Shown here: positions 1 through 64,000 of the stretch, one piece after another | How positions within the stretch are numbered: the first letter of the stretch is position 1 | Layout: each line of letters starts with the position of its first letter | Source: Candidatus Nomurabacteria bacterium | Lineage (GTDB): Bacteria; Patescibacteriota; Minisyncoccia; Phycocordibacterales; UBA918 | Direction: 5' to 3' | DNA length: 64,000 nucleotides | Assembly (NCBI GenBank): GCA_023898565.1 | Contig: CP060228.1 | Coordinates: forward strand, 156,170 to 220,169 | Program-made: the position numbers and the translations under genes | The notes under the pieces: generated by a model | Databases searched by the model: none | What the model saw: only the letters and a program-made list of their open reading frames with translations | What the model was told of the DNA's origin: nothing

Positions 1-253
1 GAGCGCCAGCCTTGGCCATACGCTGCTTGAAGCGATCCACGCGACCGGCGGTGTCCATCACCTTTTCCTGTCCAGTGTAGAAAGGATGTGATGCGCTGGT
101 TACGTCTACCTGAACGAGTGGGTACTCGTTACCATCTGTCCACGTATCAGTAGCGTCTGTCTCGATAGTTGAACCAATCAAGATACGCTCATTTGATGAG
201 TTATCGTGGAAGATTACCATGCGGTAGTTTTCTGGATGAATATCTTTTTGCAT
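1..253 (-). CDS. rpmE: 50S ribosomal protein L31, type B (non-zinc form); 3' end runs off the window
   Basis: The minus-strand ORF starts at the ATG whose complement is cat at 251-253 and has no stop before position 1. It translates to [33 protein letters not shown]...[36 protein letters not shown]. The IHPEY, GST, DVSS.SHPFYTG and GRV.RF motifs match L31 type B, and the CxxC zinc ligands are absent. It is missing from the ORF track because it has no in-window stop. Confidence 0.7.
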
Positions 254-284
254 ATTTTCAATTACTTCGGCGAACCCAATGATT

Positions 285-317
285 GGACGGGAAAATCTTG
301 AAAAGATTTTCCCGTCC
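285..317. promoter_or_regulatory. Perfect 15-bp stem / 3-nt loop hairpin between the lytic transglycosylase gene and rpmE
   Basis: The sequence ggacgggaaaatctt-gaa-aagattttcccgtcc is read directly and is a perfect inverted repeat. It has no flanking U-tract, so it is not a classical intrinsic terminator. It sits in the 5' leader of L31, so it could be an attenuator or a protein-binding site. Confidence 0.35.
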
Positions 318-397
318 AATCTGGAATATAATAAGCAGGAACACCTAATTACTTGTGGCGACAACTATACCAGAAGATACTGGTTTAGCAACTTTTA

Positions 398-1759
398 CTA
401 GCTTCCCAGAATCTGAATTTCCTGTGCCAAGCGAGATTTACGATTCATTACCTGGTCACCATAGAAAGCATTGGCAGGATTTGAGGCCCCTCCCCAGCCG
501 GCATAGTATCGCAGCGCAGCCAGGCGGTCGCCACTATACGTGCCATTCGCGCCATTGTCGCGAAGCAAGAGCGCAGTCGCAATGAACGCGTCTTTATTAT
601 TGAATGGGTTTGCTGGACTATTAGTACCATTGATACGACGAATCGCATCAGAATTCTTATCGTACACCCAGCCACTACCATTATTTATAATGCCGCCATA
701 AATCGCCCAAGTAGACGGAATGAACTGCGATGGTCCCATCGCACCTCCCCATCCCACACGGGAACCGTTTTGCATAATTGGACATGACACCGTGCGAGTA
801 AATGGATCGAACCCAAGAATATCTGCAATCGCCAAGAAGACTGGCTCGTCACGCGTCGGATGCATTACTGGGCGAGCACTATGACTATCGGTAAAAAGGC
901 AGCTACCAAGGTTTGAGCCAATGTTGGTCTCTTGTTCGAGAATAGCCAAAATCAGTGCCGCATCAACTCCTGTCACCTTCGAGGCGTACTGTGCCAAAGA
1001 AACAGCCTCGGGGAACGGGATGCCACCACCTCCACCAAGCAGCGTAAAGAGTGCGTTTCGTAGCTGCGCAGCAGTCTTACGTTGTGACTCTAAGAGTGCT
1101 TGATACTGTGCCTCCTCCCCTTTTGTAACAGTCAGAATTTCATGTTTCTCAGCTTCCTTGTCCTCAATTTCTTCTTTCTGTAACTCCTGGATACGCTTCA
1201 TCTCAGCCTCGGTCTGCTGCTTATTTTCAAGGTCATTTTTTTGCTCGACAGTATCACGCCGAATTTCATGGAGTGCACCAAGGGATTCATTGAGTGATTC
1301 TTTGATTGACTGATATGTGGCGACGTCAGTAAAAAATTCTGAGAAACTTTGCTTACTCAGCATAACCTCTACCAAAGAGTACTCATCTACCAGTGCAGAC
1401 TTCCGTACTAAATCTGCAAGAGATTCTTGCTGCTTCTCCAGACGTTCAGCCAAGATATCGAGCACAACTTCCTTCTCACCAATTTGGTCAGAGAGTTGTG
1501 CGATCGCCAGTGAGCGCGCCTGAATACCAAGCTGCGCTTTTTTAATCTCACCTTCAATAATGGTAATGTCGCGCTCGAGCGATTGACGTTCTTGTTGCTT
1601 GTCTTCCACTAAGCGCTGTTGCGTGAGAATTTGCCGCTCAACATTCTGCAGCTCAGTCTCAAGACGCTTGCGTCGCTCTGCGTCAGTTTCGCTTGATGCG
1701 GTCGTTGGCGGCAGCAAGAATATTAAAATAAAAAAGGCGGCAGCAATCCTCTGTATCAT
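398..1759 (-). CDS. Secreted coiled-coil protein with a C-terminal lytic transglycosylase (SLT_2/MltB-like) domain
   Basis: The track ORF 398..2149 was trimmed to the internal ATG at 1759 (MIQRIAAAFFILIFLLPP..., a signal or TM segment), because the upstream part overlaps the pfkB gene on the other strand. The middle is a long charged coiled-coil (ELQNVERQILTQQRLVEDKQQERQ...). The C-terminal segment GWGGAMGPSQFIPSTWAIYG matches the GAMGxxQFMPSTW motif of MltB/SLT_2 transglycosylases. Confidence 0.55.
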   Translation of the reverse strand: MIQRIAAAFFILIFLLPPTTASSETDAERRKRLETELQNVERQILTQQRLVEDKQQERQSLERDITIIEGEIKKAQLGIQARSLAIAQLSDQIGEKEVVLDILAERLEKQQESLADLVRKSALVDEYSLVEVMLSKQSFSEFFTDVATYQSIKESLNESLGALHEIRRDTVEQKNDLENKQQTEAEMKRIQELQKEEIEDKEAEKHEILTVTKGEEAQYQALLESQRKTAAQLRNALFTLLGGGGGIPFPEAVSLAQYASKVTGVDAALILAILEQETNIGSNLGSCLFTDSHSARPVMHPTRDEPVFLAIADILGFDPFTRTVSCPIMQNGSRVGWGGAMGPSQFIPSTWAIYGGIINNGSGWVYDKNSDAIRRINGTNSPANPFNNKDAFIATALLLRDNGANGTYSGDRLAALRYYAGWGGASNPANAFYGDQVMNRKSRLAQEIQILGS

Positions 1760-1910
1760 GCCGACATTATACCAGAGGCGCGCCACAGCCAAACTCGACA
1801 AACCTATGGATAGCTTTTCTGCTGTACGCACTTGGGCGGAAGCTTCGCTTCCGCCCGTAGTACTCACCATCAAACCCTCCTCCGCACCCGCCCAGTGGTA
1901 TACTTTTTCT

Positions 1911-2915
1911 ATGTCACAACAATATGATTTCGTAGCCATTGGCGACATTTTGATTGACGCCTTTATCCAATTAAATAAAGACCAGGCTGATGTTTCCATT
2001 GATATGGACACTGGCCGCAAGACCTTGCAAATGCCCTTCGGCAGCAAGCTGCCGTACGACAACGTCGTGGTAGTGCCAGCCGTCGGCAACTCACCAAACG
2101 CTGCAGTATCGGCACACCGACTTGGCCTTGAGACCGCACTCGTCACCAACCTCGGTCACGATAAGTTTGGTAAGGAGTGTATCGATGCACTCCGACAAGA
2201 AGGGATTCATACCGACTTTGTGAAGATTCATGAAGACAAGGTAACCAACTACCACTACGTACTTCGGTATGGCCCAGAGCGAACGATCCTCATCAACCAC
2301 GAGCATTACCCGTACTCACTACCCGACTTCCCGGTAGCACCGAAGTTCTTCTACTTCTCTTCGGTTGGCGAACACGGTCTCCCCTACCATCATGAAATTG
2401 CCGAGTACGTAAAAAATAACGAGACCAAGCTCGCCTTCCAACCAGGCACCTTCCAGATCAAGGTAGGATACGAAGAAATTCGCGACGTCTACGAAGCTAC
2501 TGAAATCTTCTTCTGCAACAAAGAAGAAGCTCAGGAAATTCTGAAGACCACGGAACAGCACATCCCAACCCTCATTCGCGGTATCCGCGAACTTGGCCCA
2601 ACGATTCCGGTAGTAACGGACGGTCCGAACGGTGCCTTCACCGTAGACGCCGACGATCAGGCCTGGCACATGCCAATGTACCCAGACCCAGCACCACCAG
2701 TGGATCGCACCGGCGCTGGAGACTCATTCTCCTCAACCTTCACCGCAGCGATTATCCTCGGCAAAGACCCAGCCGAAGCCCTCGCTTGGGGACCAATCAA
2801 TTCAATGAATGTGGTGCAATACGTCGGTGCACAAGCCGGCTTACTCCCCCGCGAAGAACTGCTCAAGTATCTCGAATCACGACCAGAAGATTACGTGGCT
2901 AAGAAGATTGATTAA
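1911..2915 (+). CDS. pfkB-family carbohydrate kinase (ribokinase/fructokinase-like)
   Basis: The track ORF was trimmed to the ATG at 1911 (MSQQYDFVAIGDILIDAF...). It has the pfkB N-terminal GD motif and the C-terminal DRTGAGDSFSS motif (DTxGAGD anion hole). The upstream extension overlaps the minus-strand gene. Confidence 0.75.
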   Translation: MSQQYDFVAIGDILIDAFIQLNKDQADVSIDMDTGRKTLQMPFGSKLPYDNVVVVPAVGNSPNAAVSAHRLGLETALVTNLGHDKFGKECIDALRQEGIHTDFVKIHEDKVTNYHYVLRYGPERTILINHEHYPYSLPDFPVAPKFFYFSSVGEHGLPYHHEIAEYVKNNETKLAFQPGTFQIKVGYEEIRDVYEATEIFFCNKEEAQEILKTTEQHIPTLIRGIRELGPTIPVVTDGPNGAFTVDADDQAWHMPMYPDPAPPVDRTGAGDSFSSTFTAAIILGKDPAEALAWGPINSMNVVQYVGAQAGLLPREELLKYLESRPEDYVAKKID

Positions 2916-2924
2916 GACGTGCAA

Positions 2925-2967
2925 AATAATAAAACTGGCCTAAAGCCAGTTTTATTATTTTAAATTT
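2925..2967 (+). terminator. Rho-independent terminator for the pfkB kinase gene
   Basis: A 15-bp stem (aataataaaactggc / gccagttttattatt) with loop ctaaa is followed by a T-rich run (ttaaattt), 10 nt after the stop at 2913-2915. Confidence 0.5.
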
Positions 2968-3008
2968 ACTGTATAGTCAAAACAGACAACCGAGCAAAGG
3001 AGCTCAAC

Positions 3009-3164
3009 ATGGACAGAAAACCTGGACCTAATGACGTACCCATAAAAGGAACTGGTGGAAGATATAGCACACCTCCAGGCAATTTTATTGAAAGAATGTC
3101 ACGGGGCCGAAATCACAACCGACCGCCGAAAAAACCGGCAAGCAAAAAACCGCTCAAGGAATGA
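3009..3164 (+). CDS. Putative small basic protein of 51 aa (sORF below the 60-aa track cutoff)
   Basis: A consensus SD (aaaggag, 2996-3002) lies 6 nt upstream of the ATG at 3009. The translation is MDRKPGPNDVPIKGTGGRYSTPPGNFIERMSRGRNHNRPPKKPASKKPLKE. The TGA stop lies inside the loop-proximal arm of the 3147-3173 hairpin. There is no homology support. Confidence 0.25.
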   Translation: MDRKPGPNDVPIKGTGGRYSTPPGNFIERMSRGRNHNRPPKKPASKKPLKE

Positions 3165-3180
3165 GCGGTTTTTCTATTTC
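3131..3180 (-). terminator. Bidirectional rho-independent terminator at the 3' end of the transketolase operon
   Basis: The stem aaaaccgctca / tgagcggtttt (3147-3157 / 3163-3173) has loop aggaa. On the minus-strand RNA it is followed by uuuuuugcuugccgguuuuuu, and on the plus strand by tttttctatttc. Confidence 0.55.
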
Positions 3181-3187
3181 AATATAT

Positions 3188-4195
3188 CTATCCAATCACC
3201 TCTTTCGCCGCTGCCACAATCCCAGGCACATCCATACCGAAGTGCGAAATCAGTTCATCTGGCTCGCCAGACTCACCGAAGCGGTCCTTCACCCCAACTC
3301 GAGCAATCTTGGTTGGACGGACGCTAGAGAGATACTCTGCGACCGCGCTACCAAGCCCACCAGTAATCTGATGTTCTTCAACAGTCACGAGCGTCTTATG
3401 CTCATTCGCAAACGAGAGAAGCGCTTCAGTATCAAGCGGCTTAATGGTGGCCATATGGAGCACAGACGCACCAATACCAGCAGCGTTTAATTCTTCAGCT
3501 GCTTTAATCGCGTTGAAAAGGAGTGAGCCAGTCACCACAATACCGACCGTCTGCTCATGTGCAGCATCACGCAAATACATCACCTGTGCCTTACCAATCT
3601 CAAATGGCGTTTCAGGCGTAGTAACTACCGGCGTCGCACTACGTCCAAGACGGAAATAAACCGGGCCGTCATACTTGGCAGCAGCCAAGGTTGCCTTACG
3701 CGCTTCATGTACATCGGCTGGCGCAATTACCACCATGTTTGGAATGACGCGCATAATCGCCATATCCTCAATCGCTTGGTGCGTAGCGCCATCAGGACCA
3801 ACCGACACACCAGCGTGCGCACCAACCACTTTTACATTGCTGTTGTTGTAACAAATCGTCGTGCGGATTTGCTCCCAGCTGCGACCTGGAGAAAACATTG
3901 CGTACGATGCAATAAATGGAATCTTACCCATTGCCGCCATACCTGATGCCACTGAAGCCATACTCTGCTCCGCAATACCAACCTGCACAAAACGATGCGG
4001 GAATTCATTGGCAAACTTATGTGTCTGTGTAGACTCAGTCAGATCACAACAAAGTGCCACAATGCGCTCATCGCGTTTCCCTGCCTCTAAGAGCCCATCA
4101 CCATAGCCGTGGCGAGTTGGTACTTTTTCTACGTCTCCTGACGCAAGATTTGGTTGTAGATGTTCGGCGTACATATTATGAGTCTTGAGGTTCAA
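3188..4195 (-). CDS. Transketolase, C-terminal subunit (pyrimidine-binding and C-terminal domains)
   Basis: The sequence ...GYGDGLLEAGKRDERIVALCCDLTESTQT...FVQVGIAEQSMASVASGMAAMGKIPFIASYAMF...VVIAPADVHE... is a typical transketolase central and C-terminal section encoded as a separate polypeptide. It overlaps the upstream N-subunit gene by about 20 nt; an alternative start is M8 at 4174. Confidence 0.85.
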   Translation of the reverse strand: MNLKTHNMYAEHLQPNLASGDVEKVPTRHGYGDGLLEAGKRDERIVALCCDLTESTQTHKFANEFPHRFVQVGIAEQSMASVASGMAAMGKIPFIASYAMFSPGRSWEQIRTTICYNNSNVKVVGAHAGVSVGPDGATHQAIEDMAIMRVIPNMVVIAPADVHEARKATLAAAKYDGPVYFRLGRSATPVVTTPETPFEIGKAQVMYLRDAAHEQTVGIVVTGSLLFNAIKAAEELNAAGIGASVLHMATIKPLDTEALLSFANEHKTLVTVEEHQITGGLGSAVAEYLSSVRPTKIARVGVKDRFGESGEPDELISHFGMDVPGIVAAAKEVIG

Positions 4196-5102
4196 TAGTA
4201 TCTGCTAAAGTGCGGAGTTTTTTGAGCGCAACTTCCGCCTGCTCGCTGCGATCTACTCGATCTTCTGGCCCCTTCCCTGGAGGATTACCATGCCAGCGGA
4301 AGTCGCGCTCAAAGACATCAACTCCCTTAGAGGCAATTGTGTGTGCAATAATCACGGATGGCTGACTGTATACCGACTGTGCCTTTCCAATCGCGTCATT
4401 AACTGAGCGAATGTTGTGCCCATCCACTTCCTGCACATCAAAGCCAAATGAGGCGAGTTTTTCTGCAAGTGGCTCAAGCGGCATCACGTCCTTGGTGTAG
4501 CCATCAATCTGAATACCGTTACGGTCGATAATGACGATAAGATTATGGAGCTTCTCTTTGCCGGCGTGCATGAGTGCTTCCCATACCTGCCCTTCATTCA
4601 GCTCACCATCACCAGTCAGACAGTAGAAAAACTTTGATGAATACGGATTGTCAATACGCTCGGCAATTGCCATACCAACCGCCTGCGACAGACCAGAACC
4701 TAGCGGACCAGAGCTTGTTTCAATCCCAGGCAACGTACCGCGATGCGGATGTCCCTGGAGACGTGACCCGAGCTTACGTAGCGTTAGCAGCTCCTCAACC
4801 GGAAAGTATCCAGCATGCGCAAGCGTGGCGTACAACACCGGACAGATGTGGCCATTAGAAAGAATCACACGATCACGCTCTTCCCAATCGGGATTTTCTG
4901 GATCGTGCCGCAAAATCCCAAAATACAACAGCGTAAAAATATCTGCCATGCCCAAAGGACCAGCGGTGTGACCACTCCCCGCTTCCACTAACATCTCAAT
5001 AATACTTTGACGAATACTATTCGCCTTGCGCTCCAGCGCTGTTACTTCGTCTGACGTAAGGTACTGCATATGTACCACCAGTATAGCAAAAGCTCTCACC
5101 AA
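4176..5102 (-). CDS. Transketolase, N-terminal subunit (TPP-binding)
   Basis: The segments GSGHTAGPLGMADIF, RDRVILSNGH, GHPH, GPLGSGLSQAVGMA and LTGDGELNEGQVWEA are TPP-binding transketolase N-domain motifs. A split tkt is typical of archaea and CPR. Confidence 0.85.
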   Translation of the reverse strand: MVRAFAILVVHMQYLTSDEVTALERKANSIRQSIIEMLVEAGSGHTAGPLGMADIFTLLYFGILRHDPENPDWEERDRVILSNGHICPVLYATLAHAGYFPVEELLTLRKLGSRLQGHPHRGTLPGIETSSGPLGSGLSQAVGMAIAERIDNPYSSKFFYCLTGDGELNEGQVWEALMHAGKEKLHNLIVIIDRNGIQIDGYTKDVMPLEPLAEKLASFGFDVQEVDGHNIRSVNDAIGKAQSVYSQPSVIIAHTIASKGVDVFERDFRWHGNPPGKGPEDRVDRSEQAEVALKKLRTLADTIEPQDS

Positions 5103-5114
5103 TGACGGTGAGAG

Positions 5115-5771
5115 CTAGTTAATAAGTGCTACGAGCGCTGCGTGCGCCGCCTTGGGGTCTGGTTGTTTTACAATCGCCGAGCCGCACACGAAGCGATCCA
5201 CACCGGCCTCTTTAAGGCGCACGATGGTGTCTTTATTAACACTGCCATCAACCGAAATCATCATATCAGGAAACGCTTTTCGGAGCTCGCGCACCTTATC
5301 TAGCGTTGGTTCGTAAAATGGTAGCCCTTGTGCACCAATTTCATAGATACCCATCAGCTGAATGTAGTCAGCATGCTTCGCGTACTCAATAAGCTTTTCA
5401 AGCGGTGTGTCACCATGTGCACTTACTCCAAGTGACACATCAGTTTGTTCTGAAAAGGCTATAAAAGCCTCCAATGATACTGTCTCTACATGGAAGACGA
5501 GCATGTCAGCCCCCGCCTTAATCCACTCACGTGCAGCCGGCAGTGGCTCCTCTACCATCAAATCAACTTCAAGCGTATAGACATCAAGTAAGTGCTTTAC
5601 TGACACAGGGTCACCAATTGGTTGGTACGGCCAGCATACAGAAGAGACGAATTTTCCATCTACCAAGTCGAGCTGCAGCTCACGCGAAAACGCTAAATCT
5701 TTTGCATATGAGAGCACCGCTTCTTTGCTTTCAGGGATTATGGCTGGTACAACCTGGCTATACTTCATCAT
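5115..5771 (-). CDS. rpe: Ribulose-phosphate 3-epimerase family protein
   Basis: It is 218 aa with a TIM-barrel RPE-like pattern (LDLVDGKFV, DLMVEEP, VFHVET, ISVDGSV), and it sits between rpiB and tkt. Confidence 0.6.
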   Translation of the reverse strand: MMKYSQVVPAIIPESKEAVLSYAKDLAFSRELQLDLVDGKFVSSVCWPYQPIGDPVSVKHLLDVYTLEVDLMVEEPLPAAREWIKAGADMLVFHVETVSLEAFIAFSEQTDVSLGVSAHGDTPLEKLIEYAKHADYIQLMGIYEIGAQGLPFYEPTLDKVRELRKAFPDMMISVDGSVNKDTIVRLKEAGVDRFVCGSAIVKQPDPKAAHAALVALIN

Positions 5772-5776
5772 ACTCT

Positions 5777-6238
5777 TTAACGAATCTTCTTAGAGATATC
5801 TTCAATCTTAAAATTGCGGCGTTCATATTTTTCAGCGGTGAGCGCTGGTTCATGGAGCCATGTCCAAATCACTTCTTTAGCGAGATTTATATCTACAAAG
5901 CGCGCACCGATCGAGAGTATGTTCGCATCATTGTGTTGCCTAGAAAGCGGCACAATAGACTTGTCTCCTCCATAAAATACAGCCGCTCGCACGTGCGGAA
6001 ACCGATTTGCCATCATAGCCTCACCTTGCCCTGAACCACCAAAAATAATACCGCGGCTCGACTCTGCAGCAGCACTCACCGCCGCCGCAGCCTTTGAAAT
6101 GAAATCTGGAAAATCGTCATCAGAAACAAAATCCTTCGCACCATGATCTACCACCTCAAACCCCTCTTGCTCTAGCCATGCCAAAACCGCATCTTTATGT
6201 TCAAGTCCGGCATGATCTGTAGCAAGATGAATCACCAT
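5777..6238 (-). CDS. rpiB: Ribose-5-phosphate isomerase B (RpiB/LacAB family)
   Basis: MVIHLATDHAGLEHKDAVLAWLEQEGFEVVDHG ... GIIFGGSGQGEAMMANRFPHVRAAV is a classic RpiB sequence of 153 aa. Confidence 0.85.
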   Translation of the reverse strand: MVIHLATDHAGLEHKDAVLAWLEQEGFEVVDHGAKDFVSDDDFPDFISKAAAAVSAAAESSRGIIFGGSGQGEAMMANRFPHVRAAVFYGGDKSIVPLSRQHNDANILSIGARFVDINLAKEVIWTWLHEPALTAEKYERRNFKIEDISKKIR

Positions 6239-6244
6239 AGTAAA

Positions 6245-7270
6245 TTACGAAATGTACTTGGAGGCCTCTGCCACATGTTCGACAAGCGTTTGTGTGTAGC
6301 TGGTTTCGTTGTCATACCACGCCAGCACTTTCACCAGGTTACCACCAACCACGCGTGTGAATGACAGATCAGCAATTGAACCGACACGCGCACCAATAAT
6401 GTCAGTTGATACTATCGGCTCATCGGTTGCTGCTAAAATATTCTTCCAACGTGGATCAGCAGCCGCTTTACGTAATGCTTCATTAATTTCTTCGACGGTC
6501 GTTTCGCGCTTCGCGATAAAGGTAAGGTCTACAATTGAGCCAACCGGTACCGGAACACGCATAGCGATTCCATCGAACTTCCCTTCAAGTTCAATGTGCG
6601 CCTTTGTTGTAGCAACAGCCGCACCCGTTGTAGCCGGAATAATATTGAGAGCGGCAGCTCGTCCAGAACGCAAATCTTTCTTGGCCGGACCGTCCACTAA
6701 TGACTGGGTTGCCGTGTATGCGTGCACAGTGTTAAGAATTGCTTTCTCGATACCAATTGTTTCCTTGAGGACGGCCACTACCGGACTGGTCGCATTAGTG
6801 GTACATGATGCATTTGAAGAAATATCACAAGTAGCCAACTGGTCATGATTGACCCCCATCAAGACGGTTGCGCCGCGCACGCCAGATTCTGCTGGTTCAT
6901 CTTTAGCTGGTGCAGAAATGACCACACGCTTAGCTCCAGCATCCATGTGTTGCTTCGCACCACCAAACTTAGTGAAGAAGCCAGTTGATTCAACCACAAC
7001 ATCAATATTTAAATCTTTCCACGGTAGCTTAGCAGGCTCTCGTTCACTTAAGAACTTTACTTCCTTTCCACCCACCTTAAGACCACCTTCCATCACTTCC
7101 ACCTCAAACGGAGCACGGCCGTAGACTGAGTCATATTTAAGCAGATACGCCAAATTATCGAGACTACCGAGATCATTGACCGCGACAATCTCAAAATCTG
7201 AACGCCCAAAGGCAGACCGCATAAAGTTGCGACCAATTCGACCAAAACCGTTGATTGCTACACGTACCAT
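6245..7270 (-). CDS. gap: Glyceraldehyde-3-phosphate dehydrogenase
   Basis: MVRVAINGFGRIGRNFMR is the NAD-binding N-terminus, and the active site SNASCTTN is present. The protein is 341 aa. Confidence 0.9.
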   Translation of the reverse strand: MVRVAINGFGRIGRNFMRSAFGRSDFEIVAVNDLGSLDNLAYLLKYDSVYGRAPFEVEVMEGGLKVGGKEVKFLSEREPAKLPWKDLNIDVVVESTGFFTKFGGAKQHMDAGAKRVVISAPAKDEPAESGVRGATVLMGVNHDQLATCDISSNASCTTNATSPVVAVLKETIGIEKAILNTVHAYTATQSLVDGPAKKDLRSGRAAALNIIPATTGAAVATTKAHIELEGKFDGIAMRVPVPVGSIVDLTFIAKRETTVEEINEALRKAAADPRWKNILAATDEPIVSTDIIGARVGSIADLSFTRVVGGNLVKVLAWYDNETSYTQTLVEHVAEASKYIS

Positions 7271-7332
7271 ATATAAGAAATAAACAAATTAATTAACTCC
7301 TGTAACTATACAAGCAATCAGACAACTCGACA

Positions 7333-8961
7333 TCACGCGTTATCCTCAGTTCGTCGTTTATGCAGAAGGAATAGAATAAGCAGTACAAGTAACACTCCCA
7401 GCACAAGCGCAACTGATGGCCACCATGCAAAAAGTAAGTCTGGGAAAATCACCGGTGTTTTTGTTTCATCAATCGTTTCGATAAAGATTACTGGTGTTTG
7501 GTACGTACCAACTACAAATGCTTCATAATCGTAAATCTCTAAAATGAGCAGTGATTGACCCACTACAAACAAGGCCGGGATTTGTGCTTCATAGGCAGTT
7601 CGATCTCGATTGATGCGAAGCAGGAAAGAATACGTTTTTTCAGGATCGACTGGATTTTGAATCGTGGCAATAAGCGACTTCAAATTACCCGCGACCGCAG
7701 TCCGCGGCACAGACACGGTAAAGGCAGTAGCGGCATCAAGCTGAATTGGCGCGTCGGTAAACAAATACGTAAGATTCCCCTGAGCAACCAACACTTCAGA
7801 CAACAGAGGCATTTTCATTTCAACCGTGAACCGCTTAGTATCAATCGAAGACGTGGCATCATTCGTGTCCGGCACAGGCACTCCGATTATCGGCCCTTGA
7901 CCTGGTCCAGTCTGTTCAAAACCTGCGCCAGGAAATACAGTAGCCGCATATACAACAGCCACCGCTCCCGACGAAATATTGCCAAACTGATCATACACAA
8001 AAGCGGTGTAGTACACAGGCGAGTACTGATTAAGCACGCGCTCATCGGTGGCAGATTCTTTTATTCCTTGGTACACAATCGCACCATCCTGTGGATGTTC
8101 TGGGAACCCCAAATGACTGCGCACAATCCGAACGTGCGCAAGATCGGGCTGGCTAGGCAATTTCCATGAGAGCAGCACATTGGTGTCTACTGCAATCGCA
8201 CTAAATTGTTCAACGTTTGAAACCGCATATTGTCCTTCGTCTTTTACCGTAGTAAATGAACCTTGCTTGATTACAGTCGCAACTCCAAATGGAGTGTACC
8301 CAACAATTTCATACTCGTACTCGGTGCCTGGCTCAAGATCAGTCAAAAGCACCGTATGATCCATTGCAAATACACTACTCACCACATACCCAAGCTCATA
8401 CGATCCTGTTCTTCCCCATCGCACCTCGAGACGAGCCTGATGCGCAGTTGTCACAAGCAAACTAGTAGTAGACATACCGACATCAATCGCGATTGCTTCA
8501 GCTATTACACGCGCTGCGGTTCCACTCTGACCACTTACTGGTTCTGTAGTGGTGGCCACCGGCGGCACCACGGGTGGATTTGGTGTGGTAGTTGCTAGAG
8601 CATTTGAAGTAGACGAGTAATTAAATGATGGATCAAATGCTCGAACTACGTAGCTGTAGGTGGTGCTTGCAACCAAACCAGAGTCGGAATATGACAGTAG
8701 TGTAGTGGTCGCAATTGGGACGCCGTCACGCAAGACCGAATAACCTGACAACATGGTGTCGTCTGTTGCTGCAGACCAGGTAATATCAATTTGTGTCGAC
8801 GCAACCGGAATGACAGAAAGCAACGTTGGTGTAGTCGGCGGGTTAGCATCCACTCCACCGAACACACGCACTACAAAGGTTTCATCAGATTGAGCTGATG
8901 CAAAACTCGCGGCGGCAACAAAAAAGCAAACAATCAGTGCGCGTGTGATTAAATACTTCAT
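7333..8961 (-). CDS. Cell-surface protein with fibronectin type III-like domains and a C-terminal membrane anchor
   Basis: The start was set at MKYLITRALIVCFFVAAASFASAQ, a signal peptide (ATG whose complement is cat at 8959-8961). Fn3-like segments include TPTLLSVIPVASTQIDITWSAATDDTMLSGYSVLRDGVPIATT. The C-terminal hydrophobic helix WWPSVALVLGVLLVLLILFLL is followed by HKRRTEDNA. It is the last gene of the surface operon. Confidence 0.6.
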   Translation of the reverse strand: MKYLITRALIVCFFVAAASFASAQSDETFVVRVFGGVDANPPTTPTLLSVIPVASTQIDITWSAATDDTMLSGYSVLRDGVPIATTTLLSYSDSGLVASTTYSYVVRAFDPSFNYSSTSNALATTTPNPPVVPPVATTTEPVSGQSGTAARVIAEAIAIDVGMSTTSLLVTTAHQARLEVRWGRTGSYELGYVVSSVFAMDHTVLLTDLEPGTEYEYEIVGYTPFGVATVIKQGSFTTVKDEGQYAVSNVEQFSAIAVDTNVLLSWKLPSQPDLAHVRIVRSHLGFPEHPQDGAIVYQGIKESATDERVLNQYSPVYYTAFVYDQFGNISSGAVAVVYAATVFPGAGFEQTGPGQGPIIGVPVPDTNDATSSIDTKRFTVEMKMPLLSEVLVAQGNLTYLFTDAPIQLDAATAFTVSVPRTAVAGNLKSLIATIQNPVDPEKTYSFLLRINRDRTAYEAQIPALFVVGQSLLILEIYDYEAFVVGTYQTPVIFIETIDETKTPVIFPDLLFAWWPSVALVLGVLLVLLILFLLHKRRTEDNA

Positions 8962-8968
8962 CAACCCA

Positions 8969-9733
8969 TTATAACGGCAAAGCCGTGATTGTAGTGGTTG
9001 CGATATACACGCCATCTAATACCCCTGCCCCACTTCCGACACCCACTCGAAAGCGCACGGAAGTTGTCGCTCCACTTGGGTGGTTCGCTCCTGCGCCCTC
9101 CGCGATTACTTGAGCAGTCGTTGACACACCAGCCCAACACGCAAAAGCAGTATCTAGCGAGCCGGTGTTACAAATACCGCCGCCGTCTTTGAAAAACTGA
9201 GTTATATCAATCCCTTCGGGAGTGTATCCAAAGTACGCCTCGCCTGCCCCAACAGTGAAGGAGTAGTCTGGCTCAGCTCCCTCATTGTAATCGGCAATAC
9301 TATAGGGAGGGTTTTGCATAGCAGGATCGTTTTGTCCCTTGATTGTAAGCTGATAACCAGACGGACTATCAGTCACAACGGTAAACGTTGAGGATCCATT
9401 TGCTTCACCTCCGGTAATACCCGGAATTGACTGATCCATAATTACATTACCCGTGGTAGTCAAACCAATAAAGACCTCTTGCATTTGCTGATAGCCCGCT
9501 TTTAACATGTATGACGCGCTGCTCGATTCTCCTGTTGCAACTTCGCCAACGGTACTTTCACTGATGTATGAAGTAGACGTAGACAAACCACCACCCACAT
9601 TAAGACTATCACTCTGCAATTGATAGCTTGCGCTCGAGCGCACCTGGGCCAAACTCACATTCAGCAACAACAAGACAATCATTGTTGTTGCCCCCGCTTC
9701 AAATATGCTACGCAAAAGAACAGTTTTTTTCAT
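8969..9733 (-). CDS. Small secreted Ser/Thr/Gly-rich protein, paralog A of the surface cassette
   Basis: The signal peptide is MKKTVLLRSIFEAGATTMIVLLLLNVSLAQV. It shares a conserved framework with the 10826..11530 product: T.F.V.T....GY..TI..., then C..G......A..CW...STTA, then a C-terminal Y.ATTT. There is no confident family assignment. Confidence 0.5.
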   Translation of the reverse strand: MKKTVLLRSIFEAGATTMIVLLLLNVSLAQVRSSASYQLQSDSLNVGGGLSTSTSYISESTVGEVATGESSSASYMLKAGYQQMQEVFIGLTTTGNVIMDQSIPGITGGEANGSSTFTVVTDSPSGYQLTIKGQNDPAMQNPPYSIADYNEGAEPDYSFTVGAGEAYFGYTPEGIDITQFFKDGGGICNTGSLDTAFACWAGVSTTAQVIAEGAGANHPSGATTSVRFRVGVGSGAGVLDGVYIATTTITALPL

Positions 9734-9735
9734 GC

Positions 9736-10806
9736 TTACGCATCTTTTCGTTTAAATTCAAACGTACGGAAAAATGCTCTCACACTGAAAATTATAATAA
9801 ATAAAGTCAAAAACACGCCCCCGACAATCTTCCAAGGAAGCACCCAGAAGCTAACTGCCACCTCATCAACAATATCATTGTACCCACGATTAACCCGAGC
9901 AGTAACCGTATAACGTCCGAGTAAAAACTCTCGATTCCACTCAATTTCACGCACACGTAGCGATTTTGGCAATACAAACCAAGGTTCCAGCTCAACAAAT
10001 CCGACCTCTTCTCCAAACATGTTAGTGATTGAAATCTCACCGTATGGATTAAGGTGAACGGTACCAGTGTTTTCATATAAAATACCCATGTTAACCGGTC
10101 CCGACTCATACCACATCTTGTCATCAATCAAATCAATTGATTTAGTCTGTCCAGATTCATCGACCTCTCCTTTTACGCGAATGAAGAACAACGAACCAAC
10201 ACGAGCAATAATCGGAGAACGTGGCACCACTCCCTCGCCCTCTGCAGGGGCGGTCTGCACCGTAGATACCAATACGCTACCATAATACCCGCCTGGGCTG
10301 GTATTTGGTGGAACACTAATAGTGATCGGGATTCGTGCTCGTTCACCCAAATTAAGTCTCACCGTGTCTTCTGGGAATGAGATAAAATCACGCACACTAT
10401 ATGGCCCCTTTTTATCGCCAAGCAGCGTAACCGCTGAGCTTCCGTCAGCCGAACCCTCAACGTCCTCAATTTCTAGCAAATATTCTTTATCGTTAGCCAC
10501 ACGGTTGGCAACCGTGATTTCACGCACGACCGTTTGGCCCGGACTAAGTTCGATTTCTGTTCGACCAGGCCCAACCACAAAATCACCCACTTCGACATTA
10601 CCAAAAATACGTTCCACTTTATACCAATCAGTCACAGCTACTGTTTGTGTTGTAGTTGACGCGATAGCCTCGGTAGAGCTGGCAGCAGCCAGTTCATCTG
10701 CTACATCTGTACCGCCAATAGACTGCGCAAACACCTCTCCAAAGCAGAGAGGTGTGAGCATGAGAGTAAAAATAAACGCAACGAGAATCTGTGTTCTGGT
10801 AGTCAT
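9736..10806 (-). CDS. Signal-peptide plus C-terminal TM-anchored surface protein (central gene of the cassette)
   Basis: The start was moved to MTTRTQILVAFIFTLMLTPLCFGEVFAQS (ATG whose complement is cat at 10804-10806). The beta-rich ectodomain contains IELSPGQTVVREITVAN, an Ig or chaperone-like pattern. The C-terminal TM helix WKIVGGVFLTLFIIIFSV is followed by RAFFRTFEFKRKDA. The overall architecture resembles DUF916/DUF3324-type anchored proteins, but this is weak. Confidence 0.5.
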   Translation of the reverse strand: MTTRTQILVAFIFTLMLTPLCFGEVFAQSIGGTDVADELAAASSTEAIASTTTQTVAVTDWYKVERIFGNVEVGDFVVGPGRTEIELSPGQTVVREITVANRVANDKEYLLEIEDVEGSADGSSAVTLLGDKKGPYSVRDFISFPEDTVRLNLGERARIPITISVPPNTSPGGYYGSVLVSTVQTAPAEGEGVVPRSPIIARVGSLFFIRVKGEVDESGQTKSIDLIDDKMWYESGPVNMGILYENTGTVHLNPYGEISITNMFGEEVGFVELEPWFVLPKSLRVREIEWNREFLLGRYTVTARVNRGYNDIVDEVAVSFWVLPWKIVGGVFLTLFIIIFSVRAFFRTFEFKRKDA

Positions 10807-10825
10807 AGAGTGACTACAGAATAGC

Positions 10826-11530
10826 TTACTTAGCAATAACCGACAAGGTCACTGTTGCAGTATACCATTCTGCCTGTGGCACCGGAGTGGCACCACTCGG
10901 TACAGTGAGATTAAAGGTTACTGTTGAGGTGGCACCGGTCACCGCAGCAGCTGACGTGTCCATGATACGGAACGCTGTGGTACTCGGCGCCATCCAACAG
11001 CTTACTGCGCCGTTTTGTGAACCACCCAAGTTACAAGCGGCGCCGTTATTCAAGAATGACTGATCAAGATCTGAAGTAGAAGAAGCGGTCACGGTGTACG
11101 CAAATTGAGCTGAAGTACTAGCTACATAGCCGTAGGTTGGCTGTCCAATGGTGTATCCCTGGTAATCATGAATCGCATCACTAAGTGAGGTGTCTCCCTG
11201 CATTGCTTCCGCTGATCCATTATCAAAGAAATCGATCGTTACGTAATAGCCTGCCGTGTTGTTGGTTTGTACCACAAACTGTGTGGTACCGGTTGCTTGA
11301 CCACCAGTCACACCGTTCAGTGTACCAGCCATGGTTACGTTTGCTGGCGGCACCAAGAATGAGGTTTCGTCAGTGATCTGGGCTCGAACAGTAATATCTA
11401 CACTTTCGTCGCCGTGACTGATTGCCGGTTCGATTAGGAAATACGTCGCAAAAAGCGTCGCTACCATAGTGACACTAGCCCAGAAAGCAAATATTCCAGA
11501 CTGAGCAAAATGTTTAAGATTGTAATTCAT
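10826..11530 (-). CDS. Small secreted protein, paralog B of the surface cassette
   Basis: It has an N-terminal hydrophobic segment and shares the C...CW and STTA motifs and the C-terminal Y.AT.T ending with paralog A (AVSCWMAPSTTAFR versus AFACWAGVSTTAQV). Confidence 0.5.
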   Translation of the reverse strand: MNYNLKHFAQSGIFAFWASVTMVATLFATYFLIEPAISHGDESVDITVRAQITDETSFLVPPANVTMAGTLNGVTGGQATGTTQFVVQTNNTAGYYVTIDFFDNGSAEAMQGDTSLSDAIHDYQGYTIGQPTYGYVASTSAQFAYTVTASSTSDLDQSFLNNGAACNLGGSQNGAVSCWMAPSTTAFRIMDTSAAAVTGATSTVTFNLTVPSGATPVPQAEWYTATVTLSVIAK

Positions 11531-11632
11531 GATTAATTTGTTGCGTTTTTAACCTATTAATTATAGCAATTTTCTGCCACCTACGGCCCGTTTTGAGCTG
11601 TGCCTGTGTATAAAGTAAGCATACTATACACT

Positions 11633-14600
11633 TTAAATAGCCCCGCCGCCGCCGGCCCCGCCGCCGCCAACGTAGTGATACACCCGCACCTGAATCGCAT
11701 CAACCTGTACTGTATTGCTGGATGGATTACCCACAATGCGTACCGCAAAGTTAGCATTACTGAGCTGACCAGCACTCCAGCCATGGCCCCAGGTATCACT
11801 CGCACCGCCGAGTGTAATGACTTTATCAGCGGTCGTGAGTGTTGGTGTTGTCTTGGCACTAGTCCACGTGGTACCGCCGTCCCACGAGAGCTGAACACCA
11901 ATGTCGCCGGCGGCGGTAGTACCAGACACTTCGAGCTTCACTTCAATACCGGTCACCACACTACTGCCGCCAAGCGCATAGCCGTACGCTGAGTATGAAG
12001 AAGAGGCATTAGTGGTGTTGGTTGTCGCATAGGTGCCGTCGGTCTGGTCATAGGCATTGGCACCGGTAGTGAAGTCACCAGCATGAGCAGTTGGCCACTT
12101 GTAATTTGGATCATCCCCAATCTGTTCCCCTGCCTCTTCGGTGCCGCCAGTCTCGACCGAACGACCTTCTGGTGCCGAATCGCCGACAGCTGCACTACTG
12201 CCGCCTCCGCCGCTTTGATTGTTGCGATTGTGCTGCACTGAGTCGACAGTACCGTACACATCCTGTACTCCCACTTCATCCGCCACTGCCAGATCATCCG
12301 CATACAGCGCAAGCATCATAGCAGCGCCATTTTCCGGCGCATTCCAGTCTGCAATTACAAGGTAGTTCGTGGTAGTAGTAGAGAGGAAGTCAGTTGTGAA
12401 AACAATCGTGCCAGTCTTGTCATCAAGTGTGAAAACACCTGTACCACCAACCTGCTCATCGCCTCCGTCGTAGAGAGCGTCATTATTGTGGTCACGGAAT
12501 AAGCGAATATTTGAGAAGTCACTCGCATCAATCTTCTTCGCACCGCTGACGGTAATAGTGAGGTCGGTCACCGTAGCAGAACCACTCTCCGGGATAAGCT
12601 TGAAAGCAAAGAGTGCTTCATCAGTTTTGTTTTGGAAGTTAAAGGCATTATTCACTTGCGTGTCGTCATGATTTGTAATCGTGGTGGAACCAACAACGAG
12701 AGATGACGTGCTGAACGTCCAGTTGACATTGTTTCCGTAATCGACCGAATCAAGAGCAGCAACAGTCGACGAAGCGCCGCTGTCTTCTACATTTACATAT
12801 CGAACATTCAGCTGACTACCTGGAATATCGAGGTACCACTGCGTACCCTGCTCACTTGAGCGAAGCCACACAGGAGAAGAAGCACCGCCTTGCCAGTCTA
12901 CGCTCTCAAATGTACTCGTAGCGCCTGCCACAAACTGAGCAGATGTACTTGCAGTCATGGTAAACGTACCGGTTGTTTCTACCGGCATACCGAAAATGAC
13001 TGATTGGGTAGTTGTACCATCCTGCGACGTGTTTGAAATGGTGAGATCATAGAATGCACTGTCACCAGACAATGTACCCGTGGCGGTTTGTTGCGTAACA
13101 CCCGAGAAAATCACCTCTGAAGTAGAAGCTGCTAAGATGCCGTTGTTGGTATAATCTCCACCCACAGAAAGTGTCGCGTCAGTCAGGTTTAAGTAACCGT
13201 CGTTGGTCAGAGAATCTGAGACAGTTACTGTAGACGTACTAATTACAGTCGCATAACTGGTACTTGCGTTAGTCAGAGAATCAAGGCTTAATGCATCGTA
13301 GATTGTTAGCGATGGAGTCACGCTTCGCATCACATTATCATCACTCCAACCAACCGCCACAAAATAACTATCGCCATACACAACCGATTCCCAGCTGCCA
13401 AGACCCTCGCGAACAGTCCACGTAATACCATCTGGTGAGGTTATGACGCGATCTGCGCCTGCTCCAACTGCTACAAAGAGACCGTTGCCGTAAGCCACCG
13501 AGTTCCATGAGCCTGTTGTTGAACGCACCGTCCAATTGACACCGTCGGGTGAGGTCATGACGCGGTCGCCAGAGTACCCCACCGCTACAAAGAGACCGTT
13601 GCCGTAGGTGACTGATAGCCAGCTGTCGTTATTTCCGGCGGCTGAACGCACCGTCCAATTGACACCGTCGGGTGAGGTCATGACGCGGTCGCCGGAGCTG
13701 CCTACCGCCACGAAGAGACCGTTACCGTAGGTGACTGATTGCCAGCTGTCGTTATCCCCGGCGGCGGAGCGGACGGTCCAAGTGATGCCGTCGGGTGAGG
13801 TCATGACGACGTCGTCTGCGCCATTACTAGCCCAACCCACCGCCACGAAGAGGCCGTTGCCGTAGGTAACATCATACCAGTCATCATTATCCCCCGCAGC
13901 ACTGCGCGCGGTCCATGCCCCACCTCCACTACTCGGCGCCACCACCACATCTCCGAGTGCGTTAGCTCCCACCAAGTCACCCATCACGAGCGGATCTGGT
14001 CCAGTGAAGTAGGTTGTGCCACCGTTGTTATCAAAGGTGCCATTCTGGCTAAAGTCACCACCGATAGTCAGAAGACTTGGCGCGACCAGAGAGCCAGAGA
14101 TGGTGAGGTTTGAGGTAGACGCATTGTTTGAGGCAGTGTATGAACCCTCAATAGAGATGTCGCCTAAAGCTGAAGAGCCGGTGAGGGTGCCAGAGAGCGT
14201 TTTGCTGGTGCCGGTGAATTTTGCTAAACCACCATTATTATCAAACACTCCGCCGTCGTTATGGAATGAACCAGAGAAGGTAGATGACGCAGCATTTACG
14301 AAAGTGCTACTACTCCAAATATATAACTCCTTACCGTCTTCAACGGTAAGAGTGTCACCCGTAGTAGAGGCGGTGTATCCAATATCAGCATGTTGGCTTG
14401 CATCATACGTATCCAAATCAGCCAACGTAGTACTTGTTGCTCCCTCCTGACGTACAATTATCCGATTATTGTAGATATCAACGCCAGTTAGATTCTCAGT
14501 TGACGAGGCAAATTTTGACACAACAGTTCCTTCGTCAAAACCAGAATTCCAAATCCAGATAACAAATGGCGTGTCGACACCAACACCATTACTATTATCA

Positions 14601-14845
14601 ACTGTGAAACTAAAATTCCCGCTATTGTCTGATGAAGTCGCCTGCACGCTGACAGTCGAAGTACCAATTGCTAAAAACAAAGATTCTGCAAATGAAGCAG
14701 CTGTCGCACCTTCATCATCATAAATTGTACCTGAAATCGTAAATGTACCTGCCTCAGCCAGCATCGGCGCAAACACAATCACAGCACAACCAGCGACAAC
14801 CGCGGCTTTAACGTACTCAATGATGTTTTTAATGGCTACTGTCAT
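11633..14845 (-). CDS. Large secreted surface protein (1070 aa) with an Asp-box/BNR-like beta-propeller built of tandem repeats
   Basis: It has an N-terminal signal-like segment. At least six tandem units of about 41 aa have the form W.SVTYGNGLFVAVG....VMTSPDG(I/V)(T/N)WTVRSAAG.ND. S-x-D-G-x-T-W is an Asp-box-like motif. There are Gly/Asn/Thr-rich beta regions and a Gly-rich C-terminus ending GGGGAGGGGAI. Confidence 0.65.
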   Translation of the reverse strand: MTVAIKNIIEYVKAAVVAGCAVIVFAPMLAEAGTFTISGTIYDDEGATAASFAESLFLAIGTSTVSVQATSSDNSGNFSFTVDNSNGVGVDTPFVIWIWNSGFDEGTVVSKFASSTENLTGVDIYNNRIIVRQEGATSTTLADLDTYDASQHADIGYTASTTGDTLTVEDGKELYIWSSSTFVNAASSTFSGSFHNDGGVFDNNGGLAKFTGTSKTLSGTLTGSSALGDISIEGSYTASNNASTSNLTISGSLVAPSLLTIGGDFSQNGTFDNNGGTTYFTGPDPLVMGDLVGANALGDVVVAPSSGGGAWTARSAAGDNDDWYDVTYGNGLFVAVGWASNGADDVVMTSPDGITWTVRSAAGDNDSWQSVTYGNGLFVAVGSSGDRVMTSPDGVNWTVRSAAGNNDSWLSVTYGNGLFVAVGYSGDRVMTSPDGVNWTVRSTTGSWNSVAYGNGLFVAVGAGADRVITSPDGITWTVREGLGSWESVVYGDSYFVAVGWSDDNVMRSVTPSLTIYDALSLDSLTNASTSYATVISTSTVTVSDSLTNDGYLNLTDATLSVGGDYTNNGILAASTSEVIFSGVTQQTATGTLSGDSAFYDLTISNTSQDGTTTQSVIFGMPVETTGTFTMTASTSAQFVAGATSTFESVDWQGGASSPVWLRSSEQGTQWYLDIPGSQLNVRYVNVEDSGASSTVAALDSVDYGNNVNWTFSTSSLVVGSTTITNHDDTQVNNAFNFQNKTDEALFAFKLIPESGSATVTDLTITVSGAKKIDASDFSNIRLFRDHNNDALYDGGDEQVGGTGVFTLDDKTGTIVFTTDFLSTTTTNYLVIADWNAPENGAAMMLALYADDLAVADEVGVQDVYGTVDSVQHNRNNQSGGGGSSAAVGDSAPEGRSVETGGTEEAGEQIGDDPNYKWPTAHAGDFTTGANAYDQTDGTYATTNTTNASSSYSAYGYALGGSSVVTGIEVKLEVSGTTAAGDIGVQLSWDGGTTWTSAKTTPTLTTADKVITLGGASDTWGHGWSAGQLSNANFAVRIVGNPSSNTVQVDAIQVRVYHYVGGGGAGGGGAI
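13431..13925. repeat. Near-identical 123-bp tandem repeats (about 4 copies plus diverged flanks) inside the 1070-aa gene
   Basis: Units begin at 13554, 13677 and 13800, each with gtcatgacgcggtcgcc...ccgtcgggtgag, and match at nearly every base. A shorter 114-bp unit begins at 13440. They encode the propeller blades. Confidence 0.7.
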
Positions 14846-14859
14846 ACAATTTTTCTTTA

Positions 14860-17800
14860 CTACACAGCATCTTCGCTATGTGGAGACTCTGCTTCTACTT
14901 CCTCAGTTGCCGAAACGGGGTCGGCTTCCGTTGTATCTGCAGCCGGCGGCTCCGGTACTTCCAGCGACTCATCTTCCGTTATGACTATATTTTCTTCATT
15001 CTCTGCCACGACTTCGTCCCCAAGCCCTTCACCTGCTTCTGTCACAGGCACACCTTGCTCAGCTTCTGTTTCAGATGAAGAAGTAGCCGTCTCCACTGGC
15101 GCCGGCGGCTCTTCCGTGGTGGTGGCTACCTCGTCGGTGGAAGTGGCGGAGTTCGGAGGGAGCACCTCAGTTGGTGGCTCCGATACAGCACCTTCTTCAG
15201 AGGATTCGCTACCCTCTCCTGTCACTGGTGAGTTATTTGAACTCACTGGCGCGCTAGAATTTGTGTTCAGCATAGTACGCAAGTCATCAGCGGTGACACA
15301 CACTCCGTCGACACAGAGCTCACTAGTCTCAACCTTGTCTGCCTTAAGTGTAAAGACTGAAAGAACGCCGTCTACGAAGTTGTTGGCAAGTGTCACTAGG
15401 CGATCGAAGATTGTTTCGTCTTCATTATCACCAACCGTCTCAATCGATGAGGTGCTAAAGAGTGTGCCGAGCGACGCAAGCTGTGAATCATCAAACCAGC
15501 GGTAGCTTCGATCAACAAACATTACCACGCGACCGACCTTCACTGCCGTACCGTCCGCCAATCGCTTTGTTTCACTTCGCTCATCACGCAGCGCGTCCAT
15601 TTGCTCAGCCACACTCTCTGCTTCAGCGATGTGGTTTGCTTCATCAATCTGACCTTGTGTAGTGGTGGCCGAGAGCGGCACACACGGTTCATCGCCTACC
15701 GCATTACCACCACCGTAATAACAACCATCATCAAGTCGCGGATCAAGATTGGTATAAATTGGCTCATACACTGGCTCCACCATGTCGTCACCAAATTGAT
15801 TGAGATATGTTTCACTGTACTTGCGTGCATCATCAAAGTCCTCTAGAGCAATACCAATAGTTGCTCCCGTGCCAGTTGCCTTCATGGCTACGCCCGGCAG
15901 AGATGAAAGCATAAGTGAATCACCACGCTTAATTGGACCGTTTTCGGTTGAAAGCTTCACTGGCACACGTCCAGATAGCGCCAGTGGGTACCCACGCTCT
16001 CCGGCACGAAGTGAGGAATCGTCAAAACCAAGAAGCAGACCCGGCTTGGTAGAAACCACACCAAGAACCGGCATGTCACTTCCCTGTTCTGCACGATCAA
16101 TTGAAAGCTCACCATCAAGCACCACCACTTCGCCTGGCTCGAGATTGGTGCTGCTGAAATACATTTCTGCGAGGTCAGAATTTCCAGTCAGACTTTCTAC
16201 TGAAGTGATGCGCCCTGACGTAGAAGCAGTACACGAACCATCATTATCGACACAAATACCACCAAAACCAATCTGAAGTCCTGCAAGATGGTTGGTGGTA
16301 CCATCACCGATGGTAGTCGTGCCGTAGGCTGATACTGTAAAGACCGATGCGCCGCCGTTTTGGAAGTCGAGGTACTTAGATGTGGACGAAGAGAATGACC
16401 CCGTGCCATTACCAAAATTCATCTCAAGGCCGGTACCGGCGAAGGTTGAGCTTGACTGGAACAGTGAAAGCAAGCTGGCAGTAGTAAGCGTATCAGTATA
16501 CGCACGAATTGCATTACCTTGAGCAGTACCTTCGGTCTCAAAGAAACCAGCTGCTGGCTCGTAGGTATCGCCTGCTTCACCAGTCGTGACTGCTCGCACA
16601 CCAAAAGTGCGGGCGAAGGCTGAAATCGCCGTATTTTCACCGTACGTATTCGCACCGCGATTGGCTTGTACTTCAAGCGTACGCACCGTATTACCATATG
16701 TAGTATCGTCCCGCAGGCGAATCATACTCCCCACAATGGTGGTAGTGGCAGTGTTATTAGCATCGAGGAAAAATCGATTACCATACTGCACTGCTGAAAG
16801 AACACTGTTTTGTGTTTCGAGGTACTGATCAAGTCCAACCACTCCTGCTCCAGAAAACGCAGTATTTTGAATTGCCAATTTTGCCGCTGGTGAAGTGGTG
16901 CCAATACCAACCCTACCTGCGTTTGTAATATGAAAGAGCGCATCACCGGTTGATGACGCAACCGTAAGGAGCGGCTTGGTAGCATCGGTTGCGTCACCAA
17001 GCACGCTGAAGCGTGCCCAAGGCGAGGTAGTACCAATACCCACAGCAAGATCGGTCACACTACCCGCTCCATCAGATTCACCATACAGAGTAAGTAGTGA
17101 GTTACCATCAATAGCAGCAGTATAACTTTCGACAGTACCAACCGAAGCGCCAGCAGTGACGCCCATGTCAGTCCACGTCACCACTCCAGCATCATCCTCA
17201 AACTTCATGTTGCCCAACGCCAGGTTCTCAATAGTGGTCTGGTTGGTTGCTGCGTTATACGAAATTGCACCATTATTAACATCAAAGCCACCAGAGATAA
17301 GTGTATTTGCATACGAACCTGAGGTATCAATCCGGAAGATTGGCGACACTGAACTTGAAGTAGCGATAGTCCACGCAAAACTATCACCATTCACTACCGT
17401 ACTGGTGGCAGCAGTGAAGTAATGAAGAAGGAGTGAAGATGCACTTGAAGACGCGAAGTTAATCACGTTTGAGTCGAGCCAGGTGTTGCCGGCGACAGAA
17501 AGTTTTGCCGCTGGACTTGACGTACCCAGGCCGAGATTGCCACTGTTGGTCATGGTTAAGACACGACCGGAAGCATTGTCGAGTGTGAGAATATCTCCTG
17601 CACCTAGCTGTGTGATAGCAGCGGACGTTGCAGTAGTTGAACCAATGATGCTGAAGAGATTGTACCCGCGAGCGCTATCTGTCGTGATCGTAGTCCTATC
17701 CCATTCGTTGTAGCGAGTACTCGCACTCGCATCCGCGATGTAGTTTGTGCTGTTTGGATTTTCGAAATGATTTGAAGCAAGAGTCGTATCAACAGCACCG

Positions 17801-20800
17801 CTGGCAATTTCTATCAACGCATACGTCGACGTCGAATAAATACTATTTGCAACGATTGCGATGTTTGTGGTTTCTGCAATATCGATTGCAGGATGTGCAC
17901 CAGACAAACCTATTGAGTACAATTGGTTATTAGAAATGACATTGTTGGCAGCATTGCCGCCGTACCTACTATATGCAGCAATTGCGGCATGTCCAACATT
18001 CTCAATTTTGTTGTTAGAAATAGTGTTATCTGAAGCACCCCAACCTAGAAAGATACCGTTTGCACCAACAAAGCTGCCGAAGATGTTTCTGATAACATTA
18101 TTGCTAACAATATTATGTGAAGGAGCATAGCTATACGGAGCGTCAAAATAAATACCTGCACTAAGATTTGATAGCTGGTTACTCGAAATAACGTTGTACA
18201 TAGACTCCTCAGTTAGAGTAACACCCTTGCCAGTATTGGAGATAACGTTATTAGCAACATTAGAGTAAGTTATATTCTCGAAGTAAAGAGCACTGTCAGC
18301 ACTCGCCCACATTGTATTGTTCTGAATTGACAACCGACTCGAATTATATGCAGCTATGCCGTCCCAATTTTCACTAATGTTGTTACTAGCAACCTCCACA
18401 TCAGACGAACCGTCAATATCAATGCCTGCGATATTGTTATTCTTGATTCTTATGCGACTGGAAAGAAAAACGTTTATTCCATATATATGTTTATTATTTA
18501 TCACAAGAACATCAGTCGAATTGTTAACATCAGCACCATAGTTATCAACATTAACTACCTCAAGCTCAGATATGGTTGAGCTACTTGAATCACTGAGGTA
18601 CACCGCAGTTTGTGAACTAGATTGGTTTGCCTGATTACCATCAATTTTGAGACTAGAAATTGCCACTCGAGGAGTGCTGCTTGCTCTCAAAATAACCACA
18701 TCACCCAAATCGTTATTGTCCTTCAATTTAATCACAGTAGAAACTCCTTGCCCGATAAGCTGAGTGTTGGTCGCCATATTTATTGCGATACCTGGTGCGG
18801 TGGATGTAGAAACTTCAAAGTTACCAGCCAAGAGATACACCGTACCACCACCGCCATTGGCATACACATAATCAATCGCCTGCTGAATCTCAACTTCGTC
18901 ACTCGTACCATCAGCCACGTAGTCAGCATATGCCTTTTCTGCTGCTGGAGAGTCTGAGGCTGCCACCACCACGGAAGTGTCGCCTGCGGTATTGAGACAG
19001 TTTCCATCGGCAGTCTGGAAACATCCACCAGAGAGAGCGATACCATTGGTGAAAGTTGAGGTAGCTGTCGTAGATGCCACAATCGCTGTATTAAACGTAC
19101 TCGTCGCACTCGTAAATGCTCCAATCACATTCGCACCCACGGTGCTGCCAGTACCGAGCTTGAAAGTGTCGTCTGAATCATCAAGACCAAAGTAATAATC
19201 GAGTGCGTTACCATCAAACAAAGTAAAGGTGTCTTCAGCTAAGCCAGAGCCAAGCGTGTAGCCGCTCCCTGTTCCACCAGTAGAGGCGAGTGAAAGGATA
19301 CCAGAACTATCAACGCTCAGCTCTGCATAATTTGAACCATCATATGAAAGCCGGAGGCTGTTGCCTGCTCCGAAAATATCGAGCATCGCGCCAGGTGAAG
19401 CAGTACCCAAACCAAGATTGGTACCGTCGTACACAAAGGTGGAATCAAACGCGAGCGCTGAACCTGAGACATACGGAATCGCATTACTGGTATAAGACCC
19501 CGGCGTATCAGACAACCCTAAGAAAGTGCCATTACCAAGGCCGAGCGATGAGGTGGCAATGTCTGCCCAGGCGGTACCATTCCAGTAAAAAAGGTCACCG
19601 TAATTTTTGGTCATGGCCGCCACGTCAGACAATTCTTCAATAGAGTTGTCAGTCAAATTATCAGCCGTACGCGCTGTCTGTTGTGTTTCCCAAAAATTTG
19701 CTGAAGTTGTTGAGAAGCTATTAGCTATGTAATAACTACCCTCTTGACCATCGAATGTGCCCACCCAATCACCGCTCGTGTCGGACAAAAAGCCTAGACT
19801 AGAAGTTGCGACCCACTCCACACCCGCACCCGTAGTCTGAAGCACCTGACCAGTAGTACCTCGAGTAGCATTATTGTCATACACACCTCCCGTAAGAGCT
19901 ATATCGCCAGCTACTGATAGCTTGGCGTACGGTGAGGTGGTACCGATGCCGACGTTGCCAGTTGGAGTAATAACCGCTGCTGTACCAGAACCAAAAACAG
20001 AACTGTTGACATTAAATTCAATACCTTTTCCAGAACCTCCATGTATAGCAGTATTTGCAGTACTACCGTTATACCCAAACGCAGCACGATCATTAGTGAT
20101 ACCTATATAGTTTACATCCGTAATAGCACCGTAACGGTTGACATAGATATGCGAGCTAGTACTCGTTGTTTGTATACTACCTGACACGTCAAGCCTAGCA
20201 GTTGGTGTTGATGTCCCAATACCAACGTTGCCGCCCGAGGTGATGGTAAGCCGTGAAGTGTTATTGGTAATGAGTCGTAAATCATGATTTGAGAAGGTGC
20301 CTAGGAAGCCTTGGAAGTCCTCACTGCGTACATCAACTTTTACCTCATTGGTCGTATCAGTGAAGCGAGCGCCAGCATTTGTCGCGCCTGCAACATTTAA
20401 TAAGCGATCCATAGTAGTCGTGCCAATTCCTACTCTACCAGCAGCCGTCACTGTAAATAAATCATTCGAATTATAGTCCAGCAACGACAAAACATCGCCT
20501 GGTGCAATACTTCTAGTTTGCTGGATTGTTAATACTGGAGTGCCGTCAAAAGTATTAGCAATCATTTGATCAGCCTCATCGGAACGTAAGAAAGACGACG
20601 AGGCAACACCACCAAGCTTCATCGATTCGAAAGCGGCGGGCACTGCACCAAGTGGCTTGCGAGGTGACATCTCGCCGTCCCAGGCAGGCGCTCCAGTGCC
20701 GCCAATCTCCACACCCAAATAGAGCGTCTGACCGAAGTCGACACTAGTAAGCGGTGAAGTGGAGCCAAGCATTACGCTAAAAAGACCATTAGTGACTTGC

Positions 20801-21054
20801 ACTTGATCAGCGCCAGTGAGTGATTCGGTCCATACTGCCGACGTAGTAGCCTGACTGGTGCTCTGCAACAACCAAAAACGCATGTTGTACGAACCATCAG
20901 GCACTGCCACTCCTGAACTGTCGGTAAGCTTACCTTGGTAATTAATTTGCTGATTTGGCTCAGCAGATACAAAACTTACCGCAACAAACAAAGCAAACAT
21001 GGCAAGACTCATTGCCCTGGTCACTTTCTTGATTGTCGAATAAGCTAAAAACAT
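14860..21054 (-). CDS. Giant secreted surface protein (2064 aa): repeated GIGTTSP.AKL motif region, parallel beta-helix (pectin-lyase fold) repeats, and an acidic disordered C-terminal tail
   Basis: It has a signal peptide (MSLAMFALFVAVSFVSAEP). A motif is repeated at least seven times: GRVGIGTTTMDRLLNV, GNVGIGTSTPTARLDV, GNVGIGTTSPYAKLSV, LGLGTASPGAMLDI, LGLGTSSPAAKLSV, GIGTTSPWARFSV and GRVGIGTTSPAAKLAI. A long run of NNxI(S/A)xN beta-helix rungs follows (NNNIAGIDIDGSSDVEVASNNISEN...NNVISNTGKGV...SNNKIENVGH...). The C-terminal roughly 200 aa are rich in Pro, Glu, Thr and Ser. Confidence 0.65.
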   Translation of the reverse strand: MFLAYSTIKKVTRAMSLAMFALFVAVSFVSAEPNQQINYQGKLTDSSGVAVPDGSYNMRFWLLQSTSQATTSAVWTESLTGADQVQVTNGLFSVMLGSTSPLTSVDFGQTLYLGVEIGGTGAPAWDGEMSPRKPLGAVPAAFESMKLGGVASSSFLRSDEADQMIANTFDGTPVLTIQQTRSIAPGDVLSLLDYNSNDLFTVTAAGRVGIGTTTMDRLLNVAGATNAGARFTDTTNEVKVDVRSEDFQGFLGTFSNHDLRLITNNTSRLTITSGGNVGIGTSTPTARLDVSGSIQTTSTSSHIYVNRYGAITDVNYIGITNDRAAFGYNGSTANTAIHGGSGKGIEFNVNSSVFGSGTAAVITPTGNVGIGTTSPYAKLSVAGDIALTGGVYDNNATRGTTGQVLQTTGAGVEWVATSSLGFLSDTSGDWVGTFDGQEGSYYIANSFSTTSANFWETQQTARTADNLTDNSIEELSDVAAMTKNYGDLFYWNGTAWADIATSSLGLGNGTFLGLSDTPGSYTSNAIPYVSGSALAFDSTFVYDGTNLGLGTASPGAMLDIFGAGNSLRLSYDGSNYAELSVDSSGILSLASTGGTGSGYTLGSGLAEDTFTLFDGNALDYYFGLDDSDDTFKLGTGSTVGANVIGAFTSATSTFNTAIVASTTATSTFTNGIALSGGCFQTADGNCLNTAGDTSVVVAASDSPAAEKAYADYVADGTSDEVEIQQAIDYVYANGGGGTVYLLAGNFEVSTSTAPGIAINMATNTQLIGQGVSTVIKLKDNNDLGDVVILRASSTPRVAISSLKIDGNQANQSSSQTAVYLSDSSSSTISELEVVNVDNYGADVNNSTDVLVINNKHIYGINVFLSSRIRIKNNNIAGIDIDGSSDVEVASNNISENWDGIAAYNSSRLSIQNNTMWASADSALYFENITYSNVANNVISNTGKGVTLTEESMYNVISSNQLSNLSAGIYFDAPYSYAPSHNIVSNNVIRNIFGSFVGANGIFLGWGASDNTISNNKIENVGHAAIAAYSRYGGNAANNVISNNQLYSIGLSGAHPAIDIAETTNIAIVANSIYSTSTYALIEIASGAVDTTLASNHFENPNSTNYIADASASTRYNEWDRTTITTDSARGYNLFSIIGSTTATSAAITQLGAGDILTLDNASGRVLTMTNSGNLGLGTSSPAAKLSVAGNTWLDSNVINFASSSASSLLLHYFTAATSTVVNGDSFAWTIATSSSVSPIFRIDTSGSYANTLISGGFDVNNGAISYNAATNQTTIENLALGNMKFEDDAGVVTWTDMGVTAGASVGTVESYTAAIDGNSLLTLYGESDGAGSVTDLAVGIGTTSPWARFSVLGDATDATKPLLTVASSTGDALFHITNAGRVGIGTTSPAAKLAIQNTAFSGAGVVGLDQYLETQNSVLSAVQYGNRFFLDANNTATTTIVGSMIRLRDDTTYGNTVRTLEVQANRGANTYGENTAISAFARTFGVRAVTTGEAGDTYEPAAGFFETEGTAQGNAIRAYTDTLTTASLLSLFQSSSTFAGTGLEMNFGNGTGSFSSSTSKYLDFQNGGASVFTVSAYGTTTIGDGTTNHLAGLQIGFGGICVDNDGSCTASTSGRITSVESLTGNSDLAEMYFSSTNLEPGEVVVLDGELSIDRAEQGSDMPVLGVVSTKPGLLLGFDDSSLRAGERGYPLALSGRVPVKLSTENGPIKRGDSLMLSSLPGVAMKATGTGATIGIALEDFDDARKYSETYLNQFGDDMVEPVYEPIYTNLDPRLDDGCYYGGGNAVGDEPCVPLSATTTQGQIDEANHIAEAESVAEQMDALRDERSETKRLADGTAVKVGRVVMFVDRSYRWFDDSQLASLGTLFSTSSIETVGDNEDETIFDRLVTLANNFVDGVLSVFTLKADKVETSELCVDGVCVTADDLRTMLNTNSSAPVSSNNSPVTGEGSESSEEGAVSEPPTEVLPPNSATSTDEVATTTEEPPAPVETATSSSETEAEQGVPVTEAGEGLGDEVVAENEENIVITEDESLEVPEPPAADTTEADPVSATEEVEAESPHSEDAV

Positions 21055-21056
21055 AC

Positions 21057-21779
21057 CTACATATTTGAAGACGATACAGGCACCCTTACAAAAGGCACTT
21101 CATTACCGACTTGATTACCGCTTGCGTCCACCGGAACAATCACTTGCGAACCATCAGAAAGACTTCGAACCTCTACTGTGTCGGAAAATAATCGTTCTGG
21201 TCGTTCTGTATTGAGCCCTGCCGGAAAAAGAATGATTCCATGATCAATCTCGCCGAGCGATGCTTGCGTAAATTGAGCCGTATCTTTCTGAGCCTGAGTC
21301 GCCGGCCGCTTTGCTTCTGAAACAACCGGACTTACTTGAGTCAACTGGGCCGATTGCTGTACGGTCACCTTGTCGGCAAGTGACACGTGAGCATTCGAGT
21401 GTTTTAGTTGGTACGCCCCTTGCCCCGCAAGCAAACCAACCCCGAGCACAAATGCAGCGGCAAAGGCAGCCCGTGCGTTAAGGGAATGTGCCTTTTTAAT
21501 CTGTAGGGTGCGACGTTCTTCAACAGCCTCACGCAACTGACGCTCACGCTTCCTCTCTTGACTTAAAATCTTTTTTCGTACCTCTTGCTCAAGCGCAGCG
21601 TTTTCTGCGTACGACTTGAGTGAAGCGAGATCGACAAACCACTGTCGACCGATGTAAGAAGCGACAACTTTACCTTCACGAGCGAGGCGCGTGATGTAAT
21701 CACGCGAATACGTTGTCGACCGAGCTGCTTCCTTGATTGGATGCAGTACTTTTCCATCAATCTCGAGTGAGCTATTCAT
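21057..21779 (-). CDS. Membrane-tethered HTH protein (N-terminal excisionase/MerR-like HTH_17 domain, coiled coil, single TM, extracytoplasmic C-domain)
   Basis: The N-terminus IKEAARSTTYSRDYITRLAREGKVVASYIGRQWFVDLASLKSY fits the HTH_17 pattern (EaA..lgvs..tvyRl...G.lpa.kiGrrwrv....L). It is followed by a charged helix, a TM segment AAFAAAFVLGVGLLAGQGAY, and a tail of about 115 aa. It lies 2 nt upstream of the giant protein gene. Confidence 0.5.
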   Translation of the reverse strand: MNSSLEIDGKVLHPIKEAARSTTYSRDYITRLAREGKVVASYIGRQWFVDLASLKSYAENAALEQEVRKKILSQERKRERQLREAVEERRTLQIKKAHSLNARAAFAAAFVLGVGLLAGQGAYQLKHSNAHVSLADKVTVQQSAQLTQVSPVVSEAKRPATQAQKDTAQFTQASLGEIDHGIILFPAGLNTERPERLFSDTVEVRSLSDGSQVIVPVDASGNQVGNEVPFVRVPVSSSNM

Positions 21780-21862
21780 ATCGATTTAACTTTAATTATA
21801 AAGCTGAATCGACTACTCGAAGAACGTTTATATGTGTATAACTTTTACTACATTAATCACTC

Positions 21863-22975
21863 TTATTGACGCAAAAAATCGAGCAGGCTCGCCATCTGAA
21901 AAACAAGTCGAGAGTCAGAATTATCGTTCGTAACCGTAACCTGGAGGCTACTTAAAAATAGCAACACAACAACCACCAGTGCCATAACCGTGGCAATAAC
22001 CGGCGAAAAAAGCACCAAGCTGCTTGTGCGATAACTGGCTTCATCCAAAGTAACTGATTTTGGCGAAAATGAAGAGACCATCTTTTTATCAGGAACAGTG
22101 CCTACAACGTGAGGAATTCCTTTTTCAAGACTTACCTTGGTCAAAAAGTCTCCCGTCGGTAGATTTGCTGGAGTTTCAGCCATTTGCGCCTCTTGAACAA
22201 GATTTGCACTGTTCCTTATTCTTTTAGTTTTTCCAACCTTGGCTAAAGCTGTGTCAGTGCCATGAACATTAACATCCAAAGACTCGGTACTTACAGGTTT
22301 ATCAGATATATCTTTATTTTTAAAGATATTTCGTCTATCTGATGCGACATCTGGTATTGTCTCCGCTGATAAATCAGGCGCAGCAAGAGTCGCTTCTGCA
22401 TCAGGATAGTCTAGAACAGGTATTTTACCTGATAAAGCTACCTCTGGCATCTCTGTTGGAGCAAATGATGACATATGGTGTGCACGGCTGCTCGATATAC
22501 CTAGCTTTTTAGACTCAGCAGGTTGGATGTGAATGTACTTGGGTGGTCTTGTCTCTCGCTTAGTAAGCGTTGGGATAAGATTGCCGTGATCCGGTTCGTA
22601 TGTGACACGCAAGCTGCGCCTGGCACCATGCTGGCGTAGTTGCTGATCGGCTAGAATTTTAAGGGTGGCCGACTTCAAAGGAGTACCGGCGACGCTGCGC
22701 TGTAGAGATGGTTGAACCTGAGTGTGAGTGATATTAGCTGACTCTTCCGCTACAAATTCTGTCTGCTGCGTAGCCTCTCTTTTTTGGTGCCGACCCGCTC
22801 TGTACTCATCCATCGAAAGCGGATTAACATACCAGGAACGACCAACCAACCTAGCATCAATTTTCTTGTTACGGCAGAGTTGACCAACATAATCTGCAGT
22901 ATACCGAAACCGCTTGGCAATAACTGAAGCCCGCACATACTCAATACCATCAAGAACCACCTTGTCCATGTCCAT
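21863..22975 (-). CDS. Membrane-tethered HTH protein, paralog (HTH_17-like N-domain, long Ser/Thr/Pro linker, C-terminal TM)
   Basis: The N-terminus LDGIEYVRASVIAKRFRYTADYVGQLCRNKKIDARLVGRSWYVNPLSMDEY is paralogous to the 21057..21779 N-domain (GR.W[FY]V. motif). The TM segment VLFSPVIATVMALVVVVLLFL lies near the C-terminus. It is the first gene of the surface operon. Confidence 0.5.
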   Translation of the reverse strand: MDMDKVVLDGIEYVRASVIAKRFRYTADYVGQLCRNKKIDARLVGRSWYVNPLSMDEYRAGRHQKREATQQTEFVAEESANITHTQVQPSLQRSVAGTPLKSATLKILADQQLRQHGARRSLRVTYEPDHGNLIPTLTKRETRPPKYIHIQPAESKKLGISSSRAHHMSSFAPTEMPEVALSGKIPVLDYPDAEATLAAPDLSAETIPDVASDRRNIFKNKDISDKPVSTESLDVNVHGTDTALAKVGKTKRIRNSANLVQEAQMAETPANLPTGDFLTKVSLEKGIPHVVGTVPDKKMVSSFSPKSVTLDEASYRTSSLVLFSPVIATVMALVVVVLLFLSSLQVTVTNDNSDSRLVFQMASLLDFLRQ

Positions 22976-22984
22976 ATTTTAACA

Positions 22985-23020
22985 GAGAAAAAAATAATAC
23001 ACCTCTACTTAAGGTGTATT
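22985..23020 (-). terminator. Rho-independent terminator downstream of gatB
   Basis: The stem aatacacct / aggtgtatt (22996-23004 / 23012-23020) has loop ctactta. On the minus-strand RNA it is followed by auuuuuuucuc. Confidence 0.5.
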
Positions 23021-23045
23021 ACTTTCCAGCCTAGACGAGAAAAGC

Positions 23046-24455
23046 TTATTTTAAAGCCTTTTCCAGCAAACTTTTTAGTACCGCAGGATTGGCAGCGCCA
23101 CGTGTTTTTTTCATGCCCTGTCCAAGCAAGTACTGTAGAGCAGCCGCTTTACCCGCACGATATTCAGCCGCAACAGTTTCGTTCTCAGTGATAATTTCAG
23201 CAATAACTGACTCTAGTGATGCAGTATCAGAAACTTGTAGTAAGCCTTTATTCTCGGCGAGTACCTGCGGTGACACCTCAGATCCAAAAAGTTCCGGCAA
23301 CAAATCCTTCGCTACACGAGAATTTATTTCGCCTGCACTTATCATATGCATAAGAGAAGCGAAATCAGCGACTTTGAGATCTGATAAGTGTCGATCTCCT
23401 GCAGACAGAATTGAAACCACATCTGAAGTGAGGTAGTTTGCTGAAAGCTTGAGTATTGATTCAGATTGCCCCACTTCAGTGATAAGCAAGGAAAAGTAAT
23501 CGTCAAGGTTTTTATCGGATATAATTACCTCTACTTGATCACTCGGTAATCCGAGATTTTTATAATCTAGCCTTTTTTTACTTGGTAAAATAGGCATTTT
23601 CTCGGATAGACGATTTGAAGAAAACTCAGCATGTTCAGCCACGTTAATCTTTGGAATATCAGGATCTGGGAAGTAGCGGTAATCTTTGGCGGTCTCTTTT
23701 GAACGCTGACTAAATGTCTTGCTACGGTTCTCATCCCACCCCCGTGTCTCCTGCACTACTTTCCCTCCCTTTTCCAAAAGCTCAATCTGTCGAGCAATCT
23801 CGTACTGTATCGCTGCTTCAACTGATTTAAACGAGTTGAGGTTTTTCACTTCAACTTTAGTGCCAAAATGTTCATTAGGACTGACAGATATATTTGCCTC
23901 AACACGCATTTCCCCTCGTTCCATATTGGCATCAGAAATACCAAGTGTCCGAAGCAAAAGCTGTAACTCGCGTGCAAACTTTCCGGCAGTCGCAGCATCG
24001 TGAATGACTGGCTCCGTAACGAGCTCCATGAGCGGCACACCTGACCGGTTGAAGTCAACCAGACTTCCCTCACCCTTATCATGTTGACTGCGAGCAGTAT
24101 CTTCTTCCAAATGTACTCGAGTGAGCTCAACCTCTTCTAGCGAGCCACCACTCAAGAACGGGTAAGCATACTGACTGATTTGGTACGCTTTGGGAATGTC
24201 TGGATAGAAGTAATTTTTTCGGTCAAACTCTGAGTATGTCGCTGGCGTTGCACCAACCGCTTGACCAAACATGAGAACCATCTCAATCGCCTGCTCATTA
24301 GGAACCGGCAGTGTACCTGGGTGTGCCAAGCATACTGGACAAACATTCGTATTAGGTTCATTGTCATGTGGAGCGTTTTTGCAACCACAAAACATTTTAC
24401 TAGCGGTCTTTAGTTCGGCATGAACTTCAAGACCAATTGTCGGGGTGTAAGACAT
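23046..24455 (-). CDS. gatB: Asp-tRNA(Asn)/Glu-tRNA(Gln) amidotransferase subunit B
   Basis: The start was trimmed to MSYTPTIGLEVHAELKTASKMFCGCKN (ATG whose complement is cat at 24453-24455). GatB motifs extend along the full length, including the C-terminal YqeY-like domain. Confidence 0.9.
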   Translation of the reverse strand: MSYTPTIGLEVHAELKTASKMFCGCKNAPHDNEPNTNVCPVCLAHPGTLPVPNEQAIEMVLMFGQAVGATPATYSEFDRKNYFYPDIPKAYQISQYAYPFLSGGSLEEVELTRVHLEEDTARSQHDKGEGSLVDFNRSGVPLMELVTEPVIHDAATAGKFARELQLLLRTLGISDANMERGEMRVEANISVSPNEHFGTKVEVKNLNSFKSVEAAIQYEIARQIELLEKGGKVVQETRGWDENRSKTFSQRSKETAKDYRYFPDPDIPKINVAEHAEFSSNRLSEKMPILPSKKRLDYKNLGLPSDQVEVIISDKNLDDYFSLLITEVGQSESILKLSANYLTSDVVSILSAGDRHLSDLKVADFASLMHMISAGEINSRVAKDLLPELFGSEVSPQVLAENKGLLQVSDTASLESVIAEIITENETVAAEYRAGKAAALQYLLGQGMKKTRGAANPAVLKSLLEKALK

Positions 24456-24593
24456 GGGTTTCAACAGATATTTAGCTACTAAGTCTGTGCTCCACATTGT
24501 ACGGACAGACTCTTCAACTGACAAGCTGGCGCGCAGACTCACCAACAAACAGCTGCGTTTTGCAAACAGTGTGTTTTGAGTAGAATTCAAACG

Positions 24594-25568
24594 CTACCGT
24601 GAGCGAGATTGCAGATGCTGCATCAATGTATCTTGCAGTTTTTTGTAGGAATCAGGGTCATTTTGACCAACAACAAGAACACGTTTCTCATTTTTTTCAA
24701 GTCTTTTACAGACATCTCCAATATGATCTTGATTTACAAGGTCTTTTTTACTCAAAATTATCCATTCCTCCTTCTCTAGTAAACCATCTCCGTACTTAGA
24801 TAGCTCTTCACGAATGGCATAATACTCAGAGACAGGGTCTTCGTGCTCAAGCGAAACCACATGAAGGAGCATCTTTGTGCGTGATACGTGACGTAGAAAC
24901 TTATGACCAAGACCTTTTCCGTCAGCGGCGCCACTGATAAGACCTGGGATGTCTGCCAAGACAAAACCATACAACTCACCCAAGTGAGGCTCCAGTGTGG
25001 TAAATGGATACGCGCCAACACGAGACTGCGCATTGGTAAGTGAATTGATGAGCGTAGACTTACCAGCATTTGGCAATCCAACAAACCCAACATCAACTAT
25101 CAGTGCGACCTCGATTAAGAAATTTCCTTCTTCGCCAGGACGACCTTTGGTCGCTTCCTCTGGAGATCGATTTGTTGCGGACTTAAAGTGCTCATTGCCA
25201 AGTCCGCCACCGCCACCTTTTAAAATACGCTCTGTCTGCCCCACATCAGTCACTTCAAATACTCGCCGACGGTCAATGTCAGTAATTTTAGACCCAACGG
25301 GCACGTCAATGAATAAATCTTCGCCGTCTTTACCCTCACGGCTATTGTTGGCGCCAGCAGCGCCAGCCTCCGCCACGAATGACTTATTCCCCGTATATTT
25401 AGCAAGGCGATTAAGGTCTTTTACTGCGCGCACAAAAACATCACCGCCGCGTCCGCCGTTGCCACCAGCTGGCCCTGCCATTGGCTTAAATTTTTCATGA
25501 CGCCAGCGAACAACGCCGTTACCGCCGTTGCCTGCTTTTGCGTAAATTGTAATTTCATCAACAAACAT
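24594..25568 (-). CDS. obg: GTPase Obg/CgtA
   Basis: MFVDEITIYAKAGNGGNGVVRWRHEKF...GGNGGRGGDV is the Obg fold. The G-domain has GLPNAGKST and DIPGLI. The protein is 324 aa. Confidence 0.9.
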   Translation of the reverse strand: MFVDEITIYAKAGNGGNGVVRWRHEKFKPMAGPAGGNGGRGGDVFVRAVKDLNRLAKYTGNKSFVAEAGAAGANNSREGKDGEDLFIDVPVGSKITDIDRRRVFEVTDVGQTERILKGGGGGLGNEHFKSATNRSPEEATKGRPGEEGNFLIEVALIVDVGFVGLPNAGKSTLINSLTNAQSRVGAYPFTTLEPHLGELYGFVLADIPGLISGAADGKGLGHKFLRHVSRTKMLLHVVSLEHEDPVSEYYAIREELSKYGDGLLEKEEWIILSKKDLVNQDHIGDVCKRLEKNEKRVLVVGQNDPDSYKKLQDTLMQHLQSRSR

Positions 25569-25640
25569 ACTGTTTTGAGTTTCAAAACAGTACCTTACTT
25601 AGGCAAAATATGCAATTAAAATACGGTTTGGCTAGACTCC

Positions 25641-25991
25641 TTAGCGAGTGGTACTTTTGCCAATCCAGCGACTACCAACAGTACTCACCACACTCATAAG
25701 AAGTGACCCTAGAAGCGCATACCAGAAACCATCAACAGCAAACCCTTCGATGAACGAAGCTGCGAACAAAAACAGCAGCGCATTCAATACAAAAGCGAAC
25801 AGGCCAAGAGTGATGACCGTGATTGGTAGTGTCAGAACAAAAAGAATTGGCTTGATAATCGCATTTAAAAGACCGAGAATGATGGCAGCAATAAGTGCTG
25901 CGTAAAAATCGTCGACATGAATGCCTGCTACAAAATTCGCGATACACAGCAAGCCAAGTGCGTTAAACAGAAGTCTTAGAATAAGAGTCAT
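25641..25991 (-). CDS. DUF360 / Phage_holin_4_2-family four-TM membrane protein
   Basis: At 116 aa it has a duplicated pattern: ...GIHVDDFYAALIAAIILGLLNAIIKPILFVLTLPITVITLGLFAFVLNALLF...GFAVDGFWYALLGSLL. Confidence 0.55.
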   Translation of the reverse strand: MTLILRLLFNALGLLCIANFVAGIHVDDFYAALIAAIILGLLNAIIKPILFVLTLPITVITLGLFAFVLNALLFLFAASFIEGFAVDGFWYALLGSLLMSVVSTVGSRWIGKSTTR

Positions 25992-26029
25992 AGAAGCACA
26001 TTGTAAACTGCATTTACTATTTGAACAAC

Positions 26030-26057
26030 AAAAAAATCCCTCGCGGGATCTTTTTTG
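26030..26057 (-). terminator. Putative terminator downstream of secA
   Basis: aaaaaaatccc-tcgc-gggatctttttt is an imperfect AT-extended stem with one mismatch and U-tracts on both strands. Confidence 0.4.
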
Positions 26058-26065
26058 ACTAACTG

Positions 26066-28585
26066 CTACTTAACTAATTTCCACCCTTCTGCCAAGAGCG
26101 GTTCAGCTTTTTTAAATTTGAGCTCTTGTGTCTCTGAGCCATTGGTGATAGTTACCACATCATTACGACTGTGCGTCTTATTGGCCACAACCGGTGCGCG
26201 TTTCTTGCTCTGCGATTCTACTGTCTCACCAGCTGATTGCTGCGCAACTTCAGCTTCATGCTTTCGTTCTTCTTCTTCCTTGGCTACCACTTGTGGCTGA
26301 ATGCGTGGCAATACTTCTGAAAGTCGCACGAAGAGAGCTTGTTGCATTTCCTTGAAGAGACGAGTGCCCTCCTTGCGATATTCAATCAGCGGGTCACGCT
26401 GTCCGTAGGCACGCAAACTCACACTTGAGCGCGTATAACCCATAACTTCAAGATGTTCCACCCAGAGCATATCGATCATTTGGAGCGTGAGGCGACGAAA
26501 CACATCAGTGAAAACTTCAGCACCGAATTCTTGTTTCTTAGCCACAACCACTGCCTCTAACTCCGGGAACTCGTCAGTGAATTCCTCCATAACACTCTCC
26601 ACTTCGGCCGGTTCACCAGTGAGCAGTTTGCGTCGACGAGCATAAATAGCCTGGCGCTGCACATTGAGTACATCATCGTAGGCAAGCACCTGCTTACGAG
26701 CATCAAAGTGGAACCCTTCGATCTTAGACTGAGCGCTCTCTAACGTGCGGGAAATCATACCCATTTCAATTGGCTGATCTTCGGGAATCTTAAACGTACC
26801 CATGAGGCTTTTCACTCGATCGCCACCAAAGACACGCATAAGCGAGTCATCCATTGAAACGAAGAACTGGGTTTCACCAGGGTCTCCCTGACGACCAGAA
26901 CGACCACGTAGCTGGTTGTCGATTCGACGTGCCTCGTGACGCTCAGTACCGAGCACAAAAAGCCCACCAAGTTCTTTCACCTTTTTCGCCTCATCCTTGG
27001 ACGCATCAGGTCCACCAAGCTTAATGTCGACACCGCGACCCGCCATGTTGGTAGCGAGCGTCACCGCACCTGGGCGACCAGCTGCCGCGATAATCTCACC
27101 TTCATGTTCGTGGTTCTTTGCGTTAAGCATTTCGTGCTTAATACTAGCAGTAGCAAGCGCCGCTGAGAGACGTTCGTTTGACTCAATTGAAGCAGTACCA
27201 ATCAAAATTGGCTGACCCTTGGCATGCACCTCTTTCACTTTTTCAATAATCGCTGCGAACTTACCTTTTTCGTTCTGATAGATGAGGTCGTTACGATCAA
27301 TACGTTGCACCTCACGATTAGTTGGTACCGGAATTACTTCAAGCTTGTACACCGTATAAAACTCCTCTTGTGAAGTCATCGCCGTACCGGTCATGCCTGA
27401 CAACTTATCATACATACGGAAGTAATTTTGATACGTAATAGACGCAAACGTTTTTGACTCTTTCTGAATCTGTACAGACTCCTTGGCTTCAACCGCTTGA
27501 TGCAAGCCGTCAGACCAACGTCGACCAGGCTGCAAACGACCAGTAAACTCGTCGACAATAACTACTTCACCATCACGCACCACATATTCCTTATCGCGGG
27601 TAAAGAGAGCTTTCGCACGAACAGCTGTCTCAAGATGATGTACATACTTAAGACCTTTCTCGGTATAAATATTTTCAATGCCGAGCATCTTTTCAGCCGC
27701 CTCAATCCCTGCATCAGTGAGCGTTGCACTCTTGTGCTTCTCGTCAACAGTGAAGTGCTCTTCGATATTTAGTCGTGCGGCAATGGTGGCAAAGGTTGGA
27801 TATAGATTCTCTGTGTCTGAAGCCGGTGCAGAAATAATAAGCGGGGTACGAGCCTCATCAATCAGGATGGAGTCAATCTCGTCGATAATGGCATACGCAT
27901 GGTGCGGTTGGCGTAACTTTGCTGCGTCGTACTCAATGTTGTCGCGCAAGAAATCAAAGCCGAACTCGCTGTTGGTACCATACGTAATGTCGGCAGCATA
28001 CGCCTCTTGACGCGTACATGGACGAAGAAACTCATGTACCACCTTGTATGAACCTTTTTCATCACGCTCAGCATCCTTCTCCTGATGCTCAGGGTCGTAG
28101 AGATACGACTCTTCATGATTTACAATACCAACACTGAGTCCGAGCTTGTTGTACACCTGACCCATCCACACCGCATCACGGCGCGCAAGGTAATCATTAA
28201 CGGTTACCACATGAACACCCTTGCCAGTGAGTGCATTGAGCGTCGCTGGCAGCGTTGCTACCAATGTTTTACCTTCACCCGTACGCATTTCGGTAATTTT
28301 CCCGCGGTGCAAGATAACACCACCAATGAGCTGCACATCGTAATGACGCATACCCTGTGTACGCTTAGCCGCCTCTCGCACCAGTGCAAACACATCAGGT
28401 AAAACCGCATCCAAATCGTCTGGACCGGATACTTTTGCTTTGTTTGCTTGCAAACGAGACACTAACTCATCATCAGACAACGCAGCGATTGCCTCCTCTC
28501 GACTATTAACATCAGCGACAATTGGCTTGATTGCCTTTAGTTCCTTTTCGTACGTAGGACCGAAAAATCTATCCAAAAATGACAT
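26066..28585 (-). CDS. secA: Preprotein translocase ATPase SecA
   Basis: The start was trimmed to MSFLDRFFGPTYEKELKAIKPIV (ATG whose complement is cat at 28583-28585). It has DEAD motor, PPXD and HWD/HSD regions throughout, for example GEGKTLVATLPATLNALTGKGVHVVTVNDYLARRD. Confidence 0.95.
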   Translation of the reverse strand: MSFLDRFFGPTYEKELKAIKPIVADVNSREEAIAALSDDELVSRLQANKAKVSGPDDLDAVLPDVFALVREAAKRTQGMRHYDVQLIGGVILHRGKITEMRTGEGKTLVATLPATLNALTGKGVHVVTVNDYLARRDAVWMGQVYNKLGLSVGIVNHEESYLYDPEHQEKDAERDEKGSYKVVHEFLRPCTRQEAYAADITYGTNSEFGFDFLRDNIEYDAAKLRQPHHAYAIIDEIDSILIDEARTPLIISAPASDTENLYPTFATIAARLNIEEHFTVDEKHKSATLTDAGIEAAEKMLGIENIYTEKGLKYVHHLETAVRAKALFTRDKEYVVRDGEVVIVDEFTGRLQPGRRWSDGLHQAVEAKESVQIQKESKTFASITYQNYFRMYDKLSGMTGTAMTSQEEFYTVYKLEVIPVPTNREVQRIDRNDLIYQNEKGKFAAIIEKVKEVHAKGQPILIGTASIESNERLSAALATASIKHEMLNAKNHEHEGEIIAAAGRPGAVTLATNMAGRGVDIKLGGPDASKDEAKKVKELGGLFVLGTERHEARRIDNQLRGRSGRQGDPGETQFFVSMDDSLMRVFGGDRVKSLMGTFKIPEDQPIEMGMISRTLESAQSKIEGFHFDARKQVLAYDDVLNVQRQAIYARRRKLLTGEPAEVESVMEEFTDEFPELEAVVVAKKQEFGAEVFTDVFRRLTLQMIDMLWVEHLEVMGYTRSSVSLRAYGQRDPLIEYRKEGTRLFKEMQQALFVRLSEVLPRIQPQVVAKEEEERKHEAEVAQQSAGETVESQSKKRAPVVANKTHSRNDVVTITNGSETQELKFKKAEPLLAEGWKLVK

Positions 28586-28711
28586 AATGGGCGTAGTATA
28601 GCGCAATCTGACCAAAGATAAAGGCTTCTACTATTGCACTACGCAAAATCGCCCCAAAGGGCGATTATGCAATAAGTCGAACACGGAGGTGACGAACACC
28701 GTCCGTCCTAA

Positions 28712-28900
28712 CTACTTTTTTTTCGAAGCTGTCTTCTTCTTTGCGGTCTTCTTTACTGCTTTCTTTGCAGTCTTCTTTACCGCTTTCTTGGTAGCTTTCT
28801 TTGCAGTCTTCTTTACTGCCTTCTTTGCTACCTTCTTAACAGCCTTCTTTGCAACTTTCTTAGCTGGCTTCTTAGCCACCTTTTTCTTTGCTGCTGGCAT
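28712..28900 (-). CDS. Lysine/alanine-repeat histone H1-like small basic protein
   Basis: MPAAKKKVAKKPAKKVAKKAVKKVAKKAVKKTAKKATKKAVKKTAKKAVKKTAKKKTASKKK is encoded by imperfect 21-nt tandem repeats. The track ORF starts earlier at a TTG at 28966, and neither candidate start has an SD. The FFAVFF ORF on the + strand is its mirror image. Confidence 0.5.
   Translation of the reverse strand: MPAAKKKVAKKPAKKVAKKAVKKVAKKAVKKTAKKATKKAVKKTAKKAVKKTAKKKTASKKK
28730..28880. repeat. Imperfect 21-nt (7-codon AKKAVKK) tandem repeats inside the lysine-rich gene
   Basis: Units of the form ctttctttgcagtcttctttac recur with substitutions about 7-8 times. Confidence 0.6.
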
Positions 28901-29047
28901 AGCGTGATGAGAGATACTTGTATGAATAAAGTTCGACCGCAAGACCTTCTCATTTTCAAAGAACAAACCAGGAGAAGATTTTTGCTTACAAATATTATGG
29001 CGCGTTATTAATCGTTACACAATTTTTTTTACAACCATTTTGGGGAT

Positions 29048-29085
29048 AAAAAAATTTCTTTAAAAATTTTTTAAAGAAATTTTTT
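29048..29085. promoter_or_regulatory. 38-bp AT-only near-perfect palindrome at the murB stop
   Basis: aaaaaatttcttttaaaaa | ttttttaaagaaattttta, with the dyad centre near 29066/29067. It lies between the murB 3' end and the lysine-rich gene. Confidence 0.3.
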
Positions 29086-30202
29086 ACCCGTATTTTTTCT
29101 CGCGATCATTACTCAAAACAAAATGTACCTCTGGCTCAATCGTAATTCCAAACGTACTCTCAACTGAGCGTATAATTAAGGTGACAAAATCGAGCACATC
29201 GCTTGCTGTTGCACCGACTTCTGTCACCACTGAGAGTGAATGCCTAGGTGAAATGCCGACCACTCCTCTATATCGCTTCTCACCATACGTGCGCTTGTTG
29301 TATGCGCTACACTCAAGCAAAAACGCAGTAGAAATTTTTTCTTCTGCTTCAGAAACCTCCCAGTGCCAGGGAGACATTTTTTCATCAAGTTCAGAAAACG
29401 TTTCATGCACCACCGACTGAATTTCAGCAAACTGTTTTTTACTCACGATTGTGTTTTTGAAAAACGATCCCGCTGAGCGAAACTGTCCCGCGAGCATGCC
29501 AATGTTGCTGCGCACATGCAGAATCGCTGCACGGATATCTGCCAAGCCAGGCTCAGCAACACCTTGTTCCTCTAGATATCGCGCAATGCTTTGTGACGAA
29601 CTACGATACTGGAGATTTACTACCGCAGCTTTTGTCAGCAAAAACACCACTTCCAACACCACCAAATCAGCTCCCGCCGCATGTTTGAAAGTACTATCTC
29701 GATACCCAAACGCGCACTCCGCAGCGGTTAGTACTCGTTCAACTCCGGCCTGCACATCGTACACGCGCACCGCCTCAATCACATCAGCTACCTGTGCTCC
29801 GTACGCATTGATGTTCTGAATTGGTGCGGCACCGACAGTGCCCGGTATTCCTGAGAGATTTTCGAGACCTGACAAATCTCGCTCAACTGTTGCTGCTACA
29901 AAAGCGTCCCACGGCTCTCCAGCAGCAGCGGTGACGCGCACTATAGCGTCATCAGCGGTCGCCTCAAACGAAACTCCAGTAAGCTCATTTTTAATCACGA
30001 GTCGACCAATCACTCCATCATCGATAAGCACATTTGACCCTCCCCCAAGCACCCATATGGGCACTTTGTGCTCTTGTGCAAAAGCTGACAGTTCCGGCAA
30101 AACTTGTTCATCAGTGAGTCGATGAAAATACGCAGCAACACCACCTACATGTAAGGTGGTGTGCACATCCAACGGAATATTTTCTTCTACTCGTACTGTC
30201 AT
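29084..30202 (-). CDS. murB: UDP-N-acetylenolpyruvoylglucosamine reductase
   Basis: The start was set at MTVRVEENIPLDVHTTLHVGGVAAYF (ATG whose complement is cat at 30200-30202), which avoids overlap with the upstream gene. It has an FAD-binding domain (LGGGSNVLIDDG) and a MurB C-terminal domain (ECAFGYRDSTFK). Confidence 0.85.
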   Translation of the reverse strand: MTVRVEENIPLDVHTTLHVGGVAAYFHRLTDEQVLPELSAFAQEHKVPIWVLGGGSNVLIDDGVIGRLVIKNELTGVSFEATADDAIVRVTAAAGEPWDAFVAATVERDLSGLENLSGIPGTVGAAPIQNINAYGAQVADVIEAVRVYDVQAGVERVLTAAECAFGYRDSTFKHAAGADLVVLEVVFLLTKAAVVNLQYRSSSQSIARYLEEQGVAEPGLADIRAAILHVRSNIGMLAGQFRSAGSFFKNTIVSKKQFAEIQSVVHETFSELDEKMSPWHWEVSEAEEKISTAFLLECSAYNKRTYGEKRYRGVVGISPRHSLSVVTEVGATASDVLDFVTLIIRSVESTFGITIEPEVHFVLSNDREKKYG

Positions 30203-30206
30203 AGTA

Positions 30207-32429
30207 CTAACAACCCTCCTGCGGATCGTTACCGTTCTCAATGTTGCCAATGAAACAGTTGGCAGTGGTCTCGAAATCTGGCAACGCCTCCTTTGCCTCT
30301 TCTAGCACAGTAATTGCCTGCTCCGGCTCACTATTTTGGTAGTAGAGATACGCGAGTGTGGCCCATGTCTGTGGCTCTTCAGCCCACTTCTGTGCACCAT
30401 CTGGCGCAGCCTGGGTGCGATACTCGAAGAGTTTAATTGCAATGTCGTACTGCCCAAACTGATTGGCGGCGCTGATGAGGAAGTCGCTCGCTGCCAAGCG
30501 ACGCATAATTGCGTCATCGGTGATTCGATCATCAGCACTTATCATAAGTAATCGCGCTTCATCTGGCTTTTGCGCATACAAAAGTCCCGCTGCGTAATAC
30601 TCACGTGCCTCAAGATTGCGCACGTCGAGTTCAAAGGCGGTCTTAAAGTATTCGAGCGCCTCGTCATTCTTTCCTTCTGAGAGCGCCACAAAACCTTGCT
30701 GCTCAATAATGGCCTGCTTTAGCGGTGAGTATTCACGCGCGAGTGCCATATGCTCAGCTGCTCTCTCAAGATTACCAATCGCGCGATAGTAACTTCCCAC
30801 AAACACATGCACGCGCGCGTCACCAGGCTTTTCCGACACTAAGCGACTCAGTTGTTCTTCAGTGTAGGACTGATACTCGGCCCGTACCGCTTCAGGAATC
30901 TTTGTGTCACGCACCACACTCATAGTTTGCTGAGCCAATTGTTCAGTAATCTCTTGATGAGCAAATGATTCGCGACCAATCGCCTGCTTAAAGTATCCGA
31001 GTCGCTCAGCCGGATCTGCCGCACGAAAAGCCAAAATAATATCACCTGCCGCATGCATACCCGGCACATGCGCAAAGTAAATCACCGCCACCACAAGCAC
31101 GGCCATGACCGGCGCAGCAAATTGTTCAATGATTGACTTGTCTACCTTCCACTCCGCTACAGCCTTTGGCACGAGTCCAACTCGTGAATTAATCAAACCA
31201 AGAATAATTGCAAAGAAGATGTAGCTGACAATATTGTCAAACACTACGAGATTGTGGGTGAAGTACCCGGCCAAGATACCAAGGAGCACCCCACGCTCCA
31301 TCGCATTAAACGCATGATCCTCCTTGTCGATAAGTGGACGAACAAGCAGGTACCACACGCACCACCCAAAGATGCTGAGATACACCACCAAACCAAGGAT
31401 GCCGCCGGTCACCAGCCAATCCATGAAAATGTTGTGCGATCGATCAAACCACTGCTCTTGACCGTACAGTCGTGGATCATAGTATTTGTTAAAGACGTAA
31501 TTGAAGTTGCTCTGGCCATACCCAAGGACTGGACTTTCTTTCACCCCTTCCCAAGCAGTACCCCAAATGATAGTTCTGATTTCCAAGTCGCCCAGAGAAA
31601 TATTGGCGATACGTGCCAAGTTTGGGCTATTCTGCACAAATGCGGTATCACGAGCCGCAATAAACGTACCAACGCCAAGTAGTAGCACCACAAATGCACC
31701 GATGGCATACTTGCGATACTGCACAAACTGCTTGCCGAAGAGACCAATGTACGCTGCCATCACCATGATGCCAACCGCCAAACCAATTGCCGTACCACGA
31801 GTACCGGTCTCGATGAGCACAAAGGTAAACATGGCAGCCAGCACGCCATAGAGCACTTTATGGAACGTGACACGCGTCTCTACAAAGAGCCAAAACGCTA
31901 CGAAAATATGGAAGAGCATGTACACCGCCATGTATGCGGCATTACCCAAACGGCTATCGATACGACTGCTGCCATCGACAAATCCACCATACTGCGCCAA
32001 GCCATAAAACGCTACTGCAAACGCCACGAAGAGTGAGGTGTTGAGCAGTCGCTGCCAATGCTCTTTCGTTTGCAGCACACTTCCTGCCACCAGCATGTAC
32101 AAGAATGTGTGCACAAGCGATACGTAGCCATCCATACGCTCGAAGTTGCTCCAGAAGCTTACATTGCGATTGAGACCCCACCAGTCGGCCGCAAACATCA
32201 CCACCAAAAGCGCACCAAAGCTCCAGACAATACCCGAAACTTTCGGCCGATACTTTACTTCATACAACGCGAGAATTGCCCACGCCGCGAATGTTACATC
32301 GACAATAATGCGAAACCAAAAATTCTTACCAGTAATGTACGGGAAGAAGTAATCATTCTCCACGTACAAGGTCAAAAACGGCACGGCAAAAATACCTGCG
32401 TAGACCAACCATTTCATTACGTCTTTCAT
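30207..32429 (-). CDS. O-antigen ligase (Wzy_C) family polytopic membrane protein with C-terminal TPR repeats
   Basis: It has about 12 TM helices with a Wzy_C-like core (GTRGTAIGLAVGIMVMAAYIGLFG). The soluble C-terminal portion has TPR-like repeats (LERAAEHMALAREYSP..., EALEYFKTAFELDVRN...). Confidence 0.65.
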   Translation of the reverse strand: MKDVMKWLVYAGIFAVPFLTLYVENDYFFPYITGKNFWFRIIVDVTFAAWAILALYEVKYRPKVSGIVWSFGALLVVMFAADWWGLNRNVSFWSNFERMDGYVSLVHTFLYMLVAGSVLQTKEHWQRLLNTSLFVAFAVAFYGLAQYGGFVDGSSRIDSRLGNAAYMAVYMLFHIFVAFWLFVETRVTFHKVLYGVLAAMFTFVLIETGTRGTAIGLAVGIMVMAAYIGLFGKQFVQYRKYAIGAFVVLLLGVGTFIAARDTAFVQNSPNLARIANISLGDLEIRTIIWGTAWEGVKESPVLGYGQSNFNYVFNKYYDPRLYGQEQWFDRSHNIFMDWLVTGGILGLVVYLSIFGWCVWYLLVRPLIDKEDHAFNAMERGVLLGILAGYFTHNLVVFDNIVSYIFFAIILGLINSRVGLVPKAVAEWKVDKSIIEQFAAPVMAVLVVAVIYFAHVPGMHAAGDIILAFRAADPAERLGYFKQAIGRESFAHQEITEQLAQQTMSVVRDTKIPEAVRAEYQSYTEEQLSRLVSEKPGDARVHVFVGSYYRAIGNLERAAEHMALAREYSPLKQAIIEQQGFVALSEGKNDEALEYFKTAFELDVRNLEAREYYAAGLLYAQKPDEARLLMISADDRITDDAIMRRLAASDFLISAANQFGQYDIAIKLFEYRTQAAPDGAQKWAEEPQTWATLAYLYYQNSEPEQAITVLEEAKEALPDFETTANCFIGNIENGNDPQEGC

Positions 32430-32934
32430 ATGGGTGAAACTATACCACGTACGCCCGATAAGCTCCGACTAGACGAGGCCGAGATTTGGAGGTGTAGGCT
32501 ATACACAGAAAGACTGGTGGGCGCTTCACTACAAGAGTACTTCAATTTTCATAGTCGCTTCGCTTCTTGAAAATTTAGTCGCACGACCCACCGGTTTTAT
32601 CCTCTACCGTTTCTCTCCCTTTCTTTTCCCTTCTTTCTCGCGCAGCTCTTTGTGTCCACTGTCACCATTTCTCAATTGCTCTTGCAAGACATAAACTGCA
32701 GTCACTTTGCACATTTTTACGAGAAACAACACATCAAACTTAAAGAGACATCTTTAAAGGTTCTACTTATGGTTAACAATGTACTTAATTACTAATTAGC
32801 TGCTAATATTAACCTATGAGAAAGATGCAAAATTTTGGTTACACTATTTTGTAACTAATTACAAAGTATAACTGTTAGACACTAGATGTGGTCATACAGA
32901 ATTTGTAACATCGAATTCATTCTTCAGGAAAATT

Positions 32935-34161
32935 ATGATTGAAAAACTCTTAAATTTGATAAGGTCTCATCGGCATCATCTCACAAACGGTGGATTTTTA
33001 GCCTACTCCAATCTAATCACCTCAATCACAAGCTTCGGCATTGTCTATATATTTGCTAATTTTATACCGCAAGAAACTTTCGGTACATATAAATATGTTC
33101 TGTCGATTGCAAGCATTCTGTCCATTTTTACACTTCAAGGAATGAATACTGCGGTCGCGCAGTCAGTGAGTCGCGGCTACGAAAACGCTCTCAAAGAAGG
33201 TATCCGCACCAAAATGTTATTCGGAAGCATTGGAACAGCTATTGGTTTGACTATAAGTGCATACTACTTTCTTCAAGAGAACACCATACTGGGAAGCTCT
33301 TTTTTAGTCACCGCTCTTGCAATACCTTTTTTTGGCACCTTTAACTTATACCGATCATACCTCAACGGGAAGAAAGAATATAAAGCAATCGCTCGCGAAA
33401 CTACATTGTACAATATAGCTTTTTTTCTATTGTTCTCTGCCGTACTGCTCCTAACCAATAACATTGTCGTTATACTACTTGGTTACTTTTTATTTTCCGT
33501 TCTGCTGCAACTATATATCTACCTTAAAATTTCACGAACACTCCGCAACACCCAACAAACAACTGACCCTGAGATTGTCGGGTACGCAAAACACCTATCG
33601 CTACTCAAAGGACTTACCGTTGCCTCTGGCTCCATTGGCACCATAGCTCTTTGGCAAATCCTGGGCCCTCTTGCCCTCCCTGTATACACACTGGCACTCG
33701 CACCGATTGAACAAGTCCGGCCAATGCTTCAGCTAACTGAAAACCTACTCATGCCAAACATGGCTCAAAAAACATGGAGAACCTACTCCATTGGATGGTT
33801 TTTTAAAAAATCTGCAACTTTTCTTCTCATAATCTTGCTTCTTGTGGCCATTTACATTGGCTTAGCGCCACTTATCTATGAGCTATTCTTCCCAAATTAT
33901 GCAGAATCTGTCTTTCTTTCACAGGTGTTTTCAGTAAGCCTTCTGTTCACAGGCATCAACATCATCCTGATGACTATAATGAAATCAAAAAAACAAATCC
34001 GTAATCTCTATCTAAGTAACGGCATTCTTATTTTCTTTGACCTTTTGACGATACCCGCTATCTATTTCTTCGGCATTTTAGGACTTGTAGTTAATGTACT
34101 ACTCGGAAAAGCTTTTCTGACACTCGTTAGTTTATTCTTGATATTCAAACGAACTCGCTAA
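32935..34161 (+). CDS. Wzx-like oligosaccharide flippase (MOP/polysaccharide biosynthesis protein family)
   Basis: At 408 aa it has about 12 TM helices and an N-terminus typical of Polysacc_synt proteins (GFLAYSNLITSITSFGIVYIFANFIPQETFGTYKYVLS). It is the first gene of the AT-rich island. Confidence 0.7.
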   Translation: MIEKLLNLIRSHRHHLTNGGFLAYSNLITSITSFGIVYIFANFIPQETFGTYKYVLSIASILSIFTLQGMNTAVAQSVSRGYENALKEGIRTKMLFGSIGTAIGLTISAYYFLQENTILGSSFLVTALAIPFFGTFNLYRSYLNGKKEYKAIARETTLYNIAFFLLFSAVLLLTNNIVVILLGYFLFSVLLQLYIYLKISRTLRNTQQTTDPEIVGYAKHLSLLKGLTVASGSIGTIALWQILGPLALPVYTLALAPIEQVRPMLQLTENLLMPNMAQKTWRTYSIGWFFKKSATFLLIILLLVAIYIGLAPLIYELFFPNYAESVFLSQVFSVSLLFTGINIILMTIMKSKKQIRNLYLSNGILIFFDLLTIPAIYFFGILGLVVNVLLGKAFLTLVSLFLIFKRTR

Positions 34162-34166
34162 AATTC

Positions 34167-34934
34167 CTATTGCATAGGTTTCGTGGCCACAGAGATTACT
34201 CGACGACCTTTGTTATTTTCACACTTATTAAAATACTTAGGCCAGATACTAAGATTGTAATGACTAGAAAGCTTTTTAAGTGTCCAGATTTTATTGTCAA
34301 TCAACTTATCATAAATCTTAAGTGGATGAAAACCCATTTTGTCCTGCCCCACCACTTCTTTAACATCAAAAAAGGGACTTAGTGTGTCGGTCAGCTTTTG
34401 TGCTGAAAAATGCTGGTAATGCTTCGGTCCAGGAGGCAGCGCATCTGATGGAACAGTTACAATAAACTCACCTCCCGGCTTCAACATCCTGCTCACCTCT
34501 TTTAAGAGAGACGGTATTTCATCAGGGATGATATGTTCTAACGTTTCAATCATGAAAATAACATCAAAATAGTTACTCTCGCACGTAACTTCATTAGCAA
34601 TATTTTTAGATGAAAATGTAACATTAGGCAAAAGTAGTTTTGCAAACGATATTGCCCTCTCTGAATAATCTATACCATAAAGACTGTGTTGATATCGATC
34701 TTCTAATTCTTTTAAGAAACGTGCATCACCACACCCTAAATCAAGAATTTTCAAAGTACGAGATTCTTTCATTAAAGATGACTGTCTTATTGCAAGGTCA
34801 AGATAACCAAAGTACAAGCGACCCGAAGAAGTGGAACTTTTCTTACACCAGTGATATGGATAACTGTACTCATCTTCCTGTATTTGCTGCTCTAATGTTA
34901 AATCTTTTTTTGTCATATTTACGAAGTTTAGCAT
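34167..34934 (-). CDS. Class I SAM-dependent methyltransferase
   Basis: It has motif I ILDLGCGDARFLKEL and post-I motifs (FDVIFMIETLEHI, LKPGG). Confidence 0.7.
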   Translation of the reverse strand: MLNFVNMTKKDLTLEQQIQEDEYSYPYHWCKKSSTSSGRLYFGYLDLAIRQSSLMKESRTLKILDLGCGDARFLKELEDRYQHSLYGIDYSERAISFAKLLLPNVTFSSKNIANEVTCESNYFDVIFMIETLEHIIPDEIPSLLKEVSRMLKPGGEFIVTVPSDALPPGPKHYQHFSAQKLTDTLSPFFDVKEVVGQDKMGFHPLKIYDKLIDNKIWTLKKLSSHYNLSIWPKYFNKCENNKGRRVISVATKPMQ

Positions 34935-34937
34935 AGC

Positions 34938-35864
34938 TTAAACACGCAATGCTTTTTTATCGGCAATAAATCTCATTATTTTTGAAGAAAAAGGAAGTAC
35001 TGAAAAAGCAAAAAACAAAAAATATCTACCTCTCCATGAGTACAGAAACGCCTGCCAGGCGTTCCAAAGAGCCCTTCTTTTATTGCCGCCAAGAAGCAGA
35101 CCAACAGCAGCACCATATGCATGACCCGCATACTTATCGCGTGCATCTGCAACCAGATACAGATACCTATGTTTTAATAGGAAAGCGTCTAGAACGGGAC
35201 CCCTTTCAATTGAGAGCGCAACGTTCATCTTTTTCCTCTGAATTGTAAGCGACATTGAGTCTGACTCTAAAAATACTTCACCACAGGTTTCATTAATGTA
35301 GGCAATGTTGCTTCCAGATTTTTCCAATATTTCAATATAAAACATGAAGTCAATTCCTCTGGAACGAAACCGCACGTCATCTATCAAATTTCTTTTAACT
35401 GCAATAATTTCAGCATCTTGAGGCCTTCGTCCCCCAACCCAATCATATTTTGTTAAAAGACCCGTTTGACAACGCGGGAGCATTTGCGGCTCTCCATCAT
35501 TACGATAGAAAACAGTACTTGCACAAACGACCCCAACCTCAAATTTTTGGAAACCACTTAACAAAACCTCGAGAGCATTAGGCAGTAACAAGTCATCACT
35601 GTCCCATATAATTAAAGCATCTCCAGTCGCATGTTCTATGCCCGTATTCCTAGCAACTGTCGCAGCTCCGTAGTTTCTATTTAATTTGATGTATTTAATG
35701 CGCTGATCTTTAAATCTACCCATCACTTTCTGAGTATCATCCGTAGAACCATCATCTACAACCAGAAGTTCAAATTTTTGATATTTTTGGCTAAGAACAC
35801 TTTCAACACACTTTTGCAAAACCTTAGACCGATTGTAAGTAGCAACAATGATACTAAATTTCAT
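34938..35864 (-). CDS. Family 2 glycosyltransferase
   Basis: FSIIVATYNRSKVLQKCVESVLSQKYQKFELLVVDDGSTDDT is the GT-A N-terminus, and a DxD-like IWDSDD is present. Confidence 0.8.
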   Translation of the reverse strand: MKFSIIVATYNRSKVLQKCVESVLSQKYQKFELLVVDDGSTDDTQKVMGRFKDQRIKYIKLNRNYGAATVARNTGIEHATGDALIIWDSDDLLLPNALEVLLSGFQKFEVGVVCASTVFYRNDGEPQMLPRCQTGLLTKYDWVGGRRPQDAEIIAVKRNLIDDVRFRSRGIDFMFYIEILEKSGSNIAYINETCGEVFLESDSMSLTIQRKKMNVALSIERGPVLDAFLLKHRYLYLVADARDKYAGHAYGAAVGLLLGGNKRRALWNAWQAFLYSWRGRYFLFFAFSVLPFSSKIMRFIADKKALRV

Positions 35865-36595
35865 AAGCCAATATTTTTCCGTACTGATTTTAGTACACTC
35901 AAGAATCTGGTATGTCTCTCATAGAGATACTCGTCAACGATATCGCCACCAAAACCCAACTTAAATCTGTTAATCCCAGATTTTGACTCGTCGGTCATAT
36001 TAATGTATGCCAAATCTACATATTCAAATCCTCTTGCCCCGCCAAAGCAGCAAACTTCGTATATCAGCCTCTTACTTATATAGCCAATATCTTTCTGAGA
36101 AACGTTTTCATCATGCTTTCTTGATGAAAAAATTGAAATGACCTTTAAAACAGGATTAGCATCAATAAGATAAATGCCGGAAACCACCTTCCCGTTACAG
36201 CAACCAAGCGCCCAAATACCGTTTGCATTCCTTCTCTTGAGAGACGGGCGATTGCTTTCTTTTTCAAATACATCATACAAAGAGTAACCTTCCTCAGAAA
36301 AACCCTTAACTAGCTTAAACGAATAATTTTCTTTGTATGTTTTACGAATTTCGTTTCTATAATTCTTTTTAAATGAGAGTAAAATATCCTCGTCCGTCTT
36401 ACTTGTCAAAAAAATTCTTGTTGTTTTTTTAACTCGACTCAGTTTGAAATCGTCCGGCAAATTCATCGGAAGATAGGAATATACCCTCGCAGAGTGAAAT
36501 GAGTATTTTCTTATAACATCTAAAACAACGTTTTCACTTTCGTAATAAATCTCACACACTCTTATTAAATTGTAAACTGTTTTTTTTCTAATCAT
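35861..36595 (-). CDS. Hypothetical protein, possibly a FemAB/GNAT-like (Acetyltransf_6-like) acyltransferase
   Basis: The C-terminal region ...LIYEVCCFGGARGFEYVDLAYI... weakly resembles the BioF2/FemAB-like acetyltransferase fold. The gene is embedded in the glycan cluster. Confidence 0.3.
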   Translation of the reverse strand: MIRKKTVYNLIRVCEIYYESENVVLDVIRKYSFHSARVYSYLPMNLPDDFKLSRVKKTTRIFLTSKTDEDILLSFKKNYRNEIRKTYKENYSFKLVKGFSEEGYSLYDVFEKESNRPSLKRRNANGIWALGCCNGKVVSGIYLIDANPVLKVISIFSSRKHDENVSQKDIGYISKRLIYEVCCFGGARGFEYVDLAYINMTDESKSGINRFKLGFGGDIVDEYLYERHTRFLSVLKSVRKNIGL

Positions 36596-37257
36596 TTCTT
36601 GTTACGACAAACGAAATAGGTCGTCTTACTGAACCACGGGAAGAATCTGTAAATCTTATCTTTCCAATTTAAATTATCTTCTTTTGCCAATGAAATCTTA
36701 TGAATAATTTCTATATCCCTGAAATATTTTTTAAGTTTAAAAAAATCTGACGGGCTTGTTCTGTATGTTTTAAGTTCATGATAATAATCAAATCTACCAG
36801 AAAAAAAACGGTGCAACTTTTTTAAATATAAACGATTATGAGAACTAAAAATAAATACACCGTCTCTTTTTAATACACGCGCAGCTTCTGACACGGCAGA
36901 ATAGATATCTGGTTCAACATAATCAATGCCGTGAAAAGGAAAAAAAATTGTGTCAAACGTATCATCTTCAAATGCTAGTCGACTAGCATCCATCTCAAAT
37001 ACTTTTACTTGATATCCTGCCATTCTTTTTTTTGACTGGTCAACCATTTCAGGAACAATGTCAACTCCTGTAACACAGAATCCTAAATCATGCAGTGGCT
37101 TCAGAGTTCTCCCTCCACCACACCCAAGCACTAACACATTATCTCTTTTAAAGTGTTTCTTTGCTAAAATTTCCTCATCGTGCCCCCAATAATTTACTTC
37201 ACCATATTGACTGGCTTGGTGTGCATATACTTTCTTATTCTGTTCAGATATGCTCAT
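36592..37257 (-). CDS. Class I SAM-dependent methyltransferase
   Basis: Motif I is NVLVLGCGGGRTLKPLHDLGFCVTGVDIVPEMV, and LKRDGVF is also present. Confidence 0.7.
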   Translation of the reverse strand: MSISEQNKKVYAHQASQYGEVNYWGHDEEILAKKHFKRDNVLVLGCGGGRTLKPLHDLGFCVTGVDIVPEMVDQSKKRMAGYQVKVFEMDASRLAFEDDTFDTIFFPFHGIDYVEPDIYSAVSEAARVLKRDGVFIFSSHNRLYLKKLHRFFSGRFDYYHELKTYRTSPSDFFKLKKYFRDIEIIHKISLAKEDNLNWKDKIYRFFPWFSKTTYFVCRNKK

Positions 37258-38018
37258 CTCTTTAGCAAAAATTTAAATTTTTCAAAAGTCGTCCACGAAT
37301 ATACTCCTTTTCTGTTCAAATGTAACATATTCGAATTATCAACAGTAACTCTACCCGGCCTTGTGCCAAAAGCAACATCATAGTATTTCGCAACTTCAGC
37401 CTCTATACGCTCGCTCCTTTTACCTTTCGGGTAGGCAAAATACCTACAGTCTATGTTCAACTTACTATTGAGAGTTTCCCTGCTTTCTTTAAGCTCTAAC
37501 GAAAGAAGATCTAGATTGGTCACGTCTGGTAAAACAAGGTGTGATTTGGTATGTGAGCCAATAGTTACAAGTGGGTGAGCGGCAAGATTTATTAAGTGAG
37601 ACCAGTTCAAGAGAGGCAACGCTCCATCCACATTGTTCATGCTTCGACCCACAAAATCGGTTGGTACAAAAATCGTTGCTGGTATTTCATATTTTTCAAG
37701 CACCGGTAAAGCATTTTCAATAAAATCAGAGTACGCGTCATCAAAAGTTATAGCGACTGTTTTTAGGGGGATTTTTCTCTTTTTTTTCAACATCACAACA
37801 AGTTCCGGCAGTGACACAACATTCCATTTTTTATTCTTAATATACTTAAGTTGTCTTTCAAAGACTTTCTTACTCACAGTGAACGAAAAACCATTATCTC
37901 CAACTGAATGATACGTAAGAACTACAGCTCCAGACTTAGTCGGCAATAGCGCTGCTGCCATAAACCAATAGATTGATTTCCCAATGTTTAGAATCGCCTG
38001 TAAAAGTTTTATATTCAT
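37254..38018 (-). CDS. Polysaccharide deacetylase (NodB homology, CE4)
   Basis: KTVAITFDDAYSDFIENALPVLEKYEIPATIFVPT is the NodB motif 1/2 region, followed by a His-containing motif (GSHTKSH). Confidence 0.75.
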   Translation of the reverse strand: MNIKLLQAILNIGKSIYWFMAAALLPTKSGAVVLTYHSVGDNGFSFTVSKKVFERQLKYIKNKKWNVVSLPELVVMLKKKRKIPLKTVAITFDDAYSDFIENALPVLEKYEIPATIFVPTDFVGRSMNNVDGALPLLNWSHLINLAAHPLVTIGSHTKSHLVLPDVTNLDLLSLELKESRETLNSKLNIDCRYFAYPKGKRSERIEAEVAKYYDVAFGTRPGRVTVDNSNMLHLNRKGVYSWTTFEKFKFLLKR

Positions 38019-38030
38019 AGTAATGACTAA

Positions 38031-39182
38031 TCAAAGTTTTTGCTCAGGAACATTTTTTGACATAAACGAAATTATATTTTCAGCTCTCCTGCTCCATGTA
38101 TATTTGCTGGCCTGCTCTAGTAACTGGTTCGATACACCCGCCCTTTTTGCAATAACTTCACTAGCCACAGAAATAAAATCGCCCACATCATCAGGACTAA
38201 AAAAGTACCCTTCCTCTTTAAGCACTTCTCTAATTGATGGCAAATCAGAGGCGATTACAGGCTTCCCCATTGCCATATATTCAAATAGTTTAATTGGAGA
38301 CATGTAGTATCGATAGTGGTCAGTGTTTGGAAATGGAGCCACAAAAGCATCAGCTACGTTTAAATAACTCGCCATACTATGATGTGGAACTCTCCCGACA
38401 AAAAAGAATTTTTCTTTAACCGAATACATCTCAGCAATTCCCTGATATTCTGCGATATCTGCTTCAGACCCTCCAATCACTAAAAAAACGACCCCTGGAG
38501 GCAATTGTATCGCTGCTTCAATTAATAAACGAATTCCTTTGTCCATACCAAGCGTTTTAAGCATTCCTGCGTAACATATAATGTTTGCATCAATTGGTAT
38601 TCCAATTTTATCTCGTTTGACGGGAATAACATTAGGCGAGAACAGTTTTGGATCAAAACCGTTGGGAGCGGTTAAGACGTCAGAAACTGAAAGTCCAAAT
38701 CGGTTCACAACCTCTCTCTTCTTCCATTCGTTTGTAACTATGACAAGCCCTGCATTTTTAATGGCAGAGGTAAATAACTTCAAGTATCTCTCAGGAAAAT
38801 CATGCATTTCATAGAAGACACTTAAATAACGCCCAAAGAATAGTGCAAAAAAAATATCCCTAGTTACTACTTTCACGCCTTCGTTCTTTTTTTCCTTTCT
38901 AAAGAAGAACCAAAGTAACTGAAATAAAAATGACACTTCCAATAGGTAGTATCCAAACAACGTGTTGGGAAAAATAGTGACAATAGGTAAATAAGTAACT
39001 TTGAAATTTTTACTTACCCCATAAAATTCGAAAACATCCTCATTAAGGCTGTTTTTTCGTCTTGGAACAACCAAGTTAACCAAATGACCTTGTGCAGCAT
39101 AGGCCTCACACATTTTTGAGATTTGTAACCCATGAGCTTTTTCTGTCGGGATTCTTACATTCGCAACATAGTAAATATCCAT
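38031..39182 (-). CDS. Family 4 (GT-B) glycosyltransferase
   Basis: The C-terminal GT-B donor-binding signature is present: ...FVAPF...EYMAMGKPVIASDLPSIREVL. Confidence 0.75.
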   Translation of the reverse strand: MDIYYVANVRIPTEKAHGLQISKMCEAYAAQGHLVNLVVPRRKNSLNEDVFEFYGVSKNFKVTYLPIVTIFPNTLFGYYLLEVSFLFQLLWFFFRKEKKNEGVKVVTRDIFFALFFGRYLSVFYEMHDFPERYLKLFTSAIKNAGLVIVTNEWKKREVVNRFGLSVSDVLTAPNGFDPKLFSPNVIPVKRDKIGIPIDANIICYAGMLKTLGMDKGIRLLIEAAIQLPPGVVFLVIGGSEADIAEYQGIAEMYSVKEKFFFVGRVPHHSMASYLNVADAFVAPFPNTDHYRYYMSPIKLFEYMAMGKPVIASDLPSIREVLKEEGYFFSPDDVGDFISVASEVIAKRAGVSNQLLEQASKYTWSRRAENIISFMSKNVPEQKL

Positions 39183-39195
39183 ACGTAATTTTTAA

Positions 39196-40050
39196 TCACT
39201 CCAGCAGTGAAATTCCATATACACCAGCAACTAGACTCTTATCCTTACCAGTACTGCCTAACAAGTCAAGATTTTTGGCTTCCAGAGATTTTAACACTTC
39301 TAAACCGACCTTATCCTCAGCTACTAAACTATCATACAAGAAACGAAAAGCAGCCATATCCTTTATGAAACAAGCACCCCCTGCTCCACGACCACTCTTA
39401 TGAATCGGACTATTGTAATACGGTGACATCATAACGTCTTCGTCCATCATTTTTCTCACCGCTTCCCAGTCACCACCAGTTTTTTCACCTACCTCAAAAA
39501 GCAAATTAGAAAGAATCACTCTAAAGTAACCCTGTAGATTGTGCGCATATTTAAACAGTTCTGCCTCTTGAGCTAAAACTACGTGATTGTATTTCGACTT
39601 CGGGAACAATGACAACACTCTTTCAGCTGCCCCTTTCTGCTGCTCTGTGCTCAAAGGGTGACCAACTACATTTATAATCGGATTTGCCACATCATACGCA
39701 GCAGTCTTTTCGCACAAAAACTCAGGCGAAAATAGCACCGTAATACCTGGATACTTTTCTTGCAGTTTTTTTGTAGTGCCAGGCAGAATGGTTGATTTAA
39801 TAACGGCCACCGCTCCCTCAGTAACTAGCGCAAGAACTTCTTCGACAATACTATAATCGAAGCCCACAGGAGTGGTTGGTGTGGGGACGGCGATAAAAAC
39901 CACATCACATTCGGAGATCTTTTCCTCATTATGTACATACTCAGACTCTACAGAGTATCGAACCACCTCATAACCACGGTGTTCAAAATTATCAGCAATA
40001 TTTTTCCCGACAAAACCTTGTCCAATGCAACCGATTTTCATATACTTCAT
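39196..40050 (-). CDS. UDP-glucose/GDP-mannose dehydrogenase family protein, short form (C-terminal UDP-binding domain absent)
   Basis: MKIGCIGQGFVGKN is the NAD Rossmann motif, CDVVFIAVPTP is present, and GGACFIKD matches the catalytic GGxCxxKD. Only about 50 aa follow the catalytic Cys, so the usual C-terminal domain of about 100 aa is missing. Confidence 0.5.
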   Translation of the reverse strand: MKYMKIGCIGQGFVGKNIADNFEHRGYEVVRYSVESEYVHNEEKISECDVVFIAVPTPTTPVGFDYSIVEEVLALVTEGAVAVIKSTILPGTTKKLQEKYPGITVLFSPEFLCEKTAAYDVANPIINVVGHPLSTEQQKGAAERVLSLFPKSKYNHVVLAQEAELFKYAHNLQGYFRVILSNLLFEVGEKTGGDWEAVRKMMDEDVMMSPYYNSPIHKSGRGAGGACFIKDMAAFRFLYDSLVAEDKVGLEVLKSLEAKNLDLLGSTGKDKSLVAGVYGISLLE

Positions 40051-40142
40051 ATTAACACTCTAAATTTATTTTTAGTTACAACCAAAAGAATCAGGTGGCT
40101 TTTTAAAAATAAGTCAACAAAAAGCTCTTTAATTTAAACTAA

Positions 40143-40859
40143 TCAAACTTTCCTATATTCACTATTTTCTTTTACAAAGACAATATCAATCATTTTCAGC
40201 ACACCATTTTTATATGAATGTCCACCGAAGAAATCAAATACGACAAACGAGTTTTGTTTCATAAAACTAACGATAGTTGCAAAATCACTCGGGGTTGAAA
40301 CGCTACCTAGTGGATTAATCCAAGACTCCAACAAAACCACATCACACAATGCTAGAGTTTTAGTCGCCCCCCTCAAGACATCCATTTCAGCCCCCTCGAC
40401 ATCAATTTTAAGAAATATATTACCTTTAATATGATATTTTTCGCACAATGAATCGAGTTTCTTAACCTCTTTCTTAATAACACTAGAAGATTCACGATTG
40501 GCATATTTTGATGACAATCGACCGTTTTTATTTTCATAAAAATCAACAGTCCCATCCTCCGCGCCGCAGAAACAATTTTCAACATTAACAGTAGACATAT
40601 ATTGCTTTTCAAGCACATCCAGTGACTCACTATACCGAGAATCTGCCTCTACCAATAAGTAGTTATAATGTTTGAACGGGAAAGCATTGATTAACTCTGG
40701 CGTACCATCAGCAACACCAATGTCAATGACCCAATCTGGTTTTGATATTAACGTACTTAAAAACAAGAGTCCTTCACAATAAGGCTTCGCGGGAGCATGG
40801 TAATTAGTAATCCTTTTACCAAAATATCTGAATACTTTTTTGGTCATTTCTTTAATCAT
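40143..40859 (-). CDS. FkbM-family methyltransferase
   Basis: WVIDIGVADGTPELINAFPFKHYNYLLVEADSRY ... IDVEGAEMDVLRGA is the Methyltransf_21 pattern. Confidence 0.7.
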   Translation of the reverse strand: MIKEMTKKVFRYFGKRITNYHAPAKPYCEGLLFLSTLISKPDWVIDIGVADGTPELINAFPFKHYNYLLVEADSRYSESLDVLEKQYMSTVNVENCFCGAEDGTVDFYENKNGRLSSKYANRESSSVIKKEVKKLDSLCEKYHIKGNIFLKIDVEGAEMDVLRGATKTLALCDVVLLESWINPLGSVSTPSDFATIVSFMKQNSFVVFDFFGGHSYKNGVLKMIDIVFVKENSEYRKV

Positions 40860-40880
40860 ATGTATAACAATATCATTCGC

Positions 40881-41528
40881 TTATTTTGAAATTTTAAATA
40901 AGTAGCCCAATACATATTTATTACGCAAAGGTCTTCTCAACATAAAATACAGCCAATCAAGGCCATAGAATATAATCAAAAATACTGGCCTTAAAAATAG
41001 CGGCAAGCTTAAATTAAACATTTGAAATGAAGCAATGAAAGGACCCTCCTCAATTGGTATAATTTCTGTACACCTTGCTCCAGCACATTCAAATATTTTC
41101 CGCAACGATTCATCTGTATATCTAAAAAAATCAGAATGATCGGGGTGGTACCACATCAAAAACGGAACGAAACCTATAAGTTGTCCGTCATTTTTTGTTA
41201 TTCTAACCACCTCGTTTGCAATATGCTGATAATTAAATATGTGCTCCATTACGTTTAAAAAAAGTACAGTGTCGTACGAATTATCTACAGCAGGAAGAGT
41301 ATCGGTTTCAAAATTTACATTGTTTCCTGATTTTAAATCGAAGGTTTCAAACGTCACTCCTTCTTTCCTAGGAATAAATGAAAGGTATGATGATTTTCGA
41401 CCGCCGCCAATATCAATTGTTTTCCCTTTCAACTCTTCTTTCAAAAGTGCAAAATTAAGGTAAGCACGCGTTACACTTTTCCCACCACTAACTTCCATCA
41501 ATAAAAATTTAAATTTTGATAAATTCAT
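40881..41528 (-). CDS. Class I SAM-dependent methyltransferase
   Basis: KTIDIGGGRKSSYLSFIPRKEGVTFETFD..YDTVLFLNVMEHI is Methyltransf_11-like. Confidence 0.65.
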   Translation of the reverse strand: MNLSKFKFLLMEVSGGKSVTRAYLNFALLKEELKGKTIDIGGGRKSSYLSFIPRKEGVTFETFDLKSGNNVNFETDTLPAVDNSYDTVLFLNVMEHIFNYQHIANEVVRITKNDGQLIGFVPFLMWYHPDHSDFFRYTDESLRKIFECAGARCTEIIPIEEGPFIASFQMFNLSLPLFLRPVFLIIFYGLDWLYFMLRRPLRNKYVLGYLFKISK

Positions 41529-42532
41529 ACTTCAATTAATATTTTAGGTATTAGTTTCTCCAAACTATGAAATTCATTCACAAAGCCGATTTTTTTTTCT
41601 TCGATTGAGTTTCTTTCATCAAGGAATTTTATTATTTCATTAGAAAAATCTTTTTTATTTACAACTTGAGCAGCGCCGAGTTGCAAAGAGTTTGTGCCCT
41701 CAGCCATAGAGACCACAGGCAAGCCACAAGCCATCGCTTCGAGCACCGCCTTATCTAAGCTACCATTTTTTGCCGCCGTAACAAAAACTTTTGCTCTATT
41801 TAAAACGGCAGGCAATGAATTTTGATCGACTTTTCCAAGAAAATGAACTTTGTTCTCTAGTCCCTTTTTCGCAATACAACTTTTTAATCTTTCCAAATAC
41901 CTTTTTTCTGATTCAGTGACAGCCAATCCAACAATCGCCAAAGAAGCACTCGTCTTTTTGTTAACTAAGTTCAACACGTCGACAAGTACCAAAAGATTTT
42001 TAGATTCCGTAATTCTACCAACTGTAATCAGGTCAGTATCCTTTTCAATCTTTTGAGGCTTGAACAAATTAGTATCAATTCCGTGTCCAGTAACTACCAA
42101 TTTGTCACTAATTAGACGAAAACTTTCAACTGAGCCACTATAAATGGTATCTGCTAATTTCTCGGCTAAACGAAGTGAAAGGGGCACACTTCCGTGCATA
42201 TACCAAAAACCAATTCTTTTTCCTAAAATACGCCAAAGTGAGGCCCCTAAAATTACATAAATTTGATTCATGTGTACAAAAACTCGATCGTACTCATGCC
42301 GCAGACTCCAGATATACTTATAGAAACGCCACACATAGGTAAATCTCCCCTTCCCATCCTCTTTACCCAGGGAATGAACTGTGACATTGCTAGGCAAATC
42401 AAAATCACCTTGCCGCAAGCAAATGACATGTAGATGATCACAATGTTTCGCAAACTCTGCAATCCAACGATGGAAAAAGCCAAGCACTGGATGCTGCTTG
42501 TCTACCACCTGTGTAACGATAAGTAACTTCAT
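41525..42532 (-). CDS. Family 4 glycosyltransferase
   Basis: It has a GT-B fold: the N-terminus MKLLIVTQVVDKQHPVLGFFHRWIAEF and the C-terminus EAMACGLPVVSMAEG. It is the last gene of the AT-rich island. Confidence 0.7.
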   Translation of the reverse strand: MKLLIVTQVVDKQHPVLGFFHRWIAEFAKHCDHLHVICLRQGDFDLPSNVTVHSLGKEDGKGRFTYVWRFYKYIWSLRHEYDRVFVHMNQIYVILGASLWRILGKRIGFWYMHGSVPLSLRLAEKLADTIYSGSVESFRLISDKLVVTGHGIDTNLFKPQKIEKDTDLITVGRITESKNLLVLVDVLNLVNKKTSASLAIVGLAVTESEKRYLERLKSCIAKKGLENKVHFLGKVDQNSLPAVLNRAKVFVTAAKNGSLDKAVLEAMACGLPVVSMAEGTNSLQLGAAQVVNKKDFSNEIIKFLDERNSIEEKKIGFVNEFHSLEKLIPKILIEV

Positions 42533-42582
42533 AATCTATACAACTTACCACGACTACATGAAGTAACAATCGTAGCTAAATG

Positions 42583-43467
42583 TTACTTCTTAGCCACTAC
42601 ATCAAAGTGCACCGCACAGTAGTATTTGAGGAACGGTGGGGTGATTTTTTCGAGTAGAAAATTGAGCGGCTTCGCAACCACCACTCGCCAGACTGTGTCT
42701 AAAATATGCGGCAAAAAGATAATCGACTTTGGCAGCACTGCATACCCTACCGGCTTTAACTCCACTTCGGTAAACCCATCTAATAGATGGAGGACCTCAC
42801 GTCGTGTGTAATATCGTACTGGACCATTCTTAAACGGACGGCCGATCAGATTGAGTAGTGCTTGGTACGCAAGTCCTTGTATGCCCATAAGCGTAACCGA
42901 CCGCGGGAAAGATGAATACACCAGTAGCGTTCCGCCTGGTTTCAATACTCGCTTAATCTCACTCATTGCCTGCTCTACCACGCTCTTGTGATTATGAAGA
43001 AACACCGCTGAGACAATTGCTACATCAACACTACCATTCTTCAGCGGAAGCGTGTGGATGTCGGCATTGAGAAACAGCGCCGGCGTTTGCTGTTCTGCTT
43101 CATTGCCGTTATAGCGCTGCTTGAAGAGAGTGAGCATTTCGTACGCACTATCAACACCGATGTAGCCAGCAAGCGGCATATCAGGCAGTACGTACTTAGC
43201 CACGCGACCATAGCCAGTCCCACAATCAAGCAATACTTCATTGCCGGTGAGATGGCTTTTGATGTCGGCAATCTGGGTTTCTGATTTACGCTTCGCCTCG
43301 GTTTCATCCTTGGCAGAAATTACCGCGTGCGTAGGATTTTCGGTAGCAAGCTTGTCCCAAACGGTCTTTTCAGCGATTTCTTTTGCTATTTTGATGCCGT
43401 CTCGCTCAATCGTGGACTGCGGTTTAAGCAGTGTCTCTAATGTCTCTGTGTTCATAGTTCGGCCCAT
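42583..43467 (-). CDS. Class I SAM-dependent methyltransferase
   Basis: Motif I is LLDCGTGYGRVAKYVL, and LKPGGTLLVYSS is present. GC content returns to about 50% here. Confidence 0.65.
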   Translation of the reverse strand: MGRTMNTETLETLLKPQSTIERDGIKIAKEIAEKTVWDKLATENPTHAVISAKDETEAKRKSETQIADIKSHLTGNEVLLDCGTGYGRVAKYVLPDMPLAGYIGVDSAYEMLTLFKQRYNGNEAEQQTPALFLNADIHTLPLKNGSVDVAIVSAVFLHNHKSVVEQAMSEIKRVLKPGGTLLVYSSFPRSVTLMGIQGLAYQALLNLIGRPFKNGPVRYYTRREVLHLLDGFTEVELKPVGYAVLPKSIIFLPHILDTVWRVVVAKPLNFLLEKITPPFLKYYCAVHFDVVAKK

Positions 43468-43506
43468 AATACCACACTCATCTGCTGATACAGCAGCCTA
43501 TTTTAC

Positions 43507-44844
43507 CTACGTATGGTCTGATTCTGATGATTCACCAACGAAAAAAGCTTGTTCGATACTAGTACGGTAGGCCTCCTGATATTCACGCGGGTCGTGATGG
43601 AACTTTTCACGAATCATGTCTTGCGCATTTTCAATAAATTCCTCACGCTGCGGAACACTATTTAAAAGATCATTGACTCGGTCGGTAAAAGCCTGGACGT
43701 CACTCGGCTCACAGAGGTACGCGTCCTCACCATGTTCAAAAATATCAGCGCGCTTTTCGGTGCGTGACATAATCATCGGAATTCCAGCAGCGGCCCCCCG
43801 CAAGACAATTTCCTCACTTTCTGGATCGGTATCGGTCACGATAAGCATGTTGGCTGCCTTTAAATAAGGCAGCGCTTCTTCTGCCTTGGTCTCAAACACT
43901 ACCTGATGTTCAATCTCTAAAATTTTGGCGCGTTTTTCAAACTCCGATCGAGCTGGGCCATCACCAAGCACAATCATGCCCACTCGCGGATTACGTAAAA
44001 CAAACCGTGCTGCATCAAGTGCGCGAAAGAGCGTGCTTTGGTGATCTAAACGGCCGATGTATAGCAAGAAGAAAATGAACGGCTTGTACTTACTCTTAAG
44101 ATCAAGTGAAGACTCCGCGGTGATGAGTGCCTCGTAATTTTGGTACCGTGGCAAAAGTGCAATATCTGAAATAACGTATTTCTTTTGCAACCAAGTCAAC
44201 ATGGTGTCTGTCAGCGTACGCACACTCAGGAAACGCGGCACGGTGAAAATCGGCAAAAACAAACGCCAAAAATTACGGCGACTGCGGCGTAAAAAATCTG
44301 TCGTGCGATAGTCGTCAAGAATATGGAGCTGAGTTGGACGATCGTAGAGCTTAGCTGCCTGAAGCGCCACCACCGCTGACTCAAATGGATCACGAGCGAC
44401 GATTAAATCTGGCCGAAATCCTGAAGCAAACTCTAATTGGCTTTTGAGCATTTCCATACCAGCACGTGGTGTAAGCCACCACTGTGAGGCAGCAGCAGTA
44501 TAAATCCAAACATTTGGCGCCACACGCAAAACCGGATCCTTCGGTGCGATTCCAGTACGCAAAATCAGAATATGCACCTCATCGAACAGGTTACGAATAT
44601 CGATGTAACCATCGAGCGATTGCTGTGTAGGATTCAACAACTCTGTGTTATACGAGATAAAAAGTACGCGAGTAACGTTGCGATTTGATTTGAACTCGAG
44701 CATACGCTTAGAATGCAAAGCTTGCTCAGCGGTCACTCTACGCACAGCACCCTCCGCCGTTCGTTTTTCGTTACGGATGATGTACTGAAGCTCTGATGCT
44801 GCATGATCTGAAGCATCACGCTGTGAAAGATCTCGTCTCGCCAT
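43507..44844 (-). CDS. GT-B glycosyltransferase (GT4-like)
   Basis: The C-terminal half has the GT1/GT4 pattern (…GDGPARSEFEKRAKIL…EALPYLKAANMLIVTDTDPESEEIVLRGAAAGIPMIMS). Confidence 0.6.
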   Translation of the reverse strand: MARRDLSQRDASDHAASELQYIIRNEKRTAEGAVRRVTAEQALHSKRMLEFKSNRNVTRVLFISYNTELLNPTQQSLDGYIDIRNLFDEVHILILRTGIAPKDPVLRVAPNVWIYTAAASQWWLTPRAGMEMLKSQLEFASGFRPDLIVARDPFESAVVALQAAKLYDRPTQLHILDDYRTTDFLRRSRRNFWRLFLPIFTVPRFLSVRTLTDTMLTWLQKKYVISDIALLPRYQNYEALITAESSLDLKSKYKPFIFFLLYIGRLDHQSTLFRALDAARFVLRNPRVGMIVLGDGPARSEFEKRAKILEIEHQVVFETKAEEALPYLKAANMLIVTDTDPESEEIVLRGAAAGIPMIMSRTEKRADIFEHGEDAYLCEPSDVQAFTDRVNDLLNSVPQREEFIENAQDMIREKFHHDPREYQEAYRTSIEQAFFVGESSESDHT

Positions 44845-44863
44845 TACCAGCTAGTATAGCAGG

Positions 44864-46006
44864 CTATCTAGGGACACAAGAAGCGTAAGATTCCACTAAC
44901 TGCGTAATATAGGCTGCCTCATCCAGCGTCGTTTCGAGCGCCAGCTTGTGTCCTCGCACACCTTCAGTTGCTACGAGGCTATGATTTTTAAGATATACTT
45001 CCATTGCTTGTACATAGTGGTCACGGTCACCCACTAAAACCACCTGACCCGTTTCTCCACTCCTTACACACTCGCCGGCACAACCCACATCCGTAGTGAT
45101 AACTGGCATACCAGCTGCAGCTGCTTCAACCAGCACCATACCCCAACCTTCATGATTGGACGTAAGACAAAAGATGTCATGCGTTGCCATAATTGCCGCA
45201 ACGTTTTCAGTCCACGGGATAAACGTGACGCGGCTTTGTAAGCCAAGCGCAGTGATTTGCTTTTCAAGCACCTTCTGTAAAGAACCTCCACCAACAAGCG
45301 TAAGTGACGTATTTGGATATCGCACTGCCACTTGAGCAAACGCATCAATTAAAAACGGAAGATTCTTTTCCGGAGCAAACCGACCAACATATAAAAATGA
45401 GACTCTACCGCCCACTGCGTAATTTCTACTGACACCAACCGCCTTGAAAGCTGTGATATCTGAGAAAATCGGTAAGACGGTGATTTTTTCTTCCGATACA
45501 CCAAGCGATAGAAGTGAGCGCTTAATACGTGATGAAACGACGCGGATGCCGTCCGCGCGACGTACGGCCAAATGGCCGTACGTCGCGCGGACCCGCTGCA
45601 ATAAAGACACTTGATAACTCCGCGGATTAAATACGTCGCCATGAATTTGAATATGGTGGGTAGCGCAGTTGCCAAAGGCAACCGCGCTACCCACCACGCT
45701 CGTCTCAAACGGATCCTGACTCGATACCACCCAGTCACCACCCCGCTGCGCTAAAATCCGTCTACCAATTTTAAATGCTTGCCACATCATTCCTAATCGA
45801 GTACGAGTATTGGTGGCATACAAATGTAAATTACCATCCTGAACATACGCTGGGTATCCATCGTGTTTACGCGTAAATACAATAAGGTGATACTCACCCA
45901 TTGCTTCCGCATACGCCAACATACGCGCGCGCTCACGCGTGCCTGTCTCAAGCGCCCGCTTAGCGTAGCTGATTGCAATCAACCGCAACTTAGATTCGTC
46001 CTTCAT
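44864..46006 (-). CDS. Family 4 glycosyltransferase
   Basis: ...SRVTFIPWTENVAAIMATHDIFCLTSNHEGWGMVLVEAAAAGMPVITTDVGCAGECV is the GT4 EX7E region. Confidence 0.75.
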   Translation of the reverse strand: MKDESKLRLIAISYAKRALETGTRERARMLAYAEAMGEYHLIVFTRKHDGYPAYVQDGNLHLYATNTRTRLGMMWQAFKIGRRILAQRGGDWVVSSQDPFETSVVGSAVAFGNCATHHIQIHGDVFNPRSYQVSLLQRVRATYGHLAVRRADGIRVVSSRIKRSLLSLGVSEEKITVLPIFSDITAFKAVGVSRNYAVGGRVSFLYVGRFAPEKNLPFLIDAFAQVAVRYPNTSLTLVGGGSLQKVLEKQITALGLQSRVTFIPWTENVAAIMATHDIFCLTSNHEGWGMVLVEAAAAGMPVITTDVGCAGECVRSGETGQVVLVGDRDHYVQAMEVYLKNHSLVATEGVRGHKLALETTLDEAAYITQLVESYASCVPR

Positions 46007-47132
46007 AGATCGATGTAAGAAGTGAAACTATTTCTTTCACCACCTCTTCTTTAGCGAATTGTTTTGATCGACCACGAGCCGATTGCACTAATCGCTCGCG
46101 CGACTCAGGATGCCCAAGGACTCGCGCAATTGCTTCAGTCAGAGCATCAACATCGTTAAACTCCACTAAAAAGCCATTTACGCCATCAGTGATAAGCTCT
46201 GGATTGCCACCGGCATCAGTCGTCACAATTGGTGTACCAATATCCATTACCTCAATCAGCTGGTGAGAAAGTCCTTCATATGCAGTATTAAGTACAAAAA
46301 CATCAGCCGCTTTGATCGTAGCGCCGAGCGCGTCTTTGGTAATACTGCCAGTAAACCACACATGCTGTGCGAGCTTGAGCTGTGCTACCTTTTCTTCCAG
46401 TGCTGCGCGCTCGGCGCCATCACCCACAATAACCAACGCAATCTGCGGATATCGATCCTTTAGACGATGCACCACATCAATCAGTACCGAAAAGCCCTTC
46501 CAGGGCACCAGGCGCCCAGCCGAGACAATGGTTGGGTACGGGCACTCGAGCTCTTCGCGCAGTTCTTGTCTGGTTCCATGCACCTCGAGCGGATACAGTG
46601 CACTATAAATCACTTTTATCTTCTTCGAATCAATTCCCCACTGCACCACTACGCGCTTGAGATACTCACTCGGCACCACTACGCGCACGGCTTGTGACAC
46701 CACAAACGTCTGCACCTTCGCAAGCTGCCGCACCATAAATGGCCACGATGCCCGCTTCGTCAAAAAGACATCTAGCGTATCAGTCACTCCAAACCGCATC
46801 CGACCCTGCTCCCAAGCATAATCACCGCCCAGTCGGACCAAGAACGGCTTGTGACGCACTCTTGCTACCAAGTACGCAGCTAAGCCAACGCTGGTTGGAT
46901 CTAGCGCATAAATCATATCGGCACCTTTGCTTTCCCGCCAAAGCTTCCAAGCATACACCAGGTGTCGAAGCACTTTTGGATACTGTCTCACCCAGCCAAA
47001 CGGTACGGTGGTAAGCTCAAATCCATGTCCAGGCAGCTCCGTCTCAAGCATGGCAGCGTAGGTCGCTGGTCCGCCAATTTCCGGTGGATATAATCCTGTT
47101 GCAATCGTTACTTTCATATTCATTCTCATCAT
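45990..47132 (-). CDS. Family 4 glycosyltransferase
   Basis: MKVTIATGLYPPEIGGPATYAAMLE is the GT4 N-terminus, and EGLSHQLIEVMDIGTPIVTTDAGGNPELI is the C-terminal motif. It overlaps the downstream GT by 17 nt. Confidence 0.75.
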   Translation of the reverse strand: MMRMNMKVTIATGLYPPEIGGPATYAAMLETELPGHGFELTTVPFGWVRQYPKVLRHLVYAWKLWRESKGADMIYALDPTSVGLAAYLVARVRHKPFLVRLGGDYAWEQGRMRFGVTDTLDVFLTKRASWPFMVRQLAKVQTFVVSQAVRVVVPSEYLKRVVVQWGIDSKKIKVIYSALYPLEVHGTRQELREELECPYPTIVSAGRLVPWKGFSVLIDVVHRLKDRYPQIALVIVGDGAERAALEEKVAQLKLAQHVWFTGSITKDALGATIKAADVFVLNTAYEGLSHQLIEVMDIGTPIVTTDAGGNPELITDGVNGFLVEFNDVDALTEAIARVLGHPESRERLVQSARGRSKQFAKEEVVKEIVSLLTSIYEGRI

Positions 47133-47171
47133 ACCAATATCAGTCTCTTGGCAGAAGTAGACAGACTGCTT

Positions 47172-48194
47172 CTATAAGAGCCCGATGAGCTTCCGGGCTA
47201 ACTTTCGCGAATCGTGACGAATCAAGCTACGCTTAAGCACATCGCCTCGGCTTTTTTGTACCACCTCATCCGCCAGCAAATCAGCTGGAATAATTCGACA
47301 ATTCTCTGTCTCACAATTAAAGACGACCGGGTACTCGCCATCAGCAGCGTAGCGTGCCAGCAAATCAGCTGGCAGTGGTGCAGTATTAACCACCACGGCA
47401 TCTGGATGTCGTCCAATGTACCTGGTTATTTCTGACAAATGTTCAGCTAATCCCATACCTGCTGTCTGCCCCACCTTCGTCATGAGGTTTGAGACGTACA
47501 CTAATTTCGCTGTGGCGTGCCGAACCGCTTCGGACACTCCGTCCACGACACAATTTGCCAGTACGCTGGTATACAAATCGCCTGGACCGATTACAATCAA
47601 ATCAGCCTGCAAGAGAGCCGCTTCGGCCGCTTCGCTAATGGTGGCGTGGGGAGTGACCTCTAGCGCGATGATTTTGTGGCGCGCACGATCTTCGTCTGGC
47701 TCATCAATGCCGTGCTCTCCCACCAACTGTACGCCATCATCGTAGGTCGCCATAAGATTAACTTTTTCAGTAGTGACCGGAATCACGGCGCCACGCACAC
47801 CAAGGAGGCGACCGGCAGCGCGAATGGCAGCTTCCTCGCCGCCGAGAATATCAGTGAGCGCGACTAGTAGTAAATTGCCAAAGTTGTGCCCCGAGAGGCC
47901 GTGCCCTTTTTCAAACCGGTACAAGAACAGCTGGCGCACCAACTCTTCATATTCATCATCAGCACTCCCAAGGGCTGCAAGTGCCATACGCACATCACCG
48001 ACAGGCAGATAACCAAACTCATCACGCAGCCGCCCCGTCGAACCGCCTGAGTCAGCCATCGTTACAATCGCCGCGAGATCAACGTGCTTCTGATACTTTC
48101 GCAAACCTTTTAGTACGGTATGGGTTCCCGTTCCACCGCCAATAACAACCACTTTCTGTTTCTGCATCAGTGGACTATAACAGTAAATATTCAC
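47172..48194 (-). CDS. YvcK/CofD-like (UPF0052) gluconeogenesis-factor family protein
   Basis: KVVVIGGGTGTHTVLKGLRKY...AIVTMADSGGSTGRLRDEFGYLPVGDVRMALAAL is the hallmark YvcK N-terminus. The likely start is MQKQK at about 48167. Confidence 0.75.
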   Translation of the reverse strand: MNIYCYSPLMQKQKVVVIGGGTGTHTVLKGLRKYQKHVDLAAIVTMADSGGSTGRLRDEFGYLPVGDVRMALAALGSADDEYEELVRQLFLYRFEKGHGLSGHNFGNLLLVALTDILGGEEAAIRAAGRLLGVRGAVIPVTTEKVNLMATYDDGVQLVGEHGIDEPDEDRARHKIIALEVTPHATISEAAEAALLQADLIVIGPGDLYTSVLANCVVDGVSEAVRHATAKLVYVSNLMTKVGQTAGMGLAEHLSEITRYIGRHPDAVVVNTAPLPADLLARYAADGEYPVVFNCETENCRIIPADLLADEVVQKSRGDVLKRSLIRHDSRKLARKLIGLL

Positions 48195-48256
48195 CCCGTG
48201 TCACTTTACGTTTACAATAAATGTTTCTGAATAATACGTTATAATCAATCGATACC

Positions 48257-48793
48257 ATGAAAGTACTTATTATTACTCCACTTTTTCCTCCCGACACCGG
48301 TGCACCGGCGCCGTACTCTAAGCTACTGGCCAAACGACTCGCCAAACACGACGTAACCGTTCTTGCTCACGGCACCCTTCCCGAAACGGTACCGCACGCC
48401 ACTATCATTTCTATTCCTAAAAATTCTCTCAAGACTATCCTCATCGCAAAAACCCTGCGCCAACTATTCCTAGTCAAGACTGACCTTATCGTAGTGAATA
48501 ACGGACCAGCTGTTGAACTACCAATGCTCATCTATTCTTTTTTTGCAAAAACACCTTTCATTTTGATTGAGAGCGACCCAATTTCTCTCTCTCATAGCCA
48601 GACAGGACTGCGCGCATTGGTACACCGGAATCTACGAAAGCGTGCCCGCGGTGTATTACAACTGCCAACACACGAATCGGACTACCTGCCACTTGAAATA
48701 CTTCCTTTTAGGAAAATCGACACAGCGTGCCAAGCGGCTCAAGATGCCTGGTGGAATGAACACTGTAAACAAATTGAATCGTATGGGTCATAA
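48257..48793 (+). CDS. Short protein matching only the N-terminal (acceptor) domain of GT4 glycosyltransferases
   Basis: MKVLIITPLFPPDTGAPAPYSKLLAKRLAKHDVTVLAHG matches Glyco_trans_4-like N-termini. At 178 aa it has no donor-binding C-domain. It may be a split-GT partner or a remnant. Confidence 0.4.
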   Translation: MKVLIITPLFPPDTGAPAPYSKLLAKRLAKHDVTVLAHGTLPETVPHATIISIPKNSLKTILIAKTLRQLFLVKTDLIVVNNGPAVELPMLIYSFFAKTPFILIESDPISLSHSQTGLRALVHRNLRKRARGVLQLPTHESDYLPLEILPFRKIDTACQAAQDAWWNEHCKQIESYGS

Positions 48794-49883
48794 CACCGAA
48801 CAAACTTGGCGAGAATATGTCAGTGTGGAACTCGCGGTATTAGAACCGATTTTAGCTCGGCGTGGCATTGCATTGGATGATAATCAACCCCACATTAGCG
48901 GTGAACGCTTTCTCATGAGAAACATTACCACCACGAGCGGCACCAAATTAATCCTTATTGGTACTACACACACAGGAACACCTGTGGTGATAAAAGCAAC
49001 GCGAGACTATGCCGGCAAAGCTGAACTGCAGCATGAGCGAAAATGTCGCGAGCTGCTACATAAAATTAATTTTGCATATGAGACCTTCTCATCACCGGAA
49101 GAACTTGCCTTGTTTACTGAACACAACTTCTTAATATCAATACAGCGTTTTATAGAGCAGTCTTCAAGTTTTACCGAACGATCACTGCCAGAACAGTTCT
49201 CGTACGCACTAACCGGACTAAAAAACCAAGAAAGCGTGCACGCCACGACGCGCAATCACTATCAGCAAATCACCAGAATCTTTGGTGTGCGAACCAGCCA
49301 AAGCTACCAAGACTTATTTGATGGCTTCTCAAAATTTCTCGAACACAATTGCAGTTCAAAAGAAGTACGAACTGTTGTTGCTCGCGCGCACACACACTTT
49401 TGCAACAATCTTATCCGCGTCCAACAGTATTGCGGCTTTCTGACACACACTGATTTTGTTCCACACAACTTCCGTATTGCCGACGACAAACTATACCTGC
49501 TCGACTTCTCCTCACTCACGTTTGGCAACAAACACGAAGGCTGGGCACGTTTTTTAAATTTTATGACACTCTATAACCCTGAACTTGAAGCGCTGCTCAT
49601 ACGCTACGTTGAAGACAATCGAGCTCCAGAAGAACGCGAATCACTACAACTCTTGCGCATCTATCGACTCGCTGAAATCATCACGTACTATGTTCGCACG
49701 CTCGGAAGTAGCACGGGCAGTCTACACGATCTCAACACCGCTCGTATTCACTTCTGGCGTGATGTGCTCGAAGCAGAACTGGAAAATACGCGAGTTGATC
49801 ACACCATCGTAGCCGCGTATAAAAAACTTCGCGACACACTTCGTAGCGATGAAGAAAAAATGAGACAGAAAAACTTGCACTAG
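48783..49883 (+). CDS. Aminoglycoside/choline-kinase-like phosphotransferase (APH/ChoK fold)
   Basis: The track ORF was trimmed to MGHNTEQTWREY..., with MPGG at 48744 as an alternative start. The Brenner-type catalytic motif HTDFVPHNFRIADDKLYLLDFSSLTFG (HxDxxxxN...D) is present. It overlaps the upstream ORF. Confidence 0.55.
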   Translation: MGHNTEQTWREYVSVELAVLEPILARRGIALDDNQPHISGERFLMRNITTTSGTKLILIGTTHTGTPVVIKATRDYAGKAELQHERKCRELLHKINFAYETFSSPEELALFTEHNFLISIQRFIEQSSSFTERSLPEQFSYALTGLKNQESVHATTRNHYQQITRIFGVRTSQSYQDLFDGFSKFLEHNCSSKEVRTVVARAHTHFCNNLIRVQQYCGFLTHTDFVPHNFRIADDKLYLLDFSSLTFGNKHEGWARFLNFMTLYNPELEALLIRYVEDNRAPEERESLQLLRIYRLAEIITYYVRTLGSSTGSLHDLNTARIHFWRDVLEAELENTRVDHTIVAAYKKLRDTLRSDEEKMRQKNLH

Positions 49884-49919
49884 AAATGAGCGCGGCCCTT
49901 CGGGCCGCGCTCATTTCTA
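49883..49919. terminator. Bidirectional GC-rich hairpin terminator with UUCG loop between convergent genes
   Basis: agaaatgagcgcggccc-ttcg-gggccgcgctcatttct is a 17-bp perfect stem. The kinase TAG stop (49881-49883) and the HD-gene stop (complement of 49917-49919) lie in its two arms. Confidence 0.6.
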
Positions 49920-50462
49920 TTCCTCAAGTCCTTTCAACTGTTCAATTAATCTCCCGTATCGCTCCAAGAGTGGATGTTCCCAGTCTTTCTTTAGTTCAGT
50001 ATAGAGCAATTCTTCAAACCACAGCTTCTTCGCTTTGCCGCGATTAAACACATTCCAAACCGCGCGACCTTTGTGCTCGTAATCGTTTAAAATACTCTCC
50101 GCATTGTGAATCTTATCCGCAATTGAAACCGCGCGCACTCCTTCACCGGCCGCCACCACTCCCGCGACATACCGCTCTTTCCGCGCCTCCCACGACAAGT
50201 CTTTATCTTCACTCACTCCGTCCACCATCACTGCAACATCTTCACCAAGTTTCGCCGCCAACTCTTCCCGCGTCACTGACGTATCTTCAAGCACATCATG
50301 TGTAAAGCCAGCTGCTACCACAGCCTCAGAAAAACCGTACTCTTTAAGGAGCACGCCCACCATCACTGGATGTGTGATGTACGGCGAACCATCACTCTTT
50401 CGCACTTGGTCTTTGTGGGCGGCTGTGGCGAGCCGGAGCGCCTTCTCGGTTAGTGTCATCAT
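49917..50462 (-). CDS. HD-domain small alarmone hydrolase-like protein (RelA/SpoT N-terminal hydrolase fold)
   Basis: ...YITHPVMVGVLLKEYGFSEAVVAAGFTHDVLEDTSVTREELAAKLGEDVAVMVDGVSED matches the (p)ppGpp hydrolase HD domain (HP...HD.vEDT..t.eel...FG..Va.lVdGvtk). It is 181 aa and has no synthetase domain. Confidence 0.6.
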   Translation of the reverse strand: MMTLTEKALRLATAAHKDQVRKSDGSPYITHPVMVGVLLKEYGFSEAVVAAGFTHDVLEDTSVTREELAAKLGEDVAVMVDGVSEDKDLSWEARKERYVAGVVAAGEGVRAVSIADKIHNAESILNDYEHKGRAVWNVFNRGKAKKLWFEELLYTELKKDWEHPLLERYGRLIEQLKGLEE

Positions 50463-50463
50463 A

Positions 50464-51657
50464 CTAATCTACTACTTTGCTAAAGACTTCCTCACGCATC
50501 TTCTTCGCCACAGCATCCCAGTGATACTCCGTCTCCATGAGCTTTCGAGCATTGGCGGTCACTTCAGCCACTTTTTCTGGGTGCGTCAAAATATCCTCAA
50601 CCGCTTTGGCAATTTGCTCTGGCGCATCCGGCTCTACCACCCAAGCGGTTGGTGCTTTGTTTGGATTGTGCGCTTCGTCAAACACAAAATCTTTTAACCC
50701 ACCGACATTTGAAGCAATCACCGGCAAGCGGCCAGCCATAGCTGAAAGTACTGAGTTACCCAGCCCTTCCGAACGACTCGGGTGTACAAAAATATCGCTC
50801 ACAATCGTGTTGCGATACTTTGGCACATCGTCGCGCTCAAGCTGTCCTAAAAATTTCACTCGCTCGCTTACACCTAGCTCTGCAGCCAAAGCCTTGAGTA
50901 TGGCTTCATCAGGTCCGCCGCCGCCAATCAAAAAATGTACATTCTCTGGCAAAAGCGTCAGCGCTCGCACCACTGCATCAATTCCCTTCTGATACACCAG
51001 TCGCGCTGCAATAAAAAGGTACACGTCTCCCTCTTTCTTTCCGAGTGATTCTTTAACCGTTTCAAGCTCGGCATCACCGTAGTACTGGTCGAAGTTTTTT
51101 GGATTAGCACCATTACGCACCAGTACCACCTCACCAGTGTAGCCACGCTTTTCTGGCCACGTTGCCAGATATTCTGAGATAGCCTGAATAACTGCAGCAT
51201 TTTTAATGCCACTATCAATCAGCGGAAGCGCTGGCTTAATAAACCAGCGCTCAAAGACCTTATCGTATGGGTCACCATCTTGGAACGTCACCACATGTGA
51301 CACCTTCACTCCAATCCACCGCGCAAGCGTGAGCGGCATAGTCATGTAGGTCATCATCGCCCACATACCGGCAAGTGGCGATTCTGTGTGTAGCGCCCGT
51401 GCCGTACGTGCAGCCAAAAACACAAACAGAATTTTCGAAAGATACGCTCCACCAAACCCAACCCGGTGCACGGTCACATTTCCCATCACTTCAGTTCGCG
51501 GCGCAGTTGTATCAAAGAGTAGCGTAATGACGTGAAACTCAATATCTTCTGGACTAATCCTCTCGGTGATTTCTTTAATTGCCGCCTCCGCGCCGGAGAC
51601 ATGACATGGATAGTAGGCCAAGGAAAACACTGCTATTCGCTTTTTCATATAACTCAC
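50464..51657 (-). CDS. Family 4 glycosyltransferase
   Basis: It has a GT-B fold and the C-terminal segment ...FVHPSRSEGLGNSVLSAMAGRLPVIASNVGGLKDFV. Confidence 0.75.
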   Translation of the reverse strand: MSYMKKRIAVFSLAYYPCHVSGAEAAIKEITERISPEDIEFHVITLLFDTTAPRTEVMGNVTVHRVGFGGAYLSKILFVFLAARTARALHTESPLAGMWAMMTYMTMPLTLARWIGVKVSHVVTFQDGDPYDKVFERWFIKPALPLIDSGIKNAAVIQAISEYLATWPEKRGYTGEVVLVRNGANPKNFDQYYGDAELETVKESLGKKEGDVYLFIAARLVYQKGIDAVVRALTLLPENVHFLIGGGGPDEAILKALAAELGVSERVKFLGQLERDDVPKYRNTIVSDIFVHPSRSEGLGNSVLSAMAGRLPVIASNVGGLKDFVFDEAHNPNKAPTAWVVEPDAPEQIAKAVEDILTHPEKVAEVTANARKLMETEYHWDAVAKKMREEVFSKVVD

Positions 51658-51696
51658 TTTATCATAAAAGTAGCCCTCAACTTCGGACCATTTTTG

Positions 51697-52572
51697 CTAC
51701 AAATTAGACTGTGTATACTCAGACAACTCGTACTGCTGTTGCCAACCAAGAGCTTCAAGCTTACTCGTATCATCTGCCATACTAGAACGTGATGACTTTG
51801 TTGCGGGAGCATATTGCTTCTCCAGCCCAAACATATCGGCCAGTTCATTCAGTGAATACACTTCTTTGGCGCAAATTGCGTACTCATCGCGCATGCCCTT
51901 TTCGGCAATGAGAAGCAGCGCACTAACCGTGTCTGACACATGTGTAAACGCGCGCGTTTGTTCGCCGGTACCATTGATGGTGCATGGCTCGTGTTTTATG
52001 GCGCACTGCCTGAATGTTTCTACCACCGTACCATACGCACCAGTGTACTGCCCCGCACGTTCACGTGGTCCGTAGACATTATAAAAATACGCAATCGAAT
52101 ACTCGAGATTGTACCAGCGACCGTAGTTGTGTACCAGCTCTGAGTTCATTGCCTTAGAAAAACTATACGGCGCTCGATTGCGCGCTTCTATCTCACTGCT
52201 CCGCTCATCTTGCGTATGTTTGGTCGAGCTGCCAGCGTACACCAACTTGCACTGCTTCTCGCGCCAGAATTCAAGCACAGCCATTGTGCCAGCAGTATTT
52301 AAATCCCACACCAAGTGCGGCTCCGCCAGACTCGGCGCAATGCGAGAGTATTCACCAAGATGAAAAATCACCGTTGGTGTTTCAGAAATATGGAGCGCAA
52401 TATCCTTAGTGTGACCTTCGCGATACTCAACTCCAGGCACATGATTGTCTTTGGTACCTGAAAAGTAATTATCGAGTGAAATGACCGCATACCCTTCCTG
52501 CACCAACCGCTCACAAAGGTGCGACCCGACAAATCCGGCTCCGCCGGTCACGACTGCTAATTGCTGTTCCAT
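51697..52572 (-). CDS. NAD-dependent epimerase/dehydratase (extended SDR; UDP-sugar epimerase or decarboxylase-like)
   Basis: VVTGGAGFVGSHLCERLVQEGYAVISLDNYFSG is the Rossmann motif, and the YxxxK region is present. The protein is 291 aa. Confidence 0.8.
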   Translation of the reverse strand: MEQQLAVVTGGAGFVGSHLCERLVQEGYAVISLDNYFSGTKDNHVPGVEYREGHTKDIALHISETPTVIFHLGEYSRIAPSLAEPHLVWDLNTAGTMAVLEFWREKQCKLVYAGSSTKHTQDERSSEIEARNRAPYSFSKAMNSELVHNYGRWYNLEYSIAYFYNVYGPRERAGQYTGAYGTVVETFRQCAIKHEPCTINGTGEQTRAFTHVSDTVSALLLIAEKGMRDEYAICAKEVYSLNELADMFGLEKQYAPATKSSRSSMADDTSKLEALGWQQQYELSEYTQSNL

Positions 52573-52613
52573 AGTGGTTAGATAGTACCAAAAATACGTC
52601 TGTGATACGAGCG

Positions 52614-53999
52614 TTATTTTGAGTCGGTAAAAAAGGCGCTTTCAGCTGGTTTTGCTGGGCGCGGCGCCACGAGCACACCAAACGTGCCGACTACCAACAA
52701 TGCTCCAAAGGCATAGTATGGCCACGACTCACCGCCTGCTCGTGGCACCGCGCCTGCCGGTGATTGCGACGGCGCAGCAGTGACTTCACTCACCTCAACA
52801 GACTGAGCTAACGGAAACTCTGTGGACTTCTCTGGCATCTCATCACGTATCACTGGATAAAAAGTCACCGCACTATCAGCATACGCAAGTTCAATTTCAT
52901 TCTCTGTTTGCAGCTGCTTGGGAAGCTTGAGTGCCACACTCTCACCTTGTGCGTCGTACACCGCCAGCACCATATCAGTACTACCAATACGTTTTTTTGA
53001 GAGTGTAATGGTCTGATTCGGCAAGAGAATTGTTCGCGGCGGCAACAGCACCTCCTTTGCACCCACTACGCGATACCCAGACAAATCAAGTTCGTACGGC
53101 GAGTCATTATTGATTTGCAAATCACCCACCGAGTTGGTGGTAAGCGACAACGCAACCGGCAGCACCGTAATCGTGTGGCGCGCAATTTGTTCTTGCCGCT
53201 TAAAGCTAGCATACAAAACTACCGCGTACGTTCCTGGGTGCGTAAAATAGTGCGTCGTCTCACTCCCGCTACTCACTGACCCGTCGCCAAAATTCCACTC
53301 ATACAAAAGAGAGTCAATCAAATGATCCCCGATGCCGGAAGCGCTACTTAAAAAAGTGATATCCTGATTCACATACACCGTCTTTGGTGCACTAATTGCC
53401 AATTCCAAAGTGATGCCTGGTAAAACTAATTTTGTTTCAGTTACCTCAACCGGCTTCGCGAGTGGCCCACCATCAGTTTTTCGGACGGAGGCGGATTCAG
53501 ACTTCGCTTGGGCTACTTGTATCTCAGTTGTCGTAATTCCTCGCCCAGGAGTGGCTGCCGCTGTCACCCAGCCACTTGCGGTGTACTGCGCCGTTTCCTT
53601 CGTTACATTATCGCCTCCAATATTTTCCCAATCTTCTCCCCCACTCACTTGATCAACCAGACTCCCATCAACCCTAGCAAGACTCAAGGTCGCACCGGTG
53701 TTTACCAATGCTCCAGTGTAAATCATAAATGCAGAACCAGGAGCAGACGCATCACTACTGCGCTCTAAAACCACATAGCTGTCAGCTGCAATCACACCGC
53801 TCAACGTGATATCAAGATTCACACCATCATTCACATGCCACCCTGTAACGTCTATTGCCGCTCCATCATTATGCAACTCTATCCACTCATAATTCGCAGA
53901 CTCAGCCGAGCCCATCCAAGCTACTTCACTGATTGAAACCGCAGCTTGGACAGCCGTCGGAAACATACCTGTAAACAAGACCAACACCACCCGCCACAT
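52614..53999 (-). CDS. Secreted/anchored protein with a lamin-tail domain (LTD) and a PKD domain
   Basis: It has a signal peptide. The LTD is ISEVAWMGSAESANYEWIELHNDGAAIDVTGWHVNDG, and the PKD domain is YEWNFGDGSVSSGSETTHYFTHPGTYAVVL. The C-terminal hydrophobic anchor is YYAFGALLVVGTFGVLVA. Confidence 0.6.
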   Translation of the reverse strand: MWRVVLVLFTGMFPTAVQAAVSISEVAWMGSAESANYEWIELHNDGAAIDVTGWHVNDGVNLDITLSGVIAADSYVVLERSSDASAPGSAFMIYTGALVNTGATLSLARVDGSLVDQVSGGEDWENIGGDNVTKETAQYTASGWVTAAATPGRGITTTEIQVAQAKSESASVRKTDGGPLAKPVEVTETKLVLPGITLELAISAPKTVYVNQDITFLSSASGIGDHLIDSLLYEWNFGDGSVSSGSETTHYFTHPGTYAVVLYASFKRQEQIARHTITVLPVALSLTTNSVGDLQINNDSPYELDLSGYRVVGAKEVLLPPRTILLPNQTITLSKKRIGSTDMVLAVYDAQGESVALKLPKQLQTENEIELAYADSAVTFYPVIRDEMPEKSTEFPLAQSVEVSEVTAAPSQSPAGAVPRAGGESWPYYAFGALLVVGTFGVLVAPRPAKPAESAFFTDSK

Positions 54000-54005
54000 A
54001 GTTAC

Positions 54006-56066
54006 CTACTGGAATGGCGACCGGCCTTCAGGTGATTCTCTAAGCAGCTTACGAACTGTTGCGATATCAACACCAACATCACCAGACTCCTTAGTAAATG
54101 ATTTTACCTGTGCAGTTGATGACACCTCAGCACCTGACACAGGAATGGGTTTATCTTTACGGTACTCCAATACCACGCGCCTGGCATCGGCAGCTAGAGT
54201 ATTAGCCGGCTGTACTGGTGGCACAATTGATTCTGTTGATGTCGTAGAAGGAGTTGAGACAGATTCAGGTCTCGGAGCTGGCGCTGAAATCGTTTGTGTA
54301 GCAGAATCACTTGGCTGAACACTTTTTAGGGCATCAGCCAAAGCCATGCGAAGTGGTGATGCATCTTCTGATTTCTGTGGCCTTGGCTGCAGCTGCTCTT
54401 TCTTATCGCTATACTTATTTCTATTTCTAGCTGTCACTTCATTTTGTTTTTGGGAAGAGCCGGCTGCCGGCTCTTTTGGTTGTTCTGAAGTCTTTTGCTC
54501 TGCTTGCTTCGCTTCTTTTTTATCAGTATCAGAATCACTCGCCATCTTGGCAAGAATTTGGCGCAAATCATCTGGGCTTTTCTCAGGCGGCCGCTTGCGC
54601 TCATCGGAGCGCACGTCATGTTGCGAATCCCTGCTTCGCGGTGCCGCACTACCACGAGACTGACTGTTGCCAGCATTGTTTCCGAATCCTCCACTGTTGT
54701 TGCCTGAACGCTTTTGCCCACCAGCTCCGCCGCCTGGCTTTTTATCAAATCTCTTCGGTTCTTCGGTACGCTCCGGTGTGTGCAGCTCTGCCACGATCTT
54801 TTCTACTGCCTCACGCTCATTGCCGTATAGTCCTCGACTCGATTCCACCACCATCTCCCGACACGACACCTGCGGCATTGGCACCGGCGGGAGCGTCTTA
54901 GCAGAAAACGGCTGCGAACCAATCCCATCAATCATAAGCGTGAGGTAAATCTGCGCAAAGCCCAAGTTCACTAAGTCAGTCGCCTCAAAGCGTGGCGCGA
55001 AGACTGTTTCGAGCACTTCGGCATCGAACGGACCGACCCGAAATGCAATCGTGGTACCCACGTTTCCAAACACCGCGTTGCGCACGTCTTCCTCCATCTG
55101 CTCGATGTACTGGTGTGCAATGATGAGATTGAGGTGATATTTACGTGCCTCAGAAAGAATATTGGCGAAAGTAGCGTTTGCAAATGACTGAAACTCGTCG
55201 ACGTAAAAATAGAAGTTTGGCATCTGCTTCATCTGCGCTACCGGCAAATCGGCGCGACTCATTGCTGCCAAGTAAATACGCGTGGTGAGCATTGACCCTA
55301 ATAGATTGGCATTGGTTTCACCGATCAATCCTTTTGAAAGGTTCATAATGAGAATTTTCTTCTCATCCATGAGCTTTCGAATATCAAAGCTTGAATGTGG
55401 CTGCCCGATAATGTTACGAATGAGCGGATTGCCTGTAAACTGACCGATCTTATTTTGAATGGCTGGCAGTGCTTCAGCAGTGAAGCGGTCAGTGTAGTTG
55501 GCGAATTCATCCACCCAAAATGCCTTCACCGCTGGGTCTTGAATGTAGTCCACCACCTTCTTACGAAACTCCTTATCGACAAACAAGCGATTTACTGACA
55601 AGAGTGTAGTGTCTGGATACTCAATGAGTGCCAAGAGCGCATTGGTAAGGATGTACTCCATGCGCGCACTCCAGGCATCAACCCAAATCTTTTTGAAGGT
55701 CGACATGAGCCCAGACACCACCAAGTGCCGCTTGTCCGGACCAACGTCTTCCATGACGTTAAATGAAATTGGATGGTCTAAATCAAACGGCGCAAAATAT
55801 ACCACGTCCTGTACGCGATGTTCTGGCACATACTCAAGCAGGGTTTCAGCGGCGGAGCCGTGCGGATCAATGAAAGCCATCCCTTCACCATTTTGGATGT
55901 CTTGCGCGGCCATGTTTTCGAGCAAGGTGGACTTACCCATACCGGTCTTTCCCACCACGTACATGTGACGCTGACGATCCTTCGCCTTAATACCAAAAGC
56001 CACCTCCTGACCTCGAGCGTCAGTCTTAGCGAAAAAGGTAATCTTTTCCGGATCAAAAGCTGTCAT
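54006..56066 (-). CDS. TraD/TrwB/VirD4-like AAA ATPase (type IV secretion DNA-binding-domain family) with a long disordered C-terminal tail
   Basis: The N-terminus ...RQRHMYVVGKTGMGKSTLLENMAAQDIQNGEGMAFIDPHG has a Walker A motif and a coupling-protein-like context. FYVDEFQSF is a Walker B-like segment and IIAHQYIEQM is present. The last roughly 250 aa are low-complexity and rich in K, E, S, Q, P and G. No N-terminal TM helices are present. Confidence 0.5.
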   Translation of the reverse strand: MTAFDPEKITFFAKTDARGQEVAFGIKAKDRQRHMYVVGKTGMGKSTLLENMAAQDIQNGEGMAFIDPHGSAAETLLEYVPEHRVQDVVYFAPFDLDHPISFNVMEDVGPDKRHLVVSGLMSTFKKIWVDAWSARMEYILTNALLALIEYPDTTLLSVNRLFVDKEFRKKVVDYIQDPAVKAFWVDEFANYTDRFTAEALPAIQNKIGQFTGNPLIRNIIGQPHSSFDIRKLMDEKKILIMNLSKGLIGETNANLLGSMLTTRIYLAAMSRADLPVAQMKQMPNFYFYVDEFQSFANATFANILSEARKYHLNLIIAHQYIEQMEEDVRNAVFGNVGTTIAFRVGPFDAEVLETVFAPRFEATDLVNLGFAQIYLTLMIDGIGSQPFSAKTLPPVPMPQVSCREMVVESSRGLYGNEREAVEKIVAELHTPERTEEPKRFDKKPGGGAGGQKRSGNNSGGFGNNAGNSQSRGSAAPRSRDSQHDVRSDERKRPPEKSPDDLRQILAKMASDSDTDKKEAKQAEQKTSEQPKEPAAGSSQKQNEVTARNRNKYSDKKEQLQPRPQKSEDASPLRMALADALKSVQPSDSATQTISAPAPRPESVSTPSTTSTESIVPPVQPANTLAADARRVVLEYRKDKPIPVSGAEVSSTAQVKSFTKESGDVGVDIATVRKLLRESPEGRSPFQ

Positions 56067-56083
56067 TTGTATTTAGTATACCA

Positions 56084-57616
56084 CTAGCGTCCAAAGCGAT
56101 TTTGGACATACTCAAGCAAAGTCACAACATCGCCAGTCCGATCATCAGAACCAAGAATAATCACAATCAAAGTACGGACCTGACCCTGCAGCTCAACCTC
56201 GTGCAGTGAAATGGATGTTTTGCCAGCAGCCAAGGTTTCACCCACTTTACCGCCAACGAAATTATCCATATCTTCTACTTCATTGAAATTGATGAGGCCA
56301 TCAAACTCACCACCAACATACGCACTTGGGATTTTATCATTAGCAGTTATTTCTAAAATAAAGCTGCGATTACTACGAATGTACTTGGTCAACCGAAACA
56401 AATCACCAAGAGAAGAAACATTGTCAGCACTCAAACCCGATGGGTCAGCGAAGCGCGAATGCATCATGCCCAGCTGGCGCGCTTTTGCATTCATTGCTTC
56501 GATAAATTCAACCCGACCCATTTCACCAGCAATTGTTTCAGCTGCTTCGTTGGAAGATTCAACCAAGAGCAACTGTAATAAGCTGTACATTGATACACTG
56601 CTACGCTCAGACAAACGTGGGATAAGTGAGTGAACAAAGGTTGGTGACGTAATCTGCACACGACCATCAAGGTCGAGCTCTTCCGCTGTCACTACTGCGG
56701 TCATCAACTTAGTGAGCGATGCGATAGGTGCCTCTGCATCTAAGTCTGTTGCAGCCAGAATGGTGCCGTTATCGATATCCGCGATGAAGTAGTGCGGCGT
56801 GTCTAGATTTGGTACCTGTGGCTCATACACAAACACATCACGCTTCTGCTCTAACTTGGCGCGCACCAAGACCGGCAACCCTGCAGCAACATCTCGATAC
56901 AGCTGCTCAGCCTTATCATTAGCCAGCCGAATTCCACCACCAACAAAATCATCGGGAACTGCACCGCCTCCTGGATAGGTTGGTATACCATGAATAATGT
57001 AATTGCCACCAAACTTTAATTGCCAAGGAAATTCAACCTGCGCAATATTACTAAACTCCTCAATATCACGAGCTTCAATCTGGTACAAACCAGACGGTGT
57101 CTCCCACCAAGAACCAACTTCACCAACTGCAAGCACATCAGCACTAAAATACAAAACACCCTTCTTAAACAAGCGAACCTGCTTAGTACTTAAATCGACT
57201 TCAATAAAACTAAGTCCTGCCTCAATGAACGAATCTCTCGTACTGGCAAAAAATGACTCCTGCGCTAGAGCCGGTTGTGGACCGTACTCAAGATCAACAC
57301 TCACCTGACTGTACGGATTCACCACCGTTACGACTGGAGCTGCTAGATTTCGCTCTGAAACCAATCCGTATCCAGTCGCTCCCAGAATAAAAAGCGCACA
57401 TACGGCCATGATTGTAACAATCACTCGTGAAGCAGGTAAAAGCAACGGTGTCGGCCGAGCACTTTGTGGCGTAAAGGTGTGTTTAGGATGTACGGTTGCT
57501 TTTGAGCCAGTTTGCGGAATAAGCATCCCCTTTCCATTCTTAGGCACATCATCACTATACGAAAACAGCTTTACAGACGAATCTGGCTTTTTTGACATAC
57601 CACTATCATACCGCAC
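56084..57616 (-). CDS. Membrane-anchored peptidoglycan enzyme: YkuD (L,D-transpeptidase)-like domain apparently lacking the catalytic Cys, plus a C-terminal serine DD-carboxypeptidase (S11) domain
   Basis: It has an N-terminal TM segment. The YkuD-like segment is NYIIHGIPTYPGGGAVPDDFVGGGIRLANDKAEQLY, where the conserved (S/T)xGC(I/V)R motif appears as GGGIR. The C-terminal domain has SLTKLMT (SxxK), VESSNEA (SxN-like) and GKTS (KTG-like) motifs. Confidence 0.5.
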   Translation of the reverse strand: MRYDSGMSKKPDSSVKLFSYSDDVPKNGKGMLIPQTGSKATVHPKHTFTPQSARPTPLLLPASRVIVTIMAVCALFILGATGYGLVSERNLAAPVVTVVNPYSQVSVDLEYGPQPALAQESFFASTRDSFIEAGLSFIEVDLSTKQVRLFKKGVLYFSADVLAVGEVGSWWETPSGLYQIEARDIEEFSNIAQVEFPWQLKFGGNYIIHGIPTYPGGGAVPDDFVGGGIRLANDKAEQLYRDVAAGLPVLVRAKLEQKRDVFVYEPQVPNLDTPHYFIADIDNGTILAATDLDAEAPIASLTKLMTAVVTAEELDLDGRVQITSPTFVHSLIPRLSERSSVSMYSLLQLLLVESSNEAAETIAGEMGRVEFIEAMNAKARQLGMMHSRFADPSGLSADNVSSLGDLFRLTKYIRSNRSFILEITANDKIPSAYVGGEFDGLINFNEVEDMDNFVGGKVGETLAAGKTSISLHEVELQGQVRTLIVIILGSDDRTGDVVTLLEYVQNRFGR

Positions 57617-57648
57617 GAACCAACCTTATTTTGACACTAGCTCACACT

Positions 57649-59007
57649 TTACAAGGCCAGTCCGGTACTCGTGGCGGCCGGCAACAACGCCGCTTTGGTG
57701 TAGATATTAGATGGTGCCCAGATCATCCAGCTTTCCACCCCAGCGTCATAGCTCGCTTGAATCTGCGTACGCACATCAGCCGCGTCATAATCGCCACCAT
57801 AATCAAAGTCCTGGATCCACGTGCGGAGCTTTTCTGGGCCATATACTGGCTTCGTATACTTCCCGGTCGCAAGCGGCGTACCACTCGCATTGTAGGTAAA
57901 GAGCGGCTCGTGCAAGAAGCCATTCATTGGTGTCGTACTAGCTGCCAAGCGATCGACTCCGGTCTTCATGGCGTGATAGACCACTTCATATGGGTGATCG
58001 TTTGGATCCCCCAGACCAAGGTAATTATTCGGGTAGTGTGATGGATACACCATCGGCGCGATGAAATCAAAATATGGCACGGCCCGATCTTGCACTTGCC
58101 CAATCGAGAGGTCGTCGTAATTCGTAGTTGTCATACCAAAAAGATCAGCCGAGGTATACGGAGTGCTTGAAGCGCGACCAGTATTAGTATGTTTTTTAGC
58201 AGAAAATTTCGACTCGTCGTCGAGCTGCTCGTTGAGATATTTGAAAAACGCTTCGAGATTGGCCTGCCTGTCCATTCCATACTGCCCAGCTACGCTTTGT
58301 GGATAGTATGTATCGCTCATGTTGCCGTCTGACGGATAGCGTACGTAATCGAAGTTTAGTTCATCAAAGCCGATGTTGTATGAATCTACTGAGAGCTGAA
58401 TGATGTGATCCCAATATGGCTTCGAAGCCACATCAATAAACGACAACCCTTTCCCGTCTTTCCAAACTGTCTGCTGATCACTACGTAGCACTGCTAGTTC
58501 CGGATGACTCGGCGCATAGTATGGATCTTGAAAGACCGTAATGCGACCAATCACATAGATGTCATGGTCATGCAACATCGTAATCAGCTCTGGCATATCA
58601 CGCGTACCACAACGCGCGTCTACCCAAGCAGATTGCCACTCAGTGCTTTCTGGTGGGAATGAAATGGTACCTGAGTAATCCTTAATATCAATCACGACAG
58701 AATTTATCTCCGTCGCGCGAATCAGCTCCACCAGCTTCGTACGAAACGACGGCGTTCCGGCTACACACGAAGTCATATAGATAGCTTTCACCGCTTCAGG
58801 GAGTGGTACATGCTGCACTACTGGCCGTACGTCAACTGGCTCCGGCAGCGGTTCGGTTACCATCGCAGGCCCAGCAGTAGTGGTGGTTGAGCTAGACACT
58901 GCGCTTGCAGTCTGCTCAACGGTCACATCAAAAAAAGTAACCGGCACAAAACTCAAGACCGCAAATGCTACTGCAGCGAGAACCAGTGGTGTGCCATATG
59001 TATGCAT
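57649..59007 (-). CDS. Secreted putative glycoside hydrolase-like TIM-barrel protein (DUF4015/GHL-type)
   Basis: It has a signal peptide. The region ...ELITMLHDHDIYVIGRITVFQDPYYA...GFDELNFDYVRYPSDG fits the GHL/DUF4015 pattern. The assignment is tentative. Confidence 0.4.
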   Translation of the reverse strand: MHTYGTPLVLAAVAFAVLSFVPVTFFDVTVEQTASAVSSSTTTTAGPAMVTEPLPEPVDVRPVVQHVPLPEAVKAIYMTSCVAGTPSFRTKLVELIRATEINSVVIDIKDYSGTISFPPESTEWQSAWVDARCGTRDMPELITMLHDHDIYVIGRITVFQDPYYAPSHPELAVLRSDQQTVWKDGKGLSFIDVASKPYWDHIIQLSVDSYNIGFDELNFDYVRYPSDGNMSDTYYPQSVAGQYGMDRQANLEAFFKYLNEQLDDESKFSAKKHTNTGRASSTPYTSADLFGMTTTNYDDLSIGQVQDRAVPYFDFIAPMVYPSHYPNNYLGLGDPNDHPYEVVYHAMKTGVDRLAASTTPMNGFLHEPLFTYNASGTPLATGKYTKPVYGPEKLRTWIQDFDYGGDYDAADVRTQIQASYDAGVESWMIWAPSNIYTKAALLPAATSTGLAL

Positions 59008-59010
59008 ACC

Positions 59011-59253
59011 TTATTGTAGCGTAGAATCTTCAAAAAGCCGCTCGGTCGTTTCAACAAACGAATCTGTGCCGCGCTCGCCATTACCAAGGTCGAGCTGTCG
59101 TAAGTAGACCGCGCGCCGAAGCGCATAGCCAATCAGTATTAAAAGAATACCAAACCCAAAAATAATATATTGTCTCCAAGCTAACGGAATTCCGAGATAC
59201 GGCACAATCGTGAGTACAATCCCTGCAACAAAAACCAGCGTTTCTTTCGTCAT
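59011..59253 (-). CDS. Small two-TM membrane protein (80 aa from the ATG; the track ORF starts at an upstream TTG)
   Basis: MTKETLVFVAGIVLTIVPYLGIPLAWRQYIIFGFGILLILIGYAL... has no homology assignment. Confidence 0.4.
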   Translation of the reverse strand: MTKETLVFVAGIVLTIVPYLGIPLAWRQYIIFGFGILLILIGYALRRAVYLRQLDLGNGERGTDSFVETTERLFEDSTLQ

Positions 59254-59316
59254 ACGTAAATACAAGAGGCAGTATAACGCAAAATGCGAAATGATGCGAA
59301 ATGTGTATAAATCAGA

Positions 59317-60051
59317 CTATTTTGCAGCAGATGTGTCTACCACGACTACGAATTCCCCTTTTTGAGTAACCGGAGTTTCGGTTAGTTCCGTAAGCAGCTC
59401 CCCCGCCGCGCCGACATGAAGCGTCTCATGGAGCTTGGTCAGTTCTCGCGCGAGATAGACGGTCGCCTCTGGATACACGTCATTAAGCGCCTCAAGAGTT
59501 TTGAGAATGCGATGGGTAGATTCAAAGAAAACCACTGGCTGGACATGGGCCGGCAAACGTTCGAAGAACGTTTGCCGGCCCTTTTTCTGCGGCACAAAGC
59601 CAAGGAAAGTAAATTGATTACCGGGGATACCCACGAGCGATACCGCAGCCGTCACCGCTGACGGACCAGGGATGACCTCAATACGCGCGCCCGCTTCGCG
59701 GGCGCGCTGAATCAAAAGCACGCCCGGATCACTCACTCCCGGCGTCCCCGCATCGCTCACGAGCGCAATCCGCTTCCCTTCTGCCAAATCAGCGAGAATT
59801 TGCTCATGCGCCCCTTCGCTCGCGTGCGCATCATAACGACGAAGCTTCGCAACAATGTCGTACCGCTCCATCAATCGCCCAGTCACACGAGTATCCTCAC
59901 ACAGCACATAATCTACCTCACCCAAAATCCGCACCGCACGGTACGTAATATCTTCAAGATTACCAATTGGTGTCGCCACTATATATAACGTGCCTGTTTC
60001 CATATCGTCGTACAGTAGCACACAAAACATCGTTCCGCTCGCAGTTGACAT
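59317..60051 (-). CDS. rsmI: 16S rRNA (cytidine1402-2'-O)-methyltransferase
   Basis: GTLYIVATPIGNLEDITYRAVRILGEVDYVLCEDTRVTGRL is the RsmI tetrapyrrole-methylase-fold N-terminus. An alternative start, METGT, lies at about 60003. Confidence 0.85.
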   Translation of the reverse strand: MSTASGTMFCVLLYDDMETGTLYIVATPIGNLEDITYRAVRILGEVDYVLCEDTRVTGRLMERYDIVAKLRRYDAHASEGAHEQILADLAEGKRIALVSDAGTPGVSDPGVLLIQRAREAGARIEVIPGPSAVTAAVSLVGIPGNQFTFLGFVPQKKGRQTFFERLPAHVQPVVFFESTHRILKTLEALNDVYPEATVYLARELTKLHETLHVGAAGELLTELTETPVTQKGEFVVVVDTSAAK

Positions 60052-60107
60052 TTACTGACTTCATACTACTGTTACGTGCAGTTTTGCACCTTACAAGGAG
60101 ATGCCTC

Positions 60108-60887
60108 GTGGCCCTCACACCATATCTTGGACTATGCATTGGCATCGGCTGTTCAATTTCGCTTGATGTCTTTTTTGCCACTCTAGCACGACACAAAAGT
60201 GGAGTAAGCATAAAGAGCTGGGCCCTTCCCATTGCGGTAACACACACGCTGTTTCCAGCACTCACCTTTACCGCAGCCTGGCTTCTTGGACAACTGGGTC
60301 TTATCGCTGAGTTATTTATCAACCTAATCGGCTTTGCCTTCATTAGTCTCTTTCTCTATGAAGAGTTCTGCGAGAAAATTGGCGTCGACGCAAAATTTGC
60401 GATTGTTAGCAAGCTAGAAACCTTGCTCGGCCTTGAGAGAAAGACGGCCAGTAATACACTCGCAATCTTGTCGGTCAGTTGGGACGCTTTGCTCTTTGGA
60501 CCATCGCTCGTAGCTATCGGCAACACCAAAGGATGGAGCTTCGCCGAAACCGGGACAGCCTTTCTTATAATCGGCAGCACCGTATTTATCTGTACATCAC
60601 TCGCAATTGCGGCTGCAGCGCCGATTAATCAAAAGCTACACAAATCCGCTCAGAGATTTACCGGCACCGTAGCGCAAGCGCACTACTGGTCTGATCTGGC
60701 CAGCTTTTCCGTGATTGGCGGCTTTGGCATACTGTCACTCCTGCGCTGCGTCTCTGACGAAATTCAGCTTCTGCCGAGCATTGCTCTTTCTCTCATCATT
60801 TGGACAGCTCTCTTCTACCAACATCGTCATGTCATCATGCAACACGAATGTGACGAAGTGATTGAAAGCGTCTTGGATAATGAGTAA
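60108..60887 (+). CDS. Polytopic membrane protein (possibly MntP/DUF204-like)
   Basis: The track ORF 59967..60887 overlaps rsmI. An in-frame GTG at 60108 is preceded by a consensus SD (aaggag, 60095-60100) with a 7-nt spacer. The product VALTPYLGLCIGIGCSISLDVFFATLA... has about 6-8 TM helices. The family call is weak. Confidence 0.45.
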   Translation: MALTPYLGLCIGIGCSISLDVFFATLARHKSGVSIKSWALPIAVTHTLFPALTFTAAWLLGQLGLIAELFINLIGFAFISLFLYEEFCEKIGVDAKFAIVSKLETLLGLERKTASNTLAILSVSWDALLFGPSLVAIGNTKGWSFAETGTAFLIIGSTVFICTSLAIAAAAPINQKLHKSAQRFTGTVAQAHYWSDLASFSVIGGFGILSLLRCVSDEIQLLPSIALSLIIWTALFYQHRHVIMQHECDEVIESVLDNE

Positions 60888-60889
60888 CC

Positions 60890-60918
60890 AAAGCGCCGAC
60901 CCTACGGGTCGGCGCTTT
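60890..60918. terminator. Bidirectional GC-rich hairpin with UACG loop (convergent genes)
   Basis: The sequence is aaagcgccgaccc-tacg-ggtcggcgcttt. The stops of the membrane protein (60885-60887) and murC (complement of 60928-60930) flank it. Confidence 0.6.
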
Positions 60919-60927
60919 CTCTATGGC

Positions 60928-62223
60928 TCACTCCACCAACATTTTTGCCAACTCTGTGACACTCCCCGCTCCCATTACCAGCAACACCTCATGCGGTGTA
61001 AGCGTCTGCTTTAAGTACTGCTCAGCCGCAGCAAAATCTTCTACAAACTGCACATTTTTATTAAACTCGAGCGCGCGCACTGACAGCTCACGACTGGTCA
61101 CGCCACTGCTATTTTCTTCACGTGCGGCGTAAATCGGCAGTAGTAGCACCTCATCTGCTCGTCCAAACACCTTGGCAAACTGCTCAAACAACACCTTGGT
61201 ACGTGTGTACGTGTGCGGCTGAAACACTACAATTACTCGACGATCGGGGTAAAGCTCACGAGCTCCTTCGATCGATGCGAACATTTCGGTTGGATGATGT
61301 GCGTAGTCATCATACACAAGCGCGCCATTGCAATCTCCCTTGTATTCAAACCGACGCCACGTTCCGGCAAACTGAAGTGCTGCATCGTTAATGGTCTCGC
61401 TTTCAATTTTCTCATGCCTAGCGGCAGCAAACGCTGCGGCAGCATTGAGACGATTATGTACACCAGGAATCTTAAGTGCCAATTGTGGATCGAAATAGTC
61501 CATGTAGTCCACCACCTCGACCGGCGACCCTTCGATAATCGGCTTAACATTTGGATCGCTCGTATCCGCTACTACTACACCATTTTCATTTACTTGTGAC
61601 ACCAATGTACGAAATGCCTCCTGCACTTCTGCAAGATTTTTGTAGCAATCAACATGCTCAAGTTCAACGTTTGTAATTACTAAAATATCTGGCCGCAAAC
61701 TTAAAAAGTCTCGCTTGTATTCACACGCCTCTACGATTGCGTATTTGGTTTTCCCTGCGCGGTAGTTACTCTTTGTCTTTGCTCGTAGCGACCCGATCAC
61801 GGCAGTTGGATCTTTGCCTGCTGCTTCAAAAATATCAGTAAGCATAGCGGTAGTTGTGGTCTTGCCATGTGTACCAGCTACCGCAATTAAATAGTATGGA
61901 TTCATCGCCAGGCCGAGCGCTTCGAAATAATTCATCATCGGCACTCCAAGCTTTCTGGCTGCTTTCATTTCTTCGTGATCTGGCGACATTGCCTCGGTGT
62001 AGACCACCAACTGAATGTCGTCGGAGATATTCTCTGCTACCTGTTCACCAAAAATCTGTACCCCTTCGGCATCAAGTGCTTTTGTCAGCGGCGAAAGTGA
62101 GCGATCTGAACCACTTACTATTTTTTTCTCAGTCAAAAAATGACGAGCCAAAGCGGACATGCCGATGCCGCCAACGCCAATGAAGTGAATCCGCGTAATC
62201 TGATTAATATCTATGCTTGACAT
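60928..62223 (-). CDS. murC: UDP-N-acetylmuramate--L-alanine ligase
   Basis: The start was trimmed to MSSIDINQITRIHFIGVGGIGMSALARHF (ATG whose complement is cat at 62221-62223). Mur ligase central and C-terminal domains are present (GTHGKTTTTAML). Confidence 0.9.
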   Translation of the reverse strand: MSSIDINQITRIHFIGVGGIGMSALARHFLTEKKIVSGSDRSLSPLTKALDAEGVQIFGEQVAENISDDIQLVVYTEAMSPDHEEMKAARKLGVPMMNYFEALGLAMNPYYLIAVAGTHGKTTTTAMLTDIFEAAGKDPTAVIGSLRAKTKSNYRAGKTKYAIVEACEYKRDFLSLRPDILVITNVELEHVDCYKNLAEVQEAFRTLVSQVNENGVVVADTSDPNVKPIIEGSPVEVVDYMDYFDPQLALKIPGVHNRLNAAAAFAAARHEKIESETINDAALQFAGTWRRFEYKGDCNGALVYDDYAHHPTEMFASIEGARELYPDRRVIVVFQPHTYTRTKVLFEQFAKVFGRADEVLLLPIYAAREENSSGVTSRELSVRALEFNKNVQFVEDFAAAEQYLKQTLTPHEVLLVMGAGSVTELAKMLVE

Positions 62224-62282
62224 ACCTCGAACAAAGCATAATATCACAAATAGACCATTCTTTACATTGCCAGGAGATTGAG

Positions 62283-63023
62283 ATGATTGTTTATGAACGA
62301 GACTTAGTTGCACCTCCTTATAAATCCCAAGCGACAGTCGCTTTGTATCATGGCCAGTCGACCAGTAGTAATCCTCGCTATCTGGCAGCGCAAAAAGGAG
62401 CACGCTTAAAAAACATCTGCTTTATTCGGGCTGCCGCCACATTCGGACAACCGGGTTTTGGAGCAGTGAAGGAGCCAGTGTATGGACCAGTCGAACAATC
62501 AGGGCACGATATCGCAGCTGACGGCGTCCTCTTAAGCGAGGCTGGCAGTGCTGCTATCATCCGCACCGGCGACTGCCCAGCTGTAGCGCTGTTTGCGCCG
62601 GCTCATGGGAAGGCGGTACTTCTGCATGCCGGCCGAGCGGCTCTCACTCCACGTGGCAACTCGGACGAATTAAGCAATATCATTACCTCAGGTTTCAGCC
62701 GACTGACAAAAGAACTGCCTGCGTCACGAGTGATTGCGCTCATTACCGGATCAATCTGTGCCAACCACTTTCCGCACGACCTGCCAGAAGCGCGTGCGCT
62801 CGTCGAGCCTTTCACCGTATTTGGCGAACACGCCTTCATCGACTATGCGACCGGCAGGCTTAATCTGGTGGCGATTATTCGTCAGCAGCTTATTGACCTC
62901 GGCGTGGCTGAATCAGACCTCCACCATGATGGACTCTGTACACACGAACACGCGAAACTTGCCAGCAATCGACGTGATCCAGGGGTCAAGTTGAGAAACC
63001 CAGTAATTCTCGTTCTTCGCTAA
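62283..63023 (+). CDS. pgeF: Peptidoglycan editing factor PgeF (YfiH/DUF152, Cu-oxidase_4 family)
   Basis: The start was set at MIVYERDL (ATG at 62283) with an SD (aggag, 62272-62276) 6 nt upstream. TGDCPAVALFAP...AVLLHAGRAAL matches the (A/T)DC.PV...HAGWRG core. Confidence 0.75.
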   Translation: MIVYERDLVAPPYKSQATVALYHGQSTSSNPRYLAAQKGARLKNICFIRAAATFGQPGFGAVKEPVYGPVEQSGHDIAADGVLLSEAGSAAIIRTGDCPAVALFAPAHGKAVLLHAGRAALTPRGNSDELSNIITSGFSRLTKELPASRVIALITGSICANHFPHDLPEARALVEPFTVFGEHAFIDYATGRLNLVAIIRQQLIDLGVAESDLHHDGLCTHEHAKLASNRRDPGVKLRNPVILVLR

Positions 63024-63025
63024 AT

Positions 63026-63053
63026 AAACGGCGGCCCTACGGGCCGCCGTTTC
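63026..63053. terminator. Bidirectional GC-rich hairpin with UACG loop between pgeF and murD
   Basis: The sequence is aaacggcggccc-tacg-gggccgccgttt. The stop codons of both convergent genes abut it. Confidence 0.6.
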
Positions 63054-64000
63054 CTATTCTGATTTATTTACACAGGCCACAAACGCGTCGTTACGCTCGT
63101 ACTCGTTTTTGAAGAGCCCAAACGAGGCGAAGCCGGGTGAGAAGAGCAGCACGTCGCCGGGCTGGCCTACGGCCAGCCCGGCCGCCACCGCCGCTTCCAT
63201 ACTCTCCACCACCTCTGCTTCAAGCAAGCCTTTAATTACATCAGTACCCGTGCCTGGTAGCAAAACCACCTTTTTGCAGTAGCGACCAATTGCTTCAAGC
63301 AATTCAGCCGGATCAATATTTTTATTGGCTCCACCAGCAATCAGCACCACATTTTTATCATCAGCATTGCCGACTGCCTCTAAACCACGAATGGTCGCCG
63401 CCGGCGTGGTGGCATTGTTGTCGTTATAAATCTTCACCCCATCGCGCTCACCAAGATACTCTAACCGCCCCGGCACACCTGGGAACGACGCCAAGCCCGC
63501 AAAAATTTCTTCGTCTTCCAGACTGACCGCTTTCAGAGCTTCGTACGCTAGAGCAGCGTTTAAGCGATTGTGTGCTCCTGGCATTGAAAGAAGCGAGTCC
63601 TCAGGAATTACCGATTCATCAGCCAAAATCACTTCTTGCCCAATCTCCACCCCAGCCAACTGTTTGGCACGTTCGAAGACTGCTGGTGTGGTGATAAACA
63701 CCCCACTCTCTTCTTGATGTGTGAATATATTGGCCTTATCTTCAAAGTAGTGCCGCATTGCCTCCTCCTTGCTCACTCCATCGGCACCGTAGTAATTGAG
63801 ATGATCTTCCATGAAGTTGGTAAAAACCGCAATCTGCGGCGACATCTTCGCCCACCCAAACCCTTGAAGCTGCCAGGAATCAAGCTCCATCACACAGAGT
63901 GAGTCTTCTTTCACTTGTTTCAAAAGCTGCAAGTTGGACAACCCTCGCACATTGCCTCCCAGCAAAATTTCTTCTCCGGTCGCTTGTGTCAGTACGTGAT
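63054..64000 (-). CDS. murD: UDP-N-acetylmuramoylalanine--D-glutamate ligase, C-terminal about 300 aa (5' end beyond the window)
   Basis: ...CVMELDSWQLQGF... (compare ELSSFQL), AHNRLNAALAYEA and GVPGRLEYLGERDGVKIYNDNNATTPAAT are MurD central and C-terminal motifs. The reading frame continues open to position 64000. Confidence 0.85.
   Translation of the reverse strand, partial: HVLTQATGEEILLGGNVRGLSNLQLLKQVKEDSLCVMELDSWQLQGFGWAKMSPQIAVFTNFMEDHLNYYGADGVSKEEAMRHYFEDKANIFTHQEESGVFITTPAVFERAKQLAGVEIGQEVILADESVIPEDSLLSMPGAHNRLNAALAYEALKAVSLEDEEIFAGLASFPGVPGRLEYLGERDGVKIYNDNNATTPAATIRGLEAVGNADDKNVVLIAGGANKNIDPAELLEAIGRYCKKVVLLPGTGTDVIKGLLEAEVVESMEAAVAAGLAVGQPGDVLLFSPGFASFGLFKNEYERNDAFVACVNKSE

Follow-up and report, generated by a model that had tools for sequence, protein, structure and literature searches.

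The locus studied here lies in a 64,000-nucleotide (64-kb) stretch of DNA, henceforth the window, whose host is a Paceibacteria-type member of the ultra-small Patescibacteria/CPR bacteria; the relatives of its SecA, up to 82% identical, all come from Patescibacteria/Paceibacteria MAGs. The window contains an AT-rich island of eleven genes, ten of which are co-directional and tightly packed, with the gene for a Wzx-like flippase convergent to them. Gene calls, verified with Pfam and NCBIfam, place the products in the Wzx-like Polysacc_synt, GT2, GT4 (two genes), CE4, FkbM, class-I methyltransferase and UGDH-like families. The island and its surroundings comprise the following features:

30207..32429, minus strand: Wzy_C (O-antigen ligase/polymerase/O-OTase-type) membrane protein with C-terminal TPR, 740 aa (Wzy_C-TPR; Pfam PF04932 and TPR families)
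32430..32934: divergent intergenic region between the Wzy_C-TPR and Wzx-like genes, left compositional boundary (GC change point ~32,660)
32935..34161, plus strand: Wzx-like MOP-family flippase, 408 aa (Pfam PF01943, 55.4 bits, cutoff 28.2)
34167..34934, minus strand: class-I SAM methyltransferase MTa, 255 aa (Pfam Methyltransf_25/11, E ~1e-19)
34938..35864, minus strand: GT2 glycosyltransferase, 308 aa, conserved core (Pfam PF00535, E 2e-36)
35861..36595, minus strand: Fem/aaPGS-like protein, 244 aa, conserved core (no Pfam family above threshold; AF2 model and Foldseek)
36592..37257, minus strand: class-I SAM methyltransferase MTb, 221 aa, conserved core (Pfam Methyltransf_25, E 6e-20)
37254..38018, minus strand: CE4 polysaccharide deacetylase, 254 aa, conserved core (Pfam PF01522, E 9e-21)
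38031..39182, minus strand: GT4 glycosyltransferase GT4a, 383 aa (Pfam Glyco_trans_1_4 and Glycos_transf_1)
39196..40050, minus strand: short UDP-glucose/GDP-mannose-dehydrogenase-like (UGD-like) protein, 284 aa (Pfam PF03721 and PF00984 only)
40143..40859, minus strand: FkbM-family methyltransferase, 238 aa, variable distal part (Pfam PF05050 and TIGR01444, both above cutoff)
40881..41528, minus strand: small class-I methyltransferase-like MTc, 215 aa (Pfam Methyltransf_23, 29.6 bits, cutoff 27, a weak match)
41525..42532, minus strand: GT4 glycosyltransferase GT4b, 335 aa (Pfam Glycos_transf_1, E 1e-23; GC 0.380)
42583..43467, minus strand: backbone class-I methyltransferase MTd, 294 aa (Pfam Methyltransf_11; GC 0.482)
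43,507-44,844, 44,864-46,006 and 45,990-47,132, minus strand: three GT4 genes of the host-GC glycan backbone (Pfam)
47,172-48,194, minus strand: CofD/YvcK-like gene of the host-GC glycan backbone (Pfam)

The flippase, in which a crude hydropathy scan finds about nine TM segments, is the sole polytopic membrane protein in the island; its orthologs in related loci are 59-63% identical (L089, L092, L093, L095), rising to 82% in L177. The conserved core of the cassette is formed by the CE4 deacetylase, MTb, the Fem-like protein and GT2. The deacetylase keeps the TFDD and HTKSH metal/catalytic motifs (orthologs 47-53% identical), and a motif and hydropathy scan found no strong TM segment in it. MTb (orthologs 63-67% identical) has an additional weak match to NodS (E 9e-5), and its gene overlaps its neighbors by 4 bp at both start and stop, while GT2 has a DSD motif at residue 88 and orthologs of 59-62% identity. 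Outside the core, MTa orthologs (68-81% identical) are present in L089, L093, L096 and L177, with no copy in the L092 and L095 cassettes; GT4a shares 56% identity with its counterparts in L089, L092 and L093, and its position in L095, L096 and L177 is taken by a GT4 of just 30-33% identity. MTc displays a DIGGG motif I and has orthologs of 56-58% identity in L091, L092 and L093. An ortholog of the FkbM protein is missing from L089-L095; leaving aside a 169-aa same-strain fragment its best homologs are 58% identical, and one of them is encoded in another type of cassette at this hot spot (L178). GT4b, which is transcribed first within the low-GC block, has homologs of 34-48% identity in relatives, some of host-like GC (L097 0.465, L095 0.455).

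The UGD-like protein consists of the N-terminal and central domains without the C-terminal nucleotide-sugar-binding domain, and UGDHs in PDB align to it only until about residue 311/444. It had been described as truncated; however, its best 120 homologs are all equally short (268-325 aa) and lack PF03720, and it keeps the GxGxxG and catalytic-Cys (GGACFIKD) motifs. Thus, judging from these sequence features, it is an intact member of a conserved short family. It is the best conserved protein of the cassette (69-71% identity in relatives, 86% in L177), and its gene is also the most GC-rich. The rest of the gene content originally proposed, namely the flippase, GT2, GT4, CE4, Fem-like and FkbM genes, stands, except that five methyltransferases had been counted and only four lie inside the island: the class-I enzymes at 34,167-34,934, 36,592-37,257 and 40,881-41,528, and the FkbM protein. 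The fourth class-I enzyme, MTd (42,583-43,467), lies past the end that had been proposed for the island and is of host composition.

The AT-rich stretch of about 10 kb is real and compositionally distinct. The GC content of 32,470-42,560 is 0.373, versus 0.483 for the remaining window, placing it 9.3 sd under the host mean (338 host 10-kb windows, 0.457-0.495). An unrestricted two-change-point likelihood search across the whole window returned 32,601-42,600 as the top segment, with refined maximum-likelihood change points at 32,661 and 42,600 (log-likelihood gain 215). The 11 genes (32,935-42,532) have GC of 0.333-0.419 and GC3 of 0.27-0.41, with GC1 and GC2 reduced as well, and show zero overlap with the other 38 genes of the window (0.436-0.539; Mann-Whitney p = 3e-7). 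After normalization for composition, the island has a Karlin delta* of 96, compared with 16-60 for host segments, and a tetranucleotide correlation of 0.53, compared with 0.87-0.96. The abrupt drop in GC that had been predicted is therefore borne out by both GC and tetranucleotide measures; the point of recovery had been misplaced. It was put after a GT4 gene ending at 41,525, but the GT4 gene at 41,525-42,532 is low in GC too, and recovery occurs at its 5' end, with the right boundary just upstream of GT4b at about 42,500-42,600. At the left boundary, a promoter/terminator scan of the divergent intergenic region gave a site count not above that of shuffled sequence.

On both sides the island adjoins genes of host composition. 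Wzy_C-TPR, with about 10 TM segments, is 42-76% identical across more than 80 loci, in which it is always followed by MurB and SecA, and it is kept regardless of the cassette type and also where the junction is empty. On the other side are MTd (orthologs in L095, L097 and L169 of 74, 71 and 54% identity) and the three GT4 and CofD/YvcK-like genes (43507..48194; GC 0.47-0.52), which are co-directional with the island and whose orthologs adjoin Wzy_C-TPR in L104, L108, L110, L113, L119/L120 and L169. The cassette thus occupies a fixed junction between a conserved backbone of CofD, three GT4 and MTd genes and the Wzy_C-TPR/MurB/SecA block. No tRNA, flanking or direct repeat, or integrase or transposase domain was found for the island.

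Comparison of this junction across relatives revealed three states. The same cassette, with the same gene order, sits beside Wzy_C-TPR/MurB/SecA in five or more further Paceibacteria genomes and is again low in GC there; its proteins are 50-70% identical to those of the window, versus 67-80% for the flanks. For instance, in L091/L092 the flank proteins are 67-80% and the cassette proteins 50-69% identical, with cassette GC of 0.35-0.39 against 0.49; L089/L093 likewise have an orthologous low-GC cassette at this place, and L095 additionally preserves the right flank (MTd 74%, GT4c 71%). A second state is seen in L097/L047, where flanks of 74.7% identity to the window (SecA, MurB and Wzy_C-TPR combined) enclose a non-homologous low-GC Wzx cassette (GC 0.29-0.40) with two FkbM genes, a GT4 and a methyltransferase, whose Wzx is just 24% identical to that of the window. 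Thirdly, the junction is empty in L169 (MTd, 114 bp, Wzy_C-TPR) and L110 (GT4c, 234 bp, Wzy_C-TPR), both of uniform GC of about 0.5. Cassettes combine a conserved core with variable accessory genes in mosaic fashion: in L177 the Wzx, MTa and UGD proteins are 82, 81 and 86% identical, yet GT4 and GT2 only 33-34%, and the cassette has no Fem-like gene and no MTb, while between L089 and L093 the distal block has been replaced. Flank and cassette relationships are weakly incongruent, with the window and L092 having one cassette type though L092 is nearer to L097 (flank identity 77.8%; 76.3% and 74.7% to the window for L092 and L097), a comparison based on three proteins (SecA, MurB, Wzy_C-TPR) and differences of 1-3 points. 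Same-species contigs from other samples all carry an identical island, and the evidence for replacement is therefore confined to comparisons between species or genera. Within a population, the variation seen was limited to deletions in a relative (L091 versus L092).

Given that relatives have the same, a different or no cassette at one junction, we consider it likely that the island represents one allelic form of a replaceable, O-antigen-like or 'glycotype' surface-glycan cassette at a fixed hot spot, circulating within the lineage. Such cassettes would be exchanged over long periods by recombination in the conserved flanks, phages or host recognition may select for their diversity, and the persistently low GC would reflect an AT bias specific to this type of locus, as in other bacteria. 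Reduced GC is a general trait of Wzx genes at this locus, which across 33 loci average 4.2 GC points under their flanks (p = 1e-5). Of the horizontal acquisition that had been proposed, a history of gene-cluster replacement survives (the other cassette in L097/L047, the empty junctions of L169 and L110), whereas a recent arrival from a foreign donor clade is not supported.

A vertical history without transfer, in which fast-evolving surface-glycan genes became AT-rich on site because of relaxed selection, weak expression or AT-biased mutation, appears unlikely to us. It would agree with the cassette being at the same site in sister species, with the shift of GC1 and GC2 alongside GC3, and with the UGD-like gene combining the highest conservation and GC. 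Further, the GC of Wzx genes follows that of the host (slope 0.86, r = 0.58) at a constant negative offset, a relationship that accords with long residence or evolution in situ no less than with repeated exchange. However, equally close relatives have non-homologous cassettes at the same junction, which is empty elsewhere, and cassettes such as that of L177 are mosaic. Moreover, conservation does not predict GC, as indicated by MTa (68-71% identity, GC 0.363), MurB (67%, 0.481) and backbone GT4d (52%, 0.489).

A recent import from a distant low-GC donor, the compositional break being its un-ameliorated signature, is very improbable. The sharp and strong break in GC, dinucleotide and tetranucleotide composition and the empty junctions in some relatives are what it would predict, but it is largely refuted by the orthologous low-GC cassettes at the same locus in sister species, and the island lacks a tRNA, integrase or repeat. 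The best homologs come from the same lineage, although the codon usage of the island is not identical to that of the host. In a database of 5.8 billion proteins, three island proteins recovered same-strain copies at 99-100% and otherwise nothing above 86% identity, and the recovered contexts were either cassettes of this Paceibacteria type or the locus itself. All detectable homologs of the most distinctive cassette gene likewise lie in similar Paceibacteria cassettes, with at most 57% identity outside the same strain, and viral contigs yielded no relatives. Finally, an assembly or binning chimera joining a low-GC fragment of another organism into the contig can practically be dismissed: one independent contig (L081) ends within the island and NCBI labels of identical proteins conflict ('Chlamydiia' versus 'Nomurabacteria'), but independent assemblies from several samples match 25,861-40,950 of the window at 99.8-100% identity, L081 crosses the left border into SecA, and relatives repeat the border adjacencies (L092 left, L095 right).

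The favored reading, a replaceable cassette, has clear counterparts. In Salmonella, wzx and glycosyltransferase genes of variable polysaccharide loci have 28-37% GC versus 51-52% for the genome, low GC being a general, long-known property of such genes (PMC3715488); the corresponding values here are 33-42% versus 48%. The galactose-initiated set of Salmonella O-antigen (rfb) clusters likewise sits at a constant chromosomal position flanked by conserved genes, relatives having other versions, and enterobacterial O-antigen clusters are patchworks whose segments differ in history, with no requirement for mobility genes (PMC3715488). Unlike these, the present cassette belongs to a monoderm-type Patescibacterium of roughly 1 Mb without LPS, lacks wzy, wzz and an initiating transferase, and has its Wzy_C-type protein as a conserved, TPR-fused flank gene; O-antigen clusters vary between strains or species, whereas the variation here is seen between species, not yet strains. 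Replacement flexible genomic islands that determine the 'glycotype' are known in free-living bacteria such as Alteromonas, where wholly different clusters of equivalent function occupy a fixed location in each genome, exchange is inferred to occur via conserved neighbor genes, and a role in surface identity or as phage receptor has been proposed (PMC4898812). Those islands are defined within species, between clonal frames (PMC4898812), in contrast to the single cassette of the same-species contigs here.

The gene content supports the locus being an accessory, Wzx-linked, methyltransferase-rich glycan-biosynthesis cassette, and makes a heavily methylated glycan a plausible product, with the enzyme substrates inferred from family or fold. 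The ten co-directional genes (in order GT4, MTc, FkbM, short NDP-sugar-dehydrogenase-like, GT4, CE4, MTb, Fem-like, GT2, MTa) might build a lipid-linked oligosaccharide in the cytoplasm, in which the CE4 enzyme would de-N-acetylate an N-acetyl-hexosamine, the Fem-like enzyme would then add an aminoacyl or acyl group to the freed amine, which would also be methylated, and the remaining methyltransferases would O-methylate other positions. The convergent Wzx-like flippase would export the unit, which the cassette-independent Wzy_C-TPR would transfer or polymerize onto a cell-surface acceptor. As a pathway of its class it is incomplete, since the 64-kb window yielded neither an initiating phosphoglycosyltransferase nor a chain-length regulator or Wzy specific to the cassette.

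The Fem-like protein has just 12 homologs in 5.8 billion proteins; its match to Pfam FemAB is sub-threshold and NCBIfam Fem models give no match. Its AF2 model (pLDDT 83) retrieved as top Foldseek matches in PDB the aa-tRNA-dependent peptide synthases Sba18/Sbb17 (E 3e-12, TMq 0.66-0.67), followed by the synthase domains of MprF (C-domain) and FemX. A phmmer comparison with 9wqw (E 2e-6) revealed a common (F/Y)KLGFGG(D/E) motif, and the C-terminal (F/Y)KLGFGG is common to Sbb17 and the Fem-like protein. We accordingly predict an aminoacyl-tRNA-dependent (or acyl) transferase, a fold similarity of this kind being compatible with either aa-tRNA or acyl-CoA as donor. As the model is nearest to aa-tRNA-dependent amino-sugar transferases, the product may carry a sugar that is N-aminoacylated or methylated. 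In the BD-12 pathway, Orf11 uses Gly-tRNA to glycylate streptothrisamine, an amino-sugar compound (PMC12945691), a reaction chemically analogous to what the adjacent deacetylase would set up. The FemABX, aaPGS and Sba18-Sbb17-Orf11 proteins, however, have about 290-335 aa, versus 244, and act in peptidoglycan, lipid and antibiotic pathways rather than a glycan cassette.

Instead of a polymer, the product could be a short oligosaccharide that Wzy_C-TPR, as an O-oligosaccharyltransferase of the PglL/PilO type or a ligase of the WaaL type, moves en bloc to a lipid or to surface proteins such as pilin or S-layer; we regard this as possible though not favored. Being of host composition and retained at occupied and empty junctions alike, whatever the cassette type, Wzy_C-TPR cannot be specific to a repeat unit; the island encodes no second polytopic membrane protein that might serve as its own Wzy, and a chain-length regulator was likewise not found. 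The PF04932 (Wzy_C) domain occurs in both ligases and O-OTases. Against this, no acceptor was identified, the TPR domain is not diagnostic, and a polymerase gene might lie in another part of the genome.

By analogy only, the translationally coupled GT2, CE4, class-I methyltransferase and N-acyl-type core follows the logic of the Nod-factor set of NodC (GT2), NodB (CE4), NodS (N-methyltransferase) and NodA (N-acyltransferase), in which an N-acetylhexosamine is deacetylated and its free amine N-methylated and N-acylated. Scores to NodC and NodS are, however, far under the family cutoffs, there is no NodA homolog, and the cassette product is predicted to leave by a Wzx-type flippase. Vibrio cholerae RfbT, too, is an FkbM-domain methyltransferase (FkbM/RfbT-type) encoded in a variable surface-polysaccharide locus; while the FkbM protein of the window matches generic FkbM models only, the RfbT model is also matched by the FkbM genes of sister cassettes.

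A two-change-point likelihood search, with position left unrestricted, recovered the AT-rich island as the top segment of the entire window, with refined change points at 32,661 and 42,600, i.e. within 200 bp (left) and 40 bp (right) of the ends proposed in the original prediction. The segment from 32,470 to 42,560 has a GC content of 37.3% as against 48.3% elsewhere in the window (window mean 46.5%), which is 9.3 standard deviations beneath the host 10-kb windows (n = 338; 45.7-49.5% GC). The eleven island genes (32,935-42,532) span 0.333-0.419 in GC and the 38 others 0.436-0.539, such that the two ranges are disjoint, and GC1, GC2 and GC3 are each shifted in the island genes. Signatures normalised for base composition also set the island apart, with a Karlin delta* of 96 versus 16-60 and a tetranucleotide correlation of 0.53 versus 0.87-0.96. 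Thus, the predicted compositional break is evident in the GC profile, the change points and the tetranucleotide scores alike. The left boundary falls inside the 505 bp that separate the divergent genes for a Wzy_C-TPR membrane protein and a Wzx-like flippase, and the right one inside the 50 bp from GT4b (41,525-42,532) to the methyltransferase MTd (42,583-43,467); the recovery of GC, initially placed after 41,525, actually occurs at about 42.5-42.6 kb. An assembly artefact is ruled out by independent assemblies from other samples, which reproduce positions 25,861-40,950 at 99.8-100% identity. A scan of 32,000-43,700 for promoters and terminators yielded site counts equal to the shuffled expectation and is therefore uninformative.

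Most of the initial gene identifications were borne out by Pfam and NCBIfam, and the island and its flanks comprise the following features:

Left flank: SecA, MurB and the 740-aa Wzy_C-TPR membrane protein (30,207-32,429)
32,935 onwards, plus strand: Wzx-like Polysacc_synt flippase (Pfam/NCBIfam; PF01943, 55.4 bits vs cutoff 28.2), with about nine or more transmembrane segments
34,167-34,934, minus strand: class-I methyltransferase MTa
Between MTa and the 244-aa protein, minus strand: GT2
35,861-36,595, minus strand: 244-aa protein without a family (Fem-like)
36,592-37,257, minus strand: class-I methyltransferase MTb
Between MTb and GT4a, minus strand: CE4 deacetylase
38,031-39,182, minus strand: GT4a
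39,196-40,050, minus strand: UGDH-like dehydrogenase, 284 aa
Between the UGDH-like gene and MTc, minus strand: FkbM methyltransferase
40,881-41,528, minus strand: MTc, a weak class-I methyltransferase
41,525-42,532, minus strand: GT4b
Right flank: MTd (42,583-43,467), three GT4 genes and a CofD/YvcK-like gene; farther on another GT4 and an epimerase

The ten minus-strand genes are close-packed, with intergenic gaps of -4 to 92 bp, forming an operon-like array with a GT2, two GT4, a CE4, four methyltransferase genes and the UGDH-like gene, and the island as a whole lies within a more extended glycan region that runs in the same direction and has host composition. The CE4 enzyme retains the TFDD and HTKSH motifs and the GT2 its DSD motif, and from their sequences none of the island genes looks pseudogenised. 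The island is indeed methyltransferase-rich as proposed; however, it holds four such genes (three class-I and the FkbM) rather than five, the fourth class-I enzyme, MTd, being of host composition and part of the conserved backbone. NCBIfam and PDB matches of the class-I methyltransferases are generic and far under the family cutoffs, and we assign them no substrate. Roughly three to seven methyltransferase genes are found per cassette region in the window and seven related loci (L089, L092, L093, L095, L096, L097 and L178); as this richness is common to cassettes at the locus, methylated sugars are a plausible constituent of the surface glycan throughout the lineage. We found no second polytopic membrane protein in the island that could be a cassette-specific Wzy, and the 49 genes of the 64-kb window code for no domain of an initiating phosphoglycosyltransferase (WbaP/WecA/PglC type) or a chain-length regulator, which could be encoded elsewhere in the genome.

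To place the island in its phyletic context, we compared the window with loci and contigs of relatives (L-numbers). All relatives of its SecA, at most 82% identical, come from Patescibacteria/Paceibacteria MAGs that bear Kaiser-, Nomura-, Parcu- or Paceibacteria labels. For proteins identical to those encoded at 35,861-36,595 and 39,196-40,050, NCBI records disagree on the source, one giving 'Chlamydiia bacterium', probably a binning or taxonomy error, and another 'Candidatus Nomurabacteria bacterium'. More than 80 loci have the genes for Wzy_C-TPR, MurB and SecA at one border, with MTd, GT4 and CofD at the other in L095, L097 and L169, delineating a junction between the MTd-side backbone and Wzy_C-TPR at which three states are seen. 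First, several relatives carry an orthologous cassette. In L091/L092, whose SecA, Wzy_C-TPR and MurB are respectively 80%, 76% and 67% identical to those of the window, the cassette beside Wzy_C-TPR shows an identical gene order with 50-69% amino acid identity (just 37% for GT4b) and a GC content of 0.35-0.39 versus 0.49 in the flanks. Orthologous cassettes also occur in L089/L093, L095 and L096, of which L095 additionally keeps the window's right flank (MTd 74%, GT4c 71% identical). The window FkbM has no orthologue in these cassettes; its best full-length relatives are 58% identical, one of them lying in the L178 cassette. Second, in L097/L047 SecA, MurB and Wzy_C-TPR taken jointly match the window at 74.7% identity, yet the junction holds a different cassette (GC 0.29-0.40), in the order GT4c, MTd, a GT4b-like gene, two FkbM, GT4, a Wzx only 24% identical, a gene without assignment and a methyltransferase; L161 and L178 present further cassette types. 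Third, the junction is empty in L169, where MTd lies 114 bp from Wzy_C-TPR, and in L110, where GT4c lies 234 bp from it; GC is uniform and near 0.5 in both, and L169 has instead a small GT2-Wzx-FkbM cassette of lower GC beyond CofD.

Cassettes also differ by partial replacement. L177 shares with the window Wzx (82%), MTa (81%) and the UGDH-like protein (86%), has no Fem-like or MTb gene, and its GT4 and GT2 are unrelated to the window's (33-34%); between L089 and L093 a distal block has been replaced. The mosaic cassette of L177, which matches the window's at its ends and is unrelated to it in the middle, comes from sample SRR12358676, a run adjacent to the one holding the window strain, which suggests that co-occurring relatives recombine their cassettes. 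Computed over the flank trio SecA, MurB and Wzy_C-TPR, identity is 77.8% between L092 and L097, as compared with 76.3% for the window and L092 and 74.7% for the window and L097. The closest pair, by a slight margin, is thus L092/L097, whereas the cassette type is common to L092 and the window; this calls for at least one replacement or independent gain, with the proviso that these margins are small. Eight contigs of the same species from different samples all have the window's island, at 99.8% identity or more. Across 33 non-redundant loci, the Wzx gene beside Wzy_C-TPR averages 4.2 GC points under its flanks (p = 1e-5), and its GC follows that of the host with a slope of 0.86.

These comparisons bear on the origin of the island, which had been attributed to horizontal acquisition on account of the compositional break. 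The observation is confirmed and this interpretation partly supported: the island is accessory and glycan-related, with exchange in the history of the locus, but it is not a recent foreign import, as orthologous low-GC cassettes occupy the same place in relatives. The low GC is a property of the cassette type that has persisted across species with about 24% flank-protein divergence. Synonymous sites should be saturated at 50-70% protein identity, so that, had the cassette been imported once from a foreign source, amelioration would be expected to have taken place already. Relaxed constraint as the sole cause of the low GC was likewise rejected, as conservation does not predict GC: MTa is 68-71% identical with a GC of 0.363, MurB 67% with 0.481, and the backbone gene GT4d 52% with 0.489. 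Database searches for a donor clade detected none outside Paceibacteria. Nor did we find signs of a mobile element, there being no tRNA, tmRNA or other Rfam match and no integrase or transposase domain in the window, and no direct or inverted repeats across both island borders. Phage carriage gained no support either: neither the Fem-like alignment nor Wzx had relatives in the viral contigs scanned. Taken together, the gene comparisons favor horizontal exchange that is old and within the lineage, proceeding by cassette replacement and mosaic recombination.

The island differs from integrase-mediated integrative islands in having no integrase or recombinase, tRNA/att site or flanking direct repeats. 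With Wzx/Wzy-dependent O-antigen and CPS clusters it shares a Wzx and several glycosyltransferases and modifying enzymes, but it comes without its own Wzy, initiating transferase or chain-length regulator. Its low-GC pattern is the one long known from wzx and glycosyltransferase genes in enterobacterial O-antigen clusters; in Salmonella these have 28-37% GC within a 51-52% genome (PMC3715488). Similarly, replacement flexible genomic islands, or 'glycotypes', are exchanged via conserved flanks (PMC4898812); like them and variable O-antigen-type loci, the island is fixed in the chromosome between conserved genes, and non-homologous clusters of equivalent function occur at its site (L097/L047, L161, L178). 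Given this match to O-antigen clusters and replacement islands, we place it among them, as a further example from a Patescibacterium. It documents well, in a little-studied phylum, a phenomenon already known; in the literature that we searched, no earlier description of such islands in Patescibacteria came up, though one may exist.

Two components of the cassette are leads of moderate interest, namely the short dehydrogenase family and the core around the CE4 enzyme and the Fem-like protein. The UGDH-like protein matches PF03721 and PF00984 over their cutoffs, with the NAD motif GQGFVG and the catalytic-cysteine motif GGACFIKD intact. The C-terminal UDP/GDP-sugar-binding domain PF03720 is absent, the 284-aa protein stopping after the central domain, and its PDB alignment ends at about residue 311 of 444. 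The protein had been described as truncated; however, PF03720 is also missing from its best 120 database homologues, none of which is shorter than 268 or longer than 325 aa, pointing to a distinct short family, neither a canonical member nor a pseudogene. The pseudogene reading is further contradicted by abundant full-length homologues of 275-300 aa, 60-86% identical, and by the intact catalytic motifs. Indeed, this is the best-conserved gene of the cassette (69-71% identity in relatives), and sister cassettes have an epimerase/dehydratase beside it and sometimes an AsnB-type amidotransferase as well. Short proteins of this type (about 275-300 aa; homologues P0079-P0198) form a large family in Paceibacteria, their genes often lying directly upstream of an epimerase/dehydratase gene. 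They keep the catalytic cysteine and lack the C-terminal nucleotide-sugar-binding domain.

The 244-aa protein has just twelve database matches among 5.8 billion proteins. An AlphaFold (AF2) model built from their alignment (pLDDT 83) has as best fold matches the aminoacyl-tRNA-dependent peptide synthases Sba18/Sbb17 (E 3e-12, TMq 0.67), whose structures were solved with the amino-sugar compound streptothrisamine, followed by the MprF/aaPGS synthase domains and FemX; Foldseek values for Sba18/Sbb17, MprF, L-PGS and FemX range over E 3e-12 to 1e-7 and TMq 0.54-0.67. Sequence searches also reach Sbb17 via a common (F/Y)KLGFGG motif. The Pfam FemAB model PF02388 stays under threshold (14.3 bits vs cutoff 24), with a weak match in 4 of the 11 family members, and no NCBIfam Fem model matches the protein. 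The proposed FemAB/GNAT-like affinity therefore holds for the fold, which is of the Fem/aaPGS-type and GNAT-derived, and not for sequence matches over curated family thresholds. The predicted donor may be an aminoacyl-tRNA or an acyl-CoA, as the fold alone does not discriminate between them.

The CE4, MTb, Fem-like and GT2 genes form a core present in six cassettes (the window, L089/L093, L091/L092, L095 and L096), and in the window successive core genes overlap by 4 bp, which suggests a sequence of de-N-acetylation, N-aminoacylation or N-acylation, and methylation. In the pathway that we propose, a lipid-linked oligosaccharide would be built and modified in the cytoplasm by ten enzymes; an N-acetylhexosamine would be de-N-acetylated, the freed amine N-aminoacylated or N-acylated, and the product methylated. 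Further methylation would come from FkbM, MTa and MTc and an oxidised sugar from the short UGDH-like enzyme, and the unit would be exported by the Wzx-like flippase. The logic of this core resembles, by analogy only, NodC/NodB/NodS/NodA tailoring and the chemistry of Orf11/Sba18, of which Orf11, a related enzyme, glycylates streptothrisamine with Gly-tRNA (review, PMC12945691). It is a speculative and rather improbable proposition that the translationally coupled core equips a de-N-acetylated amino sugar, part of a surface glycan that is exported, with an aminoacyl-tRNA-dependent N-aminoacyl (and N-methyl) group, within a swappable surface-identity cassette of ultra-small CPR bacteria, with the short dehydrogenase-like family, devoid of a nucleotide-binding domain, supplying an unusual oxidised sugar. 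To our knowledge, no glycan has been demonstrated by experiment to be decorated in such a tRNA-dependent manner.

The Wzx-dependence originally proposed agrees with the flippase encoded in the island, and Wzy-dependent polymerisation is not established. Wzy_C-TPR, the sole Wzy_C protein and of host GC, is present with every cassette type and at empty junctions. This conservation with any cassette, and the lack of a cassette-specific Wzy, make a role as a ligase or oligosaccharyltransferase that tolerates different glycans more likely than one as a polymerase specific for a repeat unit. Across Paceibacteria the protein, a C-terminal TPR fusion, keeps strict synteny with MurB and SecA irrespective of the cassette; its candidate roles are those of a ligase, a polymerase or an enzyme of protein O-glycosylation.

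Patescibacteria/CPR are mostly uncultured, many are attached to host cells, and their surface chemistry is little known. A genome of about 1 Mb here still commits roughly 20 kb to a glycan system with an O-antigen-like layout, in which a conserved backbone adjoins an exchangeable low-GC cassette at a hot spot of constant position, and the numerous alternative cassettes across the class code for methylation, sulfation, amidation and possibly aminoacylation. The cassette offers a concrete marker with which CPR populations could be typed by 'glycotype', as well as candidates for what determines phage or host specificity. For genome scanning, it cautions against taking an abrupt GC break in a polysaccharide locus, on its own, as a sign of recent foreign origin.

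Additional features were observed in the related loci and elsewhere in the window. L178 (1-12,445) codes for two proteins of the sugar C-methyltransferase type (Methyltransf_13/14), for several epimerases and for an ATP-sulfurylase/APS-kinase with both functions in one protein, a gene content hinting at a sulfated, C-methylated glycan. L091 and L092 have 100% identical flanks, and within the cassette (L091 about 7,975 and 11,475) L091 has deletions of 725 bp and 276 bp and a 1-bp indel that break GT4a, the GT2/Wzx end and MTb, suggesting either population-level inactivation of the cassette or long-read assembly errors. In L089 (13,921-19,462) and L093 (13,928-18,325) a block of about 6 kb inserted between Wzx and Wzy_C-TPR codes for a 629-633-aa protein without a family, small ORFs, a RhuM/Fic gene product and a methyltransferase; Fic or RhuM genes recur next to cassettes in L091, L095, L096 and L104. 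Positions 11,633-21,054 of the window code for a 1,070-aa protein without a Pfam match and a 2,064-aa protein with a NosD/beta-helix region, both probably surface proteins, and a local GC dip to 0.413 at 18,001-19,000 lies inside the gene for the latter. Downstream of the glycan region (52,614-56,066), a Lamin-tail/PKD-domain protein adjoins a TrwB-like type-IV coupling-protein homologue, and the pair may be part of a pilus or a DNA-uptake/secretion apparatus. Finally, two overlapping plus-strand ORFs (178 aa and 438 aa) without Pfam matches break the nearly all-minus array at 48,257-49,883.

Follow-up and report, generated by a model that had tools for sequence, protein, structure and literature searches.

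Gene content of the locus

The window, by which we mean the whole 64-kb stretch of DNA that was analysed, carries a complete gene for a soluble VirD4/TrwB-like ATPase, the product of which is 100% identical to database cluster P0001. The gene, its neighbours and the features of the encoded protein are as follows.

52614–53999, minus strand: gene for a protein with LTD and PKD domains and a hydrophobic N-terminus, 3′ of the ATPase gene (6-nt gap)
54006–56066, minus strand: VirD4/TrwB-like soluble ATPase with disordered tail, complete gene (ATG start, 686 aa plus stop)
54009–54071, minus strand: C-terminal island VDIATVRKLLRESPEGRSPFQ, residues 666–686, with a nearly invariant R-S-P-F end
54147–54197, minus strand: tail island 3, LAADARRVVLEYRKDKP, residues 624–640, predicted helix, weakly conserved
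54321–54353, minus strand: tail island 2, LRMALADALKS, residues 572–582, predicted helix, conserved
54534–54578, minus strand: tail island 1, SPDDLRQILAKMASD, residues 497–511, predicted helix, conserved (conservation window 493–509)
54579–54776, minus strand: basic G/S/N/R-rich low-complexity segment, residues 431–496, pI 10.6
54777–56066, minus strand: motor domain, residues 1–430, RecA-like nucleotide-binding domain with inserted all-alpha domain, acidic (pI 5.3)
55098–55121, minus strand: IAHQYIEQ motif, residues 316–323, opposite TrwB VAGLQSTSQ in a sub-threshold alignment
55191–55214, minus strand: Walker B, FYFYVDEF, residues 285–292, aligned to TrwB LWLFIDEL
55362–55739, minus strand: all-alpha domain, residues ~110–235, eight helices in the model secondary structure, an insertion in the nucleotide-binding domain comparable to that of TrwB
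55926–55952, minus strand: Walker A, GKTGMGKST, residues 39–47, translation checked, aligned with the TrwB P-loop
56084–57616, minus strand: YkuD+Peptidase_S11 fusion gene, 5′ of the ATPase gene (17-nt gap), context only
57649–59007, minus strand: DUF4015 gene, context only

Every open reading frame in the window that is 150 aa or longer was scanned against Pfam, as was one shorter, conserved frame of 84 aa. The scan agreed with an earlier note on this DNA in placing the ATPase between an LTD-PKD surface protein and peptidoglycan enzymes, and in its statement that VirB4, VirB6 and relaxase genes are missing from the window: no scanned frame in the 64 kb matched VirB4, VirB6, a relaxase, a pilin or ComEC, and eight gave no Pfam match of any kind. 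The ATPase gene is tightly packed among cell-envelope genes and is probably co-transcribed; a promoter and terminator scan between the genes returned no significant minus-strand signal. DUF4015 is the conserved upstream neighbour of the ATPase in the window's clade (24 loci). The LTD protein is found at position +1 of the ATPase on either side of the anchor split described below, as part of the context and with no implication that it belongs to the system. Because the YkuD+Peptidase_S11 gene lies between DUF4015 and the ATPase in the closest relatives only, the peptidoglycan link was rejected as a functional clue; the peptidoglycan enzymes beside the ATPase are a recent clade-specific insertion with no conserved association.

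A coupling-protein-like motor domain without membrane helices

The ATPase reading frame matched TrwB_AAD_bind (35.0 bits, gathering cut-off 20.5, residues 28–344), TraG-D_C (24.6 bits, cut-off 22) and, marginally, DUF87 (24.9 bits, cut-off 23.2), in keeping with its earlier description as TraD/VirD4-like. Identity to TrwB is ~14%, the TrwB P-loop was the sole match in a PDB sequence search, and the NCBIfam TraD/VirD4 models all scored far under their cut-offs (SXT_TraD 46 vs 366; conju_CD1115 37 vs 250). In a diverse alignment (A2), G39, G42, G44 and K45 of Walker A and D290 of Walker B are invariant, and E291 nearly so. Q319, Y320 and Q323 of the IAHQYIEQ motif are invariant in the same alignment, and the motif may have a sensor role; its pairing with TrwB is a second HMMER domain with a score of –0.2, insignificant alone. 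An AlphaFold model of the motor domain built on the diverse alignment (pLDDT 91.9) was used as the query for a fold search, in which coupling proteins were among the top Foldseek matches, with TrwB aligned across 346 residues.

No transmembrane helix is present. The highest 19-residue Kyte-Doolittle mean is 1.35 and falls within the ATPase core, and an N-terminal extension is impossible because an in-frame stop lies two codons 5′ of the ATG, so the absence of N-terminal membrane helices stands as the earlier note had it. The type IV coupling proteins (VirD4, TrwB, TraD, Cagβ, DotL) share with the window ATPase an FtsK/HerA-class P-loop domain, an inserted all-alpha domain and Walker A and B motifs that align with TrwB. 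They differ in carrying N-terminal transmembrane helices of their own, whereas relatives of the window ATPase have as their putative anchor a DUF8128 protein, either separate or fused, and canonical coupling proteins possess nothing equivalent to this module. They also differ in setting: the window gene belongs to the chromosomal core and not to a mobile element, and neither virB4 nor a relaxase gene was found in the 64 kb around it. With monoderm-type VirB4 proteins (for example Thermoanaerobacter 4ag5), VirB3-VirB4 fusions among them, the window protein has the ATPase fold alone in common: the CagE_TrbE_VirB and AAA_10 profiles found no match in it, and TIGR00929 scored 14.2 bits against a cut-off of 643.

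A basic disordered tail with conserved islands

The tail comprises residues 431–686 (256 aa, 14% hydrophobic, pI 9.6). A full-length AlphaFold model, for which the alignment was shallow and limited to close homologues, reached a pLDDT of 57.9 and left residues 290–390 unresolved; this poor model served solely to assess tail disorder, and in it the tail is predicted to be disordered save for four short helices. A low-complexity, disordered tail of ~250 aa had been proposed before and is upheld, but the accompanying claim that it is rich in K, E, S and Q does not strictly hold, the composition being S/A/P/K/R-rich (S 13%, A 10%, P 9%, K 9%, R 8%, E 7%, D 7%, Q 7%). In island 1, D500, L501 and L505 are conserved at 90–100%, with a helix at 498–511 in the full-length model; island 3 has the consensus RxVVxExR and a modelled helix at 624–636. 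In the C-terminal island L675, R682, P684 and F685 are conserved at 90–100% among close homologues, and the R-S-P-F ending recurs in loci L007 and L008. The tail of F TraD binds TraM and that of DotL binds adaptors, and the disordered tail of the window ATPase with its short conserved motifs recalls both. The basic segment at residues 431–496 occupies the position of a treble-clef zinc finger. Of 33 ATPases whose anchor gene is adjacent, 25 have this finger, whereas 39 of 40 detached ATPases lack it.

A conserved core gene of Patescibacteria

Database searches with the ATPase gave >8,000 matches, and the family comprises 21,851 clusters at 50% identity at E ≤ 1e-3 (5,855 at E ≤ 1e-30). Species-representative genomes yielded >597 matches, the best 80 of which cover ~16 named candidate lineages; in NCBI, relatives go by the name 'type IV secretion system DNA-binding domain-containing protein'. 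When proteins of the same loci were compared, mean identity was 71% for the motor domain as against 51% (RsmI), 48% (DUF4015) and 40% (MurC), and the motor domain was the more conserved partner in every pairwise comparison with these three. Many lineages of the ultra-small Patescibacteria (CPR) have conserved the ATPase as a core gene, under purifying selection stronger than that on neighbouring housekeeping genes. The window's gene is an ordinary member of the family.

This family is almost certainly that of the T4CP homologues of Quinonero-Coronel et al. 2025 (PMC12102498), with which it shares VirD4-type HMM matches, about two copies per genome, presence in 96% of genomes and rarity near virB4. 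That Patescibacterial T4CP homologues lie distant from virB4 is already known from the same survey, which reports 5,713 homologues in 2,918 of 3,035 genomes, 148 of them near virB4, and suggests exaptation. VirB4-type T4SS clusters were recorded there in 2,417 of the 3,035 genomes (~80%), generally close to dnaA and at a distance from the T4CP homologues, and Patescibacteria own a separate, bona fide VirB4 (PMC12102498). The sections consulted give counts, distance from virB4 and the exaptation proposal; neither they nor the literature searches mention that the ATPase is soluble, that it has DUF8128 and HARE-HTH partners, that fusions exist or that a split took place in the Kaiserbacteria-like clade.

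DUF8128 as a membrane partner and its separation from the ATPase

In most lineages the gene directly 5′ of the ATPase, on the same strand, encodes a DUF8128 protein (PF26449; 33–36 loci; family name from precomputed Pfam annotation), and where DUF8128 adjoins the ATPase it is itself preceded by a Sigma70_r4+HARE-HTH gene. The DUF8128 protein (~390–460 aa) consists of an N-terminal transmembrane helix and a ~350-aa domain, and matches the N-terminal module of long-form ATPase relatives at E 1e-52 to 1e-73. Among the 150 closest representatives, 42 have DUF8128 fused to the ATPase N-terminus, 22 of these with a clear transmembrane helix. No solved structure or curated family was matched by the DUF8128 profile in PDB and NCBIfam, and no similarity to solved chains, VirB4 structures included, was detectable; the role proposed for DUF8128, that of a membrane anchor and counterpart of the N-terminal transmembrane helices of canonical coupling proteins, is for this reason argued from the helix, the adjacency and the fusions. 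The window ATPase would lack an anchor of its own because in related lineages the anchor is this separate or fused protein. The earlier note had called the ATPase an orphan, a reading that finds no support, the family having a dedicated membrane partner adjacent or fused in other lineages. A literature search on PF26449, the zinc-finger motif RPVYC and Patescibacterial T4CPs did not find the partnership described.

In a neighbour-joining tree all ATPases that lack an anchor group together in a single clade, whose sister group consists of Niyogibacteria loci in which the anchor gene is adjacent. Among 76 informative DUF8128 loci, 58 hold a HARE-HTH-DUF8128 pair without the ATPase, and 57 of these 58 pairs form one clade, again sister to Niyogibacteria loci with an adjacent anchor; this tree too is neighbour-joining, and neither carries support values. 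The sequences thus indicate that the ATPase of the window's clade, which consists of Kaiserbacteria-like Paceibacteria, was separated a single time from the HARE-HTH-DUF8128 pair, with loss of the tail zinc finger, and that the detached pairs are the mirror-image clade of the detached ATPases. Searches by tblastn and HMM for DUF8128 and the HARE-HTH protein were negative in the 64-kb window and in 46 loci of its clade. Accession prefixes did not overlap between ATPase-side and anchor-side loci. At one locus (L135), MurC and DUF4015 stand beside a detached HARE-HTH-DUF8128 pair and the ATPase is absent.

Proposed function and alternatives

The best explanation, to which we assign a probability of roughly 0.6, is that the window encodes the soluble motor subunit of a membrane-docked VirD4/TrwB-type ATPase whose anchor, DUF8128, is a separate protein. 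The window's genome would still carry the detached HARE-HTH-DUF8128 pair outside the 64 kb. The ATPase would assemble as a hexameric ring and dock, on the cytoplasmic side of the membrane, to DUF8128; its all-alpha domain and the basic disordered tail with short conserved helices would recruit the substrate, and ATP hydrolysis would drive substrate engagement and movement. The substrate is most likely a nucleic acid or nucleoprotein complex, and the channel that it feeds would be the Patescibacterial VirB4-type T4SS or something else.

An alternative that we judge unlikely would make the ATPase a regular coupling protein that serves the Patescibacterial VirB4-type T4SS from a gene distant from the cluster, recruiting the substrates of that system and passing them to VirB4/VirB6. 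Distance from virB4 is by itself compatible with such a role, other systems often encoding the coupling protein elsewhere (PMC12102498), but proximity in just 148 of 5,713 homologues, and homologues in 2,918 genomes as against VirB4 in 2,417, speak against it. The T4CP fold predicted for the ATPase would fit, as would VirB4 clusters that have no coupling protein of their own (PMC12102498; PMC10633639), whereas the ATPase family forms a conserved module of its own together with DUF8128 and the HARE-HTH protein. No T4SS gene was among the recurrent neighbour clusters identified in ~170 loci, and neither a T4SS gene nor a relaxase was among those of the first 80 related loci. According to the same survey the T4CP homologue of Ca. 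Southlakia epibionticum is non-essential and the T4SS essential (PMC12102498), which also tells against the coupling role; the gene concerned is a homologue and not necessarily the orthologue of the window ATPase.

We regard as improbable a competence motor, the DNA-uptake option raised in the earlier note, which would draw DNA in by way of a pilus-associated route or ComEC. Natural competence and a reliance on imported nucleotides are known from Patescibacteria (PMC10633639), but no ComEC-, ComEA-, DprA- or pilus-like gene was among the recurrent neighbour clusters identified. Weak NCBIfam matches to CedD, the DNA-translocating ATPase of the Ced system (21.5–28.9 bits), lie far under the cut-off of 600 and cover the P-loop region only; a basic tail and a DNA-binding-type HARE-HTH protein in the ancestral module would suit DNA uptake.

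Still less probable is a HerA/FtsK/DptH-class enzyme with no part in transmembrane transport, its task being instead the repair or segregation of cellular DNA or a role in defence against phages. The earlier note had named a HerA/FtsK-type translocase as the match that would speak against a T4SS affinity, but the DUF87 score is marginal and the N-terminal HAS-barrel of HerA is replaced in the ATPase model by a predicted short beta-hairpin leading directly into the P-loop domain; no HerA-type nuclease or effector partner was among the conserved neighbours identified around the ATPase. Membership of an anti-phage defence system was rejected after a PADLOC search (mad8 53 bits, HerA ≤30 bits), in which the neighbours and DUF8128 had no match.

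A decaying remnant of an integrated conjugative element, the 'relic of a conjugative system' of the earlier note, would be in keeping with a window that has no relaxase or mating-pair-formation gene, but is effectively refuted by the strong purifying selection on this core gene, with conservation above that of MurC. An intact reading frame and catalytic motifs, chromosomal synteny kept across many lineages and a local GC of 0.49, typical of the window, also speak against it.

Significance

Patescibacteria account for much of bacterial diversity, have no nucleotide synthesis of their own and live attached to hosts, and the ATPase bears on the question of how their macromolecules cross the envelope. 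The T4SS essential to these bacteria has no recognisable coupling protein in its cluster, yet an ultra-conserved coupling-protein-like ATPase is encoded elsewhere in almost every genome. The present analysis gives this ATPase a dedicated DUF8128 membrane partner, fused or adjacent, and a constant DNA-binding-type HARE-HTH companion, a partnership that outlasted gene separation in one large clade if, as we infer, both parts were kept in the same genome. A vague 'exapted T4CP' thereby becomes a defined three-protein module, open to deletion, pull-down and modelling in tractable Saccharibacteria, and the uncharacterised families DUF8128 and Sigma70_r4+HARE-HTH gain a testable functional context.

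More speculatively, and at odds that we consider low, the HARE-HTH protein, DUF8128 and the VirD4-like ATPase might constitute an undescribed, Patescibacteria-wide translocation apparatus independent of the VirB4 T4SS, in which DUF8128 would be the membrane adaptor or channel partner and the tail would capture substrate. If so, these three proteins might, for example, carry host-derived DNA or RNA into or out of nucleotide-auxotrophic epibionts across the membrane. Lineages would differ in the capturing tail of such an apparatus, some having a zinc finger there and others an RG-rich segment.

An intact VirD4-like motor with a disordered tail

The gene described in the earlier note as an orphan TraD/VirD4-like ATPase is a complete ORF with Pfam matches of the coupling-protein type:

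54006-56066, minus strand: ATPase, ATG start, 686 codons plus stop

TrwB_AAD_bind (35 bits, residues 28-344), TraG-D_C (24.6) and DUF87 (24.9) all scored just over their gathering cut-offs; the NCBIfam TraD, VirD4, CedD and VirB4 models matched weakly, with scores far under theirs. The highest 19-residue hydropathy mean (1.35) falls within the ATPase core and an in-frame stop lies two codons 5' of the ATG, so that there is neither a concealed N-terminal extension nor a TM helix; the note, too, had seen no N-terminal membrane helices. The motor domain (residues 1-430) is acidic (pI 5.3). Residues 431-686 are low-complexity (S 13, A 10, P 9, K 9, R 8%; 14% hydrophobic; pI 9.6) and, in a full-length model, disordered except for helices at 498-511, 572-581, 624-636 and 668-674, in line with the disordered tail of ~250 aa proposed before.

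A model of the ATPase domain built from a diverse alignment (pLDDT 91.9, pTM 0.90) has eight helices (residues 110-235) inserted into a RecA-like core. A Foldseek search of the PDB returned TrwB first (E 1e-14, TM 0.62-0.64), then Cagbeta, HerA (TM ~0.53), DotL and VirB4 (TM ~0.56), a ranking that places the ATPase in the VirB4/VirD4/HerA group. Structure alone does not part VirD4 from VirB4, and it is the sequence profiles that tip the probable assignment towards VirD4. Walker A (GKTGMGKST), Walker B (FYFYVDEF), AHQY and FRVG are conserved throughout the diverse alignment. Alignment to TrwB was significant at the Walker A region and sub-threshold over the Walker B/AHQY stretch. Judged by sequence, the ATPase is expected to be active.

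Homologues carry the names Candidatus Kaiserbacteria, Paceibacteria or Parcubacteria, which marks the window as part of a Patescibacteria (CPR) chromosome. They numbered at least 8,000 in a word-indexed search; an exhaustive search matched 21,851 50%-identity cluster representatives at E<=1e-3 and 5,855 at E<=1e-30. Scanning one genome per species gave at least 597 confirmed matches, the best 80 of which span about 16 named candidate lineages (Kaiser-, Adler-, Doudna-, Magasanik-, Uhr- and Moranbacteria among them) at 55-88% identity. Mean identity to the window proteins in the same loci was 71% for the motor, 51% for RsmI, 48% for DUF4015, 41% for the GT4 glycosyltransferase and 40% for MurC, and the motor was the more conserved partner in each pairwise comparison with these four. 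Such family size, spread and conservation are unlike those of a relic, as which the gene had also been considered. The VirD4-like motor is intact and strongly constrained.

Gene neighbourhood of the ATPase

The neighbours are those noted previously, an LTD-PKD protein and peptidoglycan enzymes. LTD proteins also follow the ATPase in loci where its putative membrane anchor, DUF8128 (see below), is encoded next to it (L088, L089):

52614-53999, minus strand: LTD+PKD protein, downstream of the ATPase, 6-nt gap
56084-57616, minus strand: YkuD+Peptidase_S11 fusion, upstream of the ATPase, 17-nt gap; then DUF4015
L088, 9306-10997: downstream LTD protein
L089, 9202-10257: downstream LTD protein

Given this tight packing and the lack of a terminator-like site in the two flanking gaps, the ATPase is probably co-transcribed with its neighbours. 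The fusion joins a YkuD L,D-transpeptidase and a Peptidase_S11 D,D-carboxypeptidase domain in a single protein. Only the closest relatives (L001-L008) have it between DUF4015 and the ATPase, so that the association with peptidoglycan enzymes is recent. The LTD protein, often with PKD, is found at +1 whether the anchor gene is adjacent or detached, and is the more persistent neighbour of the ATPase.

A Pfam scan of all window ORFs of 150 aa or more, together with a conserved one of 84 aa, matched housekeeping and glycan-biosynthesis genes and, consistent with the earlier reading that other T4SS genes are absent from the window, no VirB4, VirB6, relaxase, pilin or ComEC; eight ORFs matched nothing. 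The 84-aa ORF (59011-59265, minus strand), between RsmI and DUF4015, lacks a Pfam match; its counterparts are an 80-aa gene in L001-L006 and genes of 45-60% identity in L007-L009.

A probable DUF8128 anchor and a HARE-HTH companion in other lineages

In many relatives with about 50% identity, the ATPase is preceded by an N-terminal TM helix and a ~350-aa module. The module matched nothing in the scanned Pfam set and is PF26449 (DUF8128) in precomputed annotation; no relative of it was detected among solved structures or NCBIfam models. Unbiased clustering of neighbour genes in 80 genome loci (the best 80 of at least 597) gave two patterns. Under about 63% identity, a ~446-aa protein is encoded directly 5' of the ATPase on the same strand (33 loci), preceded in 30 by a ~350-aa protein; at about 61% identity and above, the upstream genes are those for DUF4015 (24 loci) and RsmI, and the downstream one encodes an LTD(-PKD) protein (16 loci). 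The ~446-aa protein is the module fused in long-form ATPases (BLASTP E 1e-52 to 1e-73), and the ~350-aa protein is a Sigma70_r4 + HARE-HTH protein, not found in loci of the window's clade. An HMM of DUF8128 detected it in 36 loci, with no match in that clade (L001-L046) or in the 64-kb window. Among the closest 150 representatives, 99 were soluble and 42 fused to DUF8128, 22 of the latter with a clear TM helix. In most lineages, then, a TM-anchored partner is adjacent or fused to the ATPase and the HARE-HTH companion is constant. The term orphan is not supported, since DUF8128 adjoins or is fused to the motor in other lineages.

HARE-HTH-DUF8128 is a very stable, uncharacterised gene pair: in about 100 loci of L047-L169, ATPase adjacent or not, the gene for a ~340-aa Sigma70_r4 + HARE-HTH protein immediately precedes that for DUF8128, for example:

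L050, 7657-8766: Sigma70_r4 + HARE-HTH protein
L087, 4986-6014: Sigma70_r4 + HARE-HTH protein

One genome (L081) also encodes a second, diverged, DUF8128-fused ATPase paralogue (105-2702; 42% identity to the query) 8 kb upstream of a split DUF8128+ATPase pair, in agreement with the literature figure of roughly two T4CP homologues in each genome.

A probable single split of ATPase and DUF8128

In a neighbour-joining tree of the motor domain (without support values, as is the DUF8128 tree below), all anchor-less loci including the query form one clade nested among anchor-adjacent lineages; its sister is a pair of anchor-adjacent Niyogibacteria loci (L047, L050). Sampling of DUF8128 homologues gave a locus, L087, in which HARE-HTH-DUF8128 is followed by YceG instead of the ATPase. 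A metagenome scan seeded with its DUF8128 subclade yielded 80 loci; 76 loci with sufficient downstream sequence (metagenome loci plus L087-L089) were judged. The pair stood without an ATPase in up to 10 kb in 58 of these, the ATPase was adjacent in 16, and in 2 it lay 0.5-1.0 kb downstream. In the DUF8128 tree, whose topology mirrors that of the ATPase, a single clade without adjacent or fused members takes in 57 of the 58 detached copies and is sister to an adjacent set holding L047 and L050. The simplest reading is that a rearrangement parted the two genes once, at the root of the Kaiserbacteria-like clade, and that both were kept and have since diversified. The window's genome would then hold a detached HARE-HTH-DUF8128 pair beyond the 64 kb.

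A lineage-specific tail

The sole conserved stretches of the tail coincide with predicted helices: PPEKSPDDLRQILAKMA, ASPLRMALADALKSV and the C-terminal DIATVRKLLRESPEGRSPFQ, in which R682, P684 and F685 are almost invariant. Tail length and endings differ among clades. In 25 of 33 anchor-adjacent tails, a CxxC...CxxC motif ~30 residues past the motor corresponds to PF23477, a 'probable treble clef zinc finger' (consensus CxxCGKxTKVxFKPDGxRPVYCxxC). ATPases with this finger and an adjacent anchor include:

L052-L061, L088, L089: zinc-finger ATPases (e.g. L089 ATPase residues 453-479)

Tails of the detached clade are cysteine-free in 39 of 40, and at the finger's position the window protein has a basic G/S/N/R-rich segment (pI 10.6). 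We conclude that the detached clade lost the finger and that the tail module is lineage-specific. Short docking motifs in disordered C-tails are known from coupling proteins, as in TraD-TraM and in DotL with its adaptors; by analogy, the motifs seen here may serve a docking role.

Proposed mechanism and alternatives

A hexameric ring of the ATPase would dock on DUF8128 at the membrane, capture substrate through the all-alpha domain and tail, and hydrolyse ATP so as to move or hand over that substrate. We favour a nucleic acid or nucleoprotein as substrate given the ancestry of the family, a tail that is basic or bears a zinc finger, and a companion of DNA-binding type. The outlet may be the VirB4 T4SS or something else.

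Quinonero-Coronel et al. 2025 (PMC12102498) report that 5,713 VirD4-type T4CP homologues occur across 2,918 of 3,035 Patescibacteria genomes, just 148 of them near virB4; that VirB4 is present in 2,417 genomes and, in Paceibacteria, close to dnaA; and that the Ca. S. epibionticum T4CP homologue is non-essential and may be exapted. The 'orphan T4CP' pattern is thus in print already. In Wang et al. 2023 (PMC10633639), the T4SS proved essential, and no recognisable coupling protein was seen in its cluster. That the ATPase is a standard T4SS coupling protein is rather unlikely, since the family is more widely spread than VirB4 and a homologue is dispensable whereas the T4SS is not; the same two points argue for at least partial independence from the VirB4 T4SS. 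A competence motor is improbable. We hold a HerA/DptH-like ATPase in DNA metabolism or defence to be more doubtful still, PADLOC matches being generic only as regards defence. A relic is hardly credible in a phylum-wide family with so conserved a motor.

The observation made in the earlier note is confirmed, and its interpretation holds in part. The window gene is an ordinary member of that family, which is already annotated and has been noted in the literature. Architecturally it is a distinct variation on the coupling-protein theme, with a soluble motor, a separate or fused DUF8128 anchor and a HARE-HTH companion, and the function of this arrangement is a testable question. Our searches on PF26449 and Patescibacteria T4CPs found nothing beyond the two papers cited, and no published account of DUF8128 and HARE-HTH as partners, of the fusions or of the split specific to one clade.

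Other features of the window and related loci

Three further regions of the window stood out:

8969-22975: minus-strand ORFs of 254, 366, 234, 1070 and 370 aa without Pfam match, a 240-aa ORF with only a weak sub-threshold HTH_17 match, and a 2064-aa protein with a NosD/right-handed beta-helix region
32000-43500: GC 0.34-0.42 (0.44-0.53 elsewhere in the window); GT2/GT4 glycosyltransferases, several SAM methyltransferases, a polysaccharide deacetylase and a UDP-glucose dehydrogenase
48257-49883, plus strand: two overlapping ORFs (178 and 438 aa) without Pfam match, breaking a nearly all-minus-strand array

The first may be a large cluster of surface or adhesin genes; the second has the look of a surface-glycan cluster gained by horizontal transfer. 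Many third-party-annotated MAGs among the related loci (L007, L009, L011, L018 and others) are titled 'uncultured Candidatus Saccharibacteria'; their genes are 70-88% identical to Kaiserbacteria/Paceibacteria proteins with identical synteny, and the label looks unreliable.

What the first reader, a model, noticed from the sequence alone, without database searches (positions are those of the whole stretch)
56084..57616. Fusion of a YkuD-like domain lacking its catalytic Cys with an S11 DD-carboxypeptidase
The YkuD-like segment aligns well to L,D-transpeptidases around the His (IIHGIP), but the nucleophile position reads GGGIR instead of (S/T)HGC(I/V)R. This implies a catalytically dead L,D-transpeptidase-like module, possibly retained for peptidoglycan stem binding. 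It is fused to an intact-looking serine DD-carboxypeptidase with SLTKLMT, SSN and KTS motifs. Such a pseudo-Ldt-DacA fusion would be an unusual peptidoglycan-trimming enzyme.
Basis: inference. Interest (0 to 1): 0.5.

Follow-up and report, generated by a model that had tools for sequence, protein, structure and literature searches.

The report
Dead L,D-transpeptidase fused to DD-peptidase
This gene encodes a membrane-anchored cell-wall enzyme of tiny "Patescibacteria" in which one of two fused catalytic domains (the L,D-transpeptidase) has lost its active-site cysteine while the other (a penicillin-binding-type DD-peptidase) stays intact; relatives at the same genomic spot keep both domains active or kill the other one instead, so it is a natural experiment in how these bacteria remodel their wall.

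Summary
ORF 56084-57616(-) encodes a bitopic membrane protein made of a cytoplasmic tail, a TM helix, a YkuD-fold domain and a Peptidase_S11 domain. It is 510 aa as the maximal ORF; the likely start is the ATG at 57598, giving 504 aa.

**S11 half.** It keeps SxxK and SxN. The true box is K457-V458-G459 (K[V/I]G in all 120 homologs). The domain is a single-domain PBP7/DacB type, not DacA-like.

**New context.**
- The YkuD-S11 fusion is widespread, and every member with a taxon label here is from Patescibacteria.
- Most relatives keep SGGC[IV]R.
- At the same syntenic slot, orthologs are Ldt+/S11+, Ldt+/S11-dead or, as here, Ldt-dead/S11+. None has both domains dead.
- The Cys was lost several times by one reconstruction, each time to Gly.
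- Accessory pocket residues have decayed in the query clade.

**Verdict.** This is a pseudo-Ldt pedestal carrying an active DD-peptidase, and a new variant of known kinds. Interest is moderate.

The parts
56084..57616 (-). Maximal ORF (GTG start, 510 aa) of the YkuD*-S11 fusion protein. The probable true start is the ATG at 57596-57598 (M7), giving 504 aa.
   Evidence: Family alignment starts at M7. P0001 is 100% identical and 504 aa.
57509..57574 (-). Cytoplasmic N-terminal tail carrying a conserved short motif, LFSYxDDxPxxGxGxLIP (residues 15-36). D23, P25, G30, I33 and P34 are invariant. The segment is predicted disordered.
   Evidence: Invariant columns. pLDDT is below 55. The motif is in 104/115 family members, 1/110 Cys-bearing cluster representatives and 5/11 other Cys-less representatives. 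It is also present in some Cys-bearing species representatives.
57350..57433 (-). Single transmembrane helix (residues about 62-89), N-in topology. It contains the protein's only cysteine, C73.
   Evidence: AF2 helix at 62-89. Kyte-Doolittle peak at 60-84. The N-tail has 8 K+R against 3 D+E.
57212..57343 (-). Conserved juxtamembrane beta-beta-alpha extension (residues 92-135) that packs onto the YkuD domain.
56861..57211 (-). YkuD-fold pseudo-L,D-transpeptidase domain (residues 136-252).
56990..56992 (-). His209 (codon CAT), the retained catalytic-His equivalent in I-H-G. It is invariant.
56933..56941 (-). G226-G227-G228 (GGT GGT GGA), which replaces the H/G-G-C of the (S/T)xGC nucleophile box. 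G228 occupies the Cys position.
   Evidence: alignment to solved Ldts; family census; codons.
56087..56821 (-). Peptidase_S11 (penicillin-binding, DD-peptidase) domain, residues 266-510. It is a single domain with no PBP5-type domain II.
   Evidence: Pfam 95.9 bits. PDB sequence hits are PBP7-type 6azi/6muq, DacB 3mfd and Rv2911 4rye. The Foldseek top 50 are all S11.
56708..56719 (-). SxxK box, S300-L-T-K303 (nucleophile Ser and general-base Lys).
   Evidence: Present in 119/120 homologs. Aligned to PBP7, DacB and Rv2911.
56549..56557 (-). SxN box, S354-S-N356.
   Evidence: Present in 120/120 homologs. Aligned.
56240..56248 (-). True KTG-box equivalent, K457-V458-G459 (within GGKVGET). The Thr/Ser position is Val.
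   Evidence: Aligned to GGKTGYT of 3mfd and 4rye. KVG in 110 and KIG in 10 of 120 homologs.
56213..56221 (-). This is not the KTG box. It lies on the following beta-strand, and residue 466 is Gln in most homologs.
   Evidence: QTS in 103, KTS in 15 of 120 homologs. Alignment.
57649..59007 (-). Upstream neighbour, a DUF4015 putative glycoside hydrolase. It is syntenic with the fusion gene in most related loci.
   Evidence: Pfam 256 bits. Synteny.
54006..56066 (-). Downstream neighbour 17 nt away, a TrwB/VirD4-like P-loop ATPase with a long low-complexity tail. It is the most stably linked neighbour.
   Evidence: Pfam. Synteny.
52614..53999 (-). Next gene in the likely operon, an LTD/PKD-domain surface protein. 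It is also syntenic.
   Evidence: Pfam. Synteny.

Best explanation
The gene encodes a type-II (N-in) bitopic membrane protein of a Parcubacteria/Paceibacteria-type organism. Its only working catalytic centre is the C-terminal S11 penicillin-binding domain.

That domain most likely acts as a DD-peptidase on the organism's own peptidoglycan. It would remove the terminal D-Ala from pentapeptide stems and/or cut 4-3 cross-links.

The YkuD-fold domain between the membrane and the S11 domain is a pseudoenzyme. It descends from an active L,D-transpeptidase with an SGGC[IV]R motif. In the bifunctional ancestor, that enzyme used the tetrapeptide stems made by the fused DD-carboxypeptidase to form 3-3 cross-links.

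In the query's clade the nucleophile Cys became Gly, and the accompanying Ser and other pocket residues then decayed. The fold stayed under purifying selection. It now serves as a non-catalytic pedestal or docking module that holds and orients the S11 domain above the membrane.

**Shown:**
- domain architecture, folds and membrane topology;
- absence of any possible Cys nucleophile;
- conservation of the S11 catalytic residues;
- secondary and apparently recurrent loss of Cys;
- positional orthology with both-active and S11-dead versions.

**Inferred:**
- that the S11 domain is enzymatically active, and its substrate;
- the pedestal or docking role of the pseudo-domain;
- the DD-CPase-to-Ldt 'assembly line' logic of the ancestor.
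For: **Architecture and folds**
- Pfam finds YkuD and Peptidase_S11.
- AF2 models are confident: full length with both domains at pLDDT about 90, and the N-domain alone at pLDDT 86, pTM 0.80.
- The Foldseek top 50 for the full-length model are all S11 enzymes.

**Dead Ldt**
- Cys442 of Ldtfm and the Cys of LdtMt5 align to G228.
- [GAN]GG[IV][RK] is the usual state among the 120 closest homologs, none has the Cys, and 102 of them have no Cys anywhere.
- The query's only Cys is C73 in the TM helix.
- Ten positions that are at least 80% conserved in divergent Cys-bearing relatives are relaxed in the family.
- Cys+ proteins keep 7.2 of 9 accessory residues, against 3.4 of 9 in Cys- proteins.
- S225 is lost in every Cys-less subclade.

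**Still constrained**
- The YkuD* domain has 0.57 mean identity, against 0.35 for the TM helix and 0.41-0.46 for the tail and linker.
- The YkuD/S11 identity ratio falls from 1.24 in Cys+ outgroups to 0.81 in the query clade.

**S11 residues**
- SxxK in 119/120, SSN in 120/120, K[V/I]G in 120/120.

**Ancestry**
- 114 of the 150 best cluster representatives carry xGGC, and those tested carry S11 as well.
- The query family is nested among them.
- Parsimony gives a Cys+ root with about 6 state changes, always to Gly.
- P0131 (SGGC, S11+), P0123 (DGDC) and P0129 (SGGC, S11-dead) occupy the same RsmI-DUF4015-[X]-ATPase-LTD/PKD slot.
- Census of full-length representatives: 47-51 Ldt+S11+, 59 Ldt+S11-, 11-12 Ldt-S11+, 0 with both dead.
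- hhalign confirms that the S11-dead halves are homologous.

**Functional logic and context**
- LDTs need tetrapeptide donors made by DD-carboxypeptidases (review PMC12729407).
- MurB, a MurC-like ligase and a further Mur ligase are in the window, so the organism makes peptidoglycan.
Against: - No biochemical data exist for any family member.
- The KTG box reads KVG. The missing hydroxyl could reduce or change activity or substrate recognition, so 'active DD-peptidase' is an inference from motif conservation.
- H209, N205 and R230 of the old Ldt site remain invariant, which a pure spacer role does not obviously require.
- The inter-domain geometry is not resolved (full-length pTM 0.49), so a pedestal role is not shown structurally.
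- The trees are neighbour-joining on divergent sequences. The number of independent losses and the Fisher test (p about 3e-4) are not phylogenetically corrected.
- Classifying distant members as 'S11-dead' depends on alignment. It was checked in detail only for P0126 and P0150, with supporting Pfam scores and motif readings for P0129.
Confidence: 0.62

Rival explanations
1. The YkuD-like domain is still an enzyme but uses non-cysteine chemistry. For example, His209 could act with another nucleophile or activated water, as reported for the serine-dependent beta-lactam turnover of the YafK-family protein Lpg1514.
For: H209, G210, N205 and R230 stay invariant after the Cys loss. The domain remains well conserved at 0.57 mean identity. 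There is a precedent for Cys-independent chemistry on a YkuD/YafK scaffold (PMC13400389).
Against: Gly228 cannot be a nucleophile. The neighbouring Ser225 and the conserved H187/S189/S190 positions of active relatives are variable in this clade. The positions conserved only within the family cannot be interpreted, because the family is phylogenetically narrower than the relatives, and none of them was tested as an alternative nucleophile. Constraint has shifted from the YkuD domain to the S11 domain.
Confidence: 0.07
2. The whole ectodomain is non-catalytic. The KVG-variant S11 domain only binds peptidoglycan or beta-lactam-like ligands, and the protein is a transmembrane sensor or adaptor. 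Its conserved cytoplasmic motif would signal to a partner such as the adjacent TrwB/VirD4-like ATPase.
For: The non-canonical KVG box. A conserved, disordered cytoplasmic short linear motif largely confined to this lineage. Tight, conserved linkage to a TrwB-like ATPase 17 nt downstream.
Against: Ser300, Lys303, Ser354, Asn356 and Lys457 are essentially invariant, which is the pattern expected of a working acyl-enzyme site. In the same superfamily, S11 domains under relaxed selection clearly lose these residues. K[V/I/N]G also occurs in relatives that keep the other S11 motifs. No Ldt-dead protein has a dead S11 domain.
Confidence: 0.12
3. The S11 domain works as a DD-transpeptidase, like the Streptomyces K15 S11 enzyme, rather than as a hydrolase. 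In this clade, 4-3 cross-linking by the S11 domain would have replaced the 3-3 cross-linking of the lost Ldt.
For: K15 DD-transpeptidase structures are among the fold matches (1skf and 1es3-5, TM about 0.7 on the target). The change at the KTG box could alter how the acyl-enzyme partitions, but that is inference only.
Against: The closest sequence relatives are hydrolases: PBP7/PbpG endopeptidases and DacB/Rv2911 carboxypeptidases. KVG is also present in relatives that keep an active Ldt, so it is not coupled to the Ldt loss.
Confidence: 0.1
4. The Cys-to-Gly change is a sequencing or assembly error, or the gene is a decaying pseudogene.
For: None beyond the single-nucleotide distance between Cys and Gly codons.
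Against: The ORF is intact. The same state occurs in the best 120 database homologs and in 48 of 80 species-level genomes. Both domains are under purifying selection.
Confidence: 0.01

Closest known systems
Enterococcus faecium Ldtfm (PDB 1zat, 3zg4, 6fj1) and YkuD-type L,D-transpeptidases in general
   Different: The nucleophile Cys442 is Gly228 here, His440 is Gly226 and Ser439 is Val225, so the defining (S/T)xGC box is missing. The domain sits N-terminal to a second enzyme rather than at the C-terminus.
Cys-retaining YkuD-S11 orthologs of Patescibacteria (e.g. P0131 = MBI4086510.1 'Candidatus Kaiserbacteria'; P0271 = OGG39715.1 'Candidatus Jorgensenbacteria')
   Same: Same two-domain architecture and length. 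P0131 and P0123 occupy the same genomic slot. Same K[V/I]G-type S11 box in many of them.
   Different: They keep SGGC[IV]R and the accessory residues M145, K164, H187, S189/S190, F207 and D235. Most lack the cytoplasmic motif. None has been characterised experimentally.
Single-domain S11 DD-peptidases: PBP7/PbpG-type DD-endopeptidases (PDB 6azi, 6muq), B. subtilis DacB (3mfd), M. tuberculosis Rv2911/DacB2 (4rye, 4p0m), Listeria Lmo2812 (5zqa)
   Same: Best sequence and fold matches for residues 266-510. SxxK and SxN are conserved. No PBP5-type C-terminal domain II.
   Different: K-V-G in place of K-T-G. The domain is fused behind a TM anchor and a YkuD-fold domain. Scores are far below the NCBIfam equivalog cutoffs (90.9 against 294 for PbpG), so it is not an ortholog of any named enzyme.
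E. coli PBP5/DacA
   Same: Same S11 catalytic domain family.
   Different: No domain II and no C-terminal amphipathic anchor. NCBIfam DacA score is 29.7 against a cutoff of 694. The 'DacA' label in the finding is therefore too specific.
PDB 4xxt, the Clostridium fusion of a Zn-dependent DD-carboxypeptidase-family amidase with an ErfK/YkuD-family domain
   Different: Its peptidase partner is a zinc (VanY-like) enzyme, not a serine S11 PBP. I know it only from its PDB title and did not examine its active site.
Functional pairing of DD-carboxypeptidase with L,D-transpeptidase (E. faecium DdcY+Ldtfm; E. coli PBP5/6a+LdtD+PBP1B)
   Same: Provides the logic of the ancestral fusion: a DD-CPase makes the tetrapeptide donor that the Ldt needs (PMC12729407).
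   Different: In the known systems these are separate proteins. Here the two are fused, and in the query the second step has been lost.

Membership tests
YkuD / L,D-transpeptidase catalytic domain (PF03734) | Sequence match to the family HMM above the gathering threshold | tested here: met
   39.2 bits against a cutoff of 23.4, residues 137-251.
YkuD / L,D-transpeptidase catalytic domain (PF03734) | YkuD beta-sandwich fold | tested here: met
YkuD / L,D-transpeptidase catalytic domain (PF03734) | Catalytic His in the phi-G-phi-H-G motif | tested here: met
   I-I-H209-G-I-P. It is invariant in the family and in Cys-bearing relatives.
YkuD / L,D-transpeptidase catalytic domain (PF03734) | Nucleophile Cys in (S/T)xGC-phi-R (motif as given in PMC12729407) | tested here: not met
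   V225-G-G-G228-I-R. The Cys of Ldtfm and LdtMt5 aligns to G228. There is no Cys outside the TM helix. None of the 120 homologs has the Cys, and 102 of them have no Cys at all.
YkuD / L,D-transpeptidase catalytic domain (PF03734) | L,D-transpeptidase, L,D-carboxypeptidase or amidase activity; acylation by carbapenems | not testable with these tools
   Needs biochemistry. Predicted to be absent.
Peptidase S11 (PF00768; low-molecular-mass class C PBPs) | Sequence match to the family HMM above the gathering threshold, and the PBP/beta-lactamase fold | tested here: met
   95.9 bits against a cutoff of 27.6. The Foldseek top 50 are all S11 enzymes. Profile E-values reach 6e-26.
Peptidase S11 (PF00768; low-molecular-mass class C PBPs) | SxxK box (nucleophile Ser and Lys) | tested here: met
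   S300-L-T-K303, present in 119/120 homologs.
Peptidase S11 (PF00768; low-molecular-mass class C PBPs) | SxN box | tested here: met
   S354-S-N356, present in 120/120 homologs.
Peptidase S11 (PF00768; low-molecular-mass class C PBPs) | K-T/S-G box | tested here: inconclusive
Lys457 and Gly459 are present and invariant, but the middle residue is Val (KVG 110, KIG 10 of 120).
Peptidase S11 (PF00768; low-molecular-mass class C PBPs) | DD-carboxypeptidase or DD-endopeptidase activity; covalent penicillin binding | not testable with these tools
   Needs biochemistry.
DacA/PBP5-type DD-carboxypeptidase (NCBIfam NF008059 and relatives) | Equivalog-level score, a C-terminal beta-rich domain II and an amphipathic anchor | tested here: not met
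   DacA scores 29.7 against a cutoff of 694, DacD 45.8 against 610, PbpG 90.9 against 294. The protein ends with the last helix of the PBP domain at residue 510.

The most novel reading that the evidence does not exclude
The locus records a fused DD-carboxypeptidase-to-L,D-transpeptidase 'assembly line' in the Patescibacteria cell envelope. This fusion has repeatedly collapsed into a single-activity enzyme.

Either half can die, but never both. This would imply that related Paceibacteria lineages differ in whether their walls carry 3-3 cross-links.

In the query lineage, the surviving pseudo-Ldt fold together with a newly acquired cytoplasmic short linear motif would turn the protein into a regulated, possibly partner-coupled DD-peptidase. 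The candidate partner is the co-transcribed TrwB/VirD4-like ATPase and LTD/PKD surface-protein machinery.
Probability: 0.25. Interest if true: 0.65.

Novelty: new variant of a known kind. Interest (0 to 1): 0.45.

Why it matters
Peptidoglycan biology of the Candidate Phyla Radiation is almost entirely inferred from annotation. This family is annotated as 'L,D-transpeptidase family protein', which is functionally wrong for the query clade because no nucleophile is present.

The family offers three things:
1. A correction for annotation pipelines. Presence of the YkuD HMM does not mean Ldt activity.
2. A clean natural series of positional orthologs (both active, only Ldt active, only S11 active). 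This could be used to test whether DD-carboxypeptidase and Ldt activities are coupled by fusion, and to predict cross-link type (3-3 versus 4-3) in uncultured lineages.
3. A bacterial cell-wall example of pseudoenzyme domain retention with graded decay of the active site.

It is not a new enzyme class, and the functional claims still need biochemistry.

Tried and rejected
- **Single-sequence PDB search.** A phmmer search of the YkuD segment gave only E of about 1. It was replaced by a family profile, which reached E=1.4e-4.
- **Fold search with the full-length model.** It returned only S11 hits. The N-domain therefore had to be modelled alone.
- **AFDB fold search.** The afdb50 library was unavailable, so I could not check for the architecture outside Patescibacteria by structure.
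- **Literature.** Searches for the fusion, for Cys-less YkuD domains and for Patescibacteria/Parcubacteria Ldts found nothing relevant. One query was malformed.
- **Taxonomy of the Ldt+/S11-dead class.** It could not be established, because the clusters carry no taxon names.
- **Paralogs in one genome.** I could not test whether one genome carries two paralogs of different state.
- **Second YkuD-like ORF in the window.** A six-frame HMM scan of the 64-kb window found none.
- **Alternative Cys elsewhere.** Rejected. The only Cys is in the TM helix.
- **Sequencing error or pseudogene.** Rejected.
- **'KTS' as the KTG box.** Rejected.
- **Synteny as a universal feature.** Rejected. Distant members P0137, P0235 and P0165 sit in other contexts.
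- **dN/dS.** Not attempted, because synonymous sites would be saturated at 50-65% amino-acid identity. Per-domain identity ratios were used instead.
Full report
**1. The observation**

The ORF is real. It runs 56084-57616 on the minus strand with a GTG start and encodes 510 aa. Homologs begin at the ATG six codons downstream (57598), and a 100%-identical database protein is 504 aa.

Pfam detects YkuD at residues 137-251 (39.2 bits, cutoff 23.4) and Peptidase_S11 at 266-470 (95.9 bits, cutoff 27.6).

A profile of the N-domain aligns to E. faecium Ldtfm at E=1.4e-4. In that alignment I-H-G sits on I-H421-D and v-G-G-G-I sits on S-H-G-C442-I. LdtMt5 gives the same register. So His209 is retained, Cys is Gly228, the second His is Gly226 and the Ser/Thr is Val225. 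The only cysteine in the protein is C73, in the TM helix.

**2. Folds and topology**

AlphaFold models both ectodomains confidently and gives a helix at residues 62-89. The N-tail is basic (8 K+R against 3 D+E), so the topology is N-in with both domains outside.

For the full-length model, the Foldseek top 50 are all S11 enzymes.

**3. The S11 half**

SxxK (S300/K303) and SxN (S354/N356) are present and essentially invariant.

Profile alignments place GGK457-V-G459-ET on GGKTGYT of B. subtilis DacB and M. tuberculosis Rv2911. The box is K[V/I]G in all 120 close homologs, whereas residue 466 is Gln in 103 of them.

The domain lacks the PBP5 domain II. It scores far below the DacA, DacD and PbpG equivalog cutoffs. 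Its best relatives are single-domain PBP7/PbpG- and DacB-type enzymes. It belongs to the S11 family but is not a DacA. Carboxypeptidase versus endopeptidase activity cannot be decided from sequence.

**4. It is a family trait, and a derived one**

- A homology search found 855 homologs. The best 120 are all about 500 aa with the same architecture, and those with names come from Kaiserbacteria, Nomurabacteria and Paceibacteria.
- None of these has the Cys, and 102 of 120 have no Cys at all.
- An exhaustive profile search with the N-domain found 927 50%-identity clusters, 404 of them at E<=1e-10.
- Of the best 150 clusters, 114 carry xGGC (mostly SGGC[IV]R). The ones tested also carry Peptidase_S11.
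- Named examples are again Patescibacteria, and all 80 species-level genome hits are Patescibacteria MAGs.
- In a neighbour-joining tree the query family is a uniformly Cys-less clade nested among SGGC proteins.
- On 78 species representatives, parsimony gives a Cys-bearing root and about six state changes, always to Gly.

**5. Decay of the old active site**

Ten positions are at least 80% conserved among the much more divergent Cys-bearing relatives but variable in the query family: M145, K164, E172, H187, S189, S190, F207, S225, C228 and D235. The fold core plus N205, H209, G210, G227 and R230 remain conserved.

The decay is graded. Small Cys-less subclades keep most accessory residues. The large query clade has lost nearly all of them. 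S225 is lost in every Cys-less subclade. This argues for true inactivation rather than a nucleophile swap, and for independent losses rather than reversions.

The domain is nevertheless still constrained, with mean identity 0.57 against 0.35-0.46 for the TM helix, tail and linker. Relative constraint has moved to the S11 domain. The YkuD/S11 identity ratio is 1.24 in Cys+ outgroups and 0.81 in the query clade.

**6. Reciprocal degeneration at one locus**

Among full-length representatives the counts are:

| State | Clusters |
|---|---|
| Ldt+ / S11+ | 47-51 |
| Ldt+ / S11-dead | 59 |
| Ldt-dead / S11+ | 11-12 |
| both dead | 0 |

Fisher's exact test gives p of about 3e-4, not corrected for phylogeny.

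hhalign shows that the S11-dead halves are homologous over their full length but have lost the nucleophile box. They read GGFGQ and GTLIY where the query family has ASLTK.

The gene order RsmI, small TM protein, DUF4015, [fusion], TrwB/VirD4-like ATPase, LTD/PKD protein, epimerase, GT4s is conserved around:
- the query and its family;
- an Ldt+/S11+ ortholog, P0131;
- a DGDC ortholog, P0123;
- an Ldt+/S11-dead ortholog, P0129.

More distant members sit in other contexts.

**7. Mechanism**

LDTs need tetrapeptide donors, and DD-carboxypeptidases supply them (PMC12729407). The ancestral fusion plausibly coupled these two steps.

In the query the second step is gone. The protein is most likely a membrane-anchored DD-peptidase whose pseudo-Ldt domain serves as a pedestal or docking module. 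Stem-peptide binding by the dead site is possible, since H209, N205 and R230 are retained, but it is not supported by the decay of the other pocket residues.

Rivals considered:
- non-Cys catalysis, with the precedent PMC13400389;
- a fully non-catalytic sensor or adaptor that uses the conserved cytoplasmic motif;
- an S11 transpeptidase role.

All three are less likely, for the reasons given under the rival explanations.

**8. Novelty and score**

No paper in the searchable library describes this fusion or a Cys-less YkuD domain. Both domains belong to well-known families, and the proteins are already in databases, annotated as 'L,D-transpeptidase family protein'.

I rate it a new variant of a known kind, with interest 0.45. 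It is a tidy pseudoenzyme case and a useful comparative series for CPR cell-wall biology, but it has no new chemistry and no experimental support yet.

Noticed in passing
window 57509-57574 (-), residues 15-36 of the target protein: A conserved, predicted-disordered cytoplasmic motif, LFSYxDDxPxxGxGxLIP, with five invariant residues. It is largely confined to the lineage in which the Ldt Cys is repeatedly lost, but it arose before the loss, because some SGGC proteins such as L032, L063 and L070 have it. It looks like a docking motif for an unknown cytoplasmic partner.
   Followed up: partly
window 52614-59265 (-); also L001-L007, L090: A conserved, tightly spaced gene string: an 84-aa TM protein, DUF4015, the YkuD-S11 fusion, a TrwB/VirD4-like ATPase and an LTD/PKD surface protein, with intergenic gaps of about 6-50 nt between DUF4015 and the LTD/PKD gene. 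It is probably an operon shared across many Paceibacteria. Why a coupling-protein-like ATPase is linked to wall enzymes is unexplained.
   Followed up: partly
window 54006-56066 (-): The TrwB/VirD4-like ATPase has a C-terminal tail of about 280 residues that is low-complexity and rich in Ser, Pro, Gln and Lys. The length of this protein varies from 604 to 791 aa among orthologs.
   Followed up: no
superfamily members P0126, P0129, P0150 and others (L090 6..): A large class (about 59 clusters) of orthologous or homologous proteins has the opposite state: an intact SGGC Ldt and a degenerate S11 domain that has lost SxxK, SxN and KxG. No protein has both domains dead.
   Followed up: yes
P0236 (798 aa, metagenomic): One relative carries a third domain, PGA_cap (capsule/poly-gamma-glutamate synthesis-type metallophosphatase), after the YkuD and S11 domains.
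   Followed up: no
window 32000-42500: A low-GC island (GC 0.34-0.42 against about 0.48 elsewhere). It encodes a polysaccharide flippase, GT2 and GT4 glycosyltransferases, several methyltransferases, a polysaccharide deacetylase and a UDP-glucose dehydrogenase-like protein. It is probably a horizontally exchanged surface-glycan cassette.
   Followed up: partly
window 11633-21054 (-): Two giant adjacent ORFs: 2064 aa with a NosD/right-handed beta-helix region, and 1070 aa with no Pfam match. They are probably large surface proteins typical of CPR episymbionts.
   Followed up: no
window 398-2149 (-), 29084-30250 (-), 60928-62403 (-), 63054-63965 (-): Other peptidoglycan genes in the window: an SLT_2 lytic-transglycosylase-like protein, MurB, a MurC-like ligase and a further Mur ligase ORF (ligase middle and C-terminal domains only). 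So the organism evidently builds and remodels a murein wall. No tRNA genes were found in the 64 kb.
   Followed up: partly
window 57599-57616 (-) and homologs P0009, P0012, P0099: The six codons upstream of the likely ATG start (…RYDSG-M) are also translatable and similar (RYDxxM) in a few homologs' gene calls. This may reflect a conserved 5' leader rather than coding sequence.
   Followed up: no
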